DNA from: a virus | Taxonomy: Duplodnaviria > Caudoviricetes | IMG/VR virus record: IMGVR_UViG_3300037721_000087 | Span: 1-61,161 of that record | Strand: one strand, 5' to 3' | Length of the DNA stretch: 61,161 bases | Shown here: positions 1-61,161 of the stretch, one piece after another | Layout of the letters: each line of letters starts with the position of its first letter | How positions within the stretch are numbered: the stretch's first letter is position 1 | The notes under the pieces: generated by a model | Databases searched by the model: none | The model's input: only the letters and a program-made list of their open reading frames with translations | Told to the model about the DNA's origin: nothing | Program-made: the position numbers and the translations under genes

Positions 1-49
1 AGCACTTCAGGTTGCGTACGTAGATCTTGATGTTTTCCGACTACCGGGG

Positions 50-415
50 GTGACCGTGAGCAACGACGACTGGCGCCCGACCAATCTCGACGAGCGCGGC
101 ACGGCCCTCTGGAGCTCGATCGCGAGCAGGTACGGGCTCCGTCCCGACGAGCTCGCGATCCTCGCCGACGCCTGCCATGAGGCTGACATCATCGAACGTC
201 TGCAGAGCGAGTTCGAGAACCGGGACCTGATCACGACCGGGTCCATGGGCCAGGACGTCGCCGCCCCGCACGTCACCGAGATCCGCCAGCACCGTACGAC
301 CCTGGCGAGCCTGCTCGGGAAGTTGCGCCTGCCCGACGACGACGCGAAGAGCGGCACCTCGTCGTCGGAGGCCGGCCGAGCGCTGGTGAGCCGGCGCTGG
401 CACTCCGCGAGCTGA
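50..415 (+). CDS. terS: Terminase small subunit
   Basis: First gene, directly upstream of TerL; 121 aa with 'GSMGQDVAAPHVTEIRQHR...LGKLRLP', typical of actinophage small terminases. Confidence 0.8.
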   Translation: MTVSNDDWRPTNLDERGTALWSSIASRYGLRPDELAILADACHEADIIERLQSEFENRDLITTGSMGQDVAAPHVTEIRQHRTTLASLLGKLRLPDDDAKSGTSSSEAGRALVSRRWHSAS

Positions 416-416
416 T

Positions 417-2171
417 GTGGCCACCGCGCTCACTGCCGGGCGGCGCGACGACCGCGAGCAGATGGCAGAGATCGCGGCTTGGTACCGCGCCGAGCTGGCT
501 CGTCCTGCCGAGCTCCCCGTCCTGCAGTGGCAACCGGTTCGGATCGGCCCGACGTGGCAGATCGAGAACGGGCGTTGGCTACTCCCGGAGCACACGCTCG
601 GCTGGGGCTTCCTGGCCTGGTGCGGGCGCTGGCTACAGGAGTCGCGTGATGTCCCCTGGCGCTTCACCTTGGAGCAGGCCCGATTCCTGCTCTGGTGGTA
701 TGCCGTCAGCGAGAGCGGCCGGTTCCTGTACCGGGATGGCGTGTTCCAGCGGCTCAAGGGCCACGGCAAGGACCCGATCGGCGCGTGCGTGAGCGGCGGG
801 GAGATGCTCGGCCCGGTTCGGGTGGTCGACTGGGTCGACGGGCAGCCGGTCGGCGGCGAGGTCCATGCAGCGTGGGTGCAGACGGCGGCCGTCAGTCTCA
901 AGCAGACGAAGAACACCATGCGGCTGTTCCCCGGACTGTTCACCGCCGAGGCCAAGGCTCATTTCGGCATCCAGATCGGCCGGGAACAGGTACACGCCCT
1001 CGGTGACGAGCGGTTCATGGAGGCTGTGACCTCTTCGCCGGCCTCGCTCGAGGGTGCCCGCTCGACGTTCGTACTCATGAACGAAACACACCACTGGCTG
1101 GACAACAACGACGGCCACGAGATGGCGGCTGTCATCGAGCGCAACTCGACGAAGTCGGCCGGCGGTGCCGCTCGAACGCTGCGGATCACCAACGCCTACG
1201 AGCCCGGCACGAACTCGGTCGCCGAGCACGACCGGGAAGCGTGGGAGAAGGTGCAGGCGGGCGACGCGATCGACGTCGGCCTGCTCTACGACTCGCTGGA
1301 AGCTCCGCCGGAGGCGCCGCTCACGCCCGAGGCCGCGCCCAGCGTGGTCGAGGCGATCCGGGGTGACTCGGTCTGGCTGGACGTAGAGACGATCCTCAAT
1401 TCGATCGTGGACACCCGGAACCCGCCGAGTCGCTCGCGCCGGTTCTGGTACAACCAGATCGTTGCCGCCGAGGACGCTTGGGCGGATCCACTCCAGTGGG
1501 ACGCCATCGCAGCCCCGGATCAGCTCGTACTCCCCGACGAGCCGATCGTGGCGTTCTTCGATGGATCCAAGTCCGACGACACGACCGGCCTGGTCGCGTG
1601 CCGGCTGTCCGACGGGCATGTGTTCGTCATCGACTCCTGGTCCAAGCCTCCGGGCGAGCGCGGCAAGGACTGGATCGTTCCTCGAGCCAAGGTCGACGAG
1701 ACCGTGACCTCGATGTTCGAGTCCTATCGGGTGCACGCGTTCTTCGCGGACCCGTCCGACACGCGTGACGACGAGGGCGTGCGGTTCTGGGAGCCGTTCA
1801 TCGACGACTGGCACCAGCGCTACGGCCCGTCGCTCCAGTACTGGGCCGTACAGTCCGGCGACCGGCGTCACGCGATCGCCTGGGACATGCGCTCCCCACA
1901 GCGCTTGGGCGAGTTCACCGCTGCCGCTGAGCGGTTCCTTGTCGAGGTAGCCGCCGGGCGGTTCTCCCACGACGGCGACCTGCGCTTACGCCAGCACGTG
2001 CGCAACGCCCGGCGCCGGCCGAACAAGTACGGGGTCGGGTTCGGCAAGGAGCATCGCGAGTCGGCCCGCAAGGTCGACCTTGCCGTCTGCGCCGTCGGCG
2101 CCCGCATGCTGCGCCGCATGGTGCAGAACAAGGACACCGGCACGAAGGTGCGCAGCGGCAAGGTCTGGTGA
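417..2171 (+). CDS. terL: Terminase large subunit
   Basis: Walker A-like 'RLKGHGKDP', Walker B-like 'VLMNETHHW', nuclease 'FFDGSKSDDTTGL' and 'KVDLAVCAVGA'; precedes portal. Confidence 0.95.
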   Translation: MATALTAGRRDDREQMAEIAAWYRAELARPAELPVLQWQPVRIGPTWQIENGRWLLPEHTLGWGFLAWCGRWLQESRDVPWRFTLEQARFLLWWYAVSESGRFLYRDGVFQRLKGHGKDPIGACVSGGEMLGPVRVVDWVDGQPVGGEVHAAWVQTAAVSLKQTKNTMRLFPGLFTAEAKAHFGIQIGREQVHALGDERFMEAVTSSPASLEGARSTFVLMNETHHWLDNNDGHEMAAVIERNSTKSAGGAARTLRITNAYEPGTNSVAEHDREAWEKVQAGDAIDVGLLYDSLEAPPEAPLTPEAAPSVVEAIRGDSVWLDVETILNSIVDTRNPPSRSRRFWYNQIVAAEDAWADPLQWDAIAAPDQLVLPDEPIVAFFDGSKSDDTTGLVACRLSDGHVFVIDSWSKPPGERGKDWIVPRAKVDETVTSMFESYRVHAFFADPSDTRDDEGVRFWEPFIDDWHQRYGPSLQYWAVQSGDRRHAIAWDMRSPQRLGEFTAAAERFLVEVAAGRFSHDGDLRLRQHVRNARRRPNKYGVGFGKEHRESARKVDLAVCAVGARMLRRMVQNKDTGTKVRSGKVW

Positions 2172-2175
2172 CGGG

Positions 2176-2355
2176 CTAGGACTCGATCCAGCGCCCGGCC
2201 TTGCAGTGACAGACCTGGTGCTTGCGGGTGGCTCCGCCGGGGCAGCAGAAGCGGCCATCGTCGAGCCAGTCGTGGCCGTCGGTCAGCTCGTGCTCGGTGT
2301 AGGTCTCGCTGATGTACCCCGTGTTGATGAGGATGCGAGCGCAGCAGTCATCCAT
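2176..2355 (-). CDS. Small Cys/His-rich hypothetical protein (antisense insertion)
   Basis: MDDCCARILINTG...CHCKAGRWIES; start overlaps the stop of the 2355-2639 gene. Confidence 0.5.
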   Translation of the reverse strand: MDDCCARILINTGYISETYTEHELTDGHDWLDDGRFCCPGGATRKHQVCHCKAGRWIES

Positions 2356-2639
2356 CACGCCCCCTTGCTCAGGATGTTGCTCAGCTGCACGCGTGAGACG
2401 CCGAGCGCCTCGGCAACGACCGTCTTCGGGATCCCCGCCTCGACCGCCTTGTCGGTCAGCTCGCGCACCCGGGCGTAGACCGCCTTGCGCCGCTGGGCTC
2501 CTTCCGGGGTCCGCAGCGCGCCCGCGACGCGCCGCTCGTGTGCAAGCGCGCTGATTTCGTCCACGATCGCCCACTGCGCTTCGGTGAGCTCGCGCTCGGG
2601 CTCTTCGCCGGTTCCTTTGCATCGTGTGCACTGTGCCAT
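2355..2639 (-). CDS. Small HTH DNA-binding protein with N-terminal CxxCxGxG
   Basis: 'MAQCTRCKGTG' and C-terminal HTH 'GIPKTVVAEALGVSRVQLSNIL'; leaderless-type promoter directly upstream. Confidence 0.65.
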   Translation of the reverse strand: MAQCTRCKGTGEEPERELTEAQWAIVDEISALAHERRVAGALRTPEGAQRRKAVYARVRELTDKAVEAGIPKTVVAEALGVSRVQLSNILSKGA

Positions 2640-2644
2640 GACCT

Positions 2645-2674
2645 GAGTGTACGTCAACCGACAGCAACTGTCCA
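2645..2674 (-). promoter_or_regulatory. Sigma70-type promoter, leaderless transcript
   Basis: Minus strand reads TGGACA-17 nt-TACACT-caggtc-ATG(2639). Confidence 0.6.
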
Positions 2675-2688
2675 TGGGAGGGCAAGTC

Positions 2689-2967
2689 ATGGGTCGACTC
2701 GACGTGTCCCCCCGCAAGAACTGGGTCGAGGAGCAGGGCGGGCTGCCCAAGTACATCGAGCGGATCGCCGTGCACCTCAAGGCCAAGGGCATGAGCACCT
2801 CGCACGCCATCGCGACCGCCGTGAACGCGGCCAAGAAGATGTGCGCCACCGGTGACCTCAACTGGCCCGGCCTGCAGAGCGTGAACCCCGGCTCGCGCGC
2901 GGAGGCGTGCGCTGCCGTCGCCCGCTGGGAGGCCATGAAGGCCGCAGCGAAGGCGAAGAGGGGCTGA
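2689..2967 (+). CDS. Hypothetical protein between TerL and portal
   Basis: MGRLDVSPRKNWVEEQGGLPKYIERIA...; GGGAGG upstream; stop 1 nt before portal start. Confidence 0.7.
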   Translation: MGRLDVSPRKNWVEEQGGLPKYIERIAVHLKAKGMSTSHAIATAVNAAKKMCATGDLNWPGLQSVNPGSRAEACAAVARWEAMKAAAKAKRG

Positions 2968-2968
2968 C

Positions 2969-4441
2969 GTGCCACTGACCCCCGAGGAAGCCCGTGCACT
3001 GGTCAAGGACCGGATGTGGCCGGGCTGGAAGCGCGAGAAGGAGCGCCTCGACCGGATCGACCGGTGGTACCGATGGAGCCCGGACGAGATCCAGCTCCCG
3101 CGCGGGGTGACTCGCGAACACCGGGCCCTGGCCGAGATGTCGAAGGTGCCTTGGTTGCAGCTGGTCGTCACGGCCGCCGCTCAGGCGATGTACGTGGATG
3201 GGTACCGCACCGAGCTCGACGACCCGGCCTCGCGCGAAGAGGCCGAGCAGCGCGAGATGAGCCCGCCCTGGCAGTCGTGGATGGCCAACGGCATGGACCG
3301 CCGCCAGGTCGCCCTGCACCGGTACAGCCTCGCCTACGGCTACGCCTACAACACGGTGCTGCCGGGCGTGGACCCGCTGACTGACCGCAAGCAGGCTGTG
3401 ATCCGGGGCGTGAGCCCGCGCTCGATGTTCGCCGTCTACGACGATCCGGCCGAGGACGACTGGCCCCAGTACGCGATGCGCGTCGGCGAGCCGCGTGGGG
3501 ACGCGCGTCCGGTGCGCCTGTTCGACGAGCAGGACGTGCACGAGCTGCTCGTCGAGGACGACGGTGACAATCCCACCTACCTCGGCTTCGCCCGCCACGA
3601 CGCGGCCGTCTGCCCGGTCGTGCGCTATGCGCCGATGCTGGACCTGGACGGCCGTTCGAGCGGTGAGGTCGAGCCGTTCATCCCGCTGGCCGCCCGGATC
3701 AACAAGACGTCGTACGACCGGCTGCTGACCCAGCATTTCGCCAGCTGGAAGGTCCGCTACGTCACCGGCATGGCCGAGCCGGACTCCGAGGAGTCCGCGA
3801 ACCGCAAGAAGCTCGAGCTCAAGGTCTCCGATCTGCTCGTCGCTGAGGATCCGGACACGAAGTTCGGCACCCTCGAGGCCTCGGACCTGATGGGCTTCAT
3901 CGCTGCGTACCGCAACGACATCGAAACCCTTGCTGCCGCCAGCCAGACGCCCACGCACGAGCTCACCGGCCAGATGGCCAACCTCTCGGCGGAAGCACTG
4001 GCTGCTGCGCGTGCGAGCCTGAACCAGAAGGTCGTAGAGCGCCAGAAGGGGCTGGGTTGGTCGCACTCCCAGTCGCTGCGGCTCGCGTGCGCCTACGACG
4101 GGTACGACGAGTACGCCACCGACATCACCGGCCGGGTCACCTGGCAGGACATGGAGATCCGCTCCATGAGCCAGGCCGCCGACGCGCTGGGCAAGATGGT
4201 CCAGATGCTCGGCGTGCCGCCGACGGCGGCGTGGGCCCGGATCCCTGGCGTGGAGAAGTCCGACGTCACCGAGTGGATTGCGCTGGCCGAGGCCGGTGAC
4301 CCGATCACGAAGATGCGCGAGCGCCTCGAGGCGCAGACCGCAGCGGCCGGCGTCCGGCGCTCGTCCGGGTCGACCCCGGTCGGCCAGATGGACACGCCCG
4401 CGCCCGGCTTCGGGGAGGGGAGCTTCGGTGCCCAAGATTGA
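2969..4441 (+). CDS. Portal protein (SPP1 gp6-like)
   Basis: 490 aa after terminase; 'PWLQLVVTAAAQ', 'GEVEPFIPLAARIN', 'NLSAEAL', 'SQAADALGK'. Confidence 0.92.
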   Translation: MPLTPEEARALVKDRMWPGWKREKERLDRIDRWYRWSPDEIQLPRGVTREHRALAEMSKVPWLQLVVTAAAQAMYVDGYRTELDDPASREEAEQREMSPPWQSWMANGMDRRQVALHRYSLAYGYAYNTVLPGVDPLTDRKQAVIRGVSPRSMFAVYDDPAEDDWPQYAMRVGEPRGDARPVRLFDEQDVHELLVEDDGDNPTYLGFARHDAAVCPVVRYAPMLDLDGRSSGEVEPFIPLAARINKTSYDRLLTQHFASWKVRYVTGMAEPDSEESANRKKLELKVSDLLVAEDPDTKFGTLEASDLMGFIAAYRNDIETLAAASQTPTHELTGQMANLSAEALAAARASLNQKVVERQKGLGWSHSQSLRLACAYDGYDEYATDITGRVTWQDMEIRSMSQAADALGKMVQMLGVPPTAAWARIPGVEKSDVTEWIALAEAGDPITKMRERLEAQTAAAGVRRSSGSTPVGQMDTPAPGFGEGSFGAQD

Positions 4442-4598
4442 GATCCCGGTGTACATGCGGATCGGAGATGGCGACGAGATCCAGGTGGGCTCCCTGGGGC
4501 TTGATCAGGATAATCTTCTGCGAGGTAGTACTGTCTCGATCGACATAGCGCCTGCCTTGCGCGAGCTTGCTGATCGGGTTGAGCGTGGCGGCAACTGA
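4428..4598 (+). CDS. Small hypothetical protein
   Basis: MPKIEIPVYMRIGDG...; bridges the portal and MuF-like genes with short overlaps; GGGGAGG upstream. Confidence 0.55.
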   Translation: MPKIEIPVYMRIGDGDEIQVGSLGLDQDNLLRGSTVSIDIAPALRELADRVERGGN

Positions 4599-5445
4599 CC
4601 TCGGTGCCCGCCTGACCGAGCAGCATCGTCAGACGCAGGTGGCCAATCAGCAGACCTTCCTGGCCGAGTACCTCGCTTTGTGGCGTCTGCTCGACCCGCT
4701 CAACCTCGATGCCACCGCTCCGGGTTGGCTGGCGGCTGTGCTCCGGCTGATCGACCTGTTCCGGGACCAGTCCGCCGAGATCGCGCTCGACTACTACCGT
4801 GAGTTCCGCCGGATCGAGGCCCCGGACGCGCCCGAACTGCCGCCGATCGAGATCGAGCGGCCGACCGAGATCATCCGGGCGGAGCGACGCGTGGCCCGGG
4901 GTAACCGGGGCGTCTCGCGCGCACCCCGGGATGTCATCTCGATCGACTTCCGCGAGCTCGACAAGGCTGCCCGTACTTCACTGATCGTCACCGGGCCGGT
5001 GAACATCAAGGTCAAGACCAAGCGGGCCCGTCCGGTCGACGCAGCCCAGCGCGACGCCCTCGTGGAGTCGAGCGGCGCAGCGATGCGGCACGTGATCGAA
5101 GGGTCGCGTCAGGCGACGCTCGCCGTCGTGCGCGAGGACCCGGCCACGACCCGCTACATGCGCGTGACCGACGGCGACCCGTGCTACTTCTGCGCCATGC
5201 TCGCCTCGCGCGGGCCGGTCTACTTGAACCGCACGACCGCCTCGTTCCGGGCGCACGACCACTGCGCCTGCACCGCCGAGCCCGTGTTCGCCGCCGGCAG
5301 CGAGTGGCCAGGTCGCGCTCGGGAGTTCCAGAAGCTGTGGAACCGCGAGATCCGGGGCCAGTACTCGGGCAAGGACGCGATCCGGGCGTGGCGCAGGCTC
5401 TACGAACGGCGCCAGCGTGAGGCCGGGCGCGAGATCGCGGCCTAG
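4585..5445 (+). CDS. MuF-like minor head / capsid maturation protein
   Basis: 'RVTDGDPCYFCAMLASRG' and 'AHDHCACTAEP' motifs; lies between portal and scaffold. Confidence 0.8.
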   Translation: MAATDLGARLTEQHRQTQVANQQTFLAEYLALWRLLDPLNLDATAPGWLAAVLRLIDLFRDQSAEIALDYYREFRRIEAPDAPELPPIEIERPTEIIRAERRVARGNRGVSRAPRDVISIDFRELDKAARTSLIVTGPVNIKVKTKRARPVDAAQRDALVESSGAAMRHVIEGSRQATLAVVREDPATTRYMRVTDGDPCYFCAMLASRGPVYLNRTTASFRAHDHCACTAEPVFAAGSEWPGRAREFQKLWNREIRGQYSGKDAIRAWRRLYERRQREAGREIAA

Positions 5446-5759
5446 CACCACCAGCGTCGAGTACAGAACCTGCTCTCGTCGTCGTCCTCGATCTCCACTT
5501 CGACGTACGAGGGATCGCTCTCTTCCGTCGAAGGCGCCGGCACCGGCTCAGCCGTCGGCAAGGGCTCGACCGGGATGGTCCGAGGGTTCACGTCCGGCTG
5601 GTACTCGCGCGGCAGGGTGTAGGGCTCGCGCTCCGGCGCGGGGTCCGAGCCGAACGCCGACCCGACGCCGTACAGCGTGAACGGCAGCGTGAAGAACACG
5701 ACCGCTGCTGCGATGCGCGCCCTGCTAGGTCGTGTGTCCCTCATGCCCACACGTCGCAC
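5442..5759 (-). CDS. Membrane-anchored hypothetical protein (antisense insertion)
   Basis: Hydrophobic 'IAAAVVFFTLPFTLYGVG', Pro/Glu-rich body, ends FCTRRWWC; GGAGG upstream. Confidence 0.55.
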   Translation of the reverse strand: MRRVGMRDTRPSRARIAAAVVFFTLPFTLYGVGSAFGSDPAPEREPYTLPREYQPDVNPRTIPVEPLPTAEPVPAPSTEESDPSYVEVEIEDDDESRFCTRRWWC

Positions 5760-5850
5760 ACCTCCGGTTGTGCGTTACAGACCGGCTCGCATCACCCAGA
5801 CCACCGTGCGCCAGACGGGCGCGCGGCCTACCCCGAAACGGGGAGCCGAA

Positions 5851-6429
5851 ATGGCTGAGATCACCAAGCAGGAACGTCTCGAGGTCGACGACGAGACGGC
5901 TGACAAGCTGCTCAACGACGACACCGATGACGCGAACGACAACCAGCCCGACCCGCCCGTCACGGGCGAGAAGGACTGGAAGGCAGAGGCCGAGAAGTGG
6001 CGGAACCTCTCACGCAAGAACGAGAAGGACTTCAAGACCACCGCCCAGAAGCTCGCTGAGTACGAGGACGCGAACAAGTCTGAGGCGCAACGCCTGCTGG
6101 ACGAGCGCGACTCGCACAAGACGCGGGCGGAGAAGGCTGAAGCACGGCTCGCCCGACTGGAGATCGCACAGCGCGTAGCTCCCGAGCACGCGACCTTCGC
6201 GCAGCTCCAGAAGGTGCTCAAGCGCATGGCCGGTGACGACGAGGAAGCCCTGGAACAGGACGCCCTCGAACTGTGGGCGGACTACGCCCCTGAGCCGGCC
6301 AAGCCGAAGACACCGACCCGCCCGCGCGAGCGGATGCGAGGCGGTGGCGAGCCCGAGACCGACGACCCGGATGACACCGACGACCCGCGCAAGCTGGCCG
6401 ACCGGATCACCGGCGTCCGTCGAACTTGA
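5851..6429 (+). CDS. Capsid scaffolding protein
   Basis: Acidic coiled coil 'DWKAEAEKWRNLSRKNE...YEDANKSE'; directly before major capsid. Confidence 0.85.
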   Translation: MAEITKQERLEVDDETADKLLNDDTDDANDNQPDPPVTGEKDWKAEAEKWRNLSRKNEKDFKTTAQKLAEYEDANKSEAQRLLDERDSHKTRAEKAEARLARLEIAQRVAPEHATFAQLQKVLKRMAGDDEEALEQDALELWADYAPEPAKPKTPTRPRERMRGGGEPETDDPDDTDDPRKLADRITGVRRT

Positions 6430-6435
6430 CGAACT

Positions 6436-6499
6436 CCCGCACGACCCGCCACAGAGGTCGCCTGCGGTCCGACAACGCTCCCTAGGAGGACTCTGTGGC
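6436..6499 (+). promoter_or_regulatory. Structured 5' leader, copy 1 (major capsid)
   Basis: CCCGCACGACCCGCCACAGAGGTCG...ACGCTCCCTAGGAGG.CTCTGTGGC, near-identical to 8970-9032. Confidence 0.75.
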
Positions 6500-7427
6500 C
6501 AACACCTACATCAAGGCCGATCGCGTCGCAGCGGCGGCCCTCGGTCTGCTCGAGCGCGAGATCGTGCTCCCCGGACTCGTCTGGCGCGACGCCGGTGGCG
6601 ACTTCCGGGGCGCCGGTGGCGACACCATCTCGATCCGGGTCCCCGCACGCACGCAGGCCCGCACGCGGGTGCTGCGCGGCGCACGGCCGACCACGTCCGA
6701 GGGCGCGGGCATCATCACGATGGACGAGCTGACCGAGACCAAGGTCGACGTCACCCTCGACACCGACGTGTACAACGCCATCCCGGTCACGGACGAGGAG
6801 CTAACCCTCGACATCGTCGACTTCGGCCAGCAGATCCTCGCCCCCCAGGTGCGCGCGGTCGCCGAGGGCGTGGAGAACGCCCTGGTGGCCGAGATGACCG
6901 GTGCCACCTACGCCACCGAGCTCACGGTCGACCCCGTGGACCCGTACAACACGTTCGTGGACGCGCACATCGCGCTGAACAAGGCCAACGTGCCCCGTTC
7001 GGAGCGGTACGCGATCGTCGGTGCCGACGTCGAGGCGGCCATCCTCAAGTCCGACCACCTTTCCCGGGTGGACCAGTCGGGCAGCGACTCCGCCCTGCGC
7101 CGTGCGCAGATCGGCACGCTGGCCAACTTCCCGGTCTACGCCTCCAACGCCATCCCGACCGACGAGGTGTACTGGTTCCACCGCACTGCCTACGTGCTGG
7201 GCATGCGCGCCCCGATGGTCCCGGACGGTGCCACCTTCGGCGCCAGCCGGGCTGCGTTCGGTCTGTCCATGCGCTGGCTGCGGGACTACGACTTCCGCAA
7301 CGTGCAGGACCGGTCGCTCGTCGACACCTACATCGGCACCAACATCGTGGCCGACGGCGTGGACGGCGTGGACGTGGGCACGGACCCGGACTTCGTCCGG
7401 GCGGTGCGCGGCACGATCGCGCCGTGA
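6495..7427 (+). CDS. Major capsid protein (HK97 fold)
   Basis: AGGAGG RBS; 'GDTISIRVP', 'VTDEELTLDI.DFGQQILAPQVRAVAE'; synteny. Confidence 0.92.
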   Translation: MANTYIKADRVAAAALGLLEREIVLPGLVWRDAGGDFRGAGGDTISIRVPARTQARTRVLRGARPTTSEGAGIITMDELTETKVDVTLDTDVYNAIPVTDEELTLDIVDFGQQILAPQVRAVAEGVENALVAEMTGATYATELTVDPVDPYNTFVDAHIALNKANVPRSERYAIVGADVEAAILKSDHLSRVDQSGSDSALRRAQIGTLANFPVYASNAIPTDEVYWFHRTAYVLGMRAPMVPDGATFGASRAAFGLSMRWLRDYDFRNVQDRSLVDTYIGTNIVADGVDGVDVGTDPDFVRAVRGTIAP

Positions 7428-7876
7428 TGATTCCCCTGGCCAGTGTCGCGGACATCGAGGCCCGCCTCGGCCGCAAGCTCTCCCCTGAGGAGAAGTTGCG
7501 CGCCGAGGGCGTCCTCGAAGACATCTCCGGCTTGGTCAGGGACATCGTCGGCCGCGATTTCCTGAACGAGGCCGGCACTGACCTCGTCGGAGTACCCCAC
7601 ACCGTCCTTGCGGTCGTCCGCAAGGCGGCCGAGCGCGCGATGCGCAACCCGGAGGGGTACTCCGGCGAGTCCACCGGGGATTACTCCTACCAGCGCCGGG
7701 GCGTCGAGGACGGTGTCTATCTGACCGAGGCGGAAGAGCGCCTGATCAGGCGTGCACTGGGACGGGGCGGGCTCTGGGTCCAGGAGACGACCCGGGGCGA
7801 CGAACTGCTCACCACCGGGTTCGTCGAGGACAACTACGGCTGCGAGCTGTTCCCACTCGACGTCTACCGGGAGTGA
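7427..7876 (+). CDS. Head-to-tail adaptor
   Basis: 'LASVADIEARLGRKL', 'RNPEGYSGESTGDYSY', 'YLTEAE'; overlaps capsid stop. Confidence 0.85.
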   Translation: MIPLASVADIEARLGRKLSPEEKLRAEGVLEDISGLVRDIVGRDFLNEAGTDLVGVPHTVLAVVRKAAERAMRNPEGYSGESTGDYSYQRRGVEDGVYLTEAEERLIRRALGRGGLWVQETTRGDELLTTGFVEDNYGCELFPLDVYRE

Positions 7877-8241
7877 CCGTGTCGGCCCTGCTCGATCGTG
7901 GACCGCACACGGTGACGATCTACCTGGTGGAGACCGGCACCGACACCTACGGCGGCGAGATCCTGCGCCCGTCGGACACGGGTGTCGTCATCTCCGGTTG
8001 CCTGCTCACGCCCATGGGTGCGGACCGGGACGCAACGTCCTACGTCTCCGCCCAGGCAGGCCTGCGCGAGGACCGTACCTGGCGGTTCCGCGCACGTCAG
8101 GCTCCGCTCGAACCCTGGGGCCGGGTCGAGTGGGACGACGCCGGTGTGGTCCGCCGGTTCACCGTCATCTCCGGTCCGTTGCGCTATGCCGTCACGGCGG
8201 CGACCACGCACATCGCAGCCACTCTGCACGAGGAGAACTGA
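7873..8241 (+). CDS. Head-to-tail stopper
   Basis: Synteny, GTGA overlap, 'SALLDRGPHTVTIY...DTYG'. Confidence 0.7.
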   Translation: MTVSALLDRGPHTVTIYLVETGTDTYGGEILRPSDTGVVISGCLLTPMGADRDATSYVSAQAGLREDRTWRFRARQAPLEPWGRVEWDDAGVVRRFTVISGPLRYAVTAATTHIAATLHEEN

Positions 8242-8531
8242 TGGCCCGCGTGATCGTGTTCCCCGACTGCAACTCGATCGTCGCGCACCAGCCCGGCGTC
8301 CGAGGGGCCGTGTTCTCCACGGCCAACGAGAAGGCCGCCGTAGCGCGCGGCATCCTCGCTGCGCATCGGGACCAGGGTCACGCACAGATCACGGTCACGC
8401 GAGGCTCTCTCGACGCGTTCGTGAACCTGACCGACACCCGGGGCGACGTGGCCGCAGCCGCGATCGAGTACGGCAACCGCTACGGCGGGGGCGGGATCGA
8501 CGTCCTGGGCCGGGCGTTCGGGCTCACCTGA
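8241..8531 (+). CDS. Neck / tail-completion protein (DUF5403-like)
   Basis: 'IVAHQPGVRGAV', 'AAAIEYG'; synteny. Confidence 0.7.
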   Translation: MARVIVFPDCNSIVAHQPGVRGAVFSTANEKAAVARGILAAHRDQGHAQITVTRGSLDAFVNLTDTRGDVAAAAIEYGNRYGGGGIDVLGRAFGLT

Positions 8532-8959
8532 TGGAGTTCTCGGTCGATCCGTTCGACGTGCTGCTCCCGCTCCTGCGGAGCGGGCTCGGCTCGTCGTACA
8601 TGGTGCTTCGCAGGCCACCCGCCAAGGTGGTCGAGGAGCTTCCGCTGGTCGTGCTCACTCAGACCGGCGGCTCCTCGTTCGCGCCCCGGTTCTGGGACCA
8701 GCCCTACGTCTCGGTCTCCAACTGGGCTGCCGAGCAGCCGGGGGTCGACGCGATCCGTGCGGCTGCCCTGGATGCAGACCGGATCCGCAAGACGCTCTGG
8801 ACGGCCTGGGAAACCCAGGCCGTCGTGCCCGGCATCGGGCATTTGACCTGGGTCCGCGAATCGCAGGGGCCGATGCAGATCAACGATCCCGACCTGCCGC
8901 AGGTGGGGATCTACACGGCCACCTACGAGTTCCGGATCAGGCGCGCCCTGAGCGCTTGA
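8531..8959 (+). CDS. Tail terminator
   Basis: 142 aa directly before major tail; 'LPLVVL', ends 'ATYEFRIRR'. Confidence 0.7.
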   Translation: MEFSVDPFDVLLPLLRSGLGSSYMVLRRPPAKVVEELPLVVLTQTGGSSFAPRFWDQPYVSVSNWAAEQPGVDAIRAAALDADRIRKTLWTAWETQAVVPGIGHLTWVRESQGPMQINDPDLPQVGIYTATYEFRIRRALSA

Positions 8960-8969
8960 TCCGTCCGTT

Positions 8970-9032
8970 CCCGCACGACCCGCCACAGAGGTCGACGCGG
9001 TCCTTCCACGCTCCCTAGGAGGTCTCTGTGGC
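8970..9032 (+). promoter_or_regulatory. Structured 5' leader, copy 2 (major tail)
   Basis: Near-identical to 6436-6499. Confidence 0.75.
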
Positions 9033-9573
9033 ACAGACCGATAGCGCTGTCATCATCCCGGGACAGGGGTTCATCTACATCGCCCCGGCCGAGACCGCAG
9101 TGCCTGCCAGCCTGACCGCGCCTGCTGTCCCGTGGGACTCCCTCGGGCACACCTCGCGCGAGGACGGCCTCACGATCACCCGTGACGGCGGTGATTCGGA
9201 GGTGCTCGGCACCTGGCAGAACCCGGCGCTGCGCGAGCGTCGCGACCCGACCACGTTCGCCATCACGCTGGTGGCCCACCAGGTCGACAACACCGTCCTG
9301 GGCCTGTACTTCGGCGGCGGCGACGCCTCGGAGGCCGGCGTGTTCGGCGTCAACTCCACGGTCGGCACCACTGACCGGGCCATGTACGTCCGGATCGTGG
9401 ACGGCGAGAACGAGGTGGGCATGTACCTGCCCCGCGTCTCCATCGCGTCCGAGGACGACATGGAGGTCGACCCGGAGGGCTTCCTGTCCTTCCCCCTGCG
9501 CGCCACCGTGCTGCAGGTCTCGGGCTCGAACCTGATCGAGTTCCTGGGCGACGGGCTCGGCGACACGCCGTGA
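9028..9573 (+). CDS. Major tail tube protein
   Basis: 'IPGQGFIYIAP', 'WDSLGHTSREDG', 'GTWQNPALRE'; AGGAGG RBS. Confidence 0.9.
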   Translation: MAQTDSAVIIPGQGFIYIAPAETAVPASLTAPAVPWDSLGHTSREDGLTITRDGGDSEVLGTWQNPALRERRDPTTFAITLVAHQVDNTVLGLYFGGGDASEAGVFGVNSTVGTTDRAMYVRIVDGENEVGMYLPRVSIASEDDMEVDPEGFLSFPLRATVLQVSGSNLIEFLGDGLGDTP

Positions 9574-9661
9574 CAGACGGCGGGCGGGTGGTGGGTGCGG
9601 ACCCGGCCACCCGCCTTGCCTCCCTTCCGGGTCCGTGCAGCAGAAGAGGGTCCGCATCCGT

Positions 9662-10147
9662 ATGACCACGAACACCCGCCCGGCTCCCCGCCGGGCACCG
9701 AAGCCCATCGAGAAGGCACCTGAAGAGGAGATCCCCTCGACCAGCGAGCAGCTGGCAGAGGAGGTCGTTGCCGAGATCGAGGACTACCCGCCCGGCACGC
9801 CGGAGTTCCGGCGCGTCCTGCAGCTACGCAGGCGTGACCGGGCCACCTACTACCGCGCGGCTGACGCGGCGAACCTCGTCATCCGGCAGCGCGCGAAAAA
9901 GCCCAAGGGCGACGACAGCGACATCACCACAGAGATCGACGGTGAGTCGGTGAAGATCAACCTCGGCGATTTCGCGGACTACAACGACCTGTTGGCCATG
10001 ATCGAGGACGTGCTCGCTGTCGTGGCTGTCGACAAAGACGCGTTCGAGGCGTGGGTCACCGAGGTCGGTGACACGGACCTGATCGCAGTGTTCAACCTCT
10101 ACCAGAGGAAGTCCCAGCCGGGGGAAGCCGAGAGCTCGTCCAGCTGA
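9662..10147 (+). CDS. Tail assembly chaperone (gpG-like)
   Basis: Between major tail and tape measure; ends QPGEAESSSS across the slippery site. Confidence 0.85.
   Translation: MTTNTRPAPRRAPKPIEKAPEEEIPSTSEQLAEEVVAEIEDYPPGTPEFRRVLQLRRRDRATYYRAADAANLVIRQRAKKPKGDDSDITTEIDGESVKINLGDFADYNDLLAMIEDVLAVVAVDKDAFEAWVTEVGDTDLIAVFNLYQRKSQPGEAESSSS
10120..10126 (+). promoter_or_regulatory. Programmed -1 frameshift site G GGG GAA
   Basis: In-frame CCG GGG GAA; the -1 frame is open (GGSRELVQLIDDHG...) to 10506. Confidence 0.85.
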
Positions 10148-10506
10148 TCGACGATCACGGGGACGCACTGCTCTATGACCTGATGAGCATCGGCGTCGAC
10201 CTGCGGGACCTCTGGCGCCCCGGGTCGACGCTCACACCGCGTCTCGTGCTCAAGCTGGTCGGGCAACTTCCCGACGACTCCGCCTTCGCCGCCTCCATCC
10301 GAGGTGGACCCATGCATCGGGCCTGGGACCTGCACAACCGCCTCATTGCCGCCCAGGTCAACCTCCTGCACGGCGCCAACCAGCAGCGGGCCGGCAAGAA
10401 GGCCCGCCCCCTCGTGCAACCGCCCGACGCCAAGAAGATCAAGCGCGTGGTCACGGTCGCCGAGATCGCAGCACGACGCAAAGCGAGAGAGGAAGTGATC
10501 GAGTGA
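10120..10506 (+). CDS. Tail assembly chaperone frameshift extension (gpGT-like)
   Basis: -1 frame ORF 'GVDLRDLW...LPDDSAFAASIRGG'; GTGA overlap with tape measure. Confidence 0.8.
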   Translation, partial: GGSRELVQLIDDHGDALLYDLMSIGVDLRDLWRPGSTLTPRLVLKLVGQLPDDSAFAASIRGGPMHRAWDLHNRLIAAQVNLLHGANQQRAGKKARPLVQPPDAKKIKRVVTVAEIAARRKAREEVIE

Positions 10507-13500
10507 CGGGTCCCGGTGGTCGTCCCGTCGCTCAGGTCAGCGTTCGCGTAGTCCCCGACAGCAGCGGGTTCGACGAGCGCCTGCGGCGCGAGCTCGGCGA
10601 TGTCCGGGACATCGAGGTCGAGGTCGACGTAACGGTCGACAAGGAAGCGCTGCAGCGCGAACTCGACGGGACCCGCGCCAACCCGGTGCAGGTCCCGGTC
10701 GAGGTCGACCGTGATCGATTCGACGCCGAGCTCGCTCGCATCTCGACCACCGACCTGCGCCCGATCGAGGTGCCGGTCGACGTTGACCGGGGCACCCTCG
10801 AACGTGCTGCCGAGCAGGCCATCACCGAGATCGACCCGCCGACACTGCCGATAGAGGTCGACCCGGACACGCTGCAGACCAGCGTCATGGACGCAGCCAC
10901 CCGGATCGACACGATCGAGCTCCCAGTCGAGGTCGATCGGGACCGGTTCGAGGCTTCGGTCCAGGACGTCCGCTCCGCTGCCGAGATCGTCGGTCGGGAC
11001 CCGATCCTGTTCCAGCTCGACGCGAACGAGGCCATCGTCCGGCGCAAGATCGCCGAGGTCGAGAACGACCTGCACGCGCTTCAGGAGCGCGGCGTCGAGG
11101 TCCTGATGAACGCCGACGCGGCGCCCATCGAGGCCAAGATGGACGTCATCGAGCGGCGCCTCGGTGTGCTGCGCAACACGACCGTGTCGGCGAAGGTCAC
11201 GGCCGACATCAGTGCGGCCGAGAACCAGCTCAGTGAACTGCTGTCCCGGCTCATCGCCATCGGCGACACCGACTACCGCGCACAGGTGCAGATCGAGACC
11301 GAGCGTGCAGCCGCCGACCTCGCCGCGCTGCTCGGCCAGCTGGAGAGCATCGACAACCGTCGCGTCTCGGCGGTCGCGGACATGGACATCGACGTGCTGC
11401 GCGCCGAGGCCCAGATCGCCTCGTTCGTACGCTCCGCCAGCGCGCAGCGGATCAACATCGACGTGGACGTCGACTCCGCGCGGGCCACCATCGCCTCGTC
11501 CATGACGGCCATCAGTGCCTCGATCGGCAACGGCTTCCGCTCGATCTTCTCCGGGATCTCGTCCTACTTCCAGAACATGGGCGGCGAGATCGTCTCCGTC
11601 GGTCCCAAGATCCTGAGCTTGGCCGGAAGCCTCGGCGCGGTCGTCGTCCAGGTCGGTGCGATCAGTCTGGCCGCGTCCGTGGCTGGCGCGGGGATCACGG
11701 CCGCCTTCGGGGCGGCAGCGACCGCCGTTGCCGCCCTGCCGGGCGCGCTGAACCTGCTCGCTGTCCCGATCGCTGCCGTTGTGGTCGGCCTCGACGGAAT
11801 CAAGGCTGCGGCCAAGACGCTCGAGCCGGAGTTCGCCAAGGTGCAGGCCTCGGTCTCCGCCACCTTCGAGCGCGGGCTCATTCCGGTGTTCAAGCAGTTG
11901 ACCGCGATCTTCCCGACGCTGCAGACCGGCATGAACGCGGTCGCGCAGTCGCTCGTGGGCGTGGCCGCCAACCTCACTCAGTTCATCACCCAGGGCGCCC
12001 AGTTAGAGACGATCCGGACGATGTTCACCAACGTCGCCCAGGCCATCACCGACATGGGCCCCGGACTCCAGAACATCATCGGCGGACTTCTCGAGGTCGG
12101 CTCGCAGTCCGCCGTCTTCGACGCACTGACCCGCGCGGTGAACACCTTCGGTGCAGAGTTCCGCGCCAGCGTCACCGACGTGCTCAGCGACGGCTCGCTC
12201 ACCTCCGCCTTCCAGGGCCTCGGCGGCATGCTCGCCGAGCTCTCTCAGGGCTTCGTCTCCCTGGTCGAGAACGGTATCCGCACCTTCGCTGCTGCCGCGC
12301 CCGGTGTGAACGCGTTCCTGAACGACTTGACCGGGTTCTTTAACCGGTTCGACTGGAACGCACTTGGCACGTCGGTCGGCAACGTCTTCCGAGGTCTCGG
12401 CGAGGCACTCGCTGGCGTCGACGTCGGCGTCATCGACGGCATCGAGGCGTCCTTCGGTCGGCTCGGCGACCTGTTCCGTAACGCCTCGTTCCAGGAGGAC
12501 ATTCAGGGCATGGTGGCCGGTCTCCCGGCCGTCATCGACCAGATGCGCGGCTTCGCGCAGGACTTCGCCGCGATCGGCAGCGGGATCGCTGCCGCCATGT
12601 CGACCTGGAACACGATCGACCAGAGCTTCCGCTCGTTCGTCGACAACTTCAACGCCAGCGCCGCGACCCTGGGTCAGAACCTCGGACTCAGCGGCCCCGG
12701 CACCATCGGCGAGTGGCTGACCGGGATCGACGACTCGATCGACCAGGCCCTCGGCATCATCCCGCCCAAGACCGAGCAGCTCGGCACCGACACTGCCGCC
12801 GGGGCCGAGCGCGGCCTGCGGGGTGGTGGCGGTAGCTTCGGCGGAGCGGCCACCGAGGTCTTCGGCCAGGTCGAGCCCGCAGCGGCAGCTGGCATGGCCC
12901 CAGTGCCCGGCGCGATCCAGTCCGGCATGAGCCCGGCCGCTGCAGCGCTCGCCTCTGCGATCGGCGAACTGCCTGCGGTCGTGACCCAGGGCCTGACCGC
13001 GCTCGAGGGCGTGACCATGGCCGGGATGATCCCGGTCGCCACCGGCGTCACGCGCGGCATGGCGGGCGTCAACGCGGCCATGCAGCTGGGCCTCAACTCG
13101 CTCGGTGCGGTCGTCACGACCGCGTTCGCCGGTCTCGCACCGCAGGTCACCACCGGCATGGCCGGACTGAACCTGGCCGTCGAGGTGGGCATCCAGTCGA
13201 TGGCGAGCGCGGCCACCAACGGCATGACGACGGTGACCACCGCGTTCACCACCGCGTTCACCAACCTCGCGCCCATGGTCACCACCGGCATGGCCGGACT
13301 GAATCTGTCGGTCGAGATCGGCATCCAGTCGATGGCGAGCGCGGTCACGAACGGGATGACCACGGTCACGACCGCCTTCACGGCGGCGTTCGCCGCGCTC
13401 CCCGCCCTGGTGACGACCGGTATGGCCGGGCTGAACCTGTCGGTCGAGATCGGCATTCAGTCCATGGCCTCGGCCGTGACCAACGGGATGACGCTCGTGA

Positions 13501-15008
13501 CGACCGCGTTCACGACCGCGTTCGCCGCTCTGCCCATGCTGGTCACGACCGGAATGGCGGGCTTGAACCTGGCCGTCGAGATCGGCATCCAGTCGATGGC
13601 CAGCGCGGTCACGAACGGGATGACGCTCGTGACGACCGCATTCACGACGGCGTTCGCTGGGCTCGCCCTCGGCGTGACCGCAGGCATGGCAACGATCTCG
13701 CTCGCCGTCGCCACCGGGTTCATCAGCATCCAGGCCGCCTTCGCGACCGGCTGGACGCAGGTCGCAGCGAACCAGCAGGTCTACATGACCTCGATCTCGC
13801 TCGGCATCGGCGTGGCCATGACCCAGATCGCCACCGCCGTTACCACCGGGTTCGTGCCGATCACGGCCGCCTTCCTGACCGGCTGGACGACCATCGCAGC
13901 TCAGCAGACGACACAGATGGCCACGATCGCCACCTCGATCAGTATCGGCATGATCCAGCTGGCCACCGCCGTCACTACCGGGTTCGCGGGAGTCCAGACC
14001 GCCTTCACGGTCAGCTGGACGACGGTCGCGGCGACCATCGGGGCCTCGTTCGCGGGCATCATCGCCCCGGCCGTCACCGCCGGCATGGTCTCGGTGGCTG
14101 CCGCCATCACGGCCGGCACTCCGCTGCTCACGACCGCGATGACGGGCGTGTTCATCGCGCTGGCCGCCTCGGTCACCGTGGCCATGGCGCCGGTCGTGCT
14201 CGCCGTCCAGACCGGCATGCAGCAGATGGCGCTCGCCGTGCAGGCTGGTGCTGCGCTCATGGGCACCACGATGGCCACGAGCATGGCCGGGTTCGTCGCC
14301 GCCGTGCAGTCCTCGATGACCACCGCCGTTGCGATCGTGACCTCCTCGTCGGCCGCCATGACCGCTGCGATCGCCCAGCTCGGTGCCACCATCACCTCGA
14401 CGATCACGGCAGCCATGGCCGGGTTCGTCGCTGCCGTCACTAGCGGCTCCAACCAGGCGGTCGCCGCCGTGCAGAACGCCGTGACGCGCATGGTCGGCGC
14501 CCTGAACTCCGCCGTCGGCCAGTTCCGCGCGGCCGGTGCCAACATGGGCCAGGCGCTCGCCGATGGGCTGAACTCGAAGGTGGGAGCCGTCCAGGCTGCC
14601 GCCGCACGGCTCGCGCAGGCCGCCGCTGCAGCTACCGCAGCTGCAGCGCAGATCCGCAGCCCCTCCCGGGTGTTCACCGGTCTCGGCGAGCAGCTCGGCG
14701 CCGGACTCGCGGTCGGCATGGACAACTCGCACACCCAGGTCGAGCGGGCCGGCACCCGGCTCGTCGACTCGGTCACGGACGCGGTCGCCCAGGTCACCTC
14801 GGCGTTCCGCACCGACGCGTGGGCGGGCGACTTCAACTCGAAGGTGAACGCCAGTCTGGCCGGGATGGATCCCGCTCCGGCACAGGCCGGAGCAGGCGGA
14901 AGCGGGGTCGCGATCACGAACATCATCAACAACCCCCTGCCCGAGCGCGGCAGTGACACGGTCGCTCGGGTCCAGCGGCGACAGTCTTCGATGGGGATGT
15001 TCGGATGA
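10503..15008 (+). CDS. Tape measure protein
   Basis: 1501 aa, Ala/Thr/Gly-rich; 'VSVRVVPDSSGF' N-terminus, 'IRSPSRVF' C-terminal motif. Confidence 0.95.
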   Translation: MTGPGGRPVAQVSVRVVPDSSGFDERLRRELGDVRDIEVEVDVTVDKEALQRELDGTRANPVQVPVEVDRDRFDAELARISTTDLRPIEVPVDVDRGTLERAAEQAITEIDPPTLPIEVDPDTLQTSVMDAATRIDTIELPVEVDRDRFEASVQDVRSAAEIVGRDPILFQLDANEAIVRRKIAEVENDLHALQERGVEVLMNADAAPIEAKMDVIERRLGVLRNTTVSAKVTADISAAENQLSELLSRLIAIGDTDYRAQVQIETERAAADLAALLGQLESIDNRRVSAVADMDIDVLRAEAQIASFVRSASAQRINIDVDVDSARATIASSMTAISASIGNGFRSIFSGISSYFQNMGGEIVSVGPKILSLAGSLGAVVVQVGAISLAASVAGAGITAAFGAAATAVAALPGALNLLAVPIAAVVVGLDGIKAAAKTLEPEFAKVQASVSATFERGLIPVFKQLTAIFPTLQTGMNAVAQSLVGVAANLTQFITQGAQLETIRTMFTNVAQAITDMGPGLQNIIGGLLEVGSQSAVFDALTRAVNTFGAEFRASVTDVLSDGSLTSAFQGLGGMLAELSQGFVSLVENGIRTFAAAAPGVNAFLNDLTGFFNRFDWNALGTSVGNVFRGLGEALAGVDVGVIDGIEASFGRLGDLFRNASFQEDIQGMVAGLPAVIDQMRGFAQDFAAIGSGIAAAMSTWNTIDQSFRSFVDNFNASAATLGQNLGLSGPGTIGEWLTGIDDSIDQALGIIPPKTEQLGTDTAAGAERGLRGGGGSFGGAATEVFGQVEPAAAAGMAPVPGAIQSGMSPAAAALASAIGELPAVVTQGLTALEGVTMAGMIPVATGVTRGMAGVNAAMQLGLNSLGAVVTTAFAGLAPQVTTGMAGLNLAVEVGIQSMASAATNGMTTVTTAFTTAFTNLAPMVTTGMAGLNLSVEIGIQSMASAVTNGMTTVTTAFTAAFAALPALVTTGMAGLNLSVEIGIQSMASAVTNGMTLVTTAFTTAFAALPMLVTTGMAGLNLAVEIGIQSMASAVTNGMTLVTTAFTTAFAGLALGVTAGMATISLAVATGFISIQAAFATGWTQVAANQQVYMTSISLGIGVAMTQIATAVTTGFVPITAAFLTGWTTIAAQQTTQMATIATSISIGMIQLATAVTTGFAGVQTAFTVSWTTVAATIGASFAGIIAPAVTAGMVSVAAAITAGTPLLTTAMTGVFIALAASVTVAMAPVVLAVQTGMQQMALAVQAGAALMGTTMATSMAGFVAAVQSSMTTAVAIVTSSSAAMTAAIAQLGATITSTITAAMAGFVAAVTSGSNQAVAAVQNAVTRMVGALNSAVGQFRAAGANMGQALADGLNSKVGAVQAAAARLAQAAAAATAAAAQIRSPSRVFTGLGEQLGAGLAVGMDNSHTQVERAGTRLVDSVTDAVAQVTSAFRTDAWAGDFNSKVNASLAGMDPAPAQAGAGGSGVAITNIINNPLPERGSDTVARVQRRQSSMGMFG
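13146..13673 (+). repeat. About 4 tandem 132-bp (44-aa) coding repeats in tape measure
   Basis: VTTGMAGLNL(A/S)VE(V/I)GIQSMASA(A/V)TNGMT(T/L)VTTAFT.AF repeated at 132-bp spacing. Confidence 0.85.
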
Positions 15009-15826
15009 CCGAGACTCTGCTGGTCAACGGGATCTCCCTCGACACCCGCTCGGTGATGCTCACCGATATCTCGGGTCTGTCGACGACACCGGGCAGGCGG
15101 GGGGAGAACATTCTCGTTCCCGGCCGGCACGGGCGCATCCCCACCCGCGCCAAGCGCTACGACCAGGGCGAGGCCGTTCTCAGTCTCTGGATCGACGGCT
15201 GCAACCCGGACGGCACGATTCCTGGCGGATCCAACGCTCTGCGCGAGTTCGAGAAGCGCCGGGACGAGGTCATCCGCGTATTCCACTCCGACACCGTCGT
15301 CATTGACTACACCCCGGACTCCGGACTCACTCGCCGCGCGCTCTGCGAGATCGCCGACGTCATGGACTTCACCCGACGCGGGGTGGAGCCGCTCGCGCGG
15401 GTGTCCGTCGCGCTGACGATCCCGGGCGCGTTCTGGTTCGAGATCTTCGACCAGACCCACACCGCCTCGCTCGCGACCGGCATGAGCACGGTGGCGACCC
15501 CGTTCGCGGGCGCGACCGCGCCCATGGACGAGCTCGTCATTACCTTCGGCCCGGGCAACAACCCCGAGTTGGGGCAGGGCGATGTGTTCCTGGCCTACGA
15601 CGGGGTCATCGCCGGGGGACGCACCCTCGTGGTCAACACGAGCACGTGGCAGGCCACCGGCACCGGCGGCTTGGTCGTCGACTACTCGAAGCTGCGCCAC
15701 GGCGGCAGCCCGCGCTGGTTCGAGATCGCGCCCGAGGACCCGGCCCCCACCCTGCAGCTGTCCCATAGCGGCGGCGGGAGTATGTCCGTGACGATCACGG
15801 GCAAGCGTCGTTTCTTGACCGGTTAG
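15005..15826 (+). CDS. Distal tail (Dit-like) protein
   Basis: First gene after tape measure; 'RRGENILVPGRHG'. Confidence 0.8.
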   Translation: MTETLLVNGISLDTRSVMLTDISGLSTTPGRRGENILVPGRHGRIPTRAKRYDQGEAVLSLWIDGCNPDGTIPGGSNALREFEKRRDEVIRVFHSDTVVIDYTPDSGLTRRALCEIADVMDFTRRGVEPLARVSVALTIPGAFWFEIFDQTHTASLATGMSTVATPFAGATAPMDELVITFGPGNNPELGQGDVFLAYDGVIAGGRTLVVNTSTWQATGTGGLVVDYSKLRHGGSPRWFEIAPEDPAPTLQLSHSGGGSMSVTITGKRRFLTG

Positions 15827-15843
15827 CTGAGGAGATCACACAG

Positions 15844-16212
15844 ATGCCCCGTTCGATGACGTACCGGAACGACGCCACCGACGGCGTAGCGGTTGATGCC
15901 ACCGGCTGGCGATGGTTCGCAGTCCACACCGCCAGCCCCGCTGGTGGTGTTGCGAACGAGGTCGTCGGCGGCACCTATGCTCGCCAGCAGATCACGTTCC
16001 CGGTCGGTGCGAGCGGCCAGTCGCAGGTGACGGCTACGTTCAACATCCCTGCAGGCACGACCGTCACGCACTGGTCTCGTCAGGCGGCAGCCACGGGTGG
16101 GACGAACAACTACGAGGACGGCACGTTGCTCCTCAATGGGCAGCCTTCCAGCGCTGTGTTCAACAGCGCGGGCACGTTGACCTTGACGCTCACTGTCAGC
16201 ACCCCTGCCTGA
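15844..16212 (+). CDS. Minor tail protein
   Basis: 'HTASP...NEVVGGTYARQQITF...FNIPAGTTVTHW'. Confidence 0.7.
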   Translation: MPRSMTYRNDATDGVAVDATGWRWFAVHTASPAGGVANEVVGGTYARQQITFPVGASGQSQVTATFNIPAGTTVTHWSRQAAATGGTNNYEDGTLLLNGQPSSAVFNSAGTLTLTLTVSTPA

Positions 16213-16286
16213 TCGGCGTCCAGTCCTCCCCACCATCCGCCCGCCCTGCGGGCGGGTGACCCTGCGCGCCGGAAAGGATCCATCAC

Positions 16287-19200
16287 GTGGCTGTTAGGTT
16301 CGGCGGCACCGCCGGCTACTCCGCCACGACCGGTATCCCCGCAGGCCCGGCCTCGACGTTCCTGTTCTGGCTGTACCCGGAGACGACCGCCCCGGCATTC
16401 CAGTCGCTCATCTACCTGCGCAACGCGGCCGGCGCCAACAGGTGGTTCGAGACCGCCGGTGCCACCATCGACACGTTCTCCGACGTCTCCGGCGCGACCA
16501 CAACGGCCGGCGCGATCGCGGCGAACACCTGGTACCGGGTCGCGATCACCGACAACGGCACCACCACGACCATCTACCTGGCCACCCAGGCGGGCGTGTT
16601 CGGCACCTACACCGGCAACTCTCCGCCGCCCGCCACGCCCACCCTCATGCGCCTGGCAGAAGCCGGCGCTACCGGTGGCGTGGAACGGCTCACCGGCCGG
16701 ATGGCCGCGCTCAAGTCCTGGAGCGCCACACTCACGGCGACCGAGGTGGCGGCGGAGTTCGCACAGTTCGCTCCTGTGCGCACCACCGGTCTTGTCCGGT
16801 ACCACCGTTTCACCAACGCGGCCACCGGTGCGACCGCCCAGGGCGGCGGGGCTTCCACGCTCACGGTGGTCGGCACCATCACCGACGCCGCCGACCCTGT
16901 CGGCATCCCTGAGAGCGCAGCTGTAGCTCGCACCGCCACCTCGGTAACCGACACCGTCACCACCGTCGGCTACACGATGCTGCAGGGCGAGCTCCGCACG
17001 GCGTCGAGCGAGACCGGCACGAGCACCGTCGGCGAGGTCACCGCTGTCGGACACACCGCTGCAGCTCCGTCGGTCACGGGCACGACCACCACCGGTGCGG
17101 TCACCTCGGTGGCCCACACCGCAGAAGCCATGTCCCCGACCGACACGACGACCAGTTCATCGGTCACGGTCGCGCACTTTGCCGAGGCCACGTCCTCGAC
17201 CGACACCGTCACGTCGGTGACGTTCGTCCGGGACACCATCTCGCTGCCGTCCACCGGCCCGCTGTTCTTCGACTTCTGGGTCGTCGACCGGGCCACCAAC
17301 ACGCTCGTCGCCCCGCTGCCCGACTACCGCGATGCGAGCATCGCCCCGGTGCTCGGCGAGCCCGGCGCGGTCAGAATCACCTACCCGGTCGACGGGCTGA
17401 ACTACGCGCTGCTGCGCGATGGCGTGACCCACGAGCGGGATCTCGAGCTTGAGGTGTGGGTCGGAGGCCGCAAGGACGCCGGCCAGCGGGTCATCCTCAT
17501 GGAGTCCAACGGTGACCGCGTCGCCGAGCAGGGCATCCACACCTTCGGCGGGCACTTCCTCCCGATCCTGCTCGACGAGATGGTCGTCCTGCCCGACCCG
17601 ACCGACGAGAAGCAGGAGACCCGCTTCGTCGCCGCCACCGCCGGTGCGATCGTGAAGACGCTCGTCCAGCGCGCACAGACGGCCGGATACCTGACCGGGA
17701 TCTCGACCAGCTCGTTCTCCACGACCGTCGACTCGAACGGTGTGGCGTGGGGGCAGCAGGCCAACATCAAGTTCTCTCCCGGGCGCAAGTACCTGGAGGT
17801 CATGGCCGACCTGGCCGAGTACGGGCTGTGCGAGTTCGAGATCACCCCCGACCGCCAGCTGCGGCTCTACAAGTACGGCACGCGCGGCGTCGACCGCACC
17901 ATCGGCGCCTCTCCGATGATCCTCCGGCGTGGTGAGCACCTCACGCAGTCCCCGCGCTCCACGTCCGTGCGCGAGGCCGGCACCGACCTGCTCGCCGCCG
18001 GCAAGGAGGGCCTGTACCGCACGGAGTCGAACGCGACGGCAGCGGCACTGCGCGGGCGCCGGATCCTGCGCTACGCCTCCGCCAACGGACTCGACGACCC
18101 CGAGGCGTTGATCGGCTGGGCGCAGGCCCAGCTCGTGGGCGCCAGCGCGGGACAGGACGAGCGGGCGCACGAGCTCTCGTTCGGCCCCGGCAACCCGCTG
18201 CCGATCGCGGACTACGACCTTGGCGACTGGATCGGCACGTCCACCGGCGACCCGACCATCGGCTTCGAGCGTGAGCGGGTCATGCAGTGGTCGTTCGAGG
18301 AGAACGAACACGGCGAGGTCAGCGGCAACGTCGTCACCGGCACCCCGTTCATGGACGCCGTCGACCGGCTCCGCCGACGCGTCGCTGCCATCGAAGGCGG
18401 TTCGACCGTCGTCGGCACCAGCGAGCCGGGCGCGCAGGAGGAAGACCTCACCCCGCCGGCCGCGCCCACCGGCGTGCTCGCCTCCTCCATCGCCTATCAG
18501 GACCCCGAGCACACGCAGACCCTCGCTGTGGTCACGGTCGGGTGGCAGCCAGTCACGACCAACGCCGAGGGGTCGCACGACCCGAAGGTCCAGGCCGCGC
18601 AGCTGATCCTGGACCGGATGGAGAGCGTCGACCCCATCCTCGAGGATTGGACGTGGGTCGACTGTCCGCAGGTCGTGCGCGACTACAACGACCCGCTCCT
18701 CGCCCTGTTCGAGGCCGAGGACCCGGAGCCGCAGCCCGAGTCGTGGCTGCAGGACTACATCGACGAGAACACCGGTACGCCCACCGTCACCGACGACGTC
18801 GCGGGCTACCGGGTGCGCTACGCCTACCTCGGCCTCGCGCAGGTCGGTGGCATCCCGAGCTCCGACCCGTTCCCTGAGGATGAGCGTGTCTACTACGAGG
18901 CCACCGCGCCCGGCGGCACCACGCAGACGTCGCACTCGTTCGGTGGCGTCGAGGGCGGCTCGAACCTGCGCATCGAGGTGTGCGCGTTCGACAGGAGCGG
19001 CAACCAGGGCGCGTGGACCGCGATCGGGCACGACGTCGTCAACGACGCGCTCCCGCCCCCCACGCCGTCCACGCCCACCGTCTCGACCTGGTTCCGGACC
19101 ATGGACATCACCTGGGACGGGCTCGGGTCTGCAGGCGAGGCCATGCCCCCGGACTTCGACCACGTCGAGGTGCACGTCTCGCTGGCGAACAACTTCACCC

Positions 19201-20837
19201 CGATCGCCGAAGGCGAGCCTGGGTCGACGTTCGTCACCCGGCTCTACGGGCCCGGTACCTGGAACGTGACCGGCCTGCCGCACGGCGTCGGGCACTTCGC
19301 TCGCTTCGTGTCGGTCGACCGGGTCGGCAACCGTCAGCCGACCCCCTCGCCGACGAGCGCGGCGGCCACCGCCGAGCAGCTGTTCCCCGACGATCTGCGT
19401 GACTCGATCATCAACGACCCGAACATGATCGCCGCGCAGACGATCGGCACCTTGCACGTGGTCGACGGCGCGATCATCCGCGCCAAGATCGGCAGTGCCG
19501 CGATCGGCTCCGCGCAGATCGAGGAGCTCGAGGTCGGGAAGCTCACCTCGGGCACCATGAACGCCACCGTGGTCGTTGCGGGGTCCTTCCGCACCAGCCT
19601 GAACAGCGCTGCCAACCGGCTGGAGATCGACGCTAACGGCATCCGGCTCTACCAGGGCAGCACGCAGATCGGCCGCTGGCAGGTCTCGGACGCATCCATG
19701 CTGGTCACTGGTACCTACCAGTCCGCCCTGTCCGGCGCGCGGATCAACATCTTCCCCGACGGGACGCTGCGGTTTTACCCGACCTCGGGCACGAACTACA
19801 GCCAGATGTCCAACGTCGGCACCGACGTCGTCTGGCGGGGACCGCTCGACGGCAGCAACCGCTCCGGCCGGATCAACGCGAACGCGCTCGGTGTCGGGAT
19901 CAACTTCTCCGCCGAGGCGAACCTGCTGGAGAGCATCCGCGCTGAGTTCGTCGTGCTCGACCGGCGCACCCGCATGCAGGCGCCGTTCATGGCCTTCGTC
20001 GTCGATGAAGGCTGGACCAACCCTGCCGGCGGGGTATTGCGAGCGCAGTTCTCGACTGCCCAGTCGAACGGGGCCACACGCCCCAACTCCTACGTCAGCT
20101 ACTACTGCAGCGACGAGGGCAACCGGGCTGGGGGGTTCTTCGGTCAGGGCGCTGGGATTAAGTTCGAGGGCGGGCAGGTGCTGGTTACCGGTGATGAGCT
20201 GTCGAACTTTGGAACGATCAAGGCGGCCGTGTTCGCGGAGGGCTCCTCGACGTCGGTCAAGACTGACATCGAGGATGCTCGCGCAGCGCTCGATCCAGCG
20301 GAGACGATCCGTGCTGCTCGGGCTGTCACGTACCGCTACACCAACGCCACCACTGACGATCCCAAGATCGGTGTGCTAGCCGAGGAGCTGCCCGACGTGC
20401 TTGTCCGTAACATCGACAACAGCCCCTCGATCGATCTTGGCTCACAGATCGGTGTGCTGTGGGGCTTCGCGAATCAGGTACTCGACCAGCAGATCGTGTC
20501 GACGAGCGGGAACGTCGTTCTACTCCGGAGCACTCTCGGACCAGGCGGCATCTTGCCCTCAGCCGCGACTGCCGAAGCAAACGTGGTGTGGGACTCCGTA
20601 CCTCCGGCAGCGCCTACCGGTGGGTTCGTGCAGCTGCACAGCTCGTTCGTCTGGGCCGGCAAGGTCACTGCTTGGATCAAGACCGGCACTGTCTCAGCAA
20701 CCGGCTGCACGGTGGTGTTCAAGAACATCTCGAATGGCCAGGTCGTCGTGAACGAGAACAATGACAACTTGCGCGTGAGCGCAACTGTTATCGGCCTCGG
20801 CCTCTTCACTCCACCCTACGAGCCTCCAGAGGAATGA
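16287..20837 (+). CDS. Large tail-tip / host-specificity protein (LamG-like N-terminus, tail hub, FN3-like repeats, S74-like chaperone)
   Basis: 1516 aa; 'ANTWYRVAIT', 'PPAAPTGV', 'AFDRSGNQGAW', 'VDRVGN', 'SSTSVKTDIED...IGVLAEEL'. Confidence 0.8.
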   Translation: MAVRFGGTAGYSATTGIPAGPASTFLFWLYPETTAPAFQSLIYLRNAAGANRWFETAGATIDTFSDVSGATTTAGAIAANTWYRVAITDNGTTTTIYLATQAGVFGTYTGNSPPPATPTLMRLAEAGATGGVERLTGRMAALKSWSATLTATEVAAEFAQFAPVRTTGLVRYHRFTNAATGATAQGGGASTLTVVGTITDAADPVGIPESAAVARTATSVTDTVTTVGYTMLQGELRTASSETGTSTVGEVTAVGHTAAAPSVTGTTTTGAVTSVAHTAEAMSPTDTTTSSSVTVAHFAEATSSTDTVTSVTFVRDTISLPSTGPLFFDFWVVDRATNTLVAPLPDYRDASIAPVLGEPGAVRITYPVDGLNYALLRDGVTHERDLELEVWVGGRKDAGQRVILMESNGDRVAEQGIHTFGGHFLPILLDEMVVLPDPTDEKQETRFVAATAGAIVKTLVQRAQTAGYLTGISTSSFSTTVDSNGVAWGQQANIKFSPGRKYLEVMADLAEYGLCEFEITPDRQLRLYKYGTRGVDRTIGASPMILRRGEHLTQSPRSTSVREAGTDLLAAGKEGLYRTESNATAAALRGRRILRYASANGLDDPEALIGWAQAQLVGASAGQDERAHELSFGPGNPLPIADYDLGDWIGTSTGDPTIGFERERVMQWSFEENEHGEVSGNVVTGTPFMDAVDRLRRRVAAIEGGSTVVGTSEPGAQEEDLTPPAAPTGVLASSIAYQDPEHTQTLAVVTVGWQPVTTNAEGSHDPKVQAAQLILDRMESVDPILEDWTWVDCPQVVRDYNDPLLALFEAEDPEPQPESWLQDYIDENTGTPTVTDDVAGYRVRYAYLGLAQVGGIPSSDPFPEDERVYYEATAPGGTTQTSHSFGGVEGGSNLRIEVCAFDRSGNQGAWTAIGHDVVNDALPPPTPSTPTVSTWFRTMDITWDGLGSAGEAMPPDFDHVEVHVSLANNFTPIAEGEPGSTFVTRLYGPGTWNVTGLPHGVGHFARFVSVDRVGNRQPTPSPTSAAATAEQLFPDDLRDSIINDPNMIAAQTIGTLHVVDGAIIRAKIGSAAIGSAQIEELEVGKLTSGTMNATVVVAGSFRTSLNSAANRLEIDANGIRLYQGSTQIGRWQVSDASMLVTGTYQSALSGARINIFPDGTLRFYPTSGTNYSQMSNVGTDVVWRGPLDGSNRSGRINANALGVGINFSAEANLLESIRAEFVVLDRRTRMQAPFMAFVVDEGWTNPAGGVLRAQFSTAQSNGATRPNSYVSYYCSDEGNRAGGFFGQGAGIKFEGGQVLVTGDELSNFGTIKAAVFAEGSSTSVKTDIEDARAALDPAETIRAARAVTYRYTNATTDDPKIGVLAEELPDVLVRNIDNSPSIDLGSQIGVLWGFANQVLDQQIVSTSGNVVLLRSTLGPGGILPSAATAEANVVWDSVPPAAPTGGFVQLHSSFVWAGKVTAWIKTGTVSATGCTVVFKNISNGQVVVNENNDNLRVSATVIGLGLFTPPYEPPEE

Positions 20838-20841
20838 CCGC

Positions 20842-21246
20842 ATGCCCGTCACTTACACCAACTCGCTACGCCCGGACTCCTTCCCGGGGTTTCGCAAGTC
20901 GTTCCTCTACATCAACGACTCGAACGAGGACGCAGCTTTCGTCGGGTTTGTGCGTGAGACGCTCGACCAGCTGGCGGGTGGGACTGATCTGCGTGTTCGG
21001 AACCTCGTTATCGATCGGTCAGGTGCTCCGTCGTTCCAGTGGGAGACCTGGGAGCGCCAGTGGGTCGACGACGAGCAGGTCTGGGTCCAGACCGGCTCAA
21101 GTTCGTTGGGGATCGGGGCCGGCGGGACGTACTGGAGGTACACGGCCTCGGCCGCGCTCCGCGTCGCTCCGTTCAACATGACCTACTACTGGGAGTGTGA
21201 CGATCTCGGACGCGCATACGACGTGAACGATTTGGTCGTCCCGTGA
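20842..21246 (+). CDS. Hypothetical protein (tail region)
   Basis: Co-oriented ORF closely coupled to neighbours. Confidence 0.65.
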   Translation: MPVTYTNSLRPDSFPGFRKSFLYINDSNEDAAFVGFVRETLDQLAGGTDLRVRNLVIDRSGAPSFQWETWERQWVDDEQVWVQTGSSSLGIGAGGTYWRYTASAALRVAPFNMTYYWECDDLGRAYDVNDLVVP

Positions 21247-21431
21247 CCGCGCCCGAGCAGTCCGGCGCCGAGCTCGACATCGACGAGGTGGCCGCAGAGA
21301 TGAACCGGGACCCCTTGAGCAAAGCGCTGTTTGAGAACGCTCAGCTCCGGGTCCTGCTGCGTAGGACCGTCGCCCGTGTGCAGGAGCTCGAACAGCAGAA
21401 GGCCCCGACCGCGCAGGGGGGCACCCCGTGA
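21243..21431 (+). CDS. Small coiled-coil hypothetical protein
   Basis: GTGA overlaps at both ends. Confidence 0.6.
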   Translation: MTAPEQSGAELDIDEVAAEMNRDPLSKALFENAQLRVLLRRTVARVQELEQQKAPTAQGGTP

Positions 21432-21775
21432 GCTCGCCCGTGGTCGGGGACGGCGAGATGCCCTACCCGCACAATCCGATCACCCACCTGCCCAGGATCA
21501 ACCCGCACATCCAGGTGCACATCTTCCAGTTCCGCGCTGGGCTGGCCGACCAGCTCGTGCAGTGGACCGGGGGAGAGCTCAGCTACACCGACGACGGGCA
21601 TCCACTCATCACCATCCCCGGTGAGCCGCCCGTGGTCGCCGGTCTCGGGGACTACGTCGCCAGTGACGGGAGCCGGTTCTGGGTCGAGCCCCACAACCAG
21701 TTCAACGAGCGCTACTGGCCGGTCGGGCGCGACCCGGGCTGGGACCACGTCTGCCGCTACTACTGGGAGCAGTGA
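21428..21775 (+). CDS. Hypothetical protein
   Basis: GTGA overlap; 'GLGDYVASDGSRFWV'. Confidence 0.6.
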   Translation: MSSPVVGDGEMPYPHNPITHLPRINPHIQVHIFQFRAGLADQLVQWTGGELSYTDDGHPLITIPGEPPVVAGLGDYVASDGSRFWVEPHNQFNERYWPVGRDPGWDHVCRYYWEQ

Positions 21776-21781
21776 TCGCCC

Positions 21782-22174
21782 GTGCCGCTCTGCGCTGACC
21801 TGAACATCTACATCGGGGACACCTACTGGTCCCCGCGCTGGGCGGTCGTCCTGCGCGGGGAGCCCGTCGACCTCACGACCGGCTGGTCGGTCAACTCCCA
21901 GGTGCGCAGGCAGCCCTCGGCGGCCGAGATCATCTACGAGTTCGATCCGGACGACACGGTCATCACCACGGTCGTCGTCTCGGTCGACGGCGCGCAGATG
22001 GAGACCTCCGCCATCCAGCTCTACATCCCGGCCACCGTCTCGGCCGAGTTCGAACCCTGGACCGGTGCGTGGGACCTGGAGATCGTCCACCCCACGCTCG
22101 CCGTCGGCGGCACGCCCTACCGTAAGACCCTCGTTCTGGGGACAGCTCGCACCCGGAGGGACGTGACCCGGTGA
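21782..22174 (+). CDS. Minor tail protein (BppU/LtfC-like adaptor)
   Basis: 'IYIGDTY', 'PVDLTTGW', 'GAWDLEI' pattern. Confidence 0.6.
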   Translation: MPLCADLNIYIGDTYWSPRWAVVLRGEPVDLTTGWSVNSQVRRQPSAAEIIYEFDPDDTVITTVVVSVDGAQMETSAIQLYIPATVSAEFEPWTGAWDLEIVHPTLAVGGTPYRKTLVLGTARTRRDVTR

Positions 22175-22455
22175 GCGACGAAGTGCAGGTCATCGAGATC
22201 GCCCCTGGGAGCGAGCCCACGGTCGTCTACGTCCCGGGCCACAGCAGCAGCGGAGCCGACCCCGCGCTCGCGGCCCTGGTCCATGAGCTCGACGGGCGCG
22301 TGACCGTGCTCGAGGCCGGAGCGGGCGACCCCGACGCCGTGCAAACCCTGGTCGATGCCTCGCTCACCGTGCACGTACAGGCCCTCACTCCGCACCCGGC
22401 CTACGACACCGACATCCCGTCCCTGTCCATCCTCTTCGAGAACGGCCTGGTATGA
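22171..22455 (+). CDS. Minor tail protein
   Basis: 'HVQALTPHPAYD', ends FENGLV; overlapping start and stop codons. Confidence 0.6.
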   Translation: MSDEVQVIEIAPGSEPTVVYVPGHSSSGADPALAALVHELDGRVTVLEAGAGDPDAVQTLVDASLTVHVQALTPHPAYDTDIPSLSILFENGLV

Positions 22456-23105
22456 GCCTCGCGTCGAACATTTCCACCCTCGCGACCCGCGTAGGGACTG
22501 AGTTCAAGACCCTCCGCACCTCTCTGACCGGCAACTCGACCGGCTCGCTCGCCGCACTGGAGACGACCGCCAAGGGCAATCTGGTCGTCGCGATCAACGA
22601 GGTGAACGCGCTCGCCGAGGGTGCGGCCGGTGGCGGCGCCACGATCAACGACGTCACCCCGTCCACGGAGACGGTCTACTCGTCGTCCCGGACCGAGGCG
22701 CGCATCGACGAGCGGGTCACCACCCTTACCGGCACCGCGCCCGCCAACCTCGACACCCTCGGCGAGCTGGCCGACGCACTGGCTGACGACGCGAACTTCG
22801 CTGCAACGGTCACCACTACGCTCGCCACCAAAGCGCCGCTCGCTTCCCCCGCCCTGACCGGCACGCCCACTGCGCCCACCGCTGCGGCGAACACGAGCAC
22901 GACCCAGTTGGCCACCACGGCCTTCGTGCAGCAGGAGACGCCGAACGCGTCGGCCACGGTCGTCGGCATGGTCGAGCTCGCCACCGACGCAGAGGTCGCT
23001 ACCGGCACCGACACCACCCGCGCGGTCACTCCGGCCGGCCTGCGGTCCGTGACCGGTGACCCTGAGACCAACTACGTCACCGTGTTCGAGGCAGGTCTCG
23101 TATGA
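22452..23105 (+). CDS. Tail fibre-like protein
   Basis: 'APANLDTLGELADAL', 'KAPLASPALTGTPTAPTA...TTQLATTAFV' fibre motifs. Confidence 0.8.
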   Translation: MSLASNISTLATRVGTEFKTLRTSLTGNSTGSLAALETTAKGNLVVAINEVNALAEGAAGGGATINDVTPSTETVYSSSRTEARIDERVTTLTGTAPANLDTLGELADALADDANFAATVTTTLATKAPLASPALTGTPTAPTAAANTSTTQLATTAFVQQETPNASATVVGMVELATDAEVATGTDTTRAVTPAGLRSVTGDPETNYVTVFEAGLV

Positions 23106-24232
23106 CCGTGGCCGCCTCGGTTGCGGCACTCGCGACTCGCCTTGCGACCGAGTTCAACTCCGTGCGCACCGCGCTCGCGGCCAAGGCCGACGACGCGGCC
23201 GTCGTGCACGACACCGGCACTGAGACGATCGACGGCGCCAAGACGTTCTCGACCGCCCCCGTCATCCCGGTCGGCACCCTGACCACGCACCCGGTCCGGC
23301 GCGACGACGACCGTCTGACCGACGCCCGCACGCCGACCGCGCACGTCCACTCCGGCGCCGACGTCACCACCGGCACGGTCGCCTACGCGCGACTCCCGGT
23401 CGGCACAGCGGCAAGCACCGTTGCCGCCGGGGACGACAGCCGCATCACGGGTGCTACGCCCTCCACTCGCTCGGTCATCGCCGGCACAGGTCTGACTGGC
23501 GGCGGCACCCTGGCCGCCGATCGGACGCTCACCGTCTCCTACGGCACCACTGCCGGCACAGCAGCCCAGGGCAACGACACGCGCATCACCAGCGCCACGC
23601 CCACCTCTCGCGCCATCACCGCTGGCACCGGACTCACCGGCGGCGGCGACCTGTCCGCGAACCGCACGCTGGCGGTCGCCTATGGCTCGGCGGCGAGCAC
23701 CGCCGTACAGGGTAACGACACCCGCGTGACGGCCGACCAGGCCGTCGCTACCGCCTCGATCCGCACGATCGGCACCGGTGCACTACAGGCCGCTGCAGGG
23801 ACCGCCCCGGCCGCCGCTGTGGCCGCCCACGAGGCCGCTGGGGACCCGCACCCGCAGTACTTGACCGTGGCCGAGGCCGACGCGCTGTACCGCGCGCTGA
23901 ACCCGGCACCCCGCACCGCACCGATCACGGGGAACGTGAACGTCGACGTCGGCTCGCCCGGCGATGTGCAGCTCACGCTCAACACAGCGACCGCCTTCAC
24001 CCTCACGCCCACGCTCGGCGTCAACGGCCGAACCTGCGTCGTCGAGGTGTTCGCCTCTGTCGGCGCCACCCGGACGGCCACCTGGGCGAGCACGGTCAAG
24101 CTCACCGACGGTGTGACCGCGCTCGGTCTCGCGATCCCCGCCAGCCGTGTGGGCGTGTTCCTGATCCGGTACTCGACCCTCGGCGGACTCAACCAGTACG
24201 AGCTCGCCTCGGCCTACCTGCGGGCAGCCTGA
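23102..24232 (+). CDS. Tail fibre-like protein
   Basis: 'ETIDGAKTF', repeated 'GT.AxT.AxG(N/D)D.RIT' and 'AGTGLTGGG.L.A.RTL' units. Confidence 0.8.
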   Translation: MTVAASVAALATRLATEFNSVRTALAAKADDAAVVHDTGTETIDGAKTFSTAPVIPVGTLTTHPVRRDDDRLTDARTPTAHVHSGADVTTGTVAYARLPVGTAASTVAAGDDSRITGATPSTRSVIAGTGLTGGGTLAADRTLTVSYGTTAGTAAQGNDTRITSATPTSRAITAGTGLTGGGDLSANRTLAVAYGSAASTAVQGNDTRVTADQAVATASIRTIGTGALQAAAGTAPAAAVAAHEAAGDPHPQYLTVAEADALYRALNPAPRTAPITGNVNVDVGSPGDVQLTLNTATAFTLTPTLGVNGRTCVVEVFASVGATRTATWASTVKLTDGVTALGLAIPASRVGVFLIRYSTLGGLNQYELASAYLRAA

Positions 24233-24233
24233 C

Positions 24234-24986
24234 GTGCCCATCGCCTTCCGGAGTGCAGCCTTCGCGGTCGGCGACACGGACGCCCTCATGGGAGACGGCA
24301 CCTCGGCGACGCTCGCCACCAAGCCGGCGGACTGGGCCACCGACGACGTCGTGCTCGCGATCGTCACCACGAGCCAGGACAGCGACGCCACTACCGCGTT
24401 CTCCGGCACCGGCTGGACCACCGACGCCGGCTCGTTCTTCAACGACAACGCAGGCGCGGCCTACATCAACAGCGGGTTCCTCTGGCGCCAGGCCGGCGCG
24501 TCCGGGCCCTACACCATCTCCAAGGTGGGCGACACCGCGAACGACCAGCTGATCGTCCACTTTCTGGCGTTCTCCGGCGTCGACACGACCACGCCCATAG
24601 CCGCGACCCCGGCGGCGACCGACGCAGCGGTGAACGCCACCTCGCTCGTCGCACCGGCCGTCACCCCTGCCGCAGGGCTTCCCTCGCAGGCGATGTTGAT
24701 CTGCGCCTGGGTCAGTGCGTGGTTCATCGCCGGTGGCGTGGGCGCGGACCGCTGGGGCGCGGTGCCGGCCGGCATGACCGAGGGGCAGGACTACGGCGGC
24801 GCCTGGTCGCAGATGGTCTCCGCCTACCAGCTCGTCGACTCCGGCTCATCGACCGGCACCCGGACGATGACTGCGCCGCAGGCGGGCGCGAACGGTGTCC
24901 GTCCTCGCGGCCTGTCCATCGCGCTGCGCCCGGCCGCAACGGCCACGGGCCCGTCCGCTGGGCGCCGTCTCCTGCTTACCGGCTGA
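24234..24986 (+). CDS. Minor tail / receptor-binding protein
   Basis: Beta-rich Ala/Thr/Gly protein 'MPIAFRSA', 'FSGVDTTTP'; ends the tail cluster. Confidence 0.6.
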   Translation: MPIAFRSAAFAVGDTDALMGDGTSATLATKPADWATDDVVLAIVTTSQDSDATTAFSGTGWTTDAGSFFNDNAGAAYINSGFLWRQAGASGPYTISKVGDTANDQLIVHFLAFSGVDTTTPIAATPAATDAAVNATSLVAPAVTPAAGLPSQAMLICAWVSAWFIAGGVGADRWGAVPAGMTEGQDYGGAWSQMVSAYQLVDSGSSTGTRTMTAPQAGANGVRPRGLSIALRPAATATGPSAGRRLLLTG

Positions 24987-25104
24987 TCGTTAACTGTCCG
25001 TAGGCCACGGACGCCAGAGGGAGGGAGACAGTTGCACCCGCCCTGCCCGCCGAACGATGGAGACCCGCACGCGTGGCCAGACCGATCTGGCGGGGGATAC
25101 GACG

Positions 25105-25398
25105 ATGACCGTGGAGATGATCAGCGCGATCTCCACGGGGGCGATCGGGCTCATGACCGCACTCGCCGCACTACTGGCGAACCGGTCCCGCCGCCGTAGC
25201 GAGGACACCCGCGCGACACGTCGGCTCTACCGAGACCTGCAGCGCAAGTACCACGCCGCCATGGGGCATGTCTTCCTCCTCGAGCAGAAGCTCGTTCAGG
25301 CGCGTAAGCCGGTACCGCCCCGGCCCGAGATCCTGGAATCCGACGATGACGACGACGGACCACCTCCCACTCCAGTCCGCGCCAATGCCTCCGCCTGA
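25105..25398 (+). CDS. Membrane protein (lysis region)
   Basis: N-terminal TM 'ISAISTGAIGLMTALAALLA' then coiled coil. Confidence 0.6.
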   Translation: MTVEMISAISTGAIGLMTALAALLANRSRRRSEDTRATRRLYRDLQRKYHAAMGHVFLLEQKLVQARKPVPPRPEILESDDDDDGPPPTPVRANASA

Positions 25399-26212
25399 CC
25401 CCCTGGGCGGGGTGCACCGCAAGGAAGACCGCCCGGCCGTCCGGCTGTGGCTGGTCATCCTGCTCATGGTCGTGGGCATAGGTGCCACCGTCGGTGGGCT
25501 CTACACCACGTTCAACGTCGGCCAGGTCGAGGATCAGGCAGTCGCCGCGATCGAGGAACGCGACGCCACCGCCGTGCAGGCCGAGAATCTGGCCCGCCAG
25601 GTGATCGCCGTGTGCGAGCGCGGCGAGGTCGTGCCGAGCCCGACCGGGGACGATCTGTGCCAGCGCGCGGCAGAGGTCCGGGCCGAGCCGATCCCCGGCA
25701 TCCCGGGCGCGACCGGTGCCACGGGCCCGGAGGGCGAACGAGGACCCGGACCGACCGCGCAGCAGATCGAGGGCGCAGTGGCCGCCTACCTCGCCGAGAA
25801 CCCGCCCCCGGCCGGACGGCCGCCGAACGCGGCCGAGGTGACCGCAGCGGTCGCTCAGTACCTCACCGCCAACCCTCCCGCCCCCGGACGCCCACCGACC
25901 GCGAACGAGATCGAGAACGCGGTCGAGACCTGGTTCGCGAACAACCCGCCCCCGCCCGGCCCCGAAGGTGAGCGCGGACAGGAGGGCGAGCGCGGACAGA
26001 CCGGCGAGCGCGGGCCCGGCCCGACCACTGAGCAGGTCCAACAGGCCGTAGCCGACTACCTGCAGGAGAACCCGCCCCCGCCCGGCCCGGCATGCCCGGA
26101 GGGTTCCACCCTCCAGGGCGTGGTCTACGCCGACAACACGACCGGATACGGATGCGTGCTCGACGCCCAGACCCCGCCCGAGCCGCCCGAACCAACAACC
26201 GAGGGCGGGTAG
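25385..26212 (+). CDS. Membrane-anchored collagen-like / Pro-rich protein
   Basis: TM 'LWLVILLMVVGIGATVGGLY'; G-X-Y repeats; four 'AVxxYLxxNPPPxG'-type repeats. Confidence 0.75.
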   Translation: MPPPDPLGGVHRKEDRPAVRLWLVILLMVVGIGATVGGLYTTFNVGQVEDQAVAAIEERDATAVQAENLARQVIAVCERGEVVPSPTGDDLCQRAAEVRAEPIPGIPGATGATGPEGERGPGPTAQQIEGAVAAYLAENPPPAGRPPNAAEVTAAVAQYLTANPPAPGRPPTANEIENAVETWFANNPPPPGPEGERGQEGERGQTGERGPGPTTEQVQQAVADYLQENPPPPGPACPEGSTLQGVVYADNTTGYGCVLDAQTPPEPPEPTTEGG

Positions 26213-26215
26213 CAC

Positions 26216-26605
26216 GTGGCGAGGATCGACGAAGAGCTGGAGATGCCCCGGTTCGAGGCCGGCCTGCGGATCGCGACGGTGGCTCTGCTCGGCAGCGTCC
26301 TGGTCGGGCTGGCCGCTCTGATGTTCTACCTGATCACGTTCGCGCAGGACCAGCGCGAGACCAACGAGTGCTACCAGGCCCAGATCGTCGCGCTGACCAA
26401 CTGGGCGGCCGTCGTCTCACAGGCGGGCCGGTCCGACCGGCAGGCCCAGCGCGAACTTCTGCTCGCGCAGGGCGAGTTCGCGGGCGGCCAGAGCGGCGCG
26501 CTGGAGCGCTACCTGCGCCAGCTCGACGAGGCGGACCAGACCCGGTCCGCTGCCCCCGTCCCGCCACTCACGTGCGGTCGTACCGCACCGATGAACGGGA
26601 GCTGA
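26216..26605 (+). CDS. Membrane protein
   Basis: TM 'IATVALLGSVLVGLAALMFYLITFA'. Confidence 0.65.
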   Translation: MARIDEELEMPRFEAGLRIATVALLGSVLVGLAALMFYLITFAQDQRETNECYQAQIVALTNWAAVVSQAGRSDRQAQRELLLAQGEFAGGQSGALERYLRQLDEADQTRSAAPVPPLTCGRTAPMNGS

Positions 26606-26607
26606 GC

Positions 26608-26790
26608 ATGCGCACGCCCTACGGCGAGTGGCGCGAGGACGGCAACTCCTCGTCCGGGTACTCCTGGTTCAGCACCCGCCACGACGACGAGCACGCCGAA
26701 CTGCTCGCCTACCTGATCAACCCGGACGCTCTCCCCGCGTTCGACGAGGTCGACTCGACCACGATCGTCGACGACGGGACCCCCGACTGA
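26608..26790 (+). CDS. Small hypothetical protein
   Basis: MRTPYGEWRED...; stop overlaps endolysin ATG. Confidence 0.5.
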   Translation: MRTPYGEWREDGNSSSGYSWFSTRHDDEHAELLAYLINPDALPAFDEVDSTTIVDDGTPD

Positions 26791-27683
26791 TGCCCCTCGT
26801 CCGCTCGCAAAACGGCTGGTCCGCCAACGACCGGTCCATGGTCGCCTCCTACCAGATCCCCGGCGGCAAGGTCGCGCTCCGCAAGGGCGACGTCTCGGTC
26901 ATCCTCATCTGGTGCGCCCAGCGCTGGCACGAGACCGTCGAGCCGCTCGTCTGGCCCGGCAACTGGGGCTACGCGGAGCGCCCGGTGCGCGGCTCGGCCA
27001 CCACCTTGTCCAACCACGCGTCCGGCACGGCCATCGACCTGAACGCGCCCAAGCACCCGCTCGGCGTGCGCGGCACCTTCAGCGCCGGTCAGGTCCGGGC
27101 CGTGCGCGCCATCCTCGGGTTCTGCGAGGGCGTCGTGCGCTGGGGCGAGGACTACCGCTCCCGCGCCGACGGCATGCACCTGGAGATCAACGCAGGCGCA
27201 GCCGACGTCCGCCGCGTTGCCGACAAGATCCGCGCGCTGCCCAGCAGTGGCGGCTTCGTCGCAGCCGGCAAGACGCTCGCTCCCCCGCCACCCCCACCCG
27301 CACCGCCCTGGACCGAGGAGCACCGCGTGCACATCCCCCTCCCCGTCGACGCCTACGGCCGGTTCCGCGCCACCGCGATGGTCGAGACCGCATCGGTGGT
27401 CGCCTCGGACGCCTACGCCACCTGCGCCAGCACGTGGGGCAAGACCAAGTTCCTGATCACGGTCCTGCGCCACGACGGCGCCGTGCTCGCCCAGTGGCGC
27501 CCGGTGCTGGACAACAACCGGCAGTGGGGTGACCGGCTCCCGGTCGGCGCGCGCATCATCACCTTCGAGGGCCTGGTCGAGTTCGCTCCCGTCGAGGAAG
27601 AGCGCGACGAGGACGGGAACCTGCACCAGTCCGACCCCGGCACCCAGCCCGCCGCCGCGATCTGGACCCTGCCGCCCAAGTAG
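26790..27683 (+). CDS. Endolysin, M15-family zinc peptidase with C-terminal domain
   Basis: 'SQNGW', 'WGYAERPVRG', 'SNHASGTAIDLN', 'DGMHLEI', Pro linker. Confidence 0.9.
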   Translation: MPLVRSQNGWSANDRSMVASYQIPGGKVALRKGDVSVILIWCAQRWHETVEPLVWPGNWGYAERPVRGSATTLSNHASGTAIDLNAPKHPLGVRGTFSAGQVRAVRAILGFCEGVVRWGEDYRSRADGMHLEINAGAADVRRVADKIRALPSSGGFVAAGKTLAPPPPPPAPPWTEEHRVHIPLPVDAYGRFRATAMVETASVVASDAYATCASTWGKTKFLITVLRHDGAVLAQWRPVLDNNRQWGDRLPVGARIITFEGLVEFAPVEEERDEDGNLHQSDPGTQPAAAIWTLPPK

Positions 27684-27722
27684 AACAGCCCCGGCTCCGA
27701 CCGGGTAAAGAGAGGAACCACC

Positions 27723-27998
27723 ATGACCAGCCCCGTTCCCCACACCAACGGTCTCTCCCCGAAGGCCGCTGCGGCCGGCGCGGTCGGCCTGCTCGTCGGC
27801 ATCGCGATCGCCGTGCTCAACGCCGTCCAGGACGCGAACTTGCTCGGCGACCTGGCCATGCCCCTGCAAGTCATCCTCCTGGCCGCGATCCCGCCCGTGC
27901 TCACGTTCCTGGGCGCCTACCAGGCCTCGCCCGGCAACGTCGTCAGCGGCAGCACTGCGCGGCACGAGGCGCCCCCGGTGAACGAGGGAGGGTTCTGA
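27723..27998 (+). CDS. Holin
   Basis: Two TM segments, directly after endolysin. Confidence 0.75.
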   Translation: MTSPVPHTNGLSPKAAAAGAVGLLVGIAIAVLNAVQDANLLGDLAMPLQVILLAAIPPVLTFLGAYQASPGNVVSGSTARHEAPPVNEGGF

Positions 27999-28000
27999 CC

Positions 28001-28150
28001 ATGTGGTCCGTGGTTGCGTACATCGGCGCGATCCTGTGCTTTCTGCTCGTGGTGTTCAACGCCCCGATCGCGCTCAACCTGACCGCGCTCGGTCTCGCGT
28101 TCATCGCCGTCGGCCTGCTCGTCGGCCACCTCCCGGTCCGCCGGACCTGA
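28001..28150 (+). CDS. Small two-TM membrane protein
   Basis: Hand translation MWSVVAYIGAILCFLLVVFNAPIALNLTALGLAFIAVGLLVGHLPVRRT; GGAGG upstream. Confidence 0.65.
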   Translation: MWSVVAYIGAILCFLLVVFNAPIALNLTALGLAFIAVGLLVGHLPVRRT

Positions 28151-28168
28151 CCGCACTACGCTGACCTC

Positions 28169-28546
28169 GTGGCCCTCGTCGACCAGCTGCGCGCGTGGGT
28201 CGATCTCCCCCGCAACGCAGCGCTCTTGCCCCAGATCCTCGAACTCCTCGAAGGGATGAACCTCAACATGGCCGCTGACCGCGACATGATGGCCCAGCTC
28301 GCTGCTGACCTCGACACGCTCGCCACCCCGATTGGTGACGTGCTCACCAAGTACGAGGCAGCGAACGCGCGCATCGCCGAGCTCGAAGGACAGGCCGCCG
28401 CCGACGAGGTCGCCGACCTCGACGCACTGCAGCCGGTCCGTGCGGCCTACCAGCGCATCGCTGACCGGTTCCAGGCCGAGCCCGAGGTGCCCGACGTGGC
28501 GCCGCTGCCCGAGCCGCCCGCTGACGGCGAGTCGCAGCCCGTCTGA
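28169..28546 (+). CDS. Coiled-coil hypothetical protein
   Basis: Last + strand ORF of the late operon; start uncertain. Confidence 0.6.
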   Translation: MALVDQLRAWVDLPRNAALLPQILELLEGMNLNMAADRDMMAQLAADLDTLATPIGDVLTKYEAANARIAELEGQAAADEVADLDALQPVRAAYQRIADRFQAEPEVPDVAPLPEPPADGESQPV

Positions 28547-28558
28547 TCGATCACCGCT

Positions 28559-28589
28559 CGTGACGCACATGCGTCACGGCTGGTAGTGT
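28559..28589 (+). promoter_or_regulatory. Promoter (GTGACG -35, extended -10 TGgTAGTGT) overlapped by an inverted repeat
   Basis: CGTGACGCA-CA-TGCGTCACG at 28559-28578; TG-G-TAGTGT at 28581-28589. Confidence 0.55.
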
Positions 28590-28595
28590 TCGGCC

Positions 28596-28661
28596 TCGGT
28601 CGAGCGTCCTCTCGTCCGTGAACACGAAACGCCCCCGCTCATCGAGCGGGGGCGTTTTCGT
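28596..28661 (+). ncRNA. Candidate trans-acting antisense small RNA
   Basis: Non-coding; between an extended -10 and an intrinsic terminator; contains CGTCCTCTCGTCCG (28605-28618), complementary to the early-gene RBS motif. Confidence 0.5.
28624..28661. terminator. Bidirectional intrinsic terminator
   Basis: AAACGCCCCCGCTC-ATC-GAGCGGGGGCGTTTT between convergent operons. Confidence 0.9.
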
Positions 28662-28676
28662 CGTTCCCGGGGAAGC

Positions 28677-30230
28677 TCAGCGCTCGTTGAACGCCCAGCG
28701 CAGCGCAGCTCCGGTGCTGTCGACGAGGTCGTCGTGCTGACGAGGGTCCGGGAACCGGACGAGCTGGTCCTCCAGGTCGGCGAACCGGCGCGCGTGTACG
28801 ACCTGACCTCGTTCGTAGTGCGCCAGCGCGCGCTGCGCCCGGCTGCTCTTCGAACCAGACACCCACTCCCACGTAACGCGGTTGCCCGCCCGGCCGAACT
28901 GTTCAGGCAGGGGCATCCCCCGTGGCTCCAGAACCTTCGCCCAGTGCTCGGACCCGCCTGCGTTCTCCTCGACGATCAGGGTGCGCAGGCCCGGGTTCCG
29001 CTCGGCCAGGTCATGGATCCGGCTTCTGATCTGCTCACCGGTCAACCGCGCGTGCACGGCGTGCACCACGATCGCGCGACGACGATCCGCTGAGCGTCCA
29101 ACGACGGTCATGGCGGTGAGGTCGTTCTTCGAGCCGGTCTTGAGCGCGGGGTCGATCGCCAGCACGTACTCCGCCGCGTGGAAGCGCTCGACCGGCTCGT
29201 AGCGGAACAGGTCCGGCGTCCAGTAGGTGCCGCCCCGGCCGCTGTCCGCGCGCGGGTCCATCTCCACGTTCAGCGCGTAGCTGCGCGAGCCGCGCAGGTA
29301 CTCGCCGAAGTGGGTGTCCGTCAACGCCCACCGCTGCGGCCACAGTGACCGCTCCGCGCCGGTTTCGCGATCGACCAGGACACCGGGCCAGACGTGCGGA
29401 GTGAACCCGTTCTCGACCACCCATTCGGTCGGCTCGCCCTTGGCCGTGCGCACCACGTCGTGCAGCACGCTCTGGTACGCGGTCACCGTGCCGGTCAGCT
29501 GCACGATCGTGTCTGCCCCGCCCATCGGGAGCACGCCGGCCAGCACCTTGCGCAGGATCGACTCCTTGAGCGCGGGCGAGTGGTCCTCTTCCACTGGTTC
29601 GGCGTCGTCGATCACGATCAGGCCCGCTCGCTCGGCGGCGGATCGTGCGCCGAGCGCGGCCTCGCCCAGGCCACGGGACATGATCGTGGCGCCGCGCGTC
29701 ATCACGGTCGCCGACGTGTTCGACGTCCCGCGCCCGCGCACCGGCCGGAGCACGTCGTAGTCCTGCAGCAGGAGCTCGTTCTCGTCGAGTTGGCGCCGCA
29801 AGTGGGACAGGTGTAGCTTCGCCTGCTGGTGGTTGTACGAGAACGTGAAGGCGTACGTGCGGTGGCCATGAGCCAAGGCCCACAAGGGCAGGATCATGTG
29901 CAGCCACACGCTCTTGCCCGCCCCGCGTGGAGCCACCCATGCGTTGCGCTGTCCGCCCGGCTTGCGCCACGCCTTCGCTGACGCGGCCAGGTCCAGGTGT
30001 AGCTCGCTGAACGACATGTCCGTGTGATCGGGCAGGAGCAGGTACTCCTTCGGCATGTACACGATCGCGAACCGGAGCGGGGAGTCGCGCGTGACCCGGC
30101 GCCGGTACTCGCTCGAGGCCTGCACGGCGGCCGTGCGCAGGGGCGCGATCTCGCGCAGGAACCAGTCCCGCCAGGGCGAGCCCACCGGCGGGGGTGTGAT
30201 GGTCGTGCGTTCCTGCGCGAGAGCGGTCAT
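28677..30230 (-). CDS. Second terminase large subunit-like ATPase-nuclease
   Basis: Walker A 'APRGAGKS', Walker B 'LIVIDDAE', 'LTGT', 'LWPQRW', RNase H-like 'LAIDPA...DLTA', 'IVEENAGG', 'HDDLVDS'; ATGA overlap supports start at 30230. Confidence 0.88.
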   Translation of the reverse strand: MTALAQERTTITPPPVGSPWRDWFLREIAPLRTAAVQASSEYRRRVTRDSPLRFAIVYMPKEYLLLPDHTDMSFSELHLDLAASAKAWRKPGGQRNAWVAPRGAGKSVWLHMILPLWALAHGHRTYAFTFSYNHQQAKLHLSHLRRQLDENELLLQDYDVLRPVRGRGTSNTSATVMTRGATIMSRGLGEAALGARSAAERAGLIVIDDAEPVEEDHSPALKESILRKVLAGVLPMGGADTIVQLTGTVTAYQSVLHDVVRTAKGEPTEWVVENGFTPHVWPGVLVDRETGAERSLWPQRWALTDTHFGEYLRGSRSYALNVEMDPRADSGRGGTYWTPDLFRYEPVERFHAAEYVLAIDPALKTGSKNDLTAMTVVGRSADRRRAIVVHAVHARLTGEQIRSRIHDLAERNPGLRTLIVEENAGGSEHWAKVLEPRGMPLPEQFGRAGNRVTWEWVSGSKSSRAQRALAHYERGQVVHARRFADLEDQLVRFPDPRQHDDLVDSTGAALRWAFNER

Positions 30231-30346
30231 CGGCTCAGCAACCATCCCACGATCAATAGCACCGGGACCACGAGAAAGACGGTCCAGATCCCGAGCCAGA
30301 GCAAGAACTCGAACGCCCACGCGAGGTCGTACTCGTATGTGTTCAC
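30227..30346 (-). CDS. Small TM protein
   Basis: MNTYEYDLAWAFEFLLWLGIWTVFLVVPVLLIVGWLLSR; overlaps at both ends. Confidence 0.55.
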   Translation of the reverse strand: MNTYEYDLAWAFEFLLWLGIWTVFLVVPVLLIVGWLLSR

Positions 30347-30684
30347 CACGTCCACCGGCCCTCTTCCCAGTGCCGCTCCGGCGCGTACGTGGCTGCTAAC
30401 GCGCGCACGACCGATAGCCAGACCTCGTACGCTGCGCCCTCGTCCACGGCCGAGGTGTCGCCCAGGGCAACGATCTCGCGCTTCATCTGGATGTCAATGA
30501 TCAGCTCACGGAATGTGCGTGTGGGGTCGCTGCTCGCGCGGATGAGGTCGATCTCCCCTCGGACCAGTGTCGGGAGCTGGTCTTCCATCTGGCCCTCGAT
30601 CACGCTCTTGAGCGCCTTTTCGCGCTCGTCCAGGCGTTCGAGCAGGAGCCGTGCGACGGGCTCCTGTGATCCGAATGCACTCAC
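30343..30684 (-). CDS. Hypothetical protein (possibly DUF6221-like)
   Basis: 'IQMKREIV...VVRALAATYA'; GTGA overlaps. Confidence 0.55.
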   Translation of the reverse strand: MSAFGSQEPVARLLLERLDEREKALKSVIEGQMEDQLPTLVRGEIDLIRASSDPTRTFRELIIDIQMKREIVALGDTSAVDEGAAYEVWLSVVRALAATYAPERHWEEGRWTW

Positions 30685-32195
30685 CGGTCCCACCTTCCGT
30701 GCCGGCCCGTGCGCGTGCCGTCGTTCAGCCCGATCATCGCGAGCCGGGGCGAGAATACGAACAGGATCCCGCACCACAGCGGGCCCGCGATCATCCAGCC
30801 CCACAGCGCGAACGAGGCCACGAACAGGACCGCGACCACGAGCGCGGTCACGAGCATGCCCATGCGGCGGCGGACGACGGGGTTGGCGGCCAGTGCGGAG
30901 AGCGCGAGCAGGTACGGGGTCACGGTTGGATCCTTAGTGGTCGAACATGGTCGGGCTCGATGCCGATGATGACGACCGACTGGCGGCCCTTGCGACGTAG
31001 ACGCACGGCGAGCGAGTCCGCGCGTGGTCCCTCGGTGCAGCGGTGGATGAACTCGGCGCGCACCCAGGTGGCGCCGAACAGGCCGCGGTACTCGACAGCG
31101 TCACCGGGCTGGTAGACGGTGGCCACGCGCATGCCCTCACCCACAGTAGGGCCCGTTGAACTGGTCCAGGAGCCACGCGTAGGACTGCGCGGCCGGTGCC
31201 CGCACGCGTCCCATCGTGCACAGGTCGACCACTGCACGGCCGATCTGGGCGTCGGTGAGCATCACCGGGAGCCCGTGCTGGCGCAGCTGCAGGCGCACCT
31301 TCGCGCCGAGATAGGCGTCGCACCCGCTCGCCCCGTACGGCAGCCGCGCGCAGTCCTGCGCCTGCGCCACGCCCACCGGCGCGGCCACGCTCAACGCGGC
31401 AGCGAGCAGGGCCACGGTCAAGGTCCTCTTCATCGTTCGTCCTCTCATCGGATCACCACCAGCTTGTTCGATGGCACAGGCTCATCTCGATAGGGGCCGT
31501 ATTCCCATGCCACTCGCACGTGTTCTTCGTCGACCAGCTCGATTACTTCACCAGCGCTCTGGCTGATACCACTGGTCTGCCGCACTCGCGAGTGCGTGAA
31601 CACGGGCTGGCCGTCGGCGTCGCGCACCAGCGAACCGGGCTCGCTCGTGCACTGGCCCCACTCCAGGACTCGGTACCCGCCCGGGACCGGCGGCCTCACC
31701 GGGCCACTACCCGGGTCGTGTCCCGCACCGCGCGCTTGTTCGCGTACCAGATCGCGGCCACGGCGAAGCCGGGCTCGAACACCGCGTGCGCCTCGCCGTA
31801 CGGGTCGCGCACGACCCAGCACAGGCGCTCGCCCAGGTGCCCCCAGGACTCGCGCTGCACGTGCCAGCGGATCGAGTTCATGGCGTGTCCCTGGTGTCCA
31901 GGGGCTTGAGGGAGCCCGGAGGCAAGCCGTAGAACGCTGCCACTACGTCGGGGTCCATCCGGAGTGGCCCGGAGAACCGTTCGCCCGAGGTGCCGGAGCG
32001 GAACTCGCCCTGGACCTCTACTCGCCCTACATCTTCGAGCTGGTCCAGCACGCCGCGCACGAGCCCGGCCAGGTACGTGAGGTGCACCGCCGCCGGCACG
32101 GTCGCGTCCATCGCGTGCGGCCCGGTCAGCTCGGCCGCCAGGTCCACGGCCTGGTCCGCCGCCTCGGCCAGGTGCTCGCGCAGGGGCGCGTTCAC
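30681..32195 (-). other. Six small coupled hypothetical genes (30681-30923 TM; 30920-~31132; 31137-31433 signal peptide; 31445-31699; 31696-31881; 31878-32195)
   Basis: Chain of ATGA/GTGA overlaps on the minus strand. Confidence 0.6.
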
Positions 32196-32896
32196 TTCTC
32201 GGCCTCGATCCGGTCGAGGACAGCAGCGAGTGCGTCCATGCTCTGATGGAACTCCGGCCTGCTGCTCCGGACCCAGTGAGTCGAGCTGTACTCGCGGTAC
32301 ATGGCATGCACTGCGTCGAGCAGGTCGCCAGCGTCGAGCAGGTCCCCGAACGTGGACGGGCGAATCTTCTCGCCCCCGTCCATGAGCTCGATCCCGCGCC
32401 AGCTCCCGGACGGGTACTCGGCCAAGTGCTTGCCAGCGGCGTCGTACACGTCGACCCCGCCCGCGCCGTCGGTCGACCACGAGGCGGCGGTCGGGTACTC
32501 GCGCTCGCCCGTGCCGCTCACGATGTAGGTCGGCACGAACACGCGCACGCCGGTGGGGCTGGGGGCGGACGGCTTGGGCTGTCCGAAGAACCGCATCTTC
32601 CCGTCGGGGTAGAGCCGGATCCGTTCGCCGCCCACGGCCCCGCCGTGTACGAGATCCTCGAATGGACTCGCGCCCTCCTCGTCCTGCAGCGCATCGAGCA
32701 CCGCCATCAGCGCGGCCACATGCTGCCGCGCGAGCTTCGCGCTGTCGGTCGGCCCGCCCAGCCACTCTTTGCCGCCGATCGCACCGATGAACCGGCTTAC
32801 GACCTCTCGGCTGTGAGCGTCCAGGTTGGGCGCGATCCGCGATGCGTGCGAGTCAGGGCCCAGCGCCTCAAGCTCGTCATCACTCAGTGGGGGCAT
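32192..32896 (-). CDS. Hypothetical protein
   Basis: 234 aa; GAGAGGAC RBS at 32904-32911. Confidence 0.7.
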   Translation of the reverse strand: MPPLSDDELEALGPDSHASRIAPNLDAHSREVVSRFIGAIGGKEWLGGPTDSAKLARQHVAALMAVLDALQDEEGASPFEDLVHGGAVGGERIRLYPDGKMRFFGQPKPSAPSPTGVRVFVPTYIVSGTGEREYPTAASWSTDGAGGVDVYDAAGKHLAEYPSGSWRGIELMDGGEKIRPSTFGDLLDAGDLLDAVHAMYREYSSTHWVRSSRPEFHQSMDALAAVLDRIEAEK

Positions 32897-33380
32897 GGTT
32901 ATCGTCCTCTCTCGGGAGGGCCGCCAGTGCAGCCATCACTTCGGGGTCGGGCTCTACTTCTCGTGGGGACTCGGTGACCGTGCGGGTCGGGGCGTCGAGC
33001 CCGGCCAGCTTCGCCCACCGGTCCTCGATCTTCAGCAGCCGGTCGATGGCCTGCAGCGGGTCCGCCCGCCCGCCTTTGACCTCTTCCATCACGATCTGCA
33101 CGTACTGCTCCAGGCGCCCGGCCTGTGCGGTGCGCAGGGTCTGGCGGTCGAAGATGTCCTGCCAGGGGATCTCCTCCCTGGCCTCGCGCAGGTACTTGAT
33201 GATGGTCGGGTGCGAGACCGAGTGCCCGTGCTGGCGCAGGTGCTGGGAGATCTTCCGGCTCGACATCCCCTCTTCCTCGGCGAGCCGCAGCGCCTCCTGC
33301 GCCCAGTGCGAACGCGTCCACTGGGTCCGATCGGAGGCATGAGGGGACGGCGCAACCCCGGCGCTGTCGCTCTCCGTCAC
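32880..33380 (-). CDS. HTH protein resembling a terminase small subunit (TerS2-like)
   Basis: N-terminal HTH 'GMSSRKISQHL...VSHPTIIKYL' plus 'AIDRLLKIEDRWAKLAGLDAP'. Confidence 0.65.
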   Translation of the reverse strand: MTESDSAGVAPSPHASDRTQWTRSHWAQEALRLAEEEGMSSRKISQHLRQHGHSVSHPTIIKYLREAREEIPWQDIFDRQTLRTAQAGRLEQYVQIVMEEVKGGRADPLQAIDRLLKIEDRWAKLAGLDAPTRTVTESPREVEPDPEVMAALAALPREDDNHAPTE

Positions 33381-35078
33381 CGATCATGCCCCTGTCTTAC
33401 CGTGTGTCGTAGATCCACTTACCAGCTCAGCGCATGAACACGAGCTGTAGTCGTGCCTGATCAGAACGCGTGCGAGTGCGTGTGCGGCTGGTTCGCGAGC
33501 AGGACCGCCCCGAACGAGCCGGCGTACCGGGTACGTCGCCGCCCCCGGTACGCCCACGCTCGCCAGCCGCGCATGAGCGGGCGCAGGCCCTCGACCATCC
33601 ACACCGGAATGGGCTCGTCGTCGTTCACTGCGGCCACCGGGCGGAGAGTTCGGTCAACCGCTCGTTCAGTTCGGAGAGTGTGGCGCCCAGCTCCTGGTCA
33701 GTACTGGCCTCAAGCGATGCCCGCCAGGCCTGCACGACGGCGTCGATCTGCTCGGCACACAGTTGTGCCGCCCGGACCTTGCGCCCGCCCTCGCGCGGTC
33801 CCTCCTCGTTCATGACCCGTCCTGGCGCGGGAACGGCGCGGTGTTCTGCGGAGGCTCGTTGTCACCGACGTCGAACCCGCGCCCGCCCGAGAACTGTGCC
33901 GCTTCTTTCACCAGCGAGCGCCGCTCCTGCTCGGTGCGGTAGGCGATGATCGCCGGGATCCCGAACGCCAGCACACCGGCCAGGCACCCGACCCAGGCGC
34001 CGTACGCACCGCCGAGCGCGAACATGAGCCCGATCGTGCTGACCATGAACGCGACGTAGAGCAGCGGCCGGATGACCTTGCCCTCGTCCATGCGGTTGGC
34101 CATGGGTCAGCCCCCCTCGCGCCGAGCGAGCTCGGCCGCCACCGCACTGGCGTGATCGGGCAAGAAGACCTCGACCAGCGGACCGAATCCGATCATTCCG
34201 CAGGGGTAGCCCGGCTCCTCGTCCTCGCCGATCAGGCGCACTTCGCCCATCCGATCGAGGACGTGTACGCCTGCAGGGATGGTCTCGTCGTCGAACCAGA
34301 CGCGGGGGGTTCTCGTCTCGCTCACTGGCTCGCTCCGTACGTGGAGCCGAACTCGGTCGCGGCCGGCGCGGACACCGGCTCGTCGTCGAGCCCGACCCGG
34401 GCGCGGACCTCGTTCGCCGAGCGGCGCACTGAGCGCAGGTACGCGGCCACGAGCTGGCTCATGCCCTGCTCGGCCGCCTCCTTCTCGACGCGGTCGGCCT
34501 GCTCCAGGATGAACGCGACGAGCAGGTCCGCTGCGTCGACGTTGGTCAGGAACGTGGGCAGGTCGCTGGACCGGCCCCTCTGTGGTGCCATGGTGGTCGT
34601 CCTCTCTGTGTGGGTTGGTTGTCGATCAGCGCCAATCGGTTACCTGCGGCAGGCAGTTCGTGCACCGGCCGCCGATGTGCTGCGTCGTCTTGCTGCAGTA
34701 CCCGCAGTACTCCTGGCTGTGATCCCCTCGCGGCGCGCCAGACCTGCGCGGCTGCGTGCGGGGCGGAGGCGGGCTGGACTTCTTGCTGCTGAACATTCCC
34801 ATGACGGTTGTCCTCTCTCGGTGGGTGTTCGGTTACTGCAGGAGCCAGGTCAGCACGGCGGGCGCGCGCGTGCCGGTGAGTACGAGCACGAGCAGGAGCG
34901 TGAACGGGATCGTGAGCACCAGGTCCTTGGCCTCGTCCAGGATCTTGGACCCGAGTCCGTCCCGGACCTCGTCCATGAACCAGGACCTGATCGTGGGACG
35001 GATCGTGAGCGGCTCGGGCTCGGCGGGCACGGCGGTGAACACCTCTGTGCTGCCGTGCGTCAGGTAGGTCGTGTCCAT
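33377..35078 (-). other. Small hypothetical genes (incl. 33625-33813; 33810-34103 TM; 34107-34325; 34322-34591; 34626-34802 Cys-rich; 34833-35078 TM)
   Basis: Coupled ORFs, several with the GAGAGGAC RBS. Confidence 0.6.
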
Positions 35079-35099
35079 GAGCGTGTCCTCTCGCTTGGT

Positions 35100-35582
35100 C
35101 TATTGCTGGGCCTCGAGCCAGTCCCGCACCGCGCGGAACGTGGCCACCGACGGCCGCTCGCCGTTGTTCAGGTACCGCCACGCGGCCGTGTAGCCGATGC
35201 CCAGCTGCGGCACCAGCGCGTTCGTGGACAGCCCGAGCTCGTCGCGCTTGGTGCAGGCAGCCTTACGCACCTGCTCGATGCTCTCCTTGGTCATGCCCGC
35301 CTCCAGCTCTTGCTGACGGAGGCTGGCCTGCGGGGTGTGACTCGGTGGACGAGCCCCGGCCACGATCACATGCACCGAGTCGCGGCTCAGGCCGGTCTCC
35401 CGCTGCAGATCGATCGGATCTGCACGGAACGTGGAGTACAGGGCGCGCATCATCCCGCGGCGTCGACCACGAGCAGCGGTCACCCGCGAGCGCGCAGCTG
35501 TCAACGCCTCGTCGGCGGCCACCACCTCGGCCTGTGCCTCGCGCAGAGCGCGGCGGTCGTCGTCGGTCAGCATGTCGCTCAC
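35100..35582 (-). CDS. DNA-binding protein with two HTH-like regions (C-terminal XRE-like)
   Basis: 'IDLQRETGLSRDSVHVIV' and 'LGLSTNALVPQLGIGYTAAWRYLNNGERPS'. Confidence 0.65.
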   Translation of the reverse strand: MSDMLTDDDRRALREAQAEVVAADEALTAARSRVTAARGRRRGMMRALYSTFRADPIDLQRETGLSRDSVHVIVAGARPPSHTPQASLRQQELEAGMTKESIEQVRKAACTKRDELGLSTNALVPQLGIGYTAAWRYLNNGERPSVATFRAVRDWLEAQQ

Positions 35583-35829
35583 TGTACGGCACCGGTCAAG
35601 CCTGACACCTGACGGTCCCGCCAGCACGCCAGGAGCGTGCCCGCGACCGAGCACGCGCACCCGAGCGCGAACAGGAGCACGGGCTGACCGGCCGCCAGGA
35701 CGAACAGCACACTCACGACCACCAGCACGGTCGGCGCGACGAGCACGCTCACGAGCAGCACGGGCGCGTCGGCCCGGACATGAACCGGCCCCGCACGGTG
35801 GTCTCCGTGCGGGGCCGGCCAGGACAGGC

Positions 35830-36144
35830 TCACGCCGCTATGACTTCCATGGCACGGGCGAATCGCTCCCCCTTTGGCGTGAGCCGGTAGAACGAGCGGT
35901 ACCGAGCATGGTGCAACGCGGATGACCGCTTACCTTCACGCCGCTCTACGAGTCCGACCTGAACCAGGCTGCCCAGAACGCGGGGCGCGTCGGTGACGCC
36001 AACCTTCGCAATCTCGGAGGTGTGCCGCTCTCCATGTCGGAGCAGCGAGGACACGACCGTCAGCGTGGCGTCCGACGGGAGCCGTGGTCCCCCCGGTCGC
36101 CGGTAGGGCGCCCACAGTTCTCGCATCTGCGCGGGGCCGATCAT
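35830..36144 (-). CDS. Winged-helix DNA-binding protein (PadR/MarR-like)
   Basis: 'VLGSLVQVGLVERR...FYRLTPKGERFA'. Confidence 0.65.
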   Translation of the reverse strand: MIGPAQMRELWAPYRRPGGPRLPSDATLTVVSSLLRHGERHTSEIAKVGVTDAPRVLGSLVQVGLVERREGKRSSALHHARYRSFYRLTPKGERFARAMEVIAA

Positions 36145-37653
36145 CCCACCGGTCCCTGCTCGACGGCCACGACCGGCGGAGGCGGGGGCGCATCGTTCTC
36201 CCTGCTTGCGGCGAACAGGATCAGCGCCAGCAGCAGCGCCGGCAGGAAGATGCGCTTCATCGTTCGCCCTCTCCGTCAGCCAGATCCACGTCAACGACAG
36301 CGTCCTCACTGTCGACGTGCGCACCCGTGTTCATCGGGCAATCGCAGTACGGGCTGCCCACCAGGCAGCTGCACGGCCAGAGAGGGCCTTCGTTTGGGTA
36401 CATGCTCATCGTTCGTCCTCTCTCGGGTAGTCCTGCGATTGCGCGGGCCGGACCGGCCCGCCCGTGTGCTCGATGACTGCGGCGGCCGAGGTGCAGGTCA
36501 CGCCCTCGTGCCCGGCCAGCGCCACGTAGGCGCCGGCCTCGGCCTCGTACGTCCACACCGAGCCGTCGGCCAGCGCGAGCACGTCGGCCAGCTCGTCGGC
36601 CCGGTACTCGGACTCGGGCGTACCCGGGGGGTGGTACTCGGTCATGACGGATCGCCGAGGATGAAATGAGCAGTCTCTCGCTGCTCTGTCGTCCACCCTT
36701 CACCGTTGGCCACTTCGGTGGCCCATCGCTCCATCAAGCGCAGGCGGGCGAGCTCGTCGACCGCCTTGTTCGCCATCTCTGCCAGGGCCAGGTTCCCGTC
36801 CGCCTTGGCCACGCCGGACACCGAGGCGAGCCAGCCCGTGATCTCATCCATCACGCCTCCTCGCCGAGGATCCAACGTGCGGACTTCGCGACATCGTCGC
36901 AGTGGTGCAGCTTCGCCAGCTCGGCCCGCTGCGCAACTGCACGCAGACGGGTGAGCTCGTCTCTTCGCGCGGCAAGGCGCTCCGAAAGGCGAGCCTCTAC
37001 GGCGCGGAGTCGCTGAACCTCGCGCGCGAGCACGCTGCCCTTCACGAGCTTCATCGCACGCCCTACGGCGTCCGCGCTCGGGTACTCGTCGATGTCCATC
37101 ACACCGCTCCCACGAGCGCGGCCACGAGCAGGCTCGCGACGATGAACCCGACGCACAGGCCCGTGAGCAGGCCGTGCGCCAGCTCGTGACGGGTCGAGCG
37201 GTACTTGAGCGTGTCCATCACTTCTTCCCCTTGCACGTGTGCGAGTACGGGCGCCCGGAGGTGTCGTTCGGAACGGGCTCCCCGCACCTACCGCAGGTGG
37301 TCCAGCCCGGGTCGTCATCTGCCTGGTTCATCACGCTGTCCTCTCGTCGTTGTCGATCTGGCGGAACTCGGTCACGGCGTCTCGCCAGTGAGAATCCAGC
37401 TCGCGGTCAGTTGTGCCTGACGAGGGCTCGGTCCATTCGTCGTCGAAAGGGCCAGAGCTACGTGTCGATCCGGCCGAGCGGGACGTCCTTGTGCGACCAT
37501 CTCGGCCCGCTGCTCGATCGCGCGCAGGCGGTTCAGTTCGGCCAGCACGGCGCGCGCGGTAGGCGGCCGGATCGTGCTGGGTCGGTCCAGCGTCACCGCC
37601 TCCGCCAGTGCGAGCTTGCCCAGGTCGAGGTCGTTGGGTCGTGTGTCCATCAC
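36141..37653 (-). other. Small hypothetical genes (36141-36260; 36257-36409; 36406-36645; 36642-36851; 36851-37099; 37099-~37218; 37331-~37650 and others)
   Basis: Coupled short ORFs, several with GAGAGGAC RBS. Confidence 0.55.
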
Positions 37654-38225
37654 GCCGTCCTCTCGTTTTCGATCGCATAGCGGGCTTGACGCAGGAGTGG
37701 ACTCTCGTTCCACTCGACCTTCGCGATGGCCTCGAACTGGAATGCGGTCGGTATCCACGGCAGAACTTGGGCGTGGTGGAGCCCCATGCTGGCTAGCCCT
37801 AACGCGTCCGCCTGGTCGTCGGTGCGGAGCTCCACGTCGGGCCACCGCTTGCTGATGTGCTGGCCGACGCGGAACTTGTCGGCGTTGCCAGACCCCGTCA
37901 CCCACTTCTTCAGTACGGATGGCGTGACCACGCCGACAGGTGCGGGGTGCTGCAGTAGCTCGGAGAACATGAGCCACCACAGACCGGCGAGGTCGCGGGT
38001 TGCCGACCCCTTCGACCCGAACGACGGGGCCTCGATCAGGACCAGGTCCGACTTGACGGCGTACTCGGAGACGAATGCCACCTGCAGGTGCATTCGGTGC
38101 AGCTTCGCTGCTGCGGTCGAGCCGGCGGGCTTGGTGCGCGACACCTCGACCGTGAGGTCGTTGGCGTCGGCGATCAGACAGATCGCGGTCGCAGTGAGCG
38201 ACGGGTCGACCCCGAGGACCCTCAC
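37650..38225 (-). CDS. RuvC-like Holliday junction resolvase
   Basis: 'VLGVDPSLTAT', 'VLIEAPSF', 'PSVLKKWVTGSGNADK', 'DDQADAL'. Confidence 0.9.
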   Translation of the reverse strand: MRVLGVDPSLTATAICLIADANDLTVEVSRTKPAGSTAAAKLHRMHLQVAFVSEYAVKSDLVLIEAPSFGSKGSATRDLAGLWWLMFSELLQHPAPVGVVTPSVLKKWVTGSGNADKFRVGQHISKRWPDVELRTDDQADALGLASMGLHHAQVLPWIPTAFQFEAIAKVEWNESPLLRQARYAIENERTA

Positions 38226-38352
38226 GACCGCTTCCTCTCCCACAGCACGCCCGACCACAGTCCGAGGTCGATCGTGACGCTCGTGATCCGGAGCCCGCTG
38301 CGGTTGATCCGCAGCGGGCCGACGCGCCCGGTCCTGCGCTTGGGCTTGATCC

Positions 38353-38949
38353 TCATCGGCTGTCCTCGTAGCCGCTGAAAGGCAGAGCGATGACCTGTCG
38401 CAGCTCTTCGACAGGAACACCACCGAACAGCGCGTAGACGTCGACCAGGTCCGCAACCAGGCCCAGTCGTGGGTCTCGCAAGTGGGCTTCGGCCACTGCA
38501 CGGCGGTCGATCTCGCGCAGAGCATCGACAACGACCTGACGGTGGTCGAAGGCCAGTTCGACCTCTCGGTTCACCACGTCGGCGACCGGCAGCCAGCGGG
38601 CATCGCTGGCGTCGTCCGCAGCAGCGGGCGCCACCGTCTTCGCGAAGGTCACGGTGTAGGCGAAGGTGACGTACCGGCCCCGGGGGTCTCGGCCTGGAGT
38701 CGCGTAGGTCCCGACCGGAACGAGGTCGTCGACATTGACCCCGCGCACGCCCGTCTCCTCGGTCAGCTCTCGCACGGCCGCTGTAGCGGTGTCCTCACCT
38801 GGGTCGACGTGCCCACCGGGCAGTGCCCATGCGCCCTGGTGCGGGTCTTTGCCCCGCTGGATCAGCAACACGCACTGCTGCCCGTCCTCACGAGTAGCCA
38901 GCAGCACGACGTCGGCGGTTAGACGCACCAGCTCGTCCAGCTTGTTCAT
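38353..38949 (-). CDS. Nudix hydrolase (ADP-ribose pyrophosphatase-like)
   Basis: Nudix box 'GGHVDPGEDTATAAVRELTEETGV'; 'RDPRGR', 'DDA', 'LAFDH'. Confidence 0.92.
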   Translation of the reverse strand: MNKLDELVRLTADVVLLATREDGQQCVLLIQRGKDPHQGAWALPGGHVDPGEDTATAAVRELTEETGVRGVNVDDLVPVGTYATPGRDPRGRYVTFAYTVTFAKTVAPAAADDASDARWLPVADVVNREVELAFDHRQVVVDALREIDRRAVAEAHLRDPRLGLVADLVDVYALFGGVPVEELRQVIALPFSGYEDSR

Positions 38950-39044
38950 GACGGCTTCCGTCCGTTGTTCAGGGACCGCGACGCGCGCTCCATCTTGCGG
39001 ATCATGTCCTCGATCCAGCGCTTGATCATTGTTCGTCCTCTCGT

Positions 39045-39263
39045 TCAGCAGTACGGGCCGGGACAGATCCCGCCCCGCATGGTCCGGGTCTTGCCGTCGG
39101 GACAGTTGTGCTGGCGCGGGGCCGGGTCCACGCCCCGGCTCGCGGCCTGGCGCTTGTGGCCCCGCTCGATGTTCTTGCAGCGCAGGCACGTGCTGCCGCG
39201 CTGGTAGGACCGGCCGCAGGCCCCGCACTTGGGGTCGGGCTTGAACGCGCTGAGCAGGCCCAT
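39045..39263 (-). CDS. Small Cys-rich (Zn-binding) protein
   Basis: CGAC, CLRC and further Cys; GAGAAGAC RBS variant. Confidence 0.55.
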   Translation of the reverse strand: MGLLSAFKPDPKCGACGRSYQRGSTCLRCKNIERGHKRQAASRGVDPAPRQHNCPDGKTRTMRGGICPGPYC

Positions 39264-39599
39264 GGTCGACGTCTTCTCTCAGGGGCAGCGCGGCCCGAGC
39301 CGGTCGGCCGGGTCGGTGTGCGAGCGGTCCGGCCCGTCGTCGGCCGCTCCGCAGTCGTGATCGGGCGCGATGTCGCGCTCGCGCCGCACGCGGGCGACGG
39401 CCTCGCGTGCGGCGACGAGCTGGTCGTCACTCATCCTCGAGCGCCTCGTCGTAGGCATCGATCGCGTCCTTGGCCTCGTCCAGAGAGGTGGCCTCATACC
39501 TGATCCAGTCCAGCAGGAAGCCCTCGTCCGGCTTGCGGCCCATCTCGGCGATGATCCCGTTCAGGTCCATGTCCTCGTCCTCTCTCTCGCTTGTGTCCA

Positions 39600-39628
39600 A
39601 GCTTAGCGCATGCCCGACACAACCGCAA
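39600..39628 (-). promoter_or_regulatory. Internal early promoter
   Basis: Minus strand reads TTGCGG-17 nt-TAAGCT upstream of the GAGAGGAC-led gene starting at 39570. Confidence 0.5.
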
Positions 39629-39631
39629 CAC

Positions 39632-39886
39632 CTAGAGCAGGGACCGCCAGAACCGGAGCGCGACCACGTTGTCCACGTCGGTCGCCGTCCCCGTGCCGGC
39701 GCACGCCCCGCACAGCTCGTCGCGCCAGAACGCCCACCACCGGCGGCGCCCGGCGGGCCCGCCTGTGCACGTCGTACAGCGCTCGACCCGGCGCCCGCGC
39801 TCGTGTCTGCCCACGCGCAGGCCCCGTACCCGCCCGTCCCCCACACCCCACCAACGACGGGCCAGGGTGCCCAGGTTCGTACTCAT
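39632..39886 (-). CDS. DnaJ-type Zn-finger small protein
   Basis: CTTCTGG and CGACAGTG; ATGA overlap. Confidence 0.5.
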   Translation of the reverse strand: MSTNLGTLARRWWGVGDGRVRGLRVGRHERGRRVERCTTCTGGPAGRRRWWAFWRDELCGACAGTGTATDVDNVVALRFWRSLL

Positions 39887-40155
39887 GCCGCAACCTGCTT
39901 ACGCCGAACGCGCCAGCGTGCCCGGTCCAGTGCGGCGTAGGTGACCCCGAGCTCGCGCGCGATCTCGACCCACGTCATGGGTCGGTCCGGGCACCGGGCC
40001 CGCAGCAGCTCCGCCTCCTCGACCAGGTCGTCCTGCGGCCAGGTGCTGCGCGGGTGGTCGACGTGCGTCCCGTGCAGCAGCGCGAGCTGGTAGCAGGTGG
40101 GGCACAGCCCCCGCGCGCGATGCTTGCGTTCGGGGTGGCACAGCGGCGTCCTCAT
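39883..40155 (-). CDS. Zn-finger/HTH protein
   Basis: 'HRARGLCPTCY' and 'TWVEIARELGVTYAAL'. Confidence 0.65.
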   Translation of the reverse strand: MRTPLCHPERKHRARGLCPTCYQLALLHGTHVDHPRSTWPQDDLVEEAELLRARCPDRPMTWVEIARELGVTYAALDRARWRVRRKQVAA

Positions 40156-41888
40156 CGCGTCACCTTCCAGCGCTTGTCGAGCATGTTGGTCGCCATCCGG
40201 ACGTTGATCCGGTCCGAGAGCCCGGCCTTGTCCAGGCCCCTGATCTCGTCCCAGCTCAGGCCCAGGCTCAGTGCCTTCTCCTGCTGTTTGGCCGAGGCCG
40301 GGCCGGTGCGCCAGCCCCGGGCCCGGTCGGCGTATGACTTGCCCTCGGGCTGCAGCAGGGCCCAGGCCTCGGCCCTGCGCCGGGCCTCGTCGAGGGTGAG
40401 CCCGTCGTCCATCCGGACCCCGTCCTTGACCAGGCCCTTCATTCGGATGTGGCCCCAGCGGTAGGTGCCGTCCGGGTTGCGCCACAGCACGGCCATCCGC
40501 TCGCCGGTGGGCAGGAACGGGGTCCCGCGCCGCTCGGTGGCCAGCCACACGAACGGGGACGCGGTGAACAGCAGGTCCAGGTCCTCGTAAGTGGCCGGGC
40601 CCTCGAGCTTGCGCCGACCAAGACCAGCCCCTGGGCTCTCGCTCGCGCCGCACCGGCACGCCTCGTCCACACCGAGCTCGGCGGCGGCCTTGAGCGTGGT
40701 CGGCAGCCCGCACTGCTCGCACGGCAGCAGGTCCAGCGCGGCCGTGTCGTACTCCGCCGAGGGCACCAGGTCGACGAGCGTCACCAGACGCTGGTGGCGT
40801 GACGCGCCGACCACGTCCAGGATCAGGCAGTCGTCCAGCCCGGCGTGGCGGCGAAGACCACGGCCCACGCCCTGCATGTAGACCCCGGGCAAGCGCGTCG
40901 GGCGCGCCCACAGGATGCAGTTCACGCTCGGCTCGTCGAAGCCCTCGACCAGGACGAACACGTTCACGATCACGCGCGTGCTGCCGGCGGCGAGCCGGGC
41001 GTACATCTCGCGCCGCTCCGGCTGCGGGGTGGTGCCCACGACGACCTCGCACGCCACGCCCTGGGCCACGAACGCGGCGCCCAGGTCGAACGCAGACTGC
41101 ACGTCGGGCACGAATGCCATCGTCTTGCGCTCGGCCGCGTGCTCGAGCCAAGCCTCGACGATCCGGTCCGCGTCCTGCGACACCATCTCGCCCAGCTCGC
41201 CGGACTGGTAGTCGCGCCCGGCCGCCGTGGTGGACACCTTCGCCTGCGCGAGGTCGACGTGGTCGGCGACCACGACCCGGCCCACGGGGCGCTTGAGCCA
41301 CGCGTCCGCGCCGGGTTCGCACGGGCCGTCGGGCCCGTTGGTGACCGCCCACGCCAGCTCGACCCGGTGCGCGACCGACTCGAACACGTCGGCCAGCCCG
41401 AACCGGTCGTGGCGCACGAACGTGGCCGTGAGTCCGACCAGCCGGGCGCCGTCGGGCTCGTAGCACCGGGCCCACCGGATCGTCTCCAGGTAGCCCTTCG
41501 AGCCGACCCGGTGGCATTCGTCCACGATCACCAGCGTGGGCAGCTCCATGTCCTTGCGCCGGGACTCGCGCCCCAGCGTCTGGATCATCGCCGTCACGAT
41601 CGGGCGCCGGTGCTCGTTGCGCCCGGCCTGCACCCGTCCGACCGGCACCTGCGGGGCGAACAGGGCGCAGCGCTTGGTGATGTCGTCGAGCACGTCCTGC
41701 TGGTGACACAGCACCAGCACGCGCCCGCCCCGGGCCACCTCGTCGGTCGCCAGCTTGCTGAGAATATGACCCTTGCCCAGGCCGGTCGGGTGCACGATCG
41801 CCGTCCTTCGGACACCGCGCTCGAACTCGTGCGCGACCGCCGCAACGGCCTCCTCCTGGTGTGAGCGCAGGGCGACCGGGGCGCTCAC
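40152..41888 (-). CDS. SF2 DEAD/DEAH-box helicase
   Basis: 'LRSHQ', 'PTGLGKG', 'IVDECH', 'GLTAT', 'VEGFDEP', 'QGVGRGLR'. Confidence 0.93.
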   Translation of the reverse strand: MSAPVALRSHQEEAVAAVAHEFERGVRRTAIVHPTGLGKGHILSKLATDEVARGGRVLVLCHQQDVLDDITKRCALFAPQVPVGRVQAGRNEHRRPIVTAMIQTLGRESRRKDMELPTLVIVDECHRVGSKGYLETIRWARCYEPDGARLVGLTATFVRHDRFGLADVFESVAHRVELAWAVTNGPDGPCEPGADAWLKRPVGRVVVADHVDLAQAKVSTTAAGRDYQSGELGEMVSQDADRIVEAWLEHAAERKTMAFVPDVQSAFDLGAAFVAQGVACEVVVGTTPQPERREMYARLAAGSTRVIVNVFVLVEGFDEPSVNCILWARPTRLPGVYMQGVGRGLRRHAGLDDCLILDVVGASRHQRLVTLVDLVPSAEYDTAALDLLPCEQCGLPTTLKAAAELGVDEACRCGASESPGAGLGRRKLEGPATYEDLDLLFTASPFVWLATERRGTPFLPTGERMAVLWRNPDGTYRWGHIRMKGLVKDGVRMDDGLTLDEARRRAEAWALLQPEGKSYADRARGWRTGPASAKQQEKALSLGLSWDEIRGLDKAGLSDRINVRMATNMLDKRWKVTR

Positions 41889-43042
41889 CGGGACCTCACG
41901 AACTGCTCCAGCAGTGCGGCGGCCAGCCTTGGAGGGACGGCGTTGCCTGCCTGCTGGTACTGCGACCCCTTGTTGCCCGTCCACGGATAGTCGGCCGAGA
42001 ACGTCTGCAGCACGCCCGCCTCGGCAACCGACACCCGGGCGCGCAGCACGCCGGAGTCGGACACGCGGGGACCGTCGCCGGGCACCTCGAACGCAGGCGC
42101 GGCGAGCGCGGGCGGATCGGGTAGGCGCCGGATGTCCCACTGCGGCACCTTGCCGGTGATGGTCACCGACGGCTCGTCGAGCTGCCGTTCGGTGCGGCCA
42201 CGCTCAGCCGCTGTACGACCCAGGGCCGATGACCCGGCATAGTTCGAACGCTGCACGATCTCGGCGAGCTGGGCGCGGCAGCGCGCGTTACCGAACACTT
42301 CTGCCCCGCCGGTATCCGTACCACCGGAGGTGACCGTCCAGGCAGGCCGGTCGGGCAGGCCCCAGCCCAGAGCCTGGGCCATCGTGACCGGCGGCGGCAG
42401 CGGAGAGCCGTCGTAGTTGCCGTCACGGCGGTAGCGCTGATTGGTCGGCACCGGAGCGGTCGGGACGAACCCCCTGGCCGCGAGCAGCACTGCGCGCTTG
42501 CGCGTCTGTGGCACGCCGAACTCCTCGGCGTGCACGATCCCGGTCCAGGTGAAGTAGCCGAGATCCACCAGGCGTTTGGCCATGTGCTCCCACAGTTCGA
42601 TCACGCCCGGCACCTGCTCCATGGCCACCCAGTCCGGGGCCAGGCGTGCGATCCAGCGCATGGGCTGGGCCGTGAGGCGCGAACGCTCATCGGCCCATGG
42701 CACGTCCGGTGCGTCCCGGCCGATTGCGTGCAGGTCGACCAGGTCCATCACGTGTTGCCGGTCCATCTCGCCGCCCCGCTTGCCGGCCATCGAGAACGAC
42801 TGACACGGCGGGGAGGCGATGAACCCGAACAGGCCGGGGGCGAACATGGCGATCGGGTAGGTCTGTACGTCGCACTCGATCCGGGCGTGCCCGGCGCGAA
42901 GAGCTGTCACGCAGGCATCGCGCGAGTTGTCCAGACCGATGCTGGCACCGGTGAACCCGGCCAGGCGCAGACCCTCTGCCCATCCACCCGGCCCGGCGAA
43001 CAGCTCGAGGACCCTGCGGTTGTCGAGAGCCTGAGCGTTCAC
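41885..43042 (-). CDS. DNA cytosine-5 methyltransferase
   Basis: 'LFAGPGG', 'SPPCQSFS', 'EQV', 'PQTRKR', 'QQAGNAVPP'. Confidence 0.93.
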   Translation of the reverse strand: MNAQALDNRRVLELFAGPGGWAEGLRLAGFTGASIGLDNSRDACVTALRAGHARIECDVQTYPIAMFAPGLFGFIASPPCQSFSMAGKRGGEMDRQHVMDLVDLHAIGRDAPDVPWADERSRLTAQPMRWIARLAPDWVAMEQVPGVIELWEHMAKRLVDLGYFTWTGIVHAEEFGVPQTRKRAVLLAARGFVPTAPVPTNQRYRRDGNYDGSPLPPPVTMAQALGWGLPDRPAWTVTSGGTDTGGAEVFGNARCRAQLAEIVQRSNYAGSSALGRTAAERGRTERQLDEPSVTITGKVPQWDIRRLPDPPALAAPAFEVPGDGPRVSDSGVLRARVSVAEAGVLQTFSADYPWTGNKGSQYQQAGNAVPPRLAAALLEQFVRSR

Positions 43043-44478
43043 CGCTGCCTCCCGGACAGGATCGAGAGCATGCCCAGCACGGCACCACCGAGCAGGATCG
43101 AGGCCCAGTAGGTGGCCGCGACCTGCTCGACGAAATCGATCGCGGACACGAGCGCGCTCACAGGTCCACCTCCTTGGCTCGCTCTTCGCAGAGCTGGACT
43201 AGCTCACGGGCCATAGCTCGCTCCGCTGGCGTGCCGCTGTAGAGCTTCTCCCGCCAGCTGGCCGCGTCCTTGCGCAACTGCTCCGCGCGTTCCTTGCGGT
43301 CGTTCACCGGAGCGAAGAGCCACCTGCGAAGAGGTCCACGAAGAGCGTCGAACCAGATGGCGTAGGGCCAAAGCACGACCCGCCAGGCCAACTGCATGGT
43401 GGCGGCCTCCCTGGCGGTCGTCGGCATGCCACTCCATGCCCTTGACGTTCGCTGGTGCACGGCCACCGCCTGCGAGCGGGCGTAGAGCAGGCCCATCATC
43501 AAGTAGCCGAGCATGGACACGAGTGTGATCACGAGCGTGCTCACGCCTGCCCCCTCCAGTACCTGATCATCTCGCGGTCCTTGGCCTCGGCCACGATGCA
43601 CGCCTGCCGGTACACGTCCGGGATGGCGGCCTCACCCCAGACGGCGGACCGGTAGGCCTCGGTCCACAGCGCAGCACGGAGCTCGTACAGGTCGGCCATC
43701 CGCGCGCAGTAGGCCTTGCGCTGGGCGGGCTTGCAGTGCCGGTCGTAGCCGGCGGCCAGCTCGTAGAGCGCGTGCGTGATCGCCTCGGTGGTCGTGAGCT
43801 TGGTCGTGTCGGTCATCACGCGCGCCCGTCCAGCTCGTTGGCGCGGGCGCGGAGGCGACGGATCGCAAGACCGAGGCCTACGTCCATCCCCGGCCCCCTG
43901 TGGGCGTCATAGAGTGCGCCTGCCAGGCGCCGCAGCTCGGCGGCCACGACCGGTGCGGCAAGCGCCGCTGCCACGAGGCGGGCGTCCGCGTCCTCCGCCC
44001 AGATGTCGTCGACCGCACGGAGCAACTCGATCGCCCTGTCCGGGACCTGCAGGTCGTTCTCCATGTTCTCGTCCTCTCGTCCGGTTCTCGTTCAGCTTAC
44101 ACCAACAGAATACAACAGGGGAAGAGGGGCCCGAGTTCGGACCTCGGGCCCCTCTAGGGCCGCAGCGCCAGCCAGACTCCGAACGCGGCGAGCGCCACGA
44201 GCACGACCGACACGAACCGGGGCGCCGGCAGGCGCCACAGCTGCACCGCCACGACCGCGATCCCGAGCGAGATGAGGACGACGACCAGGCGGGGAATCAG
44301 CCCCGCCAGCTCAACGTGCACCGTCCCGCGCGAGCACCCTGCGGCGCCAGCACCAGTACGAGCGCAGGTACATCCCACAGATCACGAACGTGGCGCCCAG
44401 CACGAGGGGGAGATTGCCCACGAGCACCCCCGATGCCAGCACGCCGAGCATGAACATGAACAAGTGCACGGCCTTCAT
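43039..44478 (-). other. Small hypothetical and membrane genes (43158-43544; 43541-43819; 43816-44064 and others)
   Basis: Coupled ORFs; GAGAGGAC at 44071-44078. Confidence 0.6.
44123..44155. terminator. Stem-loop / probable terminator before an internal promoter
   Basis: AGAGGGGCCCGAG-TTCGGAC-CTCGGGCCCCTCT; minus-strand TAAGCT at 44094-44099. Confidence 0.6.
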
Positions 44479-45551
44479 TGCGCACCGTCCCGCCGTGCCA
44501 GTTGCTCCTGCACGCGCGAGGTCAGCTCCGGCGTCCAGTGCGAGGCGTTGGCCTTCCACAGGTCCTTGAACGCTTGGCGCATGTTCGCGTCCGCCGGTAC
44601 GGCGTCGACCTGCGCGAGCAGAGGATCAGGCTCGACCTCCGGTCCCAGCTCGATGCGCGGAGCCTCGGCCGGGACGACCAGCTCCTTGCGTTTGCGCCAC
44701 TCCCGAACGGTGACGGCGAGGTCGGACAGCTGCCGGCCTGCCTGCAGGTCCACCCAGTGCAGGTCCGCCGAATTGCCGCCGGACGGAACGTGGATGATCA
44801 GGCCCCACGACTGGTTCGGGATCTTGCCCTCGGGCCACTGCGTGCGCCCGCTCTCGGGCAGGTACGGCGTGCCGTGAGAATATTCTGAGATTTGGCACGC
44901 GAATTTTAAGCCGAACCACGCGTTCGTGGCCGCGGTCTTGATGTCCGCCACGATGGACTCGTCCGGCCCGATCCGCGTTCCGTCCGGGGCTTTCATCTCC
45001 GCTCGCGGGGATACGAGGCGATCGAACGTGCCGGCCACCTCGTGGTCATCGCAGACGATGAACGACTCGATAGCGCGCACGGTGAAGTGCGCCATGAGCT
45101 CGCTGTAGGCGTCGAGCGCGTACCGGTCTTCGCCCACGTCCGGGATCGGCTCACCCCGGTCGAGCCGCTCGGTGAGCGCGTGCAGTGCGGTGCCGATCGT
45201 GGCCGCCGCCCCTGCCTCCGCGTGCTGCATCGCCTGCTCGGCGATGTCCGCCAGCGCGCGCTTGTCCGTGGGCCCGTCCCAGGTCTGGATGGACGCGGCG
45301 GCGAGGATCAGGTCCCGGCGCCGGGCGAGGCCGTAGGCCACGACCCGCTTCTTCCACTCGCCCAGGTTGGTCTGGTCCTCGAGCGTGGACCCCAGCGTCG
45401 ACGCGCGGGTGTACGGGCGCGGCTTGCCCCCGTCCGGAGGAGTGATGAGGGGTCTTCCCCAGCGATCCCTTGGGATCTCCAGCGGCGCTTCACCCGCTCG
45501 CCGCCCGGTCGGGTTCCGAGGCCCAGCCGTGGCGTTCTCCAAGCTCGTCAC
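44475..45551 (-). CDS. PD-(D/E)XK exonuclease (RecB/Cas4-like)
   Basis: 'RDRWGRPLI', 'YTRAST', 'GTALH', 'AGTFDR', 'ADIKT'. Confidence 0.85.
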   Translation of the reverse strand: MTSLENATAGPRNPTGRRAGEAPLEIPRDRWGRPLITPPDGGKPRPYTRASTLGSTLEDQTNLGEWKKRVVAYGLARRRDLILAAASIQTWDGPTDKRALADIAEQAMQHAEAGAAATIGTALHALTERLDRGEPIPDVGEDRYALDAYSELMAHFTVRAIESFIVCDDHEVAGTFDRLVSPRAEMKAPDGTRIGPDESIVADIKTAATNAWFGLKFACQISEYSHGTPYLPESGRTQWPEGKIPNQSWGLIIHVPSGGNSADLHWVDLQAGRQLSDLAVTVREWRKRKELVVPAEAPRIELGPEVEPDPLLAQVDAVPADANMRQAFKDLWKANASHWTPELTSRVQEQLARRDGAQ

Positions 45552-46210
45552 AGGTCCACCTCGCAGCACTCCCACGTGCCGAAGCCGTCGGCCCGGATGT
45601 AGTCCCCCGGCTCGAACTCGCACCCGCAGCGGGTGCACACGCCCGGCAGCATGGCCTGGAACCACGGGCCGGGGCCCGAGCGGAAGTCGGCGGCGTTCTC
45701 CAGGTCTCCCGTCACTTCCCCCGCCCCATCTCCCGCAACGCGTCCACGAGCGCGTCGCCCGAGGCCTTGTCCTTGCGGGCGGCCTCGATCGCGTCGTCGT
45801 CCTTGCGCAGGTCCTGTACGTCGACCGGCTTCTCGCTCTTGCTCATGTCCTCGTCCTCTCAGTCCCAGCCGATCAATGCTTGACGTTCTTGTTCCACCAG
45901 CGCTCGAGCTTCGCTGCCTCGCGACTCTCAGCTCGGGTGTTGGCGTCCGCCGGATGCGGCGACTTGTCGAGCTGGTAGATGCGGTCCGCGATCTCGCCGC
46001 ACCCCCGCTGGCAGCTTTCGGCGGGGGTCGTTCCGTGCGGGCACTTGCTGGCCATGTCGTTCTCCTCGTCATCATGTCCTCGCGCACCGACAGATCCGTC
46101 GTGCACGTCCAGATCCTGTTCACCCTGGCGCAGAGCGTGGGCGTGGGGTAGGAGTGGGGGCCGGCCCGGGTGCGGGGCTCCGAACACCTGCCGCACCCGG
46201 GCCAGCAGCT

Positions 46211-46483
46211 TCATCGTGCGATCGCCTGGGCGGCCTTGTGAATGGCGTCCATGTACTCCCGGTCGAGCTCCTGCACGTCGAGTGCGAGCTCGTCGAACGG
46301 GATCAGCGACCGGTGGTCGGGGTTCGAGTCGTTGCGCCACACGGCCCACGCGTCGTGCACGTCCTGCAGGGACGTCTCCTCACCCTGGGTCAGGACGAGC
46401 AGGACGTAGAGATCGGCCAGCGCGAGGTCGAGGTCGGGCAGCTCGTCGAGCAGCGCCTGACGGGCTCGCTGTACGTAGTTCAC
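46211..46483 (-). CDS. Phage hypothetical protein (RyR-repeat-like C-terminus)
   Basis: 'VHDAWAVWR...HRSLIPFDEL...ELDREY'; GAGAGGAC RBS. Confidence 0.65.
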   Translation of the reverse strand: MNYVQRARQALLDELPDLDLALADLYVLLVLTQGEETSLQDVHDAWAVWRNDSNPDHRSLIPFDELALDVQELDREYMDAIHKAAQAIAR

Positions 46484-46505
46484 GTTCGTCCTCTCGGTCG
46501 GGGGA

Positions 46506-46537
46506 AGCAGGGCGGGTGCGCGGGCACCCGCCCTGCT
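46506..46537. terminator. Stem-loop
   Basis: AGCAGGGCGGGTGC-GCGG-GCACCCGCCCTGCT. Confidence 0.6.
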
Positions 46538-46542
46538 CGTGT

Positions 46543-47145
46543 TCAGCTCGTGTGCTTGCGTGCGCGGTACTCGCGCTGCTGCGCGTTGTAGCTCTCTCGG
46601 TTCGCGGCCCGCCACTTCCGGTTGCTCTCGCGCCGCTTGTCCGGGTTGGCCTCCTCGTACTTGCGCTTGGTCTCGCGCACCTTCTCGGGGTTGGCCTGTT
46701 CGTACTTGCGCCGGGCCTCCCGCTGACAGGCGACGCAACGGTGGCGGCGGTACCCGTCACCGGTCGAGACCTGAACCCAATGCTCGGGGCCATGCCCTTG
46801 GGCGCACCTGCCGTCCCGCTCCCAGTCGAGTCCGTCCCGGTTGCGCCGGGCGTTGTTCTCGTTCGAGAGCAGTTCCATGTGCTCGACGTTCACGCACCGC
46901 CGGTTGTGGCACTGGTGGTGCACCGTCATGTCGTCCGGGATCGGACCGTGCACGGCGGTCCAGGCGGCACGATGGGCGGTGGTGCCGCGCATCGTGCCGC
47001 CTGAGTCCTGCCAGCCGACCTGTGCGTAGCCGTGGCTGGCCACGGAGTAGGTGCTCAGGACACAGCCGTTCTCGCCCGGCTCGACCTTCGCGAGCACCCG
47101 CTCCGCGACCCGCTTGGGGATCGGAATCCCCTTCGATGCTGGCAT
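46543..47145 (-). CDS. HNH endonuclease (free-standing, homing-like)
   Basis: 'GYAQ', 'AHRAAW', 'VHHQCHNRRCVNVEHM', 'EN'; basic 'YE.ANP.K.RE' repeats. Confidence 0.9.
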   Translation of the reverse strand: MPASKGIPIPKRVAERVLAKVEPGENGCVLSTYSVASHGYAQVGWQDSGGTMRGTTAHRAAWTAVHGPIPDDMTVHHQCHNRRCVNVEHMELLSNENNARRNRDGLDWERDGRCAQGHGPEHWVQVSTGDGYRRHRCVACQREARRKYEQANPEKVRETKRKYEEANPDKRRESNRKWRAANRESYNAQQREYRARKHTS

Positions 47146-47153
47146 GTTGATCT

Positions 47154-47630
47154 TCAGAAGGGAGGCTCAGAATCGGAATCGTCGTCTCCCGCACCGGCCG
47201 CGCTCGCGCTCGGCGCACTGACCAGGTTCGGGTTGTCGTCGAACCCGGTCCCGTTGCGGTAGACCTCCTTGACCTGGTCCATCTGCGCGGAGTCGCACGG
47301 GTCCATGGCCGCGAACGGGAGTGGGTTGCCGTCCCGGTCCTTGCGCTTCGTGCTGTGCTTGATCACGATCACGCCGGCCACGTCCTTGCCGACCTGCGAG
47401 CGCCGCAGGGTGGAAACCACGCCGCCCTTCTTCACCTTCATCCCGCGCACGACCTCGCCCTTGCGCTCGCCCGAGCAGATCAGCAGGTCGATCGTCACCG
47501 GCTCGGACTTGTAGCCCTCGGGTGAGGTCTCCTCCGGGTGGAACTCCCGGATCCGGGACACGACCGCAGTTGCGTCCTTCGCCAGCTCGTCCAGGTCGGT
47601 GAACCCGCCGGACGCGTTTTCCAGGGACAT
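47154..47630 (-). CDS. Putative single-stranded DNA-binding protein
   Basis: Beta-rich with acidic tail 'DDDSDSEPPF'; near the exonuclease. Confidence 0.55.
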   Translation of the reverse strand: MSLENASGGFTDLDELAKDATAVVSRIREFHPEETSPEGYKSEPVTIDLLICSGERKGEVVRGMKVKKGGVVSTLRRSQVGKDVAGVIVIKHSTKRKDRDGNPLPFAAMDPCDSAQMDQVKEVYRNGTGFDDNPNLVSAPSASAAGAGDDDSDSEPPF

Positions 47631-47690
47631 GTTCTGTTCTCGCTCTCGTTCGTGGACATGTTCGGTACTGCCGGATCGTGCTGTACGAAC

Positions 47691-47737
47691 ACACTCTAGC
47701 ACCCTTCTGGCTACTTCTGGCAACTCCATGTAGGCTC
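47691..47737. promoter_or_regulatory. Divergent promoters with 10-bp direct repeats
   Basis: Minus: TGc-TAGAGT (47693-47701); plus: TAGGCT (47731-47736) 7 nt before ATG; CTTCTGGC at 47704 and 47714. Confidence 0.6.
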
Positions 47738-47743
47738 CGGGAC

Positions 47744-47944
47744 ATGACGGATACCGAACGGTGGGTGACACGGGTGCAGGCGGCCGAGCTGCTGTCGATC
47801 GCGCCTCGCACGATCGACACCTACGTGCGTGATGGACGGCTGCCGCGCTTCCACCTGACCGGCTCGCGCACCCCGCGCTTCCGGATCGAGGACGTGCGCG
47901 CCCTCGTAGTCCCGAACGGCACGGCAGGGGAGAGCACGGAGTGA
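47744..47944 (+). CDS. Xis/BldC-like (HTH_17, MerR-like) DNA-binding protein
   Basis: 'VTRVQAAELLSIAPRTIDTYVRDGRLP...PRFRIEDV'. Confidence 0.85.
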   Translation: MTDTERWVTRVQAAELLSIAPRTIDTYVRDGRLPRFHLTGSRTPRFRIEDVRALVVPNGTAGESTE

Positions 47945-48516
47945 AGGCCAAGATGCCCGGGCGTGACCAGTGGGGGTACGAGTTGCCGCCCCTGGACGAG
48001 CGGCCACGGGAGGGGCTCCAGTGGGGTGGCGGCATCTACGTCGTGCAGTTCCCCGACTGCGTCAAGGTCGGCCGGGCCTCCGGCTTCTACTACCGCTTGA
48101 GCCAGCACTGGCGCGATGGCGGCACTTCCTACGTCGCCTACCGAACTAGCAGAGACCACGACAACCGCGTCATCGAAGCGCAGGTCCTCAAGGCGGTACT
48201 CAGCAGCGGCGCACGAGTGCTACGCGGAAGCGAGTGGTTCGCAGGGCGCACGTTCGACCAGATCGCCTGGACCGTGGAGCGAACGATCTATCGCTTGACC
48301 GGTGACATCTATCTGTGCGGCAGCGTCACCTACCCCAACCACGAACGGAGACCACCGATGACCATCGACCAGGCCCGTGCCATCGCCGAGGACCCGACCA
48401 GTACGCCCCGCGCACTGCTCGTGCTCGCGCTGCAGGCGTTCCGGGCCGAGCTGGACAAGGAGCAGTCCGCCGCGCTCGAGCGCCAGCGGCTCGTGATGCT
48501 GGGGGACGGGCGATGA
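47941..48516 (+). CDS. GIY-YIG / T5orf172-like protein
   Basis: 'GIYVVQF...VKVGRA...RL', 'GSEWF'. Confidence 0.6.
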   Translation: MKAKMPGRDQWGYELPPLDERPREGLQWGGGIYVVQFPDCVKVGRASGFYYRLSQHWRDGGTSYVAYRTSRDHDNRVIEAQVLKAVLSSGARVLRGSEWFAGRTFDQIAWTVERTIYRLTGDIYLCGSVTYPNHERRPPMTIDQARAIAEDPTSTPRALLVLALQAFRAELDKEQSAALERQRLVMLGDGR

Positions 48517-49028
48517 GCATGCTCAAGCAGTTGGCCGACGACAAGACGCGCGTGCTGGAGCACTTGCGCACAACGCGGAAGTTCATGCCCTACCTGCACG
48601 AGAGCATGTCTGCGCATAGCGTCGTGGAACTACTGGGTAGCCGTGACCGCGCTCAGCGGGCGCTCGTTGCACTGGTCCAGGACAGGAAGATCACTTACCT
48701 GGAGAACTGTTCTCCGGACCACTATCAGGCTTACGCCGCCGACCTGCCGCCATGCCCGACGCTGCCCCGCACCTGGGCACTGCCCGAGCAGCCCGAGGAC
48801 GGCACGCGGATGCAGACACCCGCCCACGGGCTTTACGTGCACTACCAGGTGAGCGCCCGAAGGTGGGCCGAGATGCTGCTTGAGCACGGTCCGATGACCG
48901 AGGTCGTCGAGACCGAGGTCGAGGCCGCCATCCGGCGCATGCGAGAAGACAGGTCCCATGGACGGGAGTCGAGCAACGACGACGTGCAACTCGTCCTCGC
49001 CTTCGTTCTGAACAAGGACACGCCATGA
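48513..49028 (+). CDS. Hypothetical protein
   Basis: ATGA overlap; 171 aa. Confidence 0.6.
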   Translation: MSMLKQLADDKTRVLEHLRTTRKFMPYLHESMSAHSVVELLGSRDRAQRALVALVQDRKITYLENCSPDHYQAYAADLPPCPTLPRTWALPEQPEDGTRMQTPAHGLYVHYQVSARRWAEMLLEHGPMTEVVETEVEAAIRRMREDRSHGRESSNDDVQLVLAFVLNKDTP

Positions 49029-52000
49029 CCGAGCGCAAGCCCGTCCGCCCCATCCCGCTCTCGTTCCGCATCGCCGTCGTAGTGCTCGCCCTCGGCGTGG
49101 TCGGGTTCATCTACCTGCAGGACTGGCGCCTGCTCGCCATGGGCGGGATCGGGTTCGTGCTCGCGGGCGTCGTGTTCGCGCCGACCAAGGAGGGGCCGTG
49201 ATGTCCTTCGGCCCCCAGCCCGACCTGTACATGCCCCCGCCCGACGACCCGCAGGTGCACGAGCCCGAGTGCTCGGCCGGCAACCCGCGCTACATCTACG
49301 TCAAGGCGTGCGAGTGCGGGTTCATCCGGCACGAGCGCGCCCGGCTCGTGCCCGAGCGGCCGGCGCCGCACTGGTCCTGGCTCATGGGCCCGACCGGACA
49401 CCCGGACCCGCACCCGGCCGACGTGGTCGAGATGCGCAGGCGTGAGCTGGCGTGGGCACGAGCGAGGGCACGGGCATGAGCAAGCCCCCGCCCGCCGTCA
49501 CCGGCCTGCTCAAGCGCCGGGCACCCGGCTGGGAGCACACCCTGACCGAGGGCGAGGGCGTCATCTCGGTCTCGACCCTGGGCTACTCGCGCGGGGACGG
49601 CACCCGCCCCCGCGTCACGGTCGAGGCCACCTGCGAGGCCGTGCACCTGTCCGCCCGCCACCCGTCCTCGCGCCGCGCCGTGGTGGCCATCTGGGTGCGC
49701 CGCACCGACCCGGTCGAGACCGGCGGGAAGGCCCATGGCTGGACCCTGGACATGGCCTGGCGGGGCCGGCACGACGGCGAGCACGTACCGGTGCAGCTGG
49801 ACTCCGGCGAGCTCAGCGCCTACCTGAGCGCCCACGACGTGGACGAGTACCTGCGCCTGCGCGACGAGCTGACCGTGCGCAAGGCCGAGACCGCCGCCAA
49901 GACCCGCGCCACCAAGGCGCAGCGCAGAGCGGCATAGACCCATGAAGGAGTCGGGGGACATGAACGCGCCACCAGCACGACGAAGTACCGACCGGGCCAT
50001 CGCCCTGGTCGCGCTCGGCACCTCGATCGGGCTGTGGACGCTGTTCGCGGACCGGATCGAGGTCGACGGCCTGCTCGCCGCCGGGTACGGGCTCGCCGCC
50101 CTGATCACCAGCGCGGGCACGGCGTGGCTGGGCGTGCTCGCGTTCCGCCGGTGGGGGCGCGGGCGATGAACAACGACGAGAGGACGAAGGACATGGACGA
50201 GATCCTGCAGGCCGTGAGCGAGGCGCGCATGGCGCCCGGAGGTCAGGTGCACTGGCACACGCTCTACGACGAGGACGACGACCCGTATGGCGAGCTGTGC
50301 TGGTGCACGGAGACCGACGGCGAGGACCACGAGTGAACGACGAGACCGTGCGCGCGCTCGACGCCCTGGCCACCGACGAGGACCCGCTCGCCGCCCTGCG
50401 GGCGCGCGAGTACCGGCGGATGGTCGAGGAAGCCGGCCGGGACGAGGAGGAGCCATGTTCGAACTGATCGGCGCGAGCGGCGCCGTGGTGCTCGGGATCG
50501 TCATGCTGACCATCGGCCTGGCCAACTACACCACCCCGAGCCTCCCAGTGATCGCCGCGATCGTGTTCGCGGTGGCGTTCCTGATCTGGGCCGTGCGCCA
50601 GGCCGGTGCCGACACGTGATGGAGGAGACGATGAGGATCATCTGGTGGCACGTCGAGCGCCCGACCGACACGGGCACCGTGCGAGTCCTGCCCGAGCGCG
50701 AGGTCGAGGACGAGCCCGAGGTGGAACAGGACGAGGTGCACGCGCCCCGGTGCCAGTGCTTGCCCTGCCGGGTGCGGGAGTTCATGGAGATGGAGCCGTC
50801 GTGAGCGCCGAGGACAGGATCATCCGGGCGATCACCGTCCCCGGACCCGCACCGCACGTGCACGAACAGCAGATCCAGCGCCTGGCGCGCGAGTGGCCCA
50901 CGCTCGCGCAGTCGCTCGCGGTCCTGCTCAAGGAGCGCGGGCTGTCCGTGCCGCCCGCCTGGCGGCCACGATGAACGACTTCCTCATCATCGTCGCCGAC
51001 AACTACCGGGACGCGATGCTCTACGCCCGTGAGCACGACCTCGGACCAGAGCGACGACGCTGGCGGTTCGCGTGCGACATCTTCGACGTCCGGGGCATGT
51101 CCCCCTGTCGTTACGTCGTACTGACTCGCGGGGAGCTGAGCGGGAGCGCCCTGCGGGATCGGCTCGAGCTAGAGCAACACCTGCGCGCGTTCGGGTTCCA
51201 GTGCGTCGAGGAGCCGTCGTGACCCTGCGCGCCCGCGCCCTGGACCGGGCCGCCCGCGCGGCCTGGTTCGTGGGCGTCATGCTCTACGCGCTGGCCATCG
51301 ACCTGGCCGGCGCGCGAGGCCGTGCGCAGCGGGCCCTGCGCTGGGCCACGTACCGGGCCGGGCTCGCGCTCTGCGGGCTGGCCGGGCGCCTGGACGGCTA
51401 CGCGGACCGGTGAGCACCACGCACGCCGGGGCGATCGCGGCGAAGCTGCAGGGCGCGCACCGCGCCCGGACGGAACGAGAGGACACGAGGATGAGCAAGG
51501 ACGAGAGCGTGTGGGACGACACCGGCGTGCGGATCGACCGCGCGCTCAAGGAACTGACCGAGGCGATCGGAGCGATGGCTGAACTCAGGCCGGGCGATGG
51601 CGGGGATGCGGCCGAGCTGGCGCGGGTGACGAGGGAGCGGGACGAGCTGGCCGCGCAAGCGGCCGACCTTCGACGCAGCCTCGACATCGTGAGCGACGCG
51701 CACGCCGCCGCCGAGGAACGGCTCGAGCAGGTCGGGCACGGGCTCACGGAGGCTGCAGCCCACGTCGACTGCTGGGTGCCGGTGCCGCTGCGCTGGGCCA
51801 CCGTGGTGGCCGGGGACGTGACGGTGTCCACGCGCGGGGGCGAAAACAAGCTGTGGGGTGTGGCAGAGGGCGTGCACGGGATGGAGCCGCGCGTGACGGT
51901 GCAGCGAGCGGGAAAGGAGCGCGGACTCGACGTCGACCCGGACGCGACCGTACCCGTGCTCGTGCGTCACACCGAGCGGGACGCGCTCGTGGCCCTGCGC

Positions 52001-52275
52001 GAGGGCGGCGTGAACGGGTCGGTCGTCGCGCGGGAGGTGAAGTGACTCCCGAGACGTACGCGATCGTGGGCGCGGTCGTGTTCGCGCTGACCCTGACCGT
52101 GTGCGCCTACGGCGAGACGTCGCGGGCCGACCGGCGCAAGCGGTTCATCGACCACATGAAGTCGGCCACCGTCGGGGCCGTGCTGCCGGCGCTGGTCGCG
52201 GGGGCGATCTGGCCGGCGACGGTGGTCGTGACCCTGGTCGCGATCGTGATCAAGATGGGGGCGCGTGTGCACTGA
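49025..52275 (+). other. About 13 small coupled hypothetical/membrane genes (incl. 49476-49937, 49942-50169, 50971-51222, 51491-52045, 52042-52275)
   Basis: Chain of ATGA/GTGA overlaps on the + strand. Confidence 0.6.
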
Positions 52276-52287
52276 GCTCGCACGAGG

Positions 52288-52320
52288 AGGCGGCCGGCCC
52301 GGTTGGGTCGGCCGCCTTTT
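52288..52320 (+). terminator. Intrinsic terminator
   Basis: AGGCGGCCGGCCC-GGTT-GGGTCGGCCGCCTTTT. Confidence 0.8.
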
Positions 52321-52373
52321 GCGTTCATGCACCCGAATGCGGACGCGGGCGCTTGCGTGCTACGATCTTGGGC

Positions 52374-52538
52374 ATGACAGAGCCCTCACCGCAGTACCTG
52401 AACATCCGAGTGCGACCTGACCTGGTCGAGCGCGTCCGGGCTTGGGCCGAGCGCGAGCGGCGCACCTTGAACGCCTCGGCGAACCTGCTCATCGAGCGGG
52501 CGCTCGACGCAGAGGAGAGGGGTGGACGCCCCGCGTAG
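52374..52538 (+). CDS. Ribbon-helix-helix (Arc-like) DNA-binding protein
   Basis: 'LNIRVRPDLVERVRAWAERERRTLNASANLLIERAL'; TGc-TACGAT 7 nt before ATG. Confidence 0.8.
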   Translation: MTEPSPQYLNIRVRPDLVERVRAWAERERRTLNASANLLIERALDAEERGGRPA

Positions 52539-52621
52539 TGTGACTCCACCACCCGGACCGCTGCGCTCCCCGCCTCCAGCCCGGGTGACCCCCTCGAATA
52601 CGAGGACGGCCGGTCACCGTA

Positions 52622-53335
52622 GTGACCGACCGTCTCGACGCCTCTTCGCAGGAAGGCAGCTACATCGTGCCACATCAGATCCCAGCTATCGAGACCCGTT
52701 ACGCCGGGTGCAGGTTCCGTTCACGCCTGGAAGCGCGGTACGCCGTGTTCTTCGACCACCTCGGCATTGCGTGGGAGTACGAGCCGGAGGGCTTCGAGAC
52801 CTCGCAGCGTCTCACTCTCGGACCCGAGAAGGTCTGGTACCTCCCCGACTTCTGGTTGCCCACCCTCGGTGTCTATGCCGAGGTCAAGGCAACACTGACC
52901 GAGCCCGAGTGCGTCCGCCTGCTCGACATCGCGGCCAGTCTGTCCTCTTCCGATGGCGGCGGGTGTCATGACAGCGGTGGCCATGACCTCATCGTGCTCG
53001 GCCCGGTGCCTCGCCGTTCGACCGTGCCCGCGCGCTTGCACATGCACAAGGGCTGCCTACTGGCCGCTCGGTTCAACTTCGGAGTCGGCCGCTTCATCGA
53101 CCCCTGCAGGGGGGAGCACCTCGCCTGCGACCTCGGTGGTGACGGCATCTTCGAGCAGTACGACCTCGTCCGGCACGACCACCAGTGGCATCCGTCGTCC
53201 GAGTTCCTAGAAAACGCCAAGCACCTCGGCCAGTTCCTGCTCAACGGCATGTCCGCGTACGAGCTCGACGGCCTGGTCGCTCCGGCGCACCGTGCCGCTC
53301 GCTCTGCCCGGTTCGAGCACGGGGAGCAGGGATGA
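52622..53335 (+). CDS. PD-(D/E)XK-family nuclease
   Basis: 'FRSRLEARYAVFFD', 'WEYEPEGF', 'YLPDFWLP', 'EVK'; true start may be GTG at 52667. Confidence 0.75.
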   Translation: MTDRLDASSQEGSYIVPHQIPAIETRYAGCRFRSRLEARYAVFFDHLGIAWEYEPEGFETSQRLTLGPEKVWYLPDFWLPTLGVYAEVKATLTEPECVRLLDIAASLSSSDGGGCHDSGGHDLIVLGPVPRRSTVPARLHMHKGCLLAARFNFGVGRFIDPCRGEHLACDLGGDGIFEQYDLVRHDHQWHPSSEFLENAKHLGQFLLNGMSAYELDGLVAPAHRAARSARFEHGEQG

Positions 53336-53492
53336 ACGGCGAACAGGGGGAGGAAGACCAAGGCCCCCCGCGTCCGCTCGACGTCTGGCGCATCTGCGGC
53401 CGGCCGACCGAGGCCGGATGCACGTGCGATGACCGATGGGGCCCGTCCCCGCTCGTGGTCGTCGCCGCGCTCAAGCGCCTGGGCGGTGAACT

Positions 53493-55784
53493 GTGACCGA
53501 GTGGACCCAGCAGCTCGCGCTCGCCGAGGCCGTACGCGCCCGCGATCGTGGATGGCGCCCGTTCCCGGTCGACCACCCGCACGCGGTCGGTGCAGCGCTC
53601 GACGCCAAGGGCAACCCCACCGGGTGCTCCGGTGCGCACAAGCGCCCGGACTGGCTCCAGGGCATGCCGTGCGATGGCAAGCGCGGCAAGCACCCGGCCG
53701 TGAAGTTCAAGGACTCTGCCGCCACCTCGACAGCCCAGGGCGACGGCATGCTCGCCAGCTGGTTCACCCGGGGCGGTGAGCCGCGCAACGTGGGCATCGC
53801 CTGCGGGGCCAGCGGGCTGATCATCCTCGACTCCGACGAGCCGGGTGCGTTCGAGCGAATGGCCGTCGACCTAGGCCACGAGCTGCCGCGCACGTACCGG
53901 GTGCGCACCTCGGCGGACTGGCACTGGTACTTCGACGCCAGCGACCACCCCGACATCGGCAACGCCGAGGGCCTGCTCGCTGCCTACGGGATCAACGTGC
54001 GCGGCAAGGGCGGCTACGTGGTCGGCGCCGGCTCGCTGCACGCGAGCGGGCGCATCTACGCGGCCGAGGACCCGGACGCGCCCGTCGCACCCCTGCCGGC
54101 GTGGATCGCGCAGGCCATCGCTACGAAGGTGGACGGAGGAGAGGACGACGGCGAGACGTTCGACGGAGACCAGGACGCGCCCCGGTTCATCGACCAGGAG
54201 CAGGCCCTCGTCGAGTTCTACGAGGCCGTGGCCACCATCCAGCACCAGGGCAACACCTTCCGCCAGGACGAGCTCTTCCCGGCCGCGCTGGACGGCTGGC
54301 GGTGCGTGGACAACGGGTGGCTGACCGAGCGCCAGATGAAGCTCGCACTCAAGGACGCGATCTGGCGGGTGTGGAACGCCGACCCGGACGCGGCCGACAT
54401 CCAGATCATCAACGTCGAGGCGCGCAAGCGGGCCGACCGCTCGCCGTGGTTGCCCCATCCCGAGGTGCAGGAGATCGGTACGGCGCCGCCGGAGCCACCA
54501 CCCGTGGTGGGCCCGCCCGAGAACCCGATGGAGCTCGGCGACGCACCGGTGGACGTGCTCTCTGACCCGGACGCGGGGACGGCCGATCCGGCGGACGCGT
54601 TCGTCGAGCTGGCCTACACCCGGCTCAAGGCCAGGCGCATCGCCGAACGGCGACTCGACGCGGAGGAGGCGGGGGAGCCCGCGCCGCCCACGTCCACCAC
54701 TCTGCGGGACCTGCTCGCCGAGCCGGACGAGAGCGCGCCCTACCTCATCGCCGGGCTCTGGCCCATCGGCGGGAAGGTGATCCTGTCGGCCCAGCAGAAG
54801 GCCGGCAAGACCACGATGGTGGGCAACCTGCTCCGGTCGGTGGTCGACGGAGACCCCCTGCTCGGACCCAGGCCCGGCACGCTCGTCAGTGCGGGTGCAC
54901 ACCCCGGGTTCCCGGTCGACCCTTTGGGCGAGGACGAGGCCGTGTTCGTGGCCGACTTCGAGCTCGACCGGCGGATGATCCGGCGCTGGCTGCGCGACCA
55001 CCGGATCCGCAACGGCCACCGGGTGCACATCGAGACGTTCCGGGGGCAGACCTGGGACATGCGCGACGACCGGATCCGTGCCCAGTGGGCGCGGCACCTG
55101 CGCGACCTGAACGTCCGGGTCATCATCCTGGACCCACTCGCGCCCGTCCTCTCATCCTTGAACATCGACGAGATCGACAACAAGGGGGTGGGCCAGTTCC
55201 TGCACGCGATGGACGCGCTCGTCGCCGAGGCCGGCGCGGGAGAGCTGCTCATCACTCACCACACGACCCATGACGGAGAGCGTGGACGTGGCGCATCGGT
55301 CCTGCGCGGATGGCCGGACGCAGAGTGGCGCTTCGTGGTCGAGCGGCCCGAGAACGGGGGTGAGCCCGAGCCGGGCGCGGCCCGGTTCTTCGCCGCCACC
55401 GGACGCGACGTGGCCGAGCCGGAGCGGGCTCTGGCGTTCGAGGCGGAGACGCGCACCCTCTCGGTCGCGGGGGGGTCGCGCACTGCGCACGCGGTCGATC
55501 GGCACAGCGGGGCGCTCGTCGATCTGGTCAAGCTCACGCCCGGTATCGCCAAGCGGGACCTGATCGACGCCCTCAAGGGTGGGACCAAGGTCCGGTCCGA
55601 GACGGCCGCTGCGGTCATCATGACGGCGGTCAAGGCCGGGCTCATCCACGTGCACAACGGGCCGAACCGGTCCCTCGTGCACTACCCGGAGGCGCCCAAC
55701 CGGGGGTGCGCACACTGCTGGGACGAGGGTCTCGTGGGGCCCTCCAGCGGGGCCGAAAACGGTGTTACCGGAGCCGATTCGTAG
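53493..55784 (+). CDS. Bifunctional primase-polymerase fused to RepA-like (AAA_25) helicase
   Basis: 'GKHP', 'NVGIACG', 'IILDSD', 'HWYF', 'VRGKGGYVVGAGS'; Walker A 'QQKAGKTT', Walker B 'IILDP', 'HH', 'RGAS'. Confidence 0.9.
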   Translation: MTEWTQQLALAEAVRARDRGWRPFPVDHPHAVGAALDAKGNPTGCSGAHKRPDWLQGMPCDGKRGKHPAVKFKDSAATSTAQGDGMLASWFTRGGEPRNVGIACGASGLIILDSDEPGAFERMAVDLGHELPRTYRVRTSADWHWYFDASDHPDIGNAEGLLAAYGINVRGKGGYVVGAGSLHASGRIYAAEDPDAPVAPLPAWIAQAIATKVDGGEDDGETFDGDQDAPRFIDQEQALVEFYEAVATIQHQGNTFRQDELFPAALDGWRCVDNGWLTERQMKLALKDAIWRVWNADPDAADIQIINVEARKRADRSPWLPHPEVQEIGTAPPEPPPVVGPPENPMELGDAPVDVLSDPDAGTADPADAFVELAYTRLKARRIAERRLDAEEAGEPAPPTSTTLRDLLAEPDESAPYLIAGLWPIGGKVILSAQQKAGKTTMVGNLLRSVVDGDPLLGPRPGTLVSAGAHPGFPVDPLGEDEAVFVADFELDRRMIRRWLRDHRIRNGHRVHIETFRGQTWDMRDDRIRAQWARHLRDLNVRVIILDPLAPVLSSLNIDEIDNKGVGQFLHAMDALVAEAGAGELLITHHTTHDGERGRGASVLRGWPDAEWRFVVERPENGGEPEPGAARFFAATGRDVAEPERALAFEAETRTLSVAGGSRTAHAVDRHSGALVDLVKLTPGIAKRDLIDALKGGTKVRSETAAAVIMTAVKAGLIHVHNGPNRSLVHYPEAPNRGCAHCWDEGLVGPSSGAENGVTGADS

Positions 55785-55788
55785 ATCG

Positions 55789-55954
55789 TGTTCCCGTGAT
55801 CTTGCTCGGGGAACACGGGAACACGAAATCGAAGATCCTTTACGAGCCTCTGACCAGTATGTTCCCGTGTTCCCGCATGTTCCCCAAGATCATGGGAACA
55901 CCGGGAACGCCGATGTTCCCGCGCGTTCCCGGCCCCCCCCCTTTAGGGGGGCCG
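55789..55954. repeat. Putative replication origin with iteron-like repeats
   Basis: About 10 copies of (T/C)GTTCCC in both orientations plus CCGGCCCCCC...TTTA...GGGGGGCCGG, directly after the primase-helicase. Confidence 0.65.
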
Positions 55955-56063
55955 GAGCGGGGACACCCGTTGGCACACGACAAGATCATCTGCAAGATCG
56001 ACAACTCCACAGCGAAAACGCCCTCGTTCGACGGGCCGTAGAACGAGGGCGCATGCTTCGCCG

Positions 56064-56342
56064 ATGACCAAGCGCCGAGCCGTCCACCCCGATCGCCGTC
56101 CCGACGGCCGGGTGGTCGTCCCGGCACCGCGCCCCTCCCCGGACGTCCGCTGGGCCCAGGCGCTCGCCGCCACCAACGAGCTGTGCGCGTGGCAGCACGC
56201 CGGTGTCCGCTGCGTCGCCGGTGCGGTGGACGTGATCGACGGCCCGGACCCGACCGGTGCTCGGACCGGCCGGGCGGACCGGCCGATGTGCGCACGCCAC
56301 ATCCCGTACGCCCTGGCGGCCGGAGGTGTCCGGCTCCGTTGA
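56064..56342 (+). CDS. Hypothetical protein
   Basis: ORF after the origin with CAW/CVA/CARH motifs. Confidence 0.45.
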   Translation: MTKRRAVHPDRRPDGRVVVPAPRPSPDVRWAQALAATNELCAWQHAGVRCVAGAVDVIDGPDPTGARTGRADRPMCARHIPYALAAGGVRLR

Positions 56343-56463
56343 CCTGACTGCTATGGTTCGCCAGTCGATCGCGCTCCCCACGAGATCGGCGAGCAACCTC
56401 CGATGCGCCCGGACGTCTTGATGTTCGAGAGCACATCCCCCGATCGAGAGGACCCCGGCTCCC

Positions 56464-57159
56464 GTGAGGACCCGAACACTGCTCGCCAGCACGCTCGGCA
56501 CGCTCCTGCTCGCCGCGCTGACGCTCCCCGGCATCGCTACCGCGCAGCCTGCGGCCCGCCAGCCCGTCGTGATCACCGCCGCGAAGGCCTGCGGGGTCGT
56601 CACGCTCACGTTCGTGAACCCCGAGACCGACGTGGCCAAGGTGCACGGCTTCCGCTGGAACGCCGTGCGGGGCGACGTCGCCACCGCTGACGCAGCGCGC
56701 ACCGGGCTGGTCACCGTCGCCCCTCGCGCCACCGTCAAGGAGACGATCCGGTTCGACGAGGACGAGTTCGGCGGCGAGGCCGCCGTTACGGTGGCCGTCG
56801 CGTTCGGGCCCGACTCCGACATTCAGCCCCGCCTGGACGTCTACCCGGTCGACACCGACTGCACCGCCCCCAAACGCGGCGACGACTGCGTGGTCAAGGT
56901 CGGCGTGGACGCGGGCGAGGTCGGCAAGCTGAACCTGGGCCTGCTGTGCGAGAGCCTCACCCCGGGCACGACCGAACCGCCGGTGCCACCGACCACGACG
57001 GTCACCCCGCCGCCTCCGCCGTCGGTGACCACGAGCGTCGCCCCGCCCCCCGCGCCGTCCACCACGACCACCCGCCCCCGCGCGGTCGACCGCAGCAGCG
57101 ACGACGACTCGGGCGCCTATCCCGTCACGGCACCCGAGACCGGCGGATACACCCTCTGA
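56464..57159 (+). CDS. Secreted Pro/Thr-rich protein, candidate sortase substrate
   Basis: Signal peptide; Pro/Thr stalk; C-terminal 'YPVTAPETGGYTL'; coupled to sortase. Confidence 0.75.
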   Translation: MRTRTLLASTLGTLLLAALTLPGIATAQPAARQPVVITAAKACGVVTLTFVNPETDVAKVHGFRWNAVRGDVATADAARTGLVTVAPRATVKETIRFDEDEFGGEAAVTVAVAFGPDSDIQPRLDVYPVDTDCTAPKRGDDCVVKVGVDAGEVGKLNLGLLCESLTPGTTEPPVPPTTTVTPPPPPSVTTSVAPPPAPSTTTTRPRAVDRSSDDDSGAYPVTAPETGGYTL

Positions 57160-57728
57160 TGCGCCGCTTGGTCGCGATCATCGCGGCCGGGACGGTGCTC
57201 CTGGCCGGATGTGGGACGGCGCTCGACGAGCCCATCGCACCGCCGATCGTCGACACCACCCCGGCCCCCGGACTCGGACAAGTTCCCGACCCGGTCTCGG
57301 TCCAGATCCCCCGCATCGGCGTGGACGCCCCGCTCGTACCCACCGGGCGCACGCCAGAAGGGGCCTGGGAGGTGCCCAGCGTCGCCGCTGACGCGTCCTG
57401 GTACCAACCGGGACCAGAGCCAGGGGAGACCGGCGTTGCCGTGCTCCTGGGGCACGTGGACCTGAACGGAGAGCAGGGCGTGTTCGGACGCCTGCACGAG
57501 CTGGGGCCCGGGGACGAGATCGTGGTCCCGCACCCGGACGGCGCCACGCGCTGGACGGTGGCCGAGGTGCTGACCCGACCCAAGGCCGAGTTCAACGTGC
57601 AGGACGTGCTCAGCCCGGAGGCCGAGCCCGAGCTCGTGCTGATCACATGCGGCGGGAATTTGACCAGGACCGAGCGCGGTGGGCGGTACGAGGACAACGT
57701 GGTGGTCGTCGCCCGGCTCAGCGGGTGA
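57159..57728 (+). CDS. Class F sortase (predicted lipoprotein)
   Basis: Lipobox 'LLAGC'; 'IPRIGVDAP', 'GPEPGE', His in 'LGHVD', Cys in 'LITCGG', 'YEDNVVV'. Confidence 0.9.
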   Translation: MRRLVAIIAAGTVLLAGCGTALDEPIAPPIVDTTPAPGLGQVPDPVSVQIPRIGVDAPLVPTGRTPEGAWEVPSVAADASWYQPGPEPGETGVAVLLGHVDLNGEQGVFGRLHELGPGDEIVVPHPDGATRWTVAEVLTRPKAEFNVQDVLSPEAEPELVLITCGGNLTRTERGGRYEDNVVVVARLSG

Positions 57729-57864
57729 AGGTCACGTGGCAGCACTACCGCACCGGCGGATGGCGGCCCCTCTTCGGGTGGGTGCGCAGCCCGCACACGG
57801 TCGTGTTCAGGATCGGTGCCGCCGGCCACCGGTGGACCGTGCTCGTACGGATCAGGGGGTCGAG

Positions 57865-58590
57865 ATGACCGAACCGTTCCTGCGCCCCGAATGGGCCTGC
57901 GTCCTGCACGCCCCGCCCCGCCGCACCGGTGCCTGGGCTCGCGCGGACCAGTCCTATCGGACGTGCAGCTCGTGCCTCGATAACTTGCGGGACCGGCTCA
58001 AAGAGATCGCCATCCGCTGGGTCCGGCTCTCGCCCGCGCCCGGCGCACAGGGCGAGTCCGGCGGACGGGGTGCGCCCGGGTACGGATCCCGCTCACCCGG
58101 CTCCGACCACGTCATCGCCATGCGCGACCGTCGTTCGTCCCGGGAAGCGCGGGTGTGGGTGGCGCGCGACGGGCGGGTGCACGCCGAGACCGAACGCCCG
58201 CCCCTGAGCGTGCACGCCGAGCTCGCCCAGTTCGCCGGGTTCATCGTCGAGGCGCGCCAGGTGGCGTGCGGGGCGCGCAGCGTGCCAGAGCTCGTGCGCT
58301 GGCTCGACGCCCAGCTCGACTGGGTCACCCGTCGCGAAGGCGTGCTCGACCTGGACCGCGTTCTGCGCGACCTGATCGCGCAGCTGCGCCCGGTCACCGG
58401 CGAGCCCGGCCGGCGCCGGATCGGCACCTGCCCGAACACGGTCGCGGGCGACACCGAGCACCCGCGTGAGTGCGGGGCGGTGCTCTACGCGCCTCTCAAG
58501 GACGACACCATCCGCTGTACTGCATGTGCGCGCGTGTGGACTCGGGACCAGTGGCTCGAGCTGGGGCAGTTGCTCCAGGTGGCGTCCTGA
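57865..58590 (+). CDS. Zn-binding hypothetical protein, possible late regulator
   Basis: CSSC, 'IGTCP...CGAVLY...IRCTACARVW'; last large gene before the HNH and genome end. Confidence 0.6.
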   Translation: MTEPFLRPEWACVLHAPPRRTGAWARADQSYRTCSSCLDNLRDRLKEIAIRWVRLSPAPGAQGESGGRGAPGYGSRSPGSDHVIAMRDRRSSREARVWVARDGRVHAETERPPLSVHAELAQFAGFIVEARQVACGARSVPELVRWLDAQLDWVTRREGVLDLDRVLRDLIAQLRPVTGEPGRRRIGTCPNTVAGDTEHPRECGAVLYAPLKDDTIRCTACARVWTRDQWLELGQLLQVAS

Positions 58591-58799
58591 GCGAGGAAGA
58601 GCGCCCGCCGGTCTGGGTCACGGCCGAGATGGCGTCGGTGCACCTGCAGTGGAGCGGCTACCCGGTCAGTCCGGCCACCGTGCGGCAGTGGGCCCATCGT
58701 GGCCACATCCTCGCCAAGGGGCCACGTGGGGCCCGGTACAACCTCTGGGACGTGCAGGCGTGGGCGAAGAAGCGTGCGGCGGATGAGCCCTCAACTTGA
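58587..58799 (+). CDS. MerR-like HTH protein (start uncertain: CTG 58587 or ATG 58629)
   Basis: 'VSPATVRQWAHRGHI...ARYNLWDV'. Confidence 0.6.
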   Translation: MSEEERPPVWVTAEMASVHLQWSGYPVSPATVRQWAHRGHILAKGPRGARYNLWDVQAWAKKRAADEPST

Positions 58800-58828
58800 C
58801 CATGCGGAGGTCGAGTGTCACACTCGAC
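58796..58828 (+). promoter_or_regulatory. Candidate late promoter with an inverted repeat over the -10
   Basis: TTGACC-17 nt-CACACT; GTCGAGTGT-C-ACACTCGAC at 58810-58828. Confidence 0.55.
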
Positions 58829-58873
58829 TCGTACGGACCGATCTGTCCCCGCAGGCGGTTCAGCGCGTTACTC

Positions 58874-58900
58874 ACCCCAGTCCTCGTGGCTGGGGTTTTC
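58874..58900 (+). terminator. Intrinsic terminator just downstream of the candidate promoter
   Basis: ACCCCAGTC-CTCGT-GGCTGGGGTTTT. Confidence 0.65.
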
Positions 58901-58918
58901 GCATGTACGGAGGTCGTG

Positions 58919-59074
58919 ATGGCCGTCCTCACTCTCGACCGTGTTGACGCTGAGCTGCACCTGCTCCGGCGCAAGGTCTACGACCGGCGCACGATCGACG
59001 TCATGCGGACCGGGCTCTGGCGCAGGATCGACCAGTTGCTCGAGGAGCGCTTGCGCCTGATGCAGGCGCCCTGA
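58919..59074 (+). CDS. Small hypothetical protein
   Basis: GGAGG RBS; 'RRIDQLLEERLRL'. Confidence 0.6.
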   Translation: MAVLTLDRVDAELHLLRRKVYDRRTIDVMRTGLWRRIDQLLEERLRLMQAP

Positions 59075-59077
59075 TCC

Positions 59078-59395
59078 ATGGCCTGGTCGCAGCACCCCAG
59101 CTCGCGCAGGGCCACTCTGCCGCCGGACTGGTACACCCGCGTCCGGCCGGCCGTCCTGCGCCGTGACGGGTACCGGTGCCAGATCCAGGGCCCCCGCTGT
59201 GTCACCACGGCCAACCAGGTCGACCACGTGGACGACCCGCACGACCACCGGCTCCAGAACCTGCGCGCAGGCTGCGAGCCGTGCCACCACGACCGCAGCG
59301 CCCAGCAGGGCGGGTCCGCGTCGGGGACGGCTAGACGAGCACGTACAGCCGCCAGGAAGCGGCCTCAGGAAAGTCACCCGGGGCTGATCAGCTGA
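59078..59395 (+). CDS. HNH endonuclease (packaging-associated type)
   Basis: 'VLRRDGYRCQ', 'VDHV', 'NLRAGCEPCH'; near the right end. Confidence 0.9.
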   Translation: MAWSQHPSSRRATLPPDWYTRVRPAVLRRDGYRCQIQGPRCVTTANQVDHVDDPHDHRLQNLRAGCEPCHHDRSAQQGGSASGTARRARTAARKRPQESHPGLIS

Positions 59396-59408
59396 ACAGG
59401 AGAAGCGC

Positions 59409-59837
59409 ATGCCCAAGGTGAAGCTTGCCCGTCGCTGGGGCTCGAACAAGGCCGGCAGTACCGTCGAGGTGTCCCAGAGCAAGGCCGACTTCCTCAAGGG
59501 GATCGGCTGGACTGAGGATGGCCCCGTCATGAACGCCGATGCCGTCGCGCCCGGTACCGACGGGCCGGACCCGATCATCTCGGGCGATCCGACCAGGCGC
59601 CGGATCTCCATCGTCAAGCTTGAGCGGGACGAGTCGGTGAATCGGGCCGAGCAGAACGAGCGCGCCCCCAAGGTGCGCCGGCCCGTCGCACCGCAGGTGT
59701 CCGACGGTGGACCCGTGTCCGAGGGTGGCGAGGACAGCGCACGTGGCGAGGTCTCGTCCTCGCACGAGACGGTCAAGACCGACACCAAGACGCAGACCGG
59801 TCGTTCCCGCAAGGCCAGCACGCCCGAGAAGTCCTGA
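59409..59837 (+). CDS. Hypothetical protein
   Basis: AGGAG RBS; followed by a hairpin. Confidence 0.65.
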   Translation: MPKVKLARRWGSNKAGSTVEVSQSKADFLKGIGWTEDGPVMNADAVAPGTDGPDPIISGDPTRRRISIVKLERDESVNRAEQNERAPKVRRPVAPQVSDGGPVSEGGEDSARGEVSSSHETVKTDTKTQTGRSRKASTPEKS

Positions 59838-59853
59838 GCCCTCCCCAGCGCCG

Positions 59854-59886
59854 AACGCCCGCCCCCTGGACCTTGGGGCGGGCGTT
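59854..59886. terminator. Probable bidirectional terminator
   Basis: AACGCCCGCCCC-CTGGACCTT-GGGGCGGGCGTT between convergent genes. Confidence 0.7.
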
Positions 59887-59904
59887 GGCAGCAGCAGCTG
59901 GGTG

Positions 59905-60411
59905 TCAGCAGGGAGAGTCGACCTGGCCCCACAGCGGGTCGTTGGACGGCTTGCCGTACTCGTCCAGGTCGTAGCGCGTCCACGGGATCACGAGCTCTCC
60001 GCCCCGGTAGCAGCCGGCCTCGACCACCGAATTCGGTCCGCAGATGCGGTTGCCGTGGACCTGGCAGCTGAACGTGGGCTCGTCCTCCATGGGCTCAGGC
60101 TTGACCTCCAGGTCTGAGCCGCAGATCTTGTTGCCGTGGATGTGGCAGTCGAAGCCGGGCTCGTCCTCCATCGGTTCGCCTGGGGTGCCCAGTCCGACCC
60201 ACAGATCCGGGCCACAGATCTTGTTGCCGTGGATGCGGCAGTCGAAGCCGGGCTCGTCCTCTTCCGGCTCCTGCACGGTGCCCACCGAGCTGGTGCCGAC
60301 CATCTTGACGTTAGCCTGCTCGGTCGAGTCGTGAGTCATGTAGCCGAAGACCATGGAGCCGAAGAGGCCGAAGGTCACGATGGCGGTCAGGGACCTGGTG
60401 ATGACGCTCAT
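59905..60411 (-). CDS. Membrane protein with three EDEPxFxCxxHGNxICG repeats
   Basis: N-terminal TM; triple Cys-paired repeat; GAGAGGAC at 60421-60428. Confidence 0.8.
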   Translation of the reverse strand: MSVITRSLTAIVTFGLFGSMVFGYMTHDSTEQANVKMVGTSSVGTVQEPEEDEPGFDCRIHGNKICGPDLWVGLGTPGEPMEDEPGFDCHIHGNKICGSDLEVKPEPMEDEPTFSCQVHGNRICGPNSVVEAGCYRGGELVIPWTRYDLDEYGKPSNDPLWGQVDSPC

Positions 60412-60444
60412 GGGGGAGATGTCCTCTCGTGTGGGTGGTGCTGA

Positions 60445-60894
60445 TCAGCTGAGCTGGATGGGTTCGAGCCACATCGAGCACTCGGTCTCGTAGGTCACGT
60501 AGTCCTCGCAACCGAGCCAGCCTTCGCCGGTCGCGATGTAGAGCGAGCTGTCCAGGTCGAACTTGGTCCCGACCGGGACGAGCACACTGTCGCTGCTGGT
60601 CGAGGCAGGCTGGTACGTGCCGGCGGCACGGATGGCCAGAGCCAGTTCGCCCGGTGCTCGACCGAGGTCGATGACCAGTTCGTCCTGCACTCGCAGGTCG
60701 TCGACTCGACTGGTGTTGAGGACAGCACACTCGTTGAACAACGTCTCAGCATCGTCCTTGCACTTCGACTCACTGATCGAAGCGATCTCGTGTTCGTTCG
60801 TCAGCTCGACCAGCTTCGAGAACGAACCGATCATGCTGCTCACGAAGACGATGAGACCGACCAGAGCGACGAACTTGAGGACCAGCTGCTGCAT
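60445..60894 (-). CDS. Membrane-anchored hypothetical protein
   Basis: TM 'FVALVGLIVFVSSMIGSF'; TTGACA-18 nt-TTAACT-caggtc-ATG(60894). Confidence 0.7.
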   Translation of the reverse strand: MQQLVLKFVALVGLIVFVSSMIGSFSKLVELTNEHEIASISESKCKDDAETLFNECAVLNTSRVDDLRVQDELVIDLGRAPGELALAIRAAGTYQPASTSSDSVLVPVGTKFDLDSSLYIATGEGWLGCEDYVTYETECSMWLEPIQLS

Positions 60895-61104
60895 GACCTG
60901 AGTTAACACCAACTCATGTCTCACTGTCAAGTCATGTCAAGTCACATCTCTTGACCAGTACATACGTGCACACGAGCACGTGCACACACGCGTACGTACA
61001 GCACGAACACGAACCAGATCAAGAACATCGAACAAGCACGAGCTCGAGCACGTGTTGCTGCATCAGCTCCAACTCGTCGACCGGCTCGAGCTCTTGCCGG
61101 CGTG

Positions 61105-61161
61105 CCGGTCACACACCGTGACCGGGTGGGGGATGACCCCCCTCCCCCCGGTGCCCTGGCC
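61105..61161. other. Probable genome-end (cos-proximal) sequence
   Basis: CCGGTCAC-N5-GTGACCGG and GGGGGATGACCCCCC; lies between HNH and terS on circularisation. Confidence 0.5.

Follow-up and report, generated by a model that had tools for sequence, protein, structure and literature searches.

Start-associated sequences (SAS) of actinobacteriophages have been described from Cluster K mycobacteriophages (PMC3203893) and Cluster EF Microbacterium phages (PMC7302621). They are asymmetric and well conserved, contain a Shine-Dalgarno core, and lie a few nucleotides before the start codons (mostly ATG) of non-structural genes, to which they are confined, often after gaps. As set out in the Cluster K account, SAS are linked to extended 17-bp inverted repeats (ESAS), and four K1 phages, K1 being the only group of which this is described, each carry one copy that lies away from gene starts and is reversed (PMC3203893). 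Reversed sites are given there for Adephagia, Angelica and CrimD (PMC3203893), and we located that of Anaya at 59870-59882 on the minus strand, in the gap between gp96 and gp97. The function of SAS is unexplained in print, whereas in the virus described here a candidate complementary RNA is attached to a comparable motif. The SAS-bearing phage group has thousands of sequenced, cultured members, and the purpose of SAS has been a question since 2011.

To our knowledge, the small RNAs described from phages each have one target or a few linked ones, and global shut-off of early genes is known only via proteins, e.g., RegA and RegB of T4. Phage antisense RNAs include lambda OOP, P22 sar and P4 CI. 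To these is added the c4 RNA of P1 and P7, which blocks translation by pairing around a ribosome-binding site (RBS) and whose complementary bases are thought to lie in loops (PMC12197685). A broader reach is described for 6C of high-GC Gram-positive bacteria, a small folded RNA whose C-rich hairpin loops bind many mRNAs with no need of a chaperone (PMC6486639). Among the proteins, T4 RegB is described as cutting GGAG Shine-Dalgarno sequences and RegA as repressing ~30 mRNAs (PMC3014915).

A Shared Motif Before Non-structural Genes

The sequence analysed here, hereafter the window, is a stretch of 61,161 nt from IMG/VR record IMGVR_UViG_3300037721_000087, which is an estimated 84% complete. The one sequencing run listed for it contains DNA and may be the source sample. 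The window holds 20 copies of GAGAGGAC against 3.92 +/- 1.87 in 100 shuffles, none of which reached 20. Seventeen of the 20 are found 3-10 nt before the start codon (14 ATG, 3 GTG) of an ORF of 27-234 aa, all above 31 kb; not one of the 17 is in the structural arm. The original prediction of a motif common to at least 17 early genes is thus borne out by copies that precede non-structural starts.

On either strand the motif points the way its gene is transcribed. Most start-associated copies are on the minus strand. Those at 31439-31446, 32904-32911, 34599-34606, 35085-35092, 39577-39584, 45853-45860 and 60421-60428 precede genes 31137-31433, 32192-32896, 34322-34591, 34833-35078, 39427-39570, 45712-45846 and 59905-60411, respectively, and that at 46488-46495 precedes a DUF7701 gene (46211-46483). 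Four others (34810-34817, 36415-36422, 37338-37345 and 37657-37664) stand before ORFs 34626-34802, 36257-36409, 37218-37334 and 37372-37653, and one (39035-39042) before an ORF of only 27 aa (38946-39029). On the plus strand, copies at 51477-51484 and 56446-56453 precede genes 51491-52045 and 56464-57159. Ten motif-bearing genes were scanned against Pfam, and nine matched no family.

Three copies have no start codon: 54139 (plus) and 55146-55153 (minus), which both lie inside the primase gene, and 28606-28613 (minus), which lies between the late and early operons. Downstream of the last of these on the minus strand there is no ATG, GTG or TTG within 15 nt, in agreement with the claim that it is not an ordinary RBS. 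Read on the plus strand, it forms part of the 14-nt stretch CGTCCTCTCGTCCG (28605-28618), which is identical, as minus-strand CGGACGAGAGGACG, only to 44070-44083. The latter is the leader of minus-strand gene 43816-44064 (82 aa, no family), and this perfect 14-nt complementarity, which includes the motif, makes it the best predicted target. A 12-nt match links the same stretch to 50175-50186 (plus), before gene 50193-50336. In the window alone this orphan copy could be a coincidence, since three start-less copies are close to the 3.9 expected and its flanks score as only mildly family-like (background P = 0.045).

The motif resembles SAS in the properties listed above, and (C)GAGAGGAC differs from the 13-bp consensus sequences published for Clusters K and EF (PMC3203893, PMC7302621). 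Going by consensus sequence, it is an analogue of SAS and not a member. In Cluster DR, Gordonia phage CaiB carries the same octamer in repeated intergenic regions, where it occupies -4 to -11 relative to six genes and has been described as possibly regulatory (PMC9302106). CaiB differs in that the motif sits within a longer 40-nt repeat. Positions 20000-61620 of CaiB contain four exact GAGAGGAC copies against 2.7 expected, which is no enrichment, and its convergent gap between lysin B and gene 46 has no start-less complement.

Convergent Gap and Putative Transcription Signals

The orphan copy occupies a gap (28547-28676) between convergent genes that end at 28546 (plus) and 28677 (minus). On the left is the last gene of the late strand (28169-28546, plus), which encodes a 125-aa protein of no family with homologues elsewhere in two other loci, L011 and L021. 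On the right, and outside the putative RNA, is the last gene of the convergent operon (28677-30230, minus), encoding a second protein that resembles the terminase large subunit.

The signals that the original prediction had named in this gap are all present. A perfect 9-bp inverted repeat (28559-28578), found once in the window, has arms CGTGACGCA and TGCGTCACG at 28559-28567 and 28570-28578 (9 nt, 100% complementary) and could function as an operator or form an additional hairpin. It overlies a -35-like GTGACG (28560-28565), which is followed by an 18-nt spacer and the plus-strand extended -10 TGGTAGTGT (28581-28589; hexamer TAGTGT at 28584-28589), 16 nt before the complement of the motif. 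Such signals are scarce here. The pattern TANNNT occurs 55 times in the window against 199 expected, and TGNTANNNT five times on both strands together against 10.95 expected. Four of the five TGNTANNNT copies are intergenic, the extended -10 of this gap among them; the other three precede the operon ending at 47630, the ATG at 52374 (a leaderless start, 7 nt away) and gene 56464. A strict sigma-70 scan returned no promoter in the gap.

Downstream, a bidirectional intrinsic terminator spans 28624-28666. It has an A-rich run on its 5' side and a T-run on its 3' side, a 3-nt loop closed by a perfect 14-bp stem (28627-28640/28644-28657), TTTTCGTCGTT after the stem, and flanks GAAAC (5') and GTTTTCG (3'). 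Its fold z-score is -7.05, and it has the features of a bidirectional Rho-independent terminator between convergent operons; the stem 28627-28657 is not listed by a simple terminator scanner. A transcript that began at the seventh nucleotide after the -10 and ended in the T-tract would be a plus-strand RNA of ~67 nt (28596-28662). It is predicted to be non-coding, with neither strand offering an ORF or a start codon that the relatives described below share. We rejected a hidden minus-strand ORF on the same ground; a TTG ORF in one relative (G002) runs antisense to the gene of a membrane protein, and its codon GC content is antisense-like. As had been suggested, late mRNA also ends in this segment, and it is a live alternative source of the same RNA.

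Relatives and Conservation

Searches with the DNA and proteins of the locus itself gave little. No match to 27500-30500 was found in the phage collection by megablast or blastn, and blastn of the module (the -10, the complement of the motif, and the terminator) against that collection returned terminator-like matches only, or none. There was likewise no match with tblastn of the 125-aa last late gene, none to an exact 22-nt pattern from the gap, only noise with tblastx, and no relative in viral or metagenome contigs in single-protein scans with the second terminase. Loci anchored on the lysin either had a gap with a terminator and without the module (L003/L012, L013) or had the 125-aa gene placed before the lysin (L011, L021, L022).

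Three IMG/VR relatives do carry the module (G002, G006 and G007), and together with the window they make four module-bearing phages, all uncultured metagenomic contigs. Their second terminases are 42-47% identical in amino acid sequence to that of the window, and the holin-like protein beside the module is 39-48% identical among motif-bearing phages. The motif is again start-associated, with 26 copies in G002 (22 of them start-associated), 15 in G006 and 13 in G007. Each of the three has one start-less copy, after the last late gene and directly upstream of a bidirectional terminator, and no start codon at ribosome-binding distance is common to the four start-less copies. Recurrence of the orphan at one and the same site in all three of these distant phages rules out the coincidence that the window alone allows. 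No relative with the motif family and without the complement, which would have counted against the original prediction, occurs among the four motif-family phages, and the module is absent from all six examined relatives that lack the family (G001, G003, G004, G005, G008 and G010). The four carriers are probably one clade, and for that reason this pattern of presence and absence amounts to one or two evolutionary events.

The seed GTCCTCTCG (28606-28614, plus), complement of CGAGAGGAC, is identical in all four phages. A TAnnnT hexamer is found 15-19 nt upstream of it in every case, as TAGTGT at 16 nt in the window and TAGGCT, TAGGCT and TACGCT at 15, 19 and 17 nt in the relatives, and the chance of such a hexamer at each genome's own intergenic density is 0.012-0.023 per genome. 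With -10, seed, hairpin and terminator kept in four of four phages, the core of the antisense proposal stands as far as sequence can take it. The extended TG of the -10 is peculiar to the window, and neither the -35, which is weak, nor the palindrome over it is conserved in the three relatives. The surroundings also vary. The 125-aa gene is missing at the module in the three relatives, where a gene for a small membrane protein (homologue of 28001-28150) precedes it; the left and right neighbours differ among the four phages, and the flanking DNA is 64-76% identical or unalignable.

Co-variation of seed and RBS, which had been put forward as a check, gave a mixed answer, with an invariant 9-mer and a weak signal beyond it. 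The base 5' of the seed matches the family majority in three of four genomes. When the four RNAs are compared on each phage's targets, the RNA from the same genome matches best in two of four cases, ties in one and comes second in one, with differences <1 nt. Watson-Crick runs to start-associated leaders are 8-14 nt in the window and 8-16 nt in the relatives, and involve 12-23 leaders per genome.

A combined seed-plus-hairpin pattern was also used to search beyond these genomes. In viral contigs it gave seven matches: the three known relatives, three ordinary RBS (L134, L135, L137) and a start-less match in an unrelated contig (L136). In bacterial contigs it gave 105, and of the 79 sites with at least 60 nt upstream that were examined, drawn from 80 loci, none had the anatomy of the module. 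TAnnnT was present at 2/79, neither of them start-less.

These counts bear on the reading in which the gap copy is a relic RBS or chance sequence beside an ordinary tandem terminator structure, with no sequence-specific function. The number of start-less copies in the window and the P value of the orphan's flanks would fit this, the unrelated L136 shows a start-less copy before a hairpin, and 38/79 bacterial seed-plus-hairpin sites are start-less as well. A relic would, however, be expected to decay at the divergence seen here, and yet the 9-mer is invariant at one site while the neighbouring proteins are 39-48% identical and the neighbouring genes differ. Recent exchange of a segment, which could preserve a relic, should have left near-identical DNA flanks, and the flanks are not near-identical. 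We regard this reading as very improbable.

A closer competitor keeps the anti-motif function and dispenses with a separate gene: the active RNA would be the 3' UTR of late transcripts, possibly after trimming to a stable 3' fragment, and TAnnnT would not be a working promoter. Small RNAs derived from 3' UTRs are a known class. The module always comes right after the last late stop codon and shares the terminator of the late operon, and the unconserved -35 and the empty strict promoter scan are in keeping with this. It would leave unexplained why TAnnnT, rare in these genomes, is kept upstream of the seed in four of four phages when equivalent bacterial sites have it in only 2/79, and why the predicted hairpin starts 1-2 nt from the hexamer-predicted start in all four. 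For these reasons we consider an origin solely in the 3' UTR unlikely.

Predicted Fold of the RNA

Single-sequence folds of the four predicted RNAs (65-68 nt) all give a 5' hairpin followed by the terminator hairpin. In the window the 5' hairpin (28597-28618, plus) has stems 28597-28599/28616-28618 and 28601-28604/28611-28614 and a loop CGUCCU at 28605-28610. The same architecture is predicted in 4/4 phages, and in each the start given by TAnnnT is 1-2 nt away from the first base of the hairpin. Within the loop GUCC has an unpaired probability of 0.95-1.00 in the four RNAs, while CUCG, half of the seed, is paired. In these predicted folds all four phages thus display the conserved, accessible seed expected of a base-pairing small RNA.

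The lower stem differs in sequence among the four phages and its pairing is kept. At 3' positions +10, +11 and +12 the pairs are GC/AU/GU/CG, GC/AU/CG/GC and CG/-/UA/GC, respectively, in a table drawn from single-sequence folds (n = 4). Individually the 5' hairpins are only marginally better than shuffles (P = 0.03-0.12), and taken together the four 5' domains exceed their shuffles in stability (Fisher combined P = 0.006). In three of four phages, G-U pairs stabilise the late-strand hairpin relative to its reverse-strand version. A consensus fold from MAFFT and RNAalifold (n = 4) did not recover the 5' hairpin and paired the seed with a terminator arm, which we attribute to an alignment artefact because the terminators do not align.

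The strand bias bears on another explanation, that CGAGAGGAC is the site of a phage protein, bound either on DNA, in the manner of a Cluster A stoperator, or on RNA as a translational regulator, with the gap copy as an extra site. An extra operator would look just like a start-less copy, the agreement between motif orientation and transcription on both strands would suit a protein ligand, and for SAS itself the authors allow a protein or an RNA ligand (PMC3203893). The conserved spacing to the -10, the re-paired hairpin and the G-U bias are, however, left unexplained by it, and transcripts of the early-operon strand that stop at the terminator would end short of the copy. No candidate regulator has emerged either, given the lack of a Pfam family in nine of the ten motif-bearing genes scanned. 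Stoperators in particular are asymmetric DNA sites to which the phage repressor binds, and they go with a repressor and integration cassette. Here the motif's orientation follows transcription, and the window yielded neither a match to an integrase family nor a recognisable repressor. That the motif keeps a fixed spacing to start codons favours a role at the RNA level, and a protein site seems to us distinctly unlikely.

Proposed Mechanism and Relation to Known Systems

The reading we prefer, and rate as slightly better than an even chance, is that the gap encodes a trans-acting small RNA that would mask the extended Shine-Dalgarno of early genes. Promoter firing, the start of the RNA, pairing with leaders in vivo and repression are steps proposed from sequence patterns. 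Transcription by host RNA polymerase would begin near 28596, ~7 nt past the extended -10, and the terminator would release an RNA of ~67 nt. Its loop (C)GUCCU and 3' arm CUCG together would present GUCCUCUCG, the exact complement of CGAGAGGAC, which serves as the putative extended Shine-Dalgarno 3-10 nt before the starts of 17 non-structural genes. The targets would lie on both strands, about 2.8-32 kb away. Contact would be initiated by the four loop bases at GGAC in a target leader, after which the short stem would open to allow 9-14 bp over the RBS. The 30S subunit would then be excluded, translation of the whole motif-bearing class would fall, and the corresponding mRNAs would probably decay faster. 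Late mRNA ends in the same sequence, and late transcription would add more of the RNA, which could act as an early-gene shut-off or timer. The other role once suggested for it, RNA-based immunity of a temperate phage, is unsupported and was set aside, as no integrase family was matched in the window (of a record ~84% complete).

Ranking all start regions by RNAduplex did not discriminate among targets in this GC-rich genome, with 106/108 at or below -15 kcal/mol. One RNA of this kind would need to titrate 12-23 mRNAs.

The candidate resembles 6C (Rfam RF01066) in being a short structured RNA with many targets, from hosts of similar GC content. 6C is host-encoded and has several loops and heterogeneous targets, whereas the candidate would be phage-encoded, with one loop and one co-conserved motif. 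Membership of 6C was rejected, as the 13 weak matches that an Rfam cmscan of 28000-29200 returned at E <= 10 did not include 6C and each fell far short of the gathering score. RNAs of the c4 type have a single gene or a handful of linked sites as targets, in contrast to the 12-23 dispersed genes that the candidate would reach in trans on both strands, and a cis-encoded antisense RNA of the c4, OOP or sar type was likewise rejected, as the predicted targets are 2.8-32 kb off on both strands and no target gene is overlapped. A functional parallel is T4 RegB and RegA, phage-encoded factors that bring about shut-off of many early mRNAs by recognising a motif in their translation-initiation regions. 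Those regulators are proteins, while the candidate is an RNA and its motif is phage-specific.

Should the proposal hold, early genes would have been given a private extended RBS motif, and one RNA from the late-operon side would switch the class off, as an RNA counterpart of T4 RegA/RegB. A small RNA co-evolving with a private RBS motif on at least 12 of its own phage's genes would be a new regulatory design; a full-text literature search found no description of a phage small RNA complementary to a shared RBS motif of early genes. By extension, the SAS of actinobacteriophages could be where a phage-encoded anti-Shine-Dalgarno small RNA docks, with the reversed SAS of K1 phages as the same device. 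We offer this only tentatively and think it doubtful; if true, it would give a testable answer to the purpose of SAS. The compact design, a 9-nt code and a 65-nt RNA, could also be of use where high-GC Gram-positive hosts call for an orthogonal translational switch.

Motif family and the copy in the convergent gap

By codon-bias gene calls, which are crude, the window (61,161 bp, 69% GC, CheckV completeness 84%) comprises a structural and lysis arm on the plus strand (50-28546), a minus-strand arm (28677-47630), a further arm on the plus strand (47774-59837) and, at the right end, two genes on the minus strand. Terminase small and large subunit, portal, protease and capsid genes lie at the left end, a peptidase-type lysin is encoded at 26790-27683, and the right arms carry helicase, cytosine methylase and primase/helicase genes. 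The first two arms converge on a 130-nt gap (28547-28676), bounded on one side by a gene for a 125-aa protein without a known family and on the other by a minus-strand gene. The latter (28677-30230, -), last in its operon, encodes a second terminase-large-subunit-like protein (phrog_38, Terminase_6C domain) with 30-35% identity to terminases from Streptomyces phages and the satellites MiniFlayer and Mulchroom; a canonical small/large pair is also present (50-2171). Two near-identical leaders of about 45 nt with the 3' end CTAGGAGG, one before the major capsid gene at 6495 (6430-6494) and one before gene 9028 (8960-9027), suggest a late-gene leader or processing element common to both. Past the primase/helicase gene, the gap at 55785-56063 is rich in GTTCCCG and GGGAACAC words in both orientations and resembles an iteron-type origin of replication.

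The recurrence of a ribosome-binding motif before non-structural starts, noted in the original prediction, was confirmed. GAGAGGAC occurs 20 times in the window against 3.9 expected, a count reached in none of 100 shuffles, and 17 of the 20 copies, none of these 17 in the structural arm, stand 3-10 nt upstream of an ATG or GTG whose ORF spans 27-234 aa. The proteins of these genes almost all lack a known family. As had been proposed, the copy in the convergent gap (28606-28613) is not an ordinary ribosome-binding site, having no start codon at the appropriate distance. Again as predicted, the 14-mer around it has a single exact match, in the leader of gene 43816-44064, and agrees with 50175-50186 over 12 nt. 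The 9-bp perfect inverted repeat, GTGACG, TGGTAGTGT and the 14-bp terminator stem were likewise found in place. The window holds three start-less copies, equal to the chance prediction, and the flanks of the gap copy are family-like at P = 0.045 only; the case from the window alone is therefore not compelling, and on these figures the copy could pass for a relic or a chance occurrence.

Conservation of the module in related phages

No cultured phage is close to the window (portal identity < 50%, DNA searches without a match). Portal-anchored loci in IMG/VR led to five long contigs. One of these, G002 (69.9 kb, portal 67% identical), has 26 copies of GAGAGGAC, and the other four have 0-3. In G002, 22 copies are start-associated and one start-less copy immediately precedes a bidirectional terminator past the last late gene. 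Two further contigs, found with a profile of two second-terminase proteins (45% identical), carry 15 (G006, 50.2 kb) and 13 copies (G007, 52.8 kb), each with one start-less copy at the equivalent position. Homologues of the 28677-30230 gene lie near the site in all three. Six other relatives with ordinary heterogeneous Shine-Dalgarno sequences (G001, G003, G004, G005, G008 and G010) have neither motif family nor module. In G002, G006 and G007 the module is preceded by a small membrane-protein gene whose product is 39-48% identical to that of 28001-28150; in the window the additional 125-aa gene separates 28001-28150 from the module, and G002 and G007 have additional small genes between module and terminase-like gene. 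The module thus holds its position while its neighbours on both sides change.

When the four modules were aligned on the seed (28606-28614 in the window), GTCCTCTCG was invariant, with a TAnnnT hexamer upstream (TAGTGT, TAGGCT, TAGGCT and TACGCT, at 16, 15, 19 and 17 nt) and a GC-rich terminator 10-16 nt downstream in every case. At each genome's own intergenic density, the probability of TANNNT within that 9-nt interval is 0.012-0.023. Among 79 bacterial-genome sites matching the seed-plus-hairpin pattern, only two have the hexamer, and neither is also start-less. Set beside these observations, a relic or chance copy seems to us very improbable. A start-less GTCCTCTCG with a GC-rich hairpin after it, and no TAnnnT upstream, also follows a stop codon in an unrelated 8-kb viral contig (L136 7950-8060, 63% GC), none of whose proteins matches the window.

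Putative promoter

Actinobacterial promoters depend mainly on a TANNNT -10 element. This word is strongly depleted in the window (55 copies versus 199 expected), and TGNTANNNT occurs five times over both strands, four of them in non-coding gaps. One of these four is the -10 of the gap copy; the others lie in the divergent gap upstream of the operon with its end at 47630, 7 nt upstream of a leaderless ATG (52374), and upstream of gene 56464. Since TANNNT is avoided and the other three gap copies stand at points needing promoters, the extended -10 of the original prediction carries real weight. A strict sigma-70 scan of the gap was empty, and the palindrome and -35-like hexamer are not conserved in G002, G006 and G007. 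TANNNT is also rare in these relatives (43-82 copies each), and 30-52% of copies fall in non-coding DNA, about 11% of the sequence. At 52358-52537, TGCTACGAT lies 7 nt before the ATG of a 54-codon ribbon-helix-helix-like ORF, missed by the codon-bias caller and placed just after a terminator (~52290-52320), which looks like a leaderless regulator gene. Two motif-bearing genes share TAAGCT in their leaders (44094-44099 in 44085-44153, -, after a terminator-like hairpin; 39600-39605 in 39590-39640, -), probably a second type of early promoter.

Fold and complementarity of the predicted RNA

With the 5' end set at the seventh nt after the -10 hexamer, the four predicted RNAs (65-68 nt; 28596-28662 in the window) fold alike, with a 5' hairpin that begins 1-2 nt from that end and then the terminator hairpin. 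In all four, the loop of the 5' hairpin contains GUCC (unpaired probability at least 0.95), and the seed part CUCG falls in the 3' arm. Lower-stem pairs at three variable 3' positions are GC/AU/GU/CG, GC/AU/CG/GC and CG/none/UA/GC, although four single-sequence predictions are too few for a formal covariation test. An automatic alignment-based fold did not recover the common structure because the terminators do not align. Against flank shuffles with the seed fixed, the 5' domains gave P = 0.10, 0.06, 0.03 and 0.12 (Fisher combined P = 0.006). Through G-U pairs, the late-strand hairpin is more stable than its complement in three phages; the two are equal in the window. That the gap copy is instead a binding site for a protein appears to us rather improbable.

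The 9-mer seed exactly complements CGAGAGGAC. Start-associated leaders show contiguous Watson-Crick matches to the RNA of 8-14 nt in the window (under a looser filter giving 18 sites, one a spurious 4-codon ORF) and of 8-16 nt in relatives. The 9-mer is kept in all four phages with the motif family, and co-variation of seed and ribosome-binding site beyond it is weak: immediately 5' of the seed the window has C (family majority at +1 G, 11/17), G002 has U (A, 17/22) and G006 also U (G). In a cross-matrix, a phage's own RNA was the best match for its own targets in two of four genomes, shared first place in a third and came second in the other.

Proposed action

Conservation in four diverged phages supports the core of the original prediction, and we lean towards a candidate small RNA directed against ribosome-binding sites; its transcription and the block of initiation are steps that we infer. 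Transcribed from the late strand, the RNA would display GUCC in its hairpin loop, which could nucleate on GGAC of the extended Shine-Dalgarno. Once its short stem had opened, the RNA would cover 9-14 nt of each motif-bearing gene's ribosome-binding site and so block initiation. Such an action would fit early-gene shut-off or a timer. The late mRNA, as originally suggested, has its 3' end in the gap sequence too, so late transcription would reinforce the supply; that this 3' end itself exerts the same anti-motif function is an unlikely reading, if a little less so than protein binding. The suggested RNA-based immunity is without support, since no integrase family was matched in the window, a record estimated to be 84% complete.

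Relation to known systems

The motif behaves like the start-associated sequences (SAS) of Cluster K and Cluster EF phages, whose function is stated in print as unknown and whose ligand, RNA or protein, is left open (PMC3203893; PMC7302621). Each K1 phage is described as having one start-less, reversed SAS copy (PMC3203893). We placed that of Anaya in the gp96/gp97 gap (L037 12871-12883 = JF704106 59870-59882, -), an oddity of the same kind as the gap copy in lacking a start; it lies in a 385-nt gap, ~150 nt past a terminator. In print, the 8-mer GAGAGGAC appears within intergenic repeats of Gordonia phage CaiB (PMC9302106), whose convergent gap has no orphan copy. Our literature search found no paper on phage RNAs that are complementary to a motif common to early genes. 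Phage antisense RNAs of the c4 type act on linked single targets (PMC12197685), whereas the RNA proposed here would act on every motif-bearing gene. The closest mechanism is that of 6C RNA, with C-rich loops, many targets and no chaperone (PMC6486639), although the gap region has no Rfam match to 6C. T4 RegB and RegA offer the closest functional logic (PMC3014915).

Follow-up and report, generated by a model that had tools for sequence, protein, structure and literature searches.

The analysed window, a stretch of 61,161 nucleotides that makes up virus record IMGVR_UViG_3300037721_000087, encodes two dissimilar large terminases. The first, TerL1, lies with the head genes. The second, TerL2, is a full-length enzyme encoded away from them, together with a presumed small-terminase partner, TerS2. 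That a second intact pair is encoded at a distance from the head genes suggests that a packaging enzyme may have a hitherto unnoticed task off the capsid. Tailed phages are generally assumed to require a single terminase, and the literature searched contained no account of a phage with two intact and dissimilar TerS/TerL pairs. A possible precedent for two terminases, PMC10773633, concerns a split gene, and the other literature matches to second-terminase wording are unrelated uses of the phrase.

The two terminases and their gene neighbourhoods

The genes relevant to the analysis are the following.

50-415, plus strand: TerS1, frame open from base 2 (phrog_1496, E 4.4e-24)
417-2171, plus strand: TerL1 (phrog_9, E 1.2e-75)
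2969-4441, plus strand: the sole portal gene of the window (phrog_104, E 3.3e-97)
26628-27683, plus strand: endolysin at the end of the late arm, convergent on TerL2 (phrog_1512, E 1.7e-31)
27723-27998, 28001-28150 and 28169-28546, plus strand: three small late-arm ORFs
28677-30230, minus strand: TerL2, orphan large terminase of 517 aa with an ASCE ATPase and an RNase H-like nuclease
30227-30355, minus strand: hydrophobic ORF of 42 aa, its TGA overlapping the TerL2 ATG (GC3 0.86)
30343-32896, minus strand: variable block of small ORFs in the TerS2-TerL2 gap, no family match
32880-33380, minus strand: TerS2, 166 aa, with an N-terminal HTH, two long helices and a KLxGLDAPTR motif
33810-34103, minus strand: predicted membrane protein of 97 aa, conserved upstream of TerS2 in related loci

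Portal, protease, scaffold and major head protein are each encoded once in the window, and TerL1 is matched by 1752 GenBank actinophage records. The TerL2 gene does not adjoin any portal or capsid gene, its 3′ neighbours being the convergent endolysin and small ORFs. Portals and capsid proteins of the kinds that accompany the packaging relatives of TerL2 found nothing in the window (best E 0.23), and the comparison of TerL1 with TerL2 by BLASTP revealed no detectable similarity (best E 0.049).

The maximal frame of TerL2 covers 28677-30320 on the minus strand (547 aa), and the 517-aa version begins at the ATG at 30230. The protein is assigned to the PHROGs family phrog_38, "terminase large subunit" (E 1.2e-57, residues 68-545), and its match to Pfam Terminase_6C (E 1.6e-6) reaches 28.6 bits, exceeding the cut-off of 22.6. 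The translation contains the ATPase motifs APRGAGKS (Walker A), LIVIDDAE (Walker B) and TGTVT (C-motif) and the nuclease acidic motifs IDPA, EENAGG and HDDLVD; judging from the translation, all of them are intact. An AlphaFold (AF2) model of TerL2 was obtained with a pLDDT of 90.6 and a pTM of 0.81. A Foldseek search with this model returned 78 PDB matches at E<=0.001 with large terminases on top, and nuclease-domain structures were matched as well. The fold is shared with the TerLs of PhiV-1 (8dgc, E 2e-17) and HK97 (6z6d, E 3e-11) and with T4 gp17 (3cpe, E 1e-13), all of them capsid-docking packaging motors with 12-15% identity to TerL2. This confirms that the ORF encodes a full-length large terminase with the two-domain fold of the solved TerLs.

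A preliminary description of the window had reported the 517-aa ORF with these motifs as a second, dissimilar and intact TerL without a portal or capsid gene of its own, and had added a list of possible roles. The description of the gene is confirmed, including its intactness and its dissimilarity to TerL1, whereas the roles listed are possibilities. One of these roles was that of a decoy for the Avs-type defence that senses terminases. The best structural match, 8dgc_E, is indeed a TerL in complex with Avs3, which demonstrates the shared fold only. TerL binding activates Avs proteins, so an additional TerL would add a trigger. Furthermore, the catalytic residues and the TerS partner are conserved, neither of which is needed by a decoy. 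This role looks the least likely of those suggested, and we consider it very improbable.

The leftward replication/recombination operon has the TerS2 and TerL2 genes at its distal end. The stop codon of the 42-aa ORF overlaps the TerL2 start in the sequence ATGA at 30230-30227, and translational coupling of TerL2 to this small ORF, which had been claimed earlier, is plausible from this overlap. The small ORFs at 30343-32896 gave no Pfam, PHROG or PADLOC match and no tblastn match in related loci, indicating that they are not conserved there. The 97-aa membrane protein gave no family match; it was found by tblastn in six related loci (L004, L005, L006, L029, L031 and L034). On the opposite side, the plus-strand ORFs extend to position 28546 and are convergent with TerL2, and in other loci, too, TerL2-type genes are followed by homologues of the late-arm end in convergent orientation. 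Scans of the 27.5-35 kb region for repeats and terminators revealed nothing above chance, and neither att-like flanks nor a pac-like repeat array were found. The window contains no tRNA and no integrase genes, and a satellite-type discrete element with its own integrase, replication or capsid genes was not seen at the TerL2 block. The defence models of PADLOC-DB 2.0 gave no match at E<=0.01 to any of 10 block proteins.

The preliminary description had also pointed to the product of 32880-33380. This protein is TerS-like and is presumed, from its sequence and gene position, to be the small-terminase partner of TerL2. Homologues of TerS2 are found upstream of TerL2-type genes in L004-L007, L028, L029 and L034, and in L037 a homologue (35% identity over 114 aa) is located immediately upstream of a portal-linked TerL. 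The AF2 model of TerS2 (pLDDT 82.6) yielded no significant fold match in the PDB; the best small terminase, that of G20c, was matched at E 0.7. A PDB profile search with the TerS2 alignment found HTH regulators only, and the PHROG match is weak (phrog_645, labelled "Rnase E", 3.6e-10). No tblastn match to GenBank phages was obtained at E<=0.01, and BLASTP against the TerS of MiniFlayer was not significant (E 1.1). Complex predictions for TerL2 with TerS2 scored 0.65, 0.06 and 0.22, the median lying under the mark, and speak neither for nor against a complex. The lack of a significant small-terminase structure match for TerS2 and the lack of a PADLOC match both count against the reading of the pair as an accessory terminase that is proposed below.

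Recurrence and conservation of the orphan terminase

The arrangement of a TerS2-like gene, TerL2 and convergent tail-fibre/lysis genes is present in the window and in 12 distinct contigs (L004, L005, L006, L007, L012, L016, L026, L028, L029, L031, L034 and L049). Among viral contigs, relatives were found with an alignment-profile query and none with a single-protein query. Conserved phage genes flank the TerL2 block in all relatives. Of the 11 orphan-type records examined, 9 also encode a canonical TerL at another place, so that the search for other genomes with both enzymes, proposed earlier, was successful. This TerL belongs to phrog_9 in the window, G002, G005 (identical to G004), G006, G007, G009 and G013, and to phrog_2, adjoining a portal-MuF fusion (phrog_2662), in G001 and G003. 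G004/G005 is a provirus, and its host exists as a cultured isolate. The two records in which a canonical TerL was not found, G008 and G012, have a completeness of 57% and 53%. Two portal-linked records (G010, 94% complete, and G011, 100% complete) served as a control, and neither contains a TerL of phrog_9 or phrog_2. In a class-wide sample of 401 genomes, only two, including the centre genome itself, had a TerL2-type gene at E<=1e-20. The TerL2 arrangement is shared by the window phage with a family of related actinobacterial phages from soil, the hosts of which are placed no finer than Actinomycetota by MAG titles and the hosts of GenBank relatives.

The record comes from a metagenome and has no close isolate, so that a chimeric assembly of two phages joined at about 28.6 kb had to be considered. 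A Logan contig of 3507 bases, from a run that may be the source sample itself, spans 27311-30817 with 0 differences. A search of sequencing runs listed a single DNA run that contains the sequence and no RNA run. The depth is even (7.4-11.3) across 26000-35000, and the GC content is uniform. The record G002 is collinear with the window across both arms, and the same junction occurs in the 12 further contigs. The suspicion of a chimera raised in the preliminary description is contradicted by these data, and the probability of such an artefact is close to negligible.

All 11 lysis-convergent orphans that were placed in the tree share one clade (17 rows, SH-aLRT 96), and the portal-linked TerLs fall into a separate clade; the trees are quick searches with SH-aLRT support only and a very long outgroup branch. 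All 33 aligned rows retain the Walker A lysine, the Walker B DD and the GT.T C-motif. The same is true for four of the five nuclease acidic positions, the fifth being E in 32 rows and D in L013. The conserved Walker and C-motifs would be needed equally by a working packaging motor, which counts against an off-capsid reading. In some TerL2 homologues inserts are present at the Walker A or Walker B position. The available text of PMC5050341 describes ATPase-domain inteins in Pham3880, a "terminase-like protein" of cluster C1 mycobacteriophages; by this description, Pham3880 and the TerL2 homologues are alike in being actinophage terminase-type ATPases with inserts.

The conservation data bear on the possibility that TerS2-TerL2 is a selfish or relic cassette, that is, a recombination leftover of the Yara/MiniFlayer type or a homing-like element without benefit. 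Such a cassette might be expected from the much stronger divergence of TerL2 than of TerL1 between the window and G002 (45% versus 83% identity) and from the TerS2-TerL2 gap, an insertion hot spot in which L034 has an HNH gene and inteins occur in L031, L032 and L034. However, the orphan clade is deep (35-47% identity) and has retained its catalytic residues, and no pseudogenised copy was seen among 33 full-length genes from the loci. The dN/dS values (NG86) are below 1 and similar to those of packaging relatives, at 0.075-0.44 for orphan pairs and 0.23 and 0.44 for two portal-linked pairs; they are rough estimates, since a GC3 near 0.9 limits dS and the furthest upstream start was used for some ORFs. 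The position of the pair is fixed across different head modules, and the block has no integrase or replication gene of its own. The decay of orthologues that had been envisaged as a sign of a relic is thus not observed, and we regard a cassette of this kind as improbable.

Relation to packaging terminases and possible function

The same TerL family is represented in the Streptomyces phages Yara, Gibson, Rooney, KimJongPhill and Zuko and the Microbacterium phages OscarSo, Wyvern and Isperia. Their packaging TerLs show 30-35% identity over 85-93% of TerL2, share its motifs and have an HTH-type TerS upstream. Each of them is the only terminase of its phage, unlike TerL2. In Yara and KimJongPhill the TerL gene adjoins the portal gene; in OscarSo the next genes encode a membrane protein and a minor tail protein. 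A TerL of this family (30-33% identity) also occurs in the Streptomyces satellites MiniFlayer and Mulchroom, in which a TerL2-type terminase resides inside an element that coexists with another phage. The MiniFlayer TerL is located with its own TerS, portal, scaffold and capsid genes in a 17-kb genome with terminal repeats and falls into the portal-linked clade of the tree. A second terminase-like protein beside the real TerL is described for Rak2-like jumbo phages in the accessible part of PMC7760394. According to that part, the Rak2-like protein is truncated, whereas TerL2 is full-length with both active sites and its own TerS-like gene.

TerL2 differs from its packaging relatives in the C-terminal tail. 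In 10 of 10 packaging relatives this tail comprises 24-33 aa with a basic stretch and a Tyr within the last 7 residues. The part following the DDxxD motif is 12-19 aa long in 12 of 13 orphans and contains no Tyr in any of the 13; in the window TerL2 it consists of 13 aa, STGAALRWAFNER. According to the text available from PMC5389665, portal contact via the ATPase domain has also been proposed, and the loss of the tail is consequently no proof that docking is lost.

These features need to be weighed against the possibility that TerS2-TerL2 is a second packaging motor that acts on the phage's own procapsids in an alternative mode, such as terminal-repeat or headful packaging or the formation of transducing particles. 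The translocation motifs (Walker A Lys, Walker B and GT.T C-motif) are all kept, the cognate TerS-like gene is retained, and the relatives of TerL2 are real packaging enzymes adjoining portals. On the other hand, the pair persists beside two unrelated head modules, with phrog_104 in the window and phrog_2662 in G001 and G003, the tail common to the packaging relatives is absent, and the genes belong to the replication/recombination operon rather than to the head genes. We therefore regard a second packaging motor as rather unlikely.

We propose instead that the catalytically intact TerL2 may act with TerS2 as an accessory terminase that cuts or translocates DNA off the capsid, a reading that we hold to be about evenly balanced between right and wrong. 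The proposal builds directly on the identity, fold, motifs and synteny of TerL2, its co-occurrence with two kinds of canonical terminase and the loss of its tail. The pair would originate from a packaging terminase of the clade that includes the Streptomyces and Microbacterium phages and the satellites MiniFlayer and Mulchroom. One actinophage lineage retains the pair and would package its own DNA with the unrelated canonical TerS/TerL encoded beside the portal. TerS2 would bind a specific DNA site and recruit TerL2. Devoid of the portal-docking tail, TerL2 could then act away from the capsid, as a site-directed endonuclease or translocase powered by ATP. The preferred target would be foreign DNA of competing phages or satellites that have a TerL2-type terminase; the phage's own replication intermediates and host DNA are less likely targets.

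A more specific form of this proposal, which we consider unlikely, is that the pair serves as a "terminase mimic" weapon. In this view, the enzyme with which a rival packaging type recognises and cuts DNA would have been acquired by the phage, would have lost its portal-docking tail and would now interfere with the packaging of rivals. The rival type would be terminal-repeat phages and satellites such as MiniFlayer. The pair would find the packaging site on the concatemers of a co-infecting rival and either cut there or sit on the site without packaging. Packaging interference would in this case be encoded by a phage, in lytic as well as temperate members. A purely conceptual analogue of the weapon is the nuclease Odn of Vibrio phage ICP1, which cuts a parasite by means of a DNA-recognition region taken from one of that parasite's own proteins. 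The protein family of Odn is unrelated to TerL2.

TerL2 and its relatives represent a deep, selected lineage of complete TerS/TerL pairs that reside outside the head module, beside two unrelated canonical terminases. If the proposed off-capsid function is true, the terminase scaffold serves an additional purpose that does not involve the capsid, and TerS2-TerL2 provides a testable system for a TerS-guided ATPase-nuclease freed from the portal. TerL is widely used as a single-copy marker in phage taxonomy, in the prediction of the packaging mode and in the counting of viruses in metagenomes. For phages with a TerL2, packaging predictions based on TerL and marker-gene counts will go wrong.

Layout of the window and identity of the second terminase

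The IMG/VR record (61,161 bp) is of the linear class and 84% complete (CheckV); its GC content is even at ~0.69 throughout, and no tRNAs were found in the window. ORFs were called with GC3 guidance and then subjected to family scans. The layout is that of a siphovirus-type actinophage:

2/50-415, plus strand, rightward late arm: TerS1 (phrog_1496)
417-2171, plus strand, late arm: canonical large terminase TerL1 (phrog_9)
2969-4441, plus strand, late arm: portal (phrog_104)
after the portal, plus strand, late arm: protease, scaffold and major head protein
then, plus strand, late arm: major tail protein, tape measure (10503-15008) and minor tail proteins
25268-26212, plus strand, late arm: collagen-like fibre
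26628-27683, plus strand, late arm: endolysin
last end at 28546, plus strand: three small ORFs closing the late arm
28677-30230, minus strand: second large terminase TerL2, 517 aa (maximal frame reaches 30320)
~47.1 kb down to 28677, minus strand: leftward block
from ~47.9 kb, plus strand: rightward block, containing a primase-polymerase (53493-55784)

In the leftward block, numerous small ORFs come after genes for an HNH endonuclease, exonuclease, C5 methyltransferase, SF2 helicase, NUDIX protein and RuvC-like resolvase. The maximal helicase ORF (40152-42140, minus strand) shares 256 bases with the C5 methyltransferase ORF (41885-43042, minus strand); since the helicase family match starts at residue 81, the true helicase start is probably located further downstream. 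A sortase-domain protein (Pfam Sortase, E 1e-20) is encoded in the right-hand block at 56946-57728. Its homologues in other records and contigs with TerL2-type genes (G001, G002, G003, G005, L028, L029, L031 and L049) are late-arm genes, flanked by tail-fibre genes on one side and by the small ORFs adjoining TerL2 on the other. The small ORF between TerL1 and the portal (2647-2967, plus strand) has no Pfam match. Its protein is 90% identical to that of the ORF 64046-64252 in the record G002, where the counterpart is at a wholly different position; as the flanking genes are far less similar, the small ORF may be mobile.

The biochemical identity of TerL2 is secure. Its product matches phrog_38, "terminase large subunit", with E 1.2e-57 (PHROGs) and scores over the cut-off for Pfam Terminase_6C. 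The AlphaFold2 model, built from 42 homologues (mean pLDDT 90.6), groups in Foldseek with the solved large terminases of PhiV-1 (8dgc_E, 2e-17), T4 (gp17, 1e-13) and HK97 (3e-11); further matches are D6E, Sf6 and isolated nuclease domains. Every motif named in the preliminary description was found in the translation. Further statements there on the gene were likewise borne out: TerL2 is dissimilar to TerL1 (best pairwise E 0.049, not significant), it is plausibly coupled to a small gene, its ATG overlapping the stop of a 42-aa ORF as ATGA, and it has no portal or capsid gene of its own, the window containing a single portal and capsid set. A search of the window for proteins like the portals and capsid proteins of the packaging relatives of TerL2 gave no match.

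Recurrence and genomic context of TerL2-type genes

It had been considered that the two terminases might have been joined by a chimeric assembly. This is ruled out by read coverage and by recurrence in other contigs, the latter being the stronger argument. The sole public run containing the region yields a 3507-base Logan contig that spans 27311-30817 with 0 differences and bridges the end of the late arm, the convergent junction and the entire TerL2; the depth over 26-35 kb is even (7.4-11.3). Taken alone, contig and depth are weak evidence, as the run may be the source sample of the window. Both arms of the window have collinear counterparts in the record G002, which is 69.9 kb long and 92% complete. 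There, TerS1 is accompanied by a TerL1 of 83% identity and by portal, head and tail genes; after these comes a leftward-pointing homologue of TerL2 (45% identity), with genes resembling TerS2 and 33810 on its upstream side.

Among GenBank phages, 20 records match TerL2, all at below 60% identity and at best 30-35%, and each match is annotated as the terminase of that phage. In four of the five relatives inspected (Yara, MiniFlayer, KimJongPhill and Bacillus PK2) the portal is next to TerL. The fifth, the 33-kb isolate Microbacterium phage OscarSo (L079), has TerS, and its only TerL belongs to the TerL2 family; the genes after this TerL (region 1214-4966) encode a membrane protein, then a hypothetical protein and a minor tail protein, not a portal. 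A word-indexed search of large protein collections gave 45 matches, the best non-self ones at 54-57% identity; 50% representatives gave 1627 matches at E<=0.001 and 195 at E<=1e-30. Pattern scans with the TerL2-family alignment yielded 13 viral-contig, 43 metagenome-contig and 2 genome-contig loci (an Actinospica and a Streptosporangiaceae MAG); the pattern LWA[LI]AHG[HW] was taken from the window's own subgroup, so that the sample is biased to close relatives. L007 equals L008 over 12,486 bases, and four metagenome loci duplicate viral-locus contigs.

Three contexts were distinguished, the remaining loci being too short for classification. In the window and 12 distinct contigs (L004, L005, L006, L007, L012, L016, L026, L028, L029, L031, L034 and L049) the gene is an orphan, without a portal downstream, convergent on the late arm. 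The convergent genes come from the end of the late arm: homologues of 27723-27998, 28001-150, 26216-605, 25268-26212 or 26628-27683, a gene for a sortase-domain protein, or one that PHROG identifies as an endolysin gene. In seven contigs (L010, L013, L025, L014, L015, L038 and L045) no portal lies within reach and the neighbours differ, with a ParA-like gene in L010 and a transposase in L045; L053 and L054 are near-copies of L015, and the L038 contig stops soon after the gene. Seven contigs (L009, L011, L024, L033, L037, L040 and L047) are portal-linked, with a Yara/MiniFlayer-type portal <=~1 kb downstream, and L009, L011 and L040 also contain a capsid gene. The ParA-like partition gene of L010 (12256-12876, minus strand; phrog_164, E 8e-34), just downstream of the TerL2-type gene, hints that its record, G006, may be a plasmid-like prophage.

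Two terminases per genome are the rule for the orphan type. Whole records were searched with PHROG models or TerL1, and in 9 of 11 orphan-type records a canonical TerL was found far from the TerL2-type gene. The window, G002, G005 (identical phage to G004), G006, G007, G009 and G013 have a phrog_9 enzyme; G001 and G003, the latter rated 100% complete, have a phrog_2 one, with a portal-MuF fusion (phrog_2662) directly after it. Thus, the orphan persists next to packaging modules of two unrelated kinds and portals of two unrelated types. No canonical TerL was found in G008 (57% complete) or G012 (53% complete). Neither phrog_9 nor phrog_2 was detected in the portal-linked controls G010 (94% complete) and G011 (100% complete), where the TerL2-type gene is the sole terminase found. 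In G005/G004 the phrog_9 match (29825-32398, minus strand) covers 2.57 kb, a 909-aa open frame with one internal TGA; as this is far longer than a TerL, the gene probably contains an insert, perhaps an intein, or is a fusion.

Conservation and the C-terminal tail

A quick IQ-TREE phylogeny of 33 rows, with SH-aLRT as its only support measure and the very long branch of Bacillus PK2 as root, left out duplicates, partial genes and the intein-bearing genes L031, L032 and L034. One clade of 17 rows (support 96) takes in all 11 late-arm-convergent orphans together with L010, L038 and four unclassified contigs. A second clade (support 83) comprises nine portal-linked genes and OscarSo; L013/L025/L015 and L014/L045 form separate branches. 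The grouping is unchanged in an unrooted run. Identity to the window within the orphan clade is 35-47%, which makes it as deep as the packaging clade spanning Streptomyces and Microbacterium phages. Inserts of ~1.1-1.2 kb, located either at Walker A (query residue ~106) or close to Walker B (~207), interrupt TerL2-type genes at L031:8540-11248, L032:7650-10358 and L034:3692-6346 and in the proteins P0009, P0014, P0047, P0060 and others. The products, of 850-1030 aa, are matched in two stretches, suggesting inteins.

Decay of the orthologues, the other objection raised beforehand, is contradicted by the alignment. All 33 aligned genes retain the lysine of Walker A, the DD of Walker B, the GT.T C-motif and four of five acidic positions of the nuclease; at the fifth, L013 has D and the other 32 rows have E. 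The dN/dS values (Nei-Gojobori) are below 1, at 0.44, 0.40, 0.40, 0.27, 0.24, 0.20 and 0.075 for orphan pairs and 0.23 and 0.44 for two portal-linked pairs, all rough because GC3 of ~0.9 limits synonymous sites and some ORFs begin at the most upstream start codon. No disrupted copy occurs among the 33 full-length genes extracted.

Orphans and packaging relatives differ consistently past the last nuclease motif (DDxxD). All ten packaging relatives (nine portal-linked and OscarSo) have 24-33 residues there, with a basic stretch and a Tyr in the final seven (endings include ...SSYVA, ...FSYR and ...RSYV). The tail is 12-19 residues in 12 of the 13 late-arm-convergent orphans (27 in L049), none of which has a Tyr there; the window TerL2 terminates in STGAALRWAFNER. 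Seven other orphans have intermediate tails of 16-26 residues, two with Tyr. PMC5389665 gives the TerL C-terminal tail as the portal-binding site by multiple lines of evidence, citing lambda and T3, alongside an alternative model of contact via the ATPase domain. From the missing tail and this portal-binding role we infer that the orphan TerL2 probably no longer docks on a portal. A true second packaging route is a possible reading, to be set against this loss.

The presumed partner and the possible role of the pair

Synteny and weak homology suggest that the product of 32880-33380 (minus strand, 166 aa) is a small-terminase partner of TerL2, here called TerS2. Family scans give it a weak Tc3-type HTH hit and a hit to a PHROG annotated "Rnase E". 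L004, L005, L006, L007, L028, L029 and L034 each have a homologue upstream of their TerL2-type gene. The two genes overlap in L007; at other loci they are separated by 1-3.5 kb of unrelated small ORFs, in one case with an HNH gene, and the gap looks like an insertion hot spot. The ORF L034:2606-3076, in this gap, is a homologue of the window HNH endonuclease 46543-47145 (41% identity). In L037 a TerS2 homologue (35% over 114 aa) is directly upstream of the portal-linked TerL and matches, at 30% over 127 aa, the small terminase annotated in KimJongPhill; both E-values, 5e-12 and 6e-11, are generous owing to the tiny local database. Common to the TerS2-like proteins are an HTH at the N-terminus, a pair of long helices, the motif K-L-x-G-x-x-A-P-x-[RK] and an acidic C-terminus. 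The AF2 model of TerS2 (pLDDT 82.6) has the same HTH and two-helix architecture; Foldseek gave no significant PDB match, the G20c and P74-26 small terminases appearing only at E 0.7-1.8.

G005 is a provirus in which TerS2-TerL2 (640-2486) occupies the near end and a tyrosine integrase gene (61374-61916) the far end, so that the pair would adjoin attP in the excised genome; in the lysogen it would sit beside the host junction. Searches for an integrase in the window, G001, G002 and G003 found none. The pair thus occurs in a temperate phage and in phages without a detected integrase.

No PADLOC defence model matches TerL2. No account of a phage with two intact, dissimilar TerS/TerL pairs turned up in full-text searches of the open-access literature. 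The nearest items are a terminase-like protein, truncated and reportedly typical of Rak2-like jumbo phages (PMC7760394), and the intein-bearing "terminase-like" Pham3880 of cluster C1 mycobacteriophages (PMC5050341).

The second terminase is real and conserved. We propose that the pair would form a complete accessory terminase, TerS2 providing site recognition and TerL2 ATP-dependent cutting or translocation. It would be maintained by selection independently of the head module, expressed alongside the replication and recombination genes, and probably would not dock on the portal. It is possible that it processes the phage's own replication intermediates, and an attack on host DNA is also possible. 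We favour foreign DNA using this terminase type, from rival phages or satellites, as the target, because self-cutting would oppose the cos packaging by TerL1 and because the closest packaging relatives have hosts in the same groups.

Follow-up and report, generated by a model that had tools for sequence, protein, structure and literature searches.

Textbooks require of a sorting signal both a membrane segment and a charged tail. Among the sortases, class F is understood least, and its function and structure are called unknown in reviews (PMC8225981, PMC11231552). The only class F enzyme studied biochemically, SrtF of Propionibacterium (Cutibacterium) acnes (Di Girolamo et al. 2019), is cited there as a housekeeping sortase that cleaves LPXTG-type signals (PMC8225981, PMC11231552), and a His-Cys-Arg triad is stated for all sortases (PMC8225981). 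Deletion of all four class F sortases of Actinoplanes missouriensis reportedly gave no phenotype (PMC13251363). For phages, a preprint describes sortases of huge gut phages with a putative substrate gene immediately upstream, for which host-surface display was proposed (bioRxiv 10.64898/2026.10.24.761521). In our search of the literature for phage sortases, only these class B enzymes of huge gut phages, with normal anchors, were found (2026 preprint); the literature searches also returned no paper on the GVDTG sorting domain NF058571 (among the matches listed) and no description of anchorless neighbours of bacterial class F sortases. Here we describe a pair of phage genes, termed gene 1 and gene 2, that comprises a candidate anchorless substrate and a sortase of class F type.

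The window, by which we mean the whole stretch of 61,161 nucleotides that was analysed, is an IMG/VR virus record of 61 kb and ~69% G+C, with a CheckV completeness of 84%. The gene pair (56464-57728) is embedded in it among genes for TerS, TerL, portal, major head protein, tape measure, endolysin, primase and HNH proteins, and the earlier description of the record as a phage agrees with the virion, packaging, lysis and replication genes that surround the pair. The cassette is flanked by a primase/polymerase gene (53493-55784) and by a PHROG-908 protein, farther past which lie an HNH endonuclease, TerS and TerL. A small ORF (56064-56342; third-position GC ~0.9) precedes the cassette, leaving a gap of 121 nt to the GTG of gene 1. 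A search for an integrase in this record, 84% complete by CheckV, found none, and a lysogen-based role of the cassette is therefore unsupported. No match was obtained among 50,697 GenBank phage records by tblastn with both proteins or by blastn with the locus. The stretch is present in one public DNA run, and the RNA runs listed with it number 0. A separately assembled contig from that DNA run covers 56644-57800 with 0 differences and 0 gaps; the run is probably the source sample, hence this agreement does not constitute independent data.

Within the 121-nt gap, the first-pass annotation had marked a candidate extended -10 element, TGcTATGGT (TGCTATGGT), at 56349-56357 on the + strand; the motif is present there, and its role as a promoter is putative. 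The pattern TGNTANNNT has 5 matches on both strands of the 61-kb window, compared with a mean of 10.95 in shuffles, and because it is this rare a copy in the gap before gene 1 is unlikely to be placed there by chance (~1 in 100, by arithmetic from those densities). Scanning 55600-58100 for the TTGACA/TATAAT consensus yielded 0 promoters and 0 terminators, and RNA folding at both cassette flanks was not better than that of shuffled sequence (z 0.54 and -0.18). The promoter evidence for the cassette is one short motif. A Shine-Dalgarno-like GAGAGGA (56446-56452, + strand) stands 11 nt ahead of the gene 1 GTG and may function as such.

Gene 2 (57159-57728 including the stop, + strand), which Pfam, NCBIfam, AlphaFold2 and Foldseek identify as a sortase of class F type, encodes 189 residues, and its ATG at 57159 shares one base with the TGA of gene 1 (TGATG). 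The Pfam Sortase family PF04203 matches residues 48-187 over profile positions 1-124 of 125, with 75.4 bits (cut-off 26.6; E 4.3e-21). NCBIfam class_F_sortase NF033748 is the best family by far (138.3 bits, E 1.6e-40); the next best, TIGR01076, reaches E 1.2e-5, the class E model E 6e-4, and no class B model is listed. The earlier naming of gene 2 as a class F sortase holds as to the nearest family. Because 138.3 bits falls short of the NCBI cut-off of 166, we use the term class F-type only: by profile comparison, class F is the class nearest to this sortase, which is either class F-type or of a divergent branch, and not a member by the NCBI rule. PHROGs and PADLOC matched no family to gene 2, and a sequence search of solved structures with the single gene 2 sequence gave 0 matches. 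The AlphaFold2 model (pLDDT 83.8) has eight strands. Foldseek against the PDB returned 122 matches at E <= 0.001, all of them sortases among the matches listed; the best is 2w1j (E 1.4e-8, TM 0.56), and pilus-type class C sortases are, marginally, the nearest to the model.

The N-terminus of gene 2, MRRLVAIIAAGTVLLAGC, has a lipobox, L15-A16-G17-C18 (57201-57212, + strand), at the end of its signal peptide, at which the protein is presumably lipidated; L-[AT]-G-C is found at the same place in most aligned sortase relatives, phage-like as well as bacterial. We aligned 23 class F-type sequences, including named class F sortases of Kutzneria, Actinomadura, Umezawaea, Lentzea, Pseudonocardia, Amycolatopsis, Streptomyces and others, and observed that H99, T163, C164, G165, G166, Y177 and N180 are invariant in 23/23 and all kept in gene 2. 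The codons, all on the + strand, are 57453-57455 for the catalytic His99 (GHVD), 57648-57650 for the catalytic Cys164 (LITCGG), directly after strand beta7 (158-163 in the model), and 57696-57698 for Asn180 (YEDNVVV), at the start of the last strand (179-187 in the model). The lipobox and the H, C and N of GHVD, LITCGG and DNVVV had all been read correctly before; the H/C/N pattern is a trait of the whole class and not peculiar to gene 2. The last strand of the model begins with D179-N180, R111 is conserved in at least 90% of the sequences, and the bacterial member P0019 has no Arg anywhere past the catalytic Cys. Judging from the strand order of the model, Asn180 probably occupies the place of the catalytic Arg of other sortase classes, and because an Asn would stand there the chemistry of gene 2 may differ from that of other sortases. 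Profile alignments to solved structures end at the catalytic Cys, leaving the position of the Arg unmapped.

Gene 1 (56464-57159 including the stop, + strand; GTG start, third-position GC 0.91) is an open reading frame for a candidate secreted sortase substrate of 231 residues. Its N-terminus combines an RTR n-region and a hydrophobic core with A-T-A|Q at residues 25-28, from which we predict a signal peptide of residues 1-27 (56464-56544, + strand) ending in an invariant A27; in gene 1 relatives an AxA-Q type cleavage site falls in the same alignment column. The following cargo domain (residues ~31-134; 56554-56865, + strand) is predicted from AlphaFold2 and the alignment to be an Ig-like beta-sandwich of seven strands, with blocks over residues 31-130 modelled at pLDDT 81-96, and contains Cys43 and Cys133, both invariant among aligned relatives. 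Foldseek with the gene 1 model gave only generic Ig/FN3-like beta-sandwich matches (best E 7.7e-4), so that no function is drawn from the fold; the best ESM Atlas score for the cargo domain, 0.78, lies under the meaningful level, and no Pfam, PHROG or PADLOC family matches gene 1. A Pro/Thr-rich stalk (residues ~166-204; 56959-57075, + strand), of low confidence and unstructured in the model, recurs with variable length in the relatives.

The C-terminus of gene 1 reads YPVTAPETGGYTL-stop. The sorting motif P-V-T-A-P-E-T-G (residues 220-227; 57121-57144, + strand) aligns to a family block P-x-G-G-V-x-T-G, and what follows is G-Y-T-L and the TGA stop (57145-57159, + strand), with nothing hydrophobic or basic past the TG. 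By analogy with other sortase classes, the cut would fall between T226 and G227. The LPXTG signal model TIGR01167 does not match gene 1 at E <= 1, the motif being APETG and anchorless, and NF058571 is likewise absent from the matches at that level. Compared with the bacterial tag PxG[GA][PVAG]xTG, that of gene 1 has T and not G at the third position and A-P where the family has G-V; the frame, A-P-x-T-G core and P at -7 are as in the NF058571 tag. On this sequence comparison, the gene 1 motif appears to be a variant of a signal already curated by NCBI, the 'GVDTG sorting domain' NF058571. The signal peptide, Cys-containing domain, Pro/Thr stalk, LPXTG-like end and absence of an anchor that the first-pass annotation had described in gene 1 were all found as placed.

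We found and aligned 30 relatives of gene 1, all of which stop 0-8 residues past the TG; they end in P-x-x-x-x-x-T-G in 28 cases and in LPVTG in the other 2. A profile of the cargo domain gathered 75 cluster representatives among 1.84 billion proteins, of which 35 have xxxTG and then at most 8 residues and 14 have L[PA]xTG followed by a membrane segment and then a basic tail; large proteins with many repeats account for 17, and fragments or other proteins for 9. In terms of its sequence relatives, the cargo domain is a module of surface proteins. Its sole nearly invariant lysine, K41, is R in the relative P0131 and N in P0149 and P0150; a pilin-like Lys nucleophile in gene 1 was considered and rejected on that ground. 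We also observed, at locus L002, a gene 1 relative that lies between head genes and has no sortase anywhere in the 7 kb of that locus; a gene 1-type substrate does not always travel with a sortase. The cargo domain was not seen among 80 bacterial class F loci, and a scan of 185,579 species genomes for gene 1 relatives with two peptide patterns matched 40 stretches, of which 0 were confirmed.

The bacterial loci are informative about the tag. Among the 78 bacterial class F sortase loci with enough flank, 61 have an adjacent upstream ORF that bears PxG[GA][PVAG]xTG. In 44 of these 61 neighbours the tag is followed by a hydrophobic stretch and then an Arg-rich tail, while 17 have only 3-12 residues past the tag and are anchorless; the anchorless signal is not peculiar to this phage, or to phages. 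NF058571 is the best match of the anchored bacterial neighbours, at 18.6-24.5 bits against a cut-off of 29, and the anchorless proteins L079, L024, P0123 and L092 have no NF058571 match. Two or three tagged proteins stand in a row ahead of the sortase in four of the bacterial loci (L006, L017, L056, L057). The sortase family is overwhelmingly bacterial, with at least 587 relatives confirmed in species genomes, and the bacterial sortases closest to gene 2 are, among the matches listed, at most ~50% identical to it.

A search of IMG/VR with the single gene 2 sequence found none, and with an alignment as query it found 27 further contigs with a class F-type sortase. Nearly all upstream proteins on the 27 contigs are anchorless. 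Of 29 viral loci that we classed, the window and L003 included, 23 are anchorless and 2 anchored; the other 4, which the pattern missed, have variant tags and, by eye, no membrane anchor. At least 14 of the viral loci have virion or lysis genes no more than 10 kb away. The stop codon of the substrate gene overlaps or adjoins the start codon of the sortase gene in the window, and also in L086, L104, L110 and L112. Pfam searches with ten viral substrates gave weak Excalibur matches in two proteins and one GA-like match only. The relatives found are all uncultured.

The site of the cassette varies. In L003, L089, L099 and L103 it lies after a homologue of the window gene 26216-26605; in the window itself that gene is followed directly by the endolysin, and the cassette stands instead after the primase. 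In related phages the cassette lies ahead of the lysis genes, and in L091 ahead of TerL; L092 has in common with the window only the tail genes 16287-20837 and 25268-26212. Since the site differs, before the lysis genes in related phages and after the primase in the window, we suggest that the pair behaves as a mobile accessory ('moron') cassette. By raw counts, anchorless tags look enriched in viral loci (anchorless to anchored 23:2, versus 25:47; Fisher p 4e-7); an independent-pairs test of viral against anchorless, with only 2 phylogenetically independent pairs on supported branches, had no power. In a sortase tree made quickly under LG+G4, support is lacking for 50 of the 106 inner branches and the viral rows are scattered among bacterial ones; at least 8 viral/bacterial label changes are needed, in a tree that is poorly resolved. 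The rows L101, L066, L070 and L102 stand on long branches, for which poor automatic extraction is the probable cause, and no donor or sequence of events is drawn from the tree.

From these observations, we hold it rather probable that genes 1 and 2 form a working sortase-substrate pair by which a phage protein is covalently displayed on the host envelope, and that this pair is an accessory cassette carried by an uncultured, siphovirus-like phage whose hosts are high-GC Actinomycetota. The sequences establish how the genes are built, to which families they belong, and that both the pairing and the anchorless tag are conserved; that cleavage occurs, what the acceptor is, when the genes are expressed and how the phage benefits are deductions from this. 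Gene 1 is likely, by its sequence, to be the dedicated substrate of gene 2, and the earlier proposal of a coupled anchorless substrate is in keeping with the conserved end and with the recurrent pairing with class F-type sortases. Because gene 1 ends in a sortase tag and adjoins a sortase, the phage probably fixes its own protein on the surface of the infected cell. Superinfection exclusion and receptor masking, the purposes put forward in the first-pass annotation, are conceivable roles of such a protein. Complex prediction with residues 40-189 of the sortase and 190-231 of the substrate scored 0.34, against 0.01 for the best control, which lends weak support: among solved complexes 58 of 80 attain the pass mark, among mismatched pairs 2 of 110, and at scores <= 0.60 the passes are only 7 of those 80 complexes and both passing mismatches. 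At least 87% of contacts agree between runs, with a partner pLDDT of at least 50. As sortase-peptide complexes have already been solved, part of this score may reflect likeness to them.

Under the sortase-substrate reading, genes 1 and 2 would be translated as a coupled pair. The gene 1 protein would be exported by Sec and lose its signal peptide, exposing the Ig-like domain on its Pro/Thr stalk, and the gene 2 sortase, of class F type, would be held by its lipid anchor at the external side of the membrane. The enzyme would recognise the C-terminal PVTAPETG of gene 1 (in peptide form, the expected substrate is PVTAPETGGYTL), cut past Thr226 and free the pentapeptide GGYTL. An amino group in the host envelope, most probably that of a peptidoglycan precursor, would then accept the gene 1 protein, so that the infected cell would show the phage protein covalently. 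Given that gene 1 has no membrane anchor, the enzyme must capture its substrate without membrane retention, for which coupled synthesis beside a membrane-tethered enzyme may serve.

Gene 2 could also process gene 1 and yet join it to another protein or to itself, as a pilus-like polymer or a cross-link, or trim and release it, in which case the anchorless end would mark a secreted and not a wall-bound product. We regard this as unlikely, though it is the most probable of the alternatives. In its favour, gene 1 carries no signal for membrane retention, the usual Arg is apparently an Asn across the class, Foldseek places the model marginally nearest the pilus-type class C sortases, tagged proteins stand in rows in L006, L017, L056 and L057 as in pilus operons, and the class F quadruple mutant reportedly showed no wall-related phenotype (PMC13251363). 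Against it, K41 varies among relatives, so that a fixed pilin-type nucleophile is unlikely, and 44 of the 61 tagged bacterial neighbours have a complete canonical anchor, pointing to ordinary wall sorting for the class. Anchored proteins that span the wall are usually built with a Pro/Thr stalk ahead of their tag, as gene 1 is. That the two genes are mere neighbours, the xxTG end being conserved for some other role, seems to us very improbable. The gene 1 relative of L002 without an adjacent sortase, and a cargo family that is in neither PHROGs nor Pfam, fit such an explanation; it does not fit with a tag borne by unrelated cargo directly upstream of class F sortases at 61 of 78 bacterial and most viral loci, with distant members of the cargo family that have a canonical L[PA]xTG anchor signal where gene 1 has its tag, or with the overlapping or abutting codons in the window and four other loci, and the support from complex prediction is weak and not nil.

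Still a little less probable, in our estimate, is a cassette of recently captured host DNA without function for the phage, or an inactive remnant. Such an origin would accord with a sortase family that is so largely bacterial (at least 587 confirmed relatives) and with the mixing of viral and bacterial rows in the poorly resolved tree, at no fewer than 8 label changes. Both frames are intact, however, and every class-invariant residue is kept; the nearest bacterial sortases, at ~50% identity or less among the matches listed, are too distant for recent capture; the cargo domain occurs in 0 of 80 bacterial class F loci and was confirmed in none of the 185,579 species genomes scanned with two patterns; and related phages hold the cassette at another site. 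The first-pass annotation had itself asked whether a sequencing error could have removed a normal membrane tail. An error of sequencing or assembly, or a frameshift, might be suspected in a metagenome record with a single public DNA run containing the stretch, but all 30 relatives, from many samples, end 0-8 residues past the TG, as do 35 of 75 in the wider family; the sequence past the stop is the start of the sortase itself, and the second assembly of the run is base-identical over 56644-57800. We consider the chance of such an artefact negligible, and these comparative sequences refute it for practical purposes: because it is conserved across gene 1 relatives, the anchorless end is, as the alignment indicates, a real feature and not a sequencing error. 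A fusion of gene 1 to the sortase signal peptide by read-through or frameshift, which would give a membrane segment, was also considered, and no evidence for it was found.

The preferred reading, covalent display of gene 1 by gene 2, can be extended to a broader hypothesis that we offer tentatively and think rather doubtful as it stands. Anchorless GVxTG-type tags may represent a second, undescribed route by which sortases are fed, in which a lipoprotein class F-type enzyme with Asn for Arg uses a short C-terminal tag to pick up a fully secreted protein that no membrane retains, and which actinobacterial phages have taken over repeatedly, with interchangeable cargo, to rewrite the host surface. 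One possible use of such a route would be receptor masking, which would keep both progeny and rivals from adsorbing to debris and to cells already infected.

Among known systems, the locus resembles bacterial class F loci (NF033748) with GVDTG proteins (NF058571), which share with it the H, TCGG, Y and N of the enzyme, an upstream substrate gene on the same strand, the tag frame P-x-x-[GA]-[PVA]-x-T-G and, in many cases, an enzyme that is a lipoprotein. Unlike NF058571 proteins, gene 1 has neither a membrane segment nor a basic tail, which together account for most of that 44-position profile; unlike the bacterial class F loci, the window has its pair in a phage, its enzyme scores under the family cut-off, and its cargo domain is found in 0 of 80 of them. 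The anchorless bacterial neighbours (in Amycolatopsis and Pseudonocardia, among others at L011, L016, L019, L024, L028, L052 and L079) resemble the gene 1 type, with 3-12 residues past the tag, ends such as TGDGSLA.., TGGGPA.. and TGGAGLR and, in some, an Excalibur-like Ca-binding module ahead of the tag, as in gene 1 relatives; they differ from the window in being chromosomal, among housekeeping genes, and in carrying other cargo (choice-of-anchor P in L024). The class E sortases SrtE1 and SrtE2 of Streptomyces coelicolor, which act on chaplins, are actinobacterial and use a tag with a small residue before x-T-G, a point of likeness to the window (PMC5148588), and distant cargo-domain relatives of gene 1 have LAxTG with a full anchor, as class E LAXTG substrates do. 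Class E substrates keep their membrane anchor, unlike gene 1, and the class E model reaches only E 6e-4 on gene 2. SrtF is assigned to the same class as gene 2, and its reported substrates are canonical LPXTG proteins and not GVxTG-type or anchorless ones.

An anchorless tag contradicts the textbook rule for sorting signals and, if it works, would provide a compact natural tag for sortase-based ligation. The cassette, with one enzyme and one small dedicated substrate, offers a clean pair for defining the class F tag, its acceptor and the role of the Asn. The sortase modules of huge gut phages are described in the preprint as class B with a His-Cys-Arg triad, in phages >200 kb of gut Bacillota, and their substrates as having PXTG, a hydrophobic segment and a basic tail (bioRxiv 10.64898/2026.10.24.761521); the window instead has a class F-type enzyme with Asn, an anchorless gene 1 and a 61-kb phage. 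If our reading is true, phage remodelling of the cell surface by sortases gains a second enzyme class besides class B and extends from huge gut phages to actinophages of ordinary size in soil or sediment.

The sequence features from which the first-pass annotation had drawn a two-gene unit, a secreted protein followed by a sortase, are all present at their assigned places in the window. Gene 1, the candidate substrate (56464-57159, plus strand), has a GTG start 11 nt past GAGAGGA and encodes 231 residues; its TGA overlaps the ATG of gene 2 (57159-57728, plus strand), the class F-type sortase lipoprotein, the two codons sharing an A. Gene 1 reads as a signal peptide (cleavage between A-T-A and Q, residues 25-28), a domain with two invariant cysteines (Cys43 and Cys133), an insert specific to the window with two further cysteines, a Pro/Thr stalk (residues about 166-204) and, between the stalk and the C-terminal tag, an acidic patch. 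It ends Y-P-V-T-A-P-E-T-G-G-Y-T-L-stop, with no membrane anchor, as had been noted. No family in Pfam, NCBIfam, PHROG or PADLOC matched it.

The missing anchor could in principle reflect a sequencing error that removed a normal membrane tail, an explanation excluded by the relatives of gene 1. In a collection of 5.8 billion clusters there are 30 of these, gene 1 included, from metagenomes or unnamed records; their alignment reveals a well conserved N-terminal domain and a variable linker, and many contain an Excalibur-like Ca-binding module. In all 30 the tag is followed by 0-8 residues and a stop, and a hydrophobic or basic tail is absent from every one. The tag is P-x-x-x-x-x-T-G in 28 (mostly P-x-G-G-V-x-T-G-G) and LPVTG-stop in two. 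A separate assembly of the one public DNA run that contains the stretch is also identical at the gene 1 end. The cassette with its anchorless tag is real and conserved.

Gene 2 begins MRRLVAIIAAGTVLLAGC, which includes a lipobox, and lipoproteins are common among the aligned bacterial relatives too. It scores 75.4 bits against the Pfam Sortase family, and among NCBI models class F is by far the best (E 1.6e-40; next family 1.2e-5), which places it closest to class F, although the score of 138.3 bits lies below the curated cut-off of 166. An AlphaFold2 model (pLDDT 83.8) has the eight sortase strands, and the solved folds closest to it all belong to sortases. In an alignment of 23 sequences, among them named class F sortases from many actinomycete genera, the catalytic-region residues H99, T163-C164-G165-G166, Y177 and N180 are invariant, and gene 2 has every one of them. 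A conserved arginine after the catalytic cysteine was found nowhere in this alignment, and one bacterial member has no arginine there at all. N180, the first residue of the last strand, would occupy the position of the catalytic arginine in other sortase classes. The catalytic H, C and N had thus been correctly identified, but since they are invariant across the aligned sortases the pattern is a property of the class and not peculiar to the phage gene.

For comparison, we inspected the ORF ending just before the sortase at 80 bacterial class F loci, 78 of which had enough flank. The pattern PxG[GA][PVAG]xTG occurs in the last 70 residues of this ORF at 61 of the 78 loci and was not found at 17. 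A hydrophobic stretch and Arg-rich tail complete a canonical sorting signal in 44 of the 61 tagged proteins; the other 17 have just 3-12 residues past the tag. The anchored proteins match best, below cut-off, NCBIfam NF058571 ('GVDTG sorting domain'), and the anchorless ones have no match. Because the tag lies upstream of so many class F sortases, anchored or not, we read it as the signal of the class, and the anchorless form, which in Amycolatopsis and Pseudonocardia sits among housekeeping genes, as a natural variant in bacteria also. The anchorless signal, present in all 30 relatives of gene 1, is not specific to phages. Seven Amycolatopsis loci share an upstream neighbour gene and differ in the tagged protein: L009, L010, L013 and L020 have PSGAPQTG and a full anchor, L011 has an anchorless PQGAPRTG-DGSLAP-stop, and in L007 and L008, which read A-[RK]-A-G instead of x-T-G, DGS.. 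and a stop come next. Across these loci the anchor seems evolutionarily labile, as does even the threonine of the tag.

The structure model of gene 1 has a confident seven-strand beta-sandwich at residues about 31-130, the Ig-like cargo domain, and is otherwise disordered; a fold search returned generic Ig/FN3-like matches only. A profile of the domain matched 75 proteins among 1.84 billion representatives (E <= 0.001) and none at the 80 bacterial class F loci. Of these proteins, 35 stop within 8 residues of an xxxTG motif, 14 more distant ones have L[PA]xTG with a membrane segment and basic tail, 17 exceed 600 residues and hold many partial domain repeats, and 9 are fragments or other. From these C-terminal classes we consider the cargo domain to be a surface-protein module commonly anchored by sortases, which favours interpreting the gene 1 C-terminus as a sorting tag. 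Among the 17 large proteins, P0152 (4145 aa) contains 26 stretches of partial repeat and P0158 (2337 aa) 21; these two and the other 15 may be giant adhesin-like proteins.

The first-pass annotation had suggested searching phage genomes for a class F sortase with a tagged upstream protein, and such a search of IMG/VR, with an alignment as query, yielded class F-type sortases on 27 contigs, mostly with anchorless neighbours. Under a relaxed pattern, and with the window and the related contig L003 included, 23 of 29 viral loci are anchorless, two are anchored (L097 and L098, near-identical to each other) and four were missed by the pattern; by eye, these four have variant tags without a membrane anchor, such as GVDTGDGSLA-stop and GGVQTDGGVE-stop. 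The ratio of anchorless to anchored loci is 23:2 in viruses versus 25:47 in bacteria under the same pattern (Fisher p 4e-7). Since the rows are mutually related and a quick sortase tree was poorly resolved, with just two independent pairs on supported branches, we give the greater frequency of anchorless tags in phage cassettes, which the raw counts suggest, as a trend and not a result.

At least 14 loci have virion or lysis genes within 10 kb of the cassette. Seven (L003, L089, L091, L092, L099, L102 and L103) are homologous to structural genes of the window, and at seven a selected neighbour matched PHROG: a portal in L101, an endolysin in L090 and tail proteins in L104, L105, L107, L110 and L111. 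Selected neighbours in L087, L093, L095, L098 and L109 had no PHROG match. In L094 the cassette neighbours an FtsK/SpoIIIE-like gene (5007-8087), and this contig may be another kind of element, for example conjugative, instead of a phage. DarB-like antirestriction/methyltransferase-helicase giants lie beside the cassette in L108 (171-4967) and L112 (1-2601).

The window record is linear, 61,161 bases long, 84% complete (CheckV) and of about 69% G+C, and its gene content is that of a siphovirus-like phage. On the structural and lysis side there are TerS (50-415) and TerL (417-2171), a portal gene (2969-4441), genes for the major head protein (6495-7427), the tape measure (10503-15008) and the minor tail and fibre proteins, and an endolysin gene (26628-27683). 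A primase/polymerase gene (53493-55784) and a second HNH endonuclease (59078-59395) are also present, and one minus-strand block holds helicase, exonuclease, RuvC-like resolvase and HNH genes. Phage genes flank the cassette, the primase on one side and a PHROG-908 protein (57865-58590) on the other. In L003, L089, L099 and L103 it directly follows a homologue of window gene 26216-26605, ahead of lysis genes; in the window that site holds the endolysin, and the cassette is 30 kb off, after the primase. L092 has only tail genes 16287-20837 and 25268-26212 in common with the window. The 7-kb contig L002 carries a close gene 1 relative (4854-5492, ending VVVPRGGVSTGGGPA) between ORFs of 231 and 310 aa, downstream of a portal-sized gene, and has no sortase anywhere along its length; order and size suggest that the neighbours are head genes, the partial terminase alone being matched to a window gene. 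These differing sites, together with L002, indicate that the cassette and its parts are mobile, moron-like, within this phage group. Separately, a second TerL-like gene (28677-30320, minus strand; phrog_38, E 1.2e-57) adjoins the lysis region; it keeps its relative place in L003 and L103 and resembles the partial terminase preceding the portal gene in L002.

The cassette is immediately preceded by a Cys- and Arg-rich ORF of 92 aa (56064-56342) with a third-position GC of about 0.9, probably a real gene, for which PHROG offers no family. The candidate extended -10, TGCTATGGT, is present at 56349-56357, inside the 121-nt gap between this ORF and gene 1. The motif TGNTANNNT is under-represented in the window (5 matches, at 16292, 28581, 47693, 52358 and 56349, versus 10.95 expected), so that the copy before gene 1 is mildly meaningful. 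The copies at 28581, 52358 and 56349 lie in inter-ORF gaps upstream of plus-strand genes and may be promoters of the phage. A consensus promoter and terminator scan of the cassette flanks found none, and neither flank gave a signal in RNA folding. Directly past the primase stop codon, some 450 bp ahead of the cassette, lies a cluster (55786-55932) of short repeats, both direct and inverted, based on GGGAACAC/GTGTTCCC; exact GGGAACAC occurs six times in the whole window (1.99 expected genome-wide), five of them within 55788-55901. The cluster may be a replication origin or an operator array.

We propose that genes 1 and 2 would be translationally coupled and both products exported by Sec, the sortase being lipidated. 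The sortase would recognise PVTAPETG, form a thioacyl at C164 with release of GGYTL and transfer the gene 1 protein onto an envelope amine, so displaying the Ig-like domain atop its Pro/Thr stalk. A complex prediction with the catalytic domain and the C-terminal 42 residues of the gene 1 protein scored 0.34 (best control 0.01), with contact agreement of at least 87% and partner pLDDT of at least 50 across runs; among 80 solved complexes 58 reached the pass mark, against 2 mismatched pairs out of 110, and those that did so at scores of 0.60 or under were just 7 of the 80 and both of the mismatches. The prediction weakly suggests that the sortase may bind this region. A role in superinfection exclusion or receptor masking is possible. 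Since the window record yielded neither a tyrosine nor a serine recombinase, such roles would act in lytic infection unless the missing 16% encodes an integrase.

Among the 15 listed of 70 papers matched by tag strings, GVDTG does not occur and no title concerns class F sortases. In other published work, SrtF is described as of unclear function and undetermined structure (PMC11231552), S. coelicolor is credited with five class F enzymes (PMC5148588), and deletion of four class F sortases in Actinoplanes is reported to give no phenotype, the physiological roles being stated as unknown (PMC13251363). PMC8225981 states that P. acnes SrtF recognises LPXTG and that all sortases possess His-Cys-Arg. 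Comparative sequence evidence gives good support to a phage-borne sortase/substrate pair that uses a non-canonical, anchorless signal. The sole report of phage sortases that we found, a preprint (bioRxiv 10.64898/2026.10.24.761521), describes 24 class B sortases of huge gut phages, with substrates that bear a full sorting signal.
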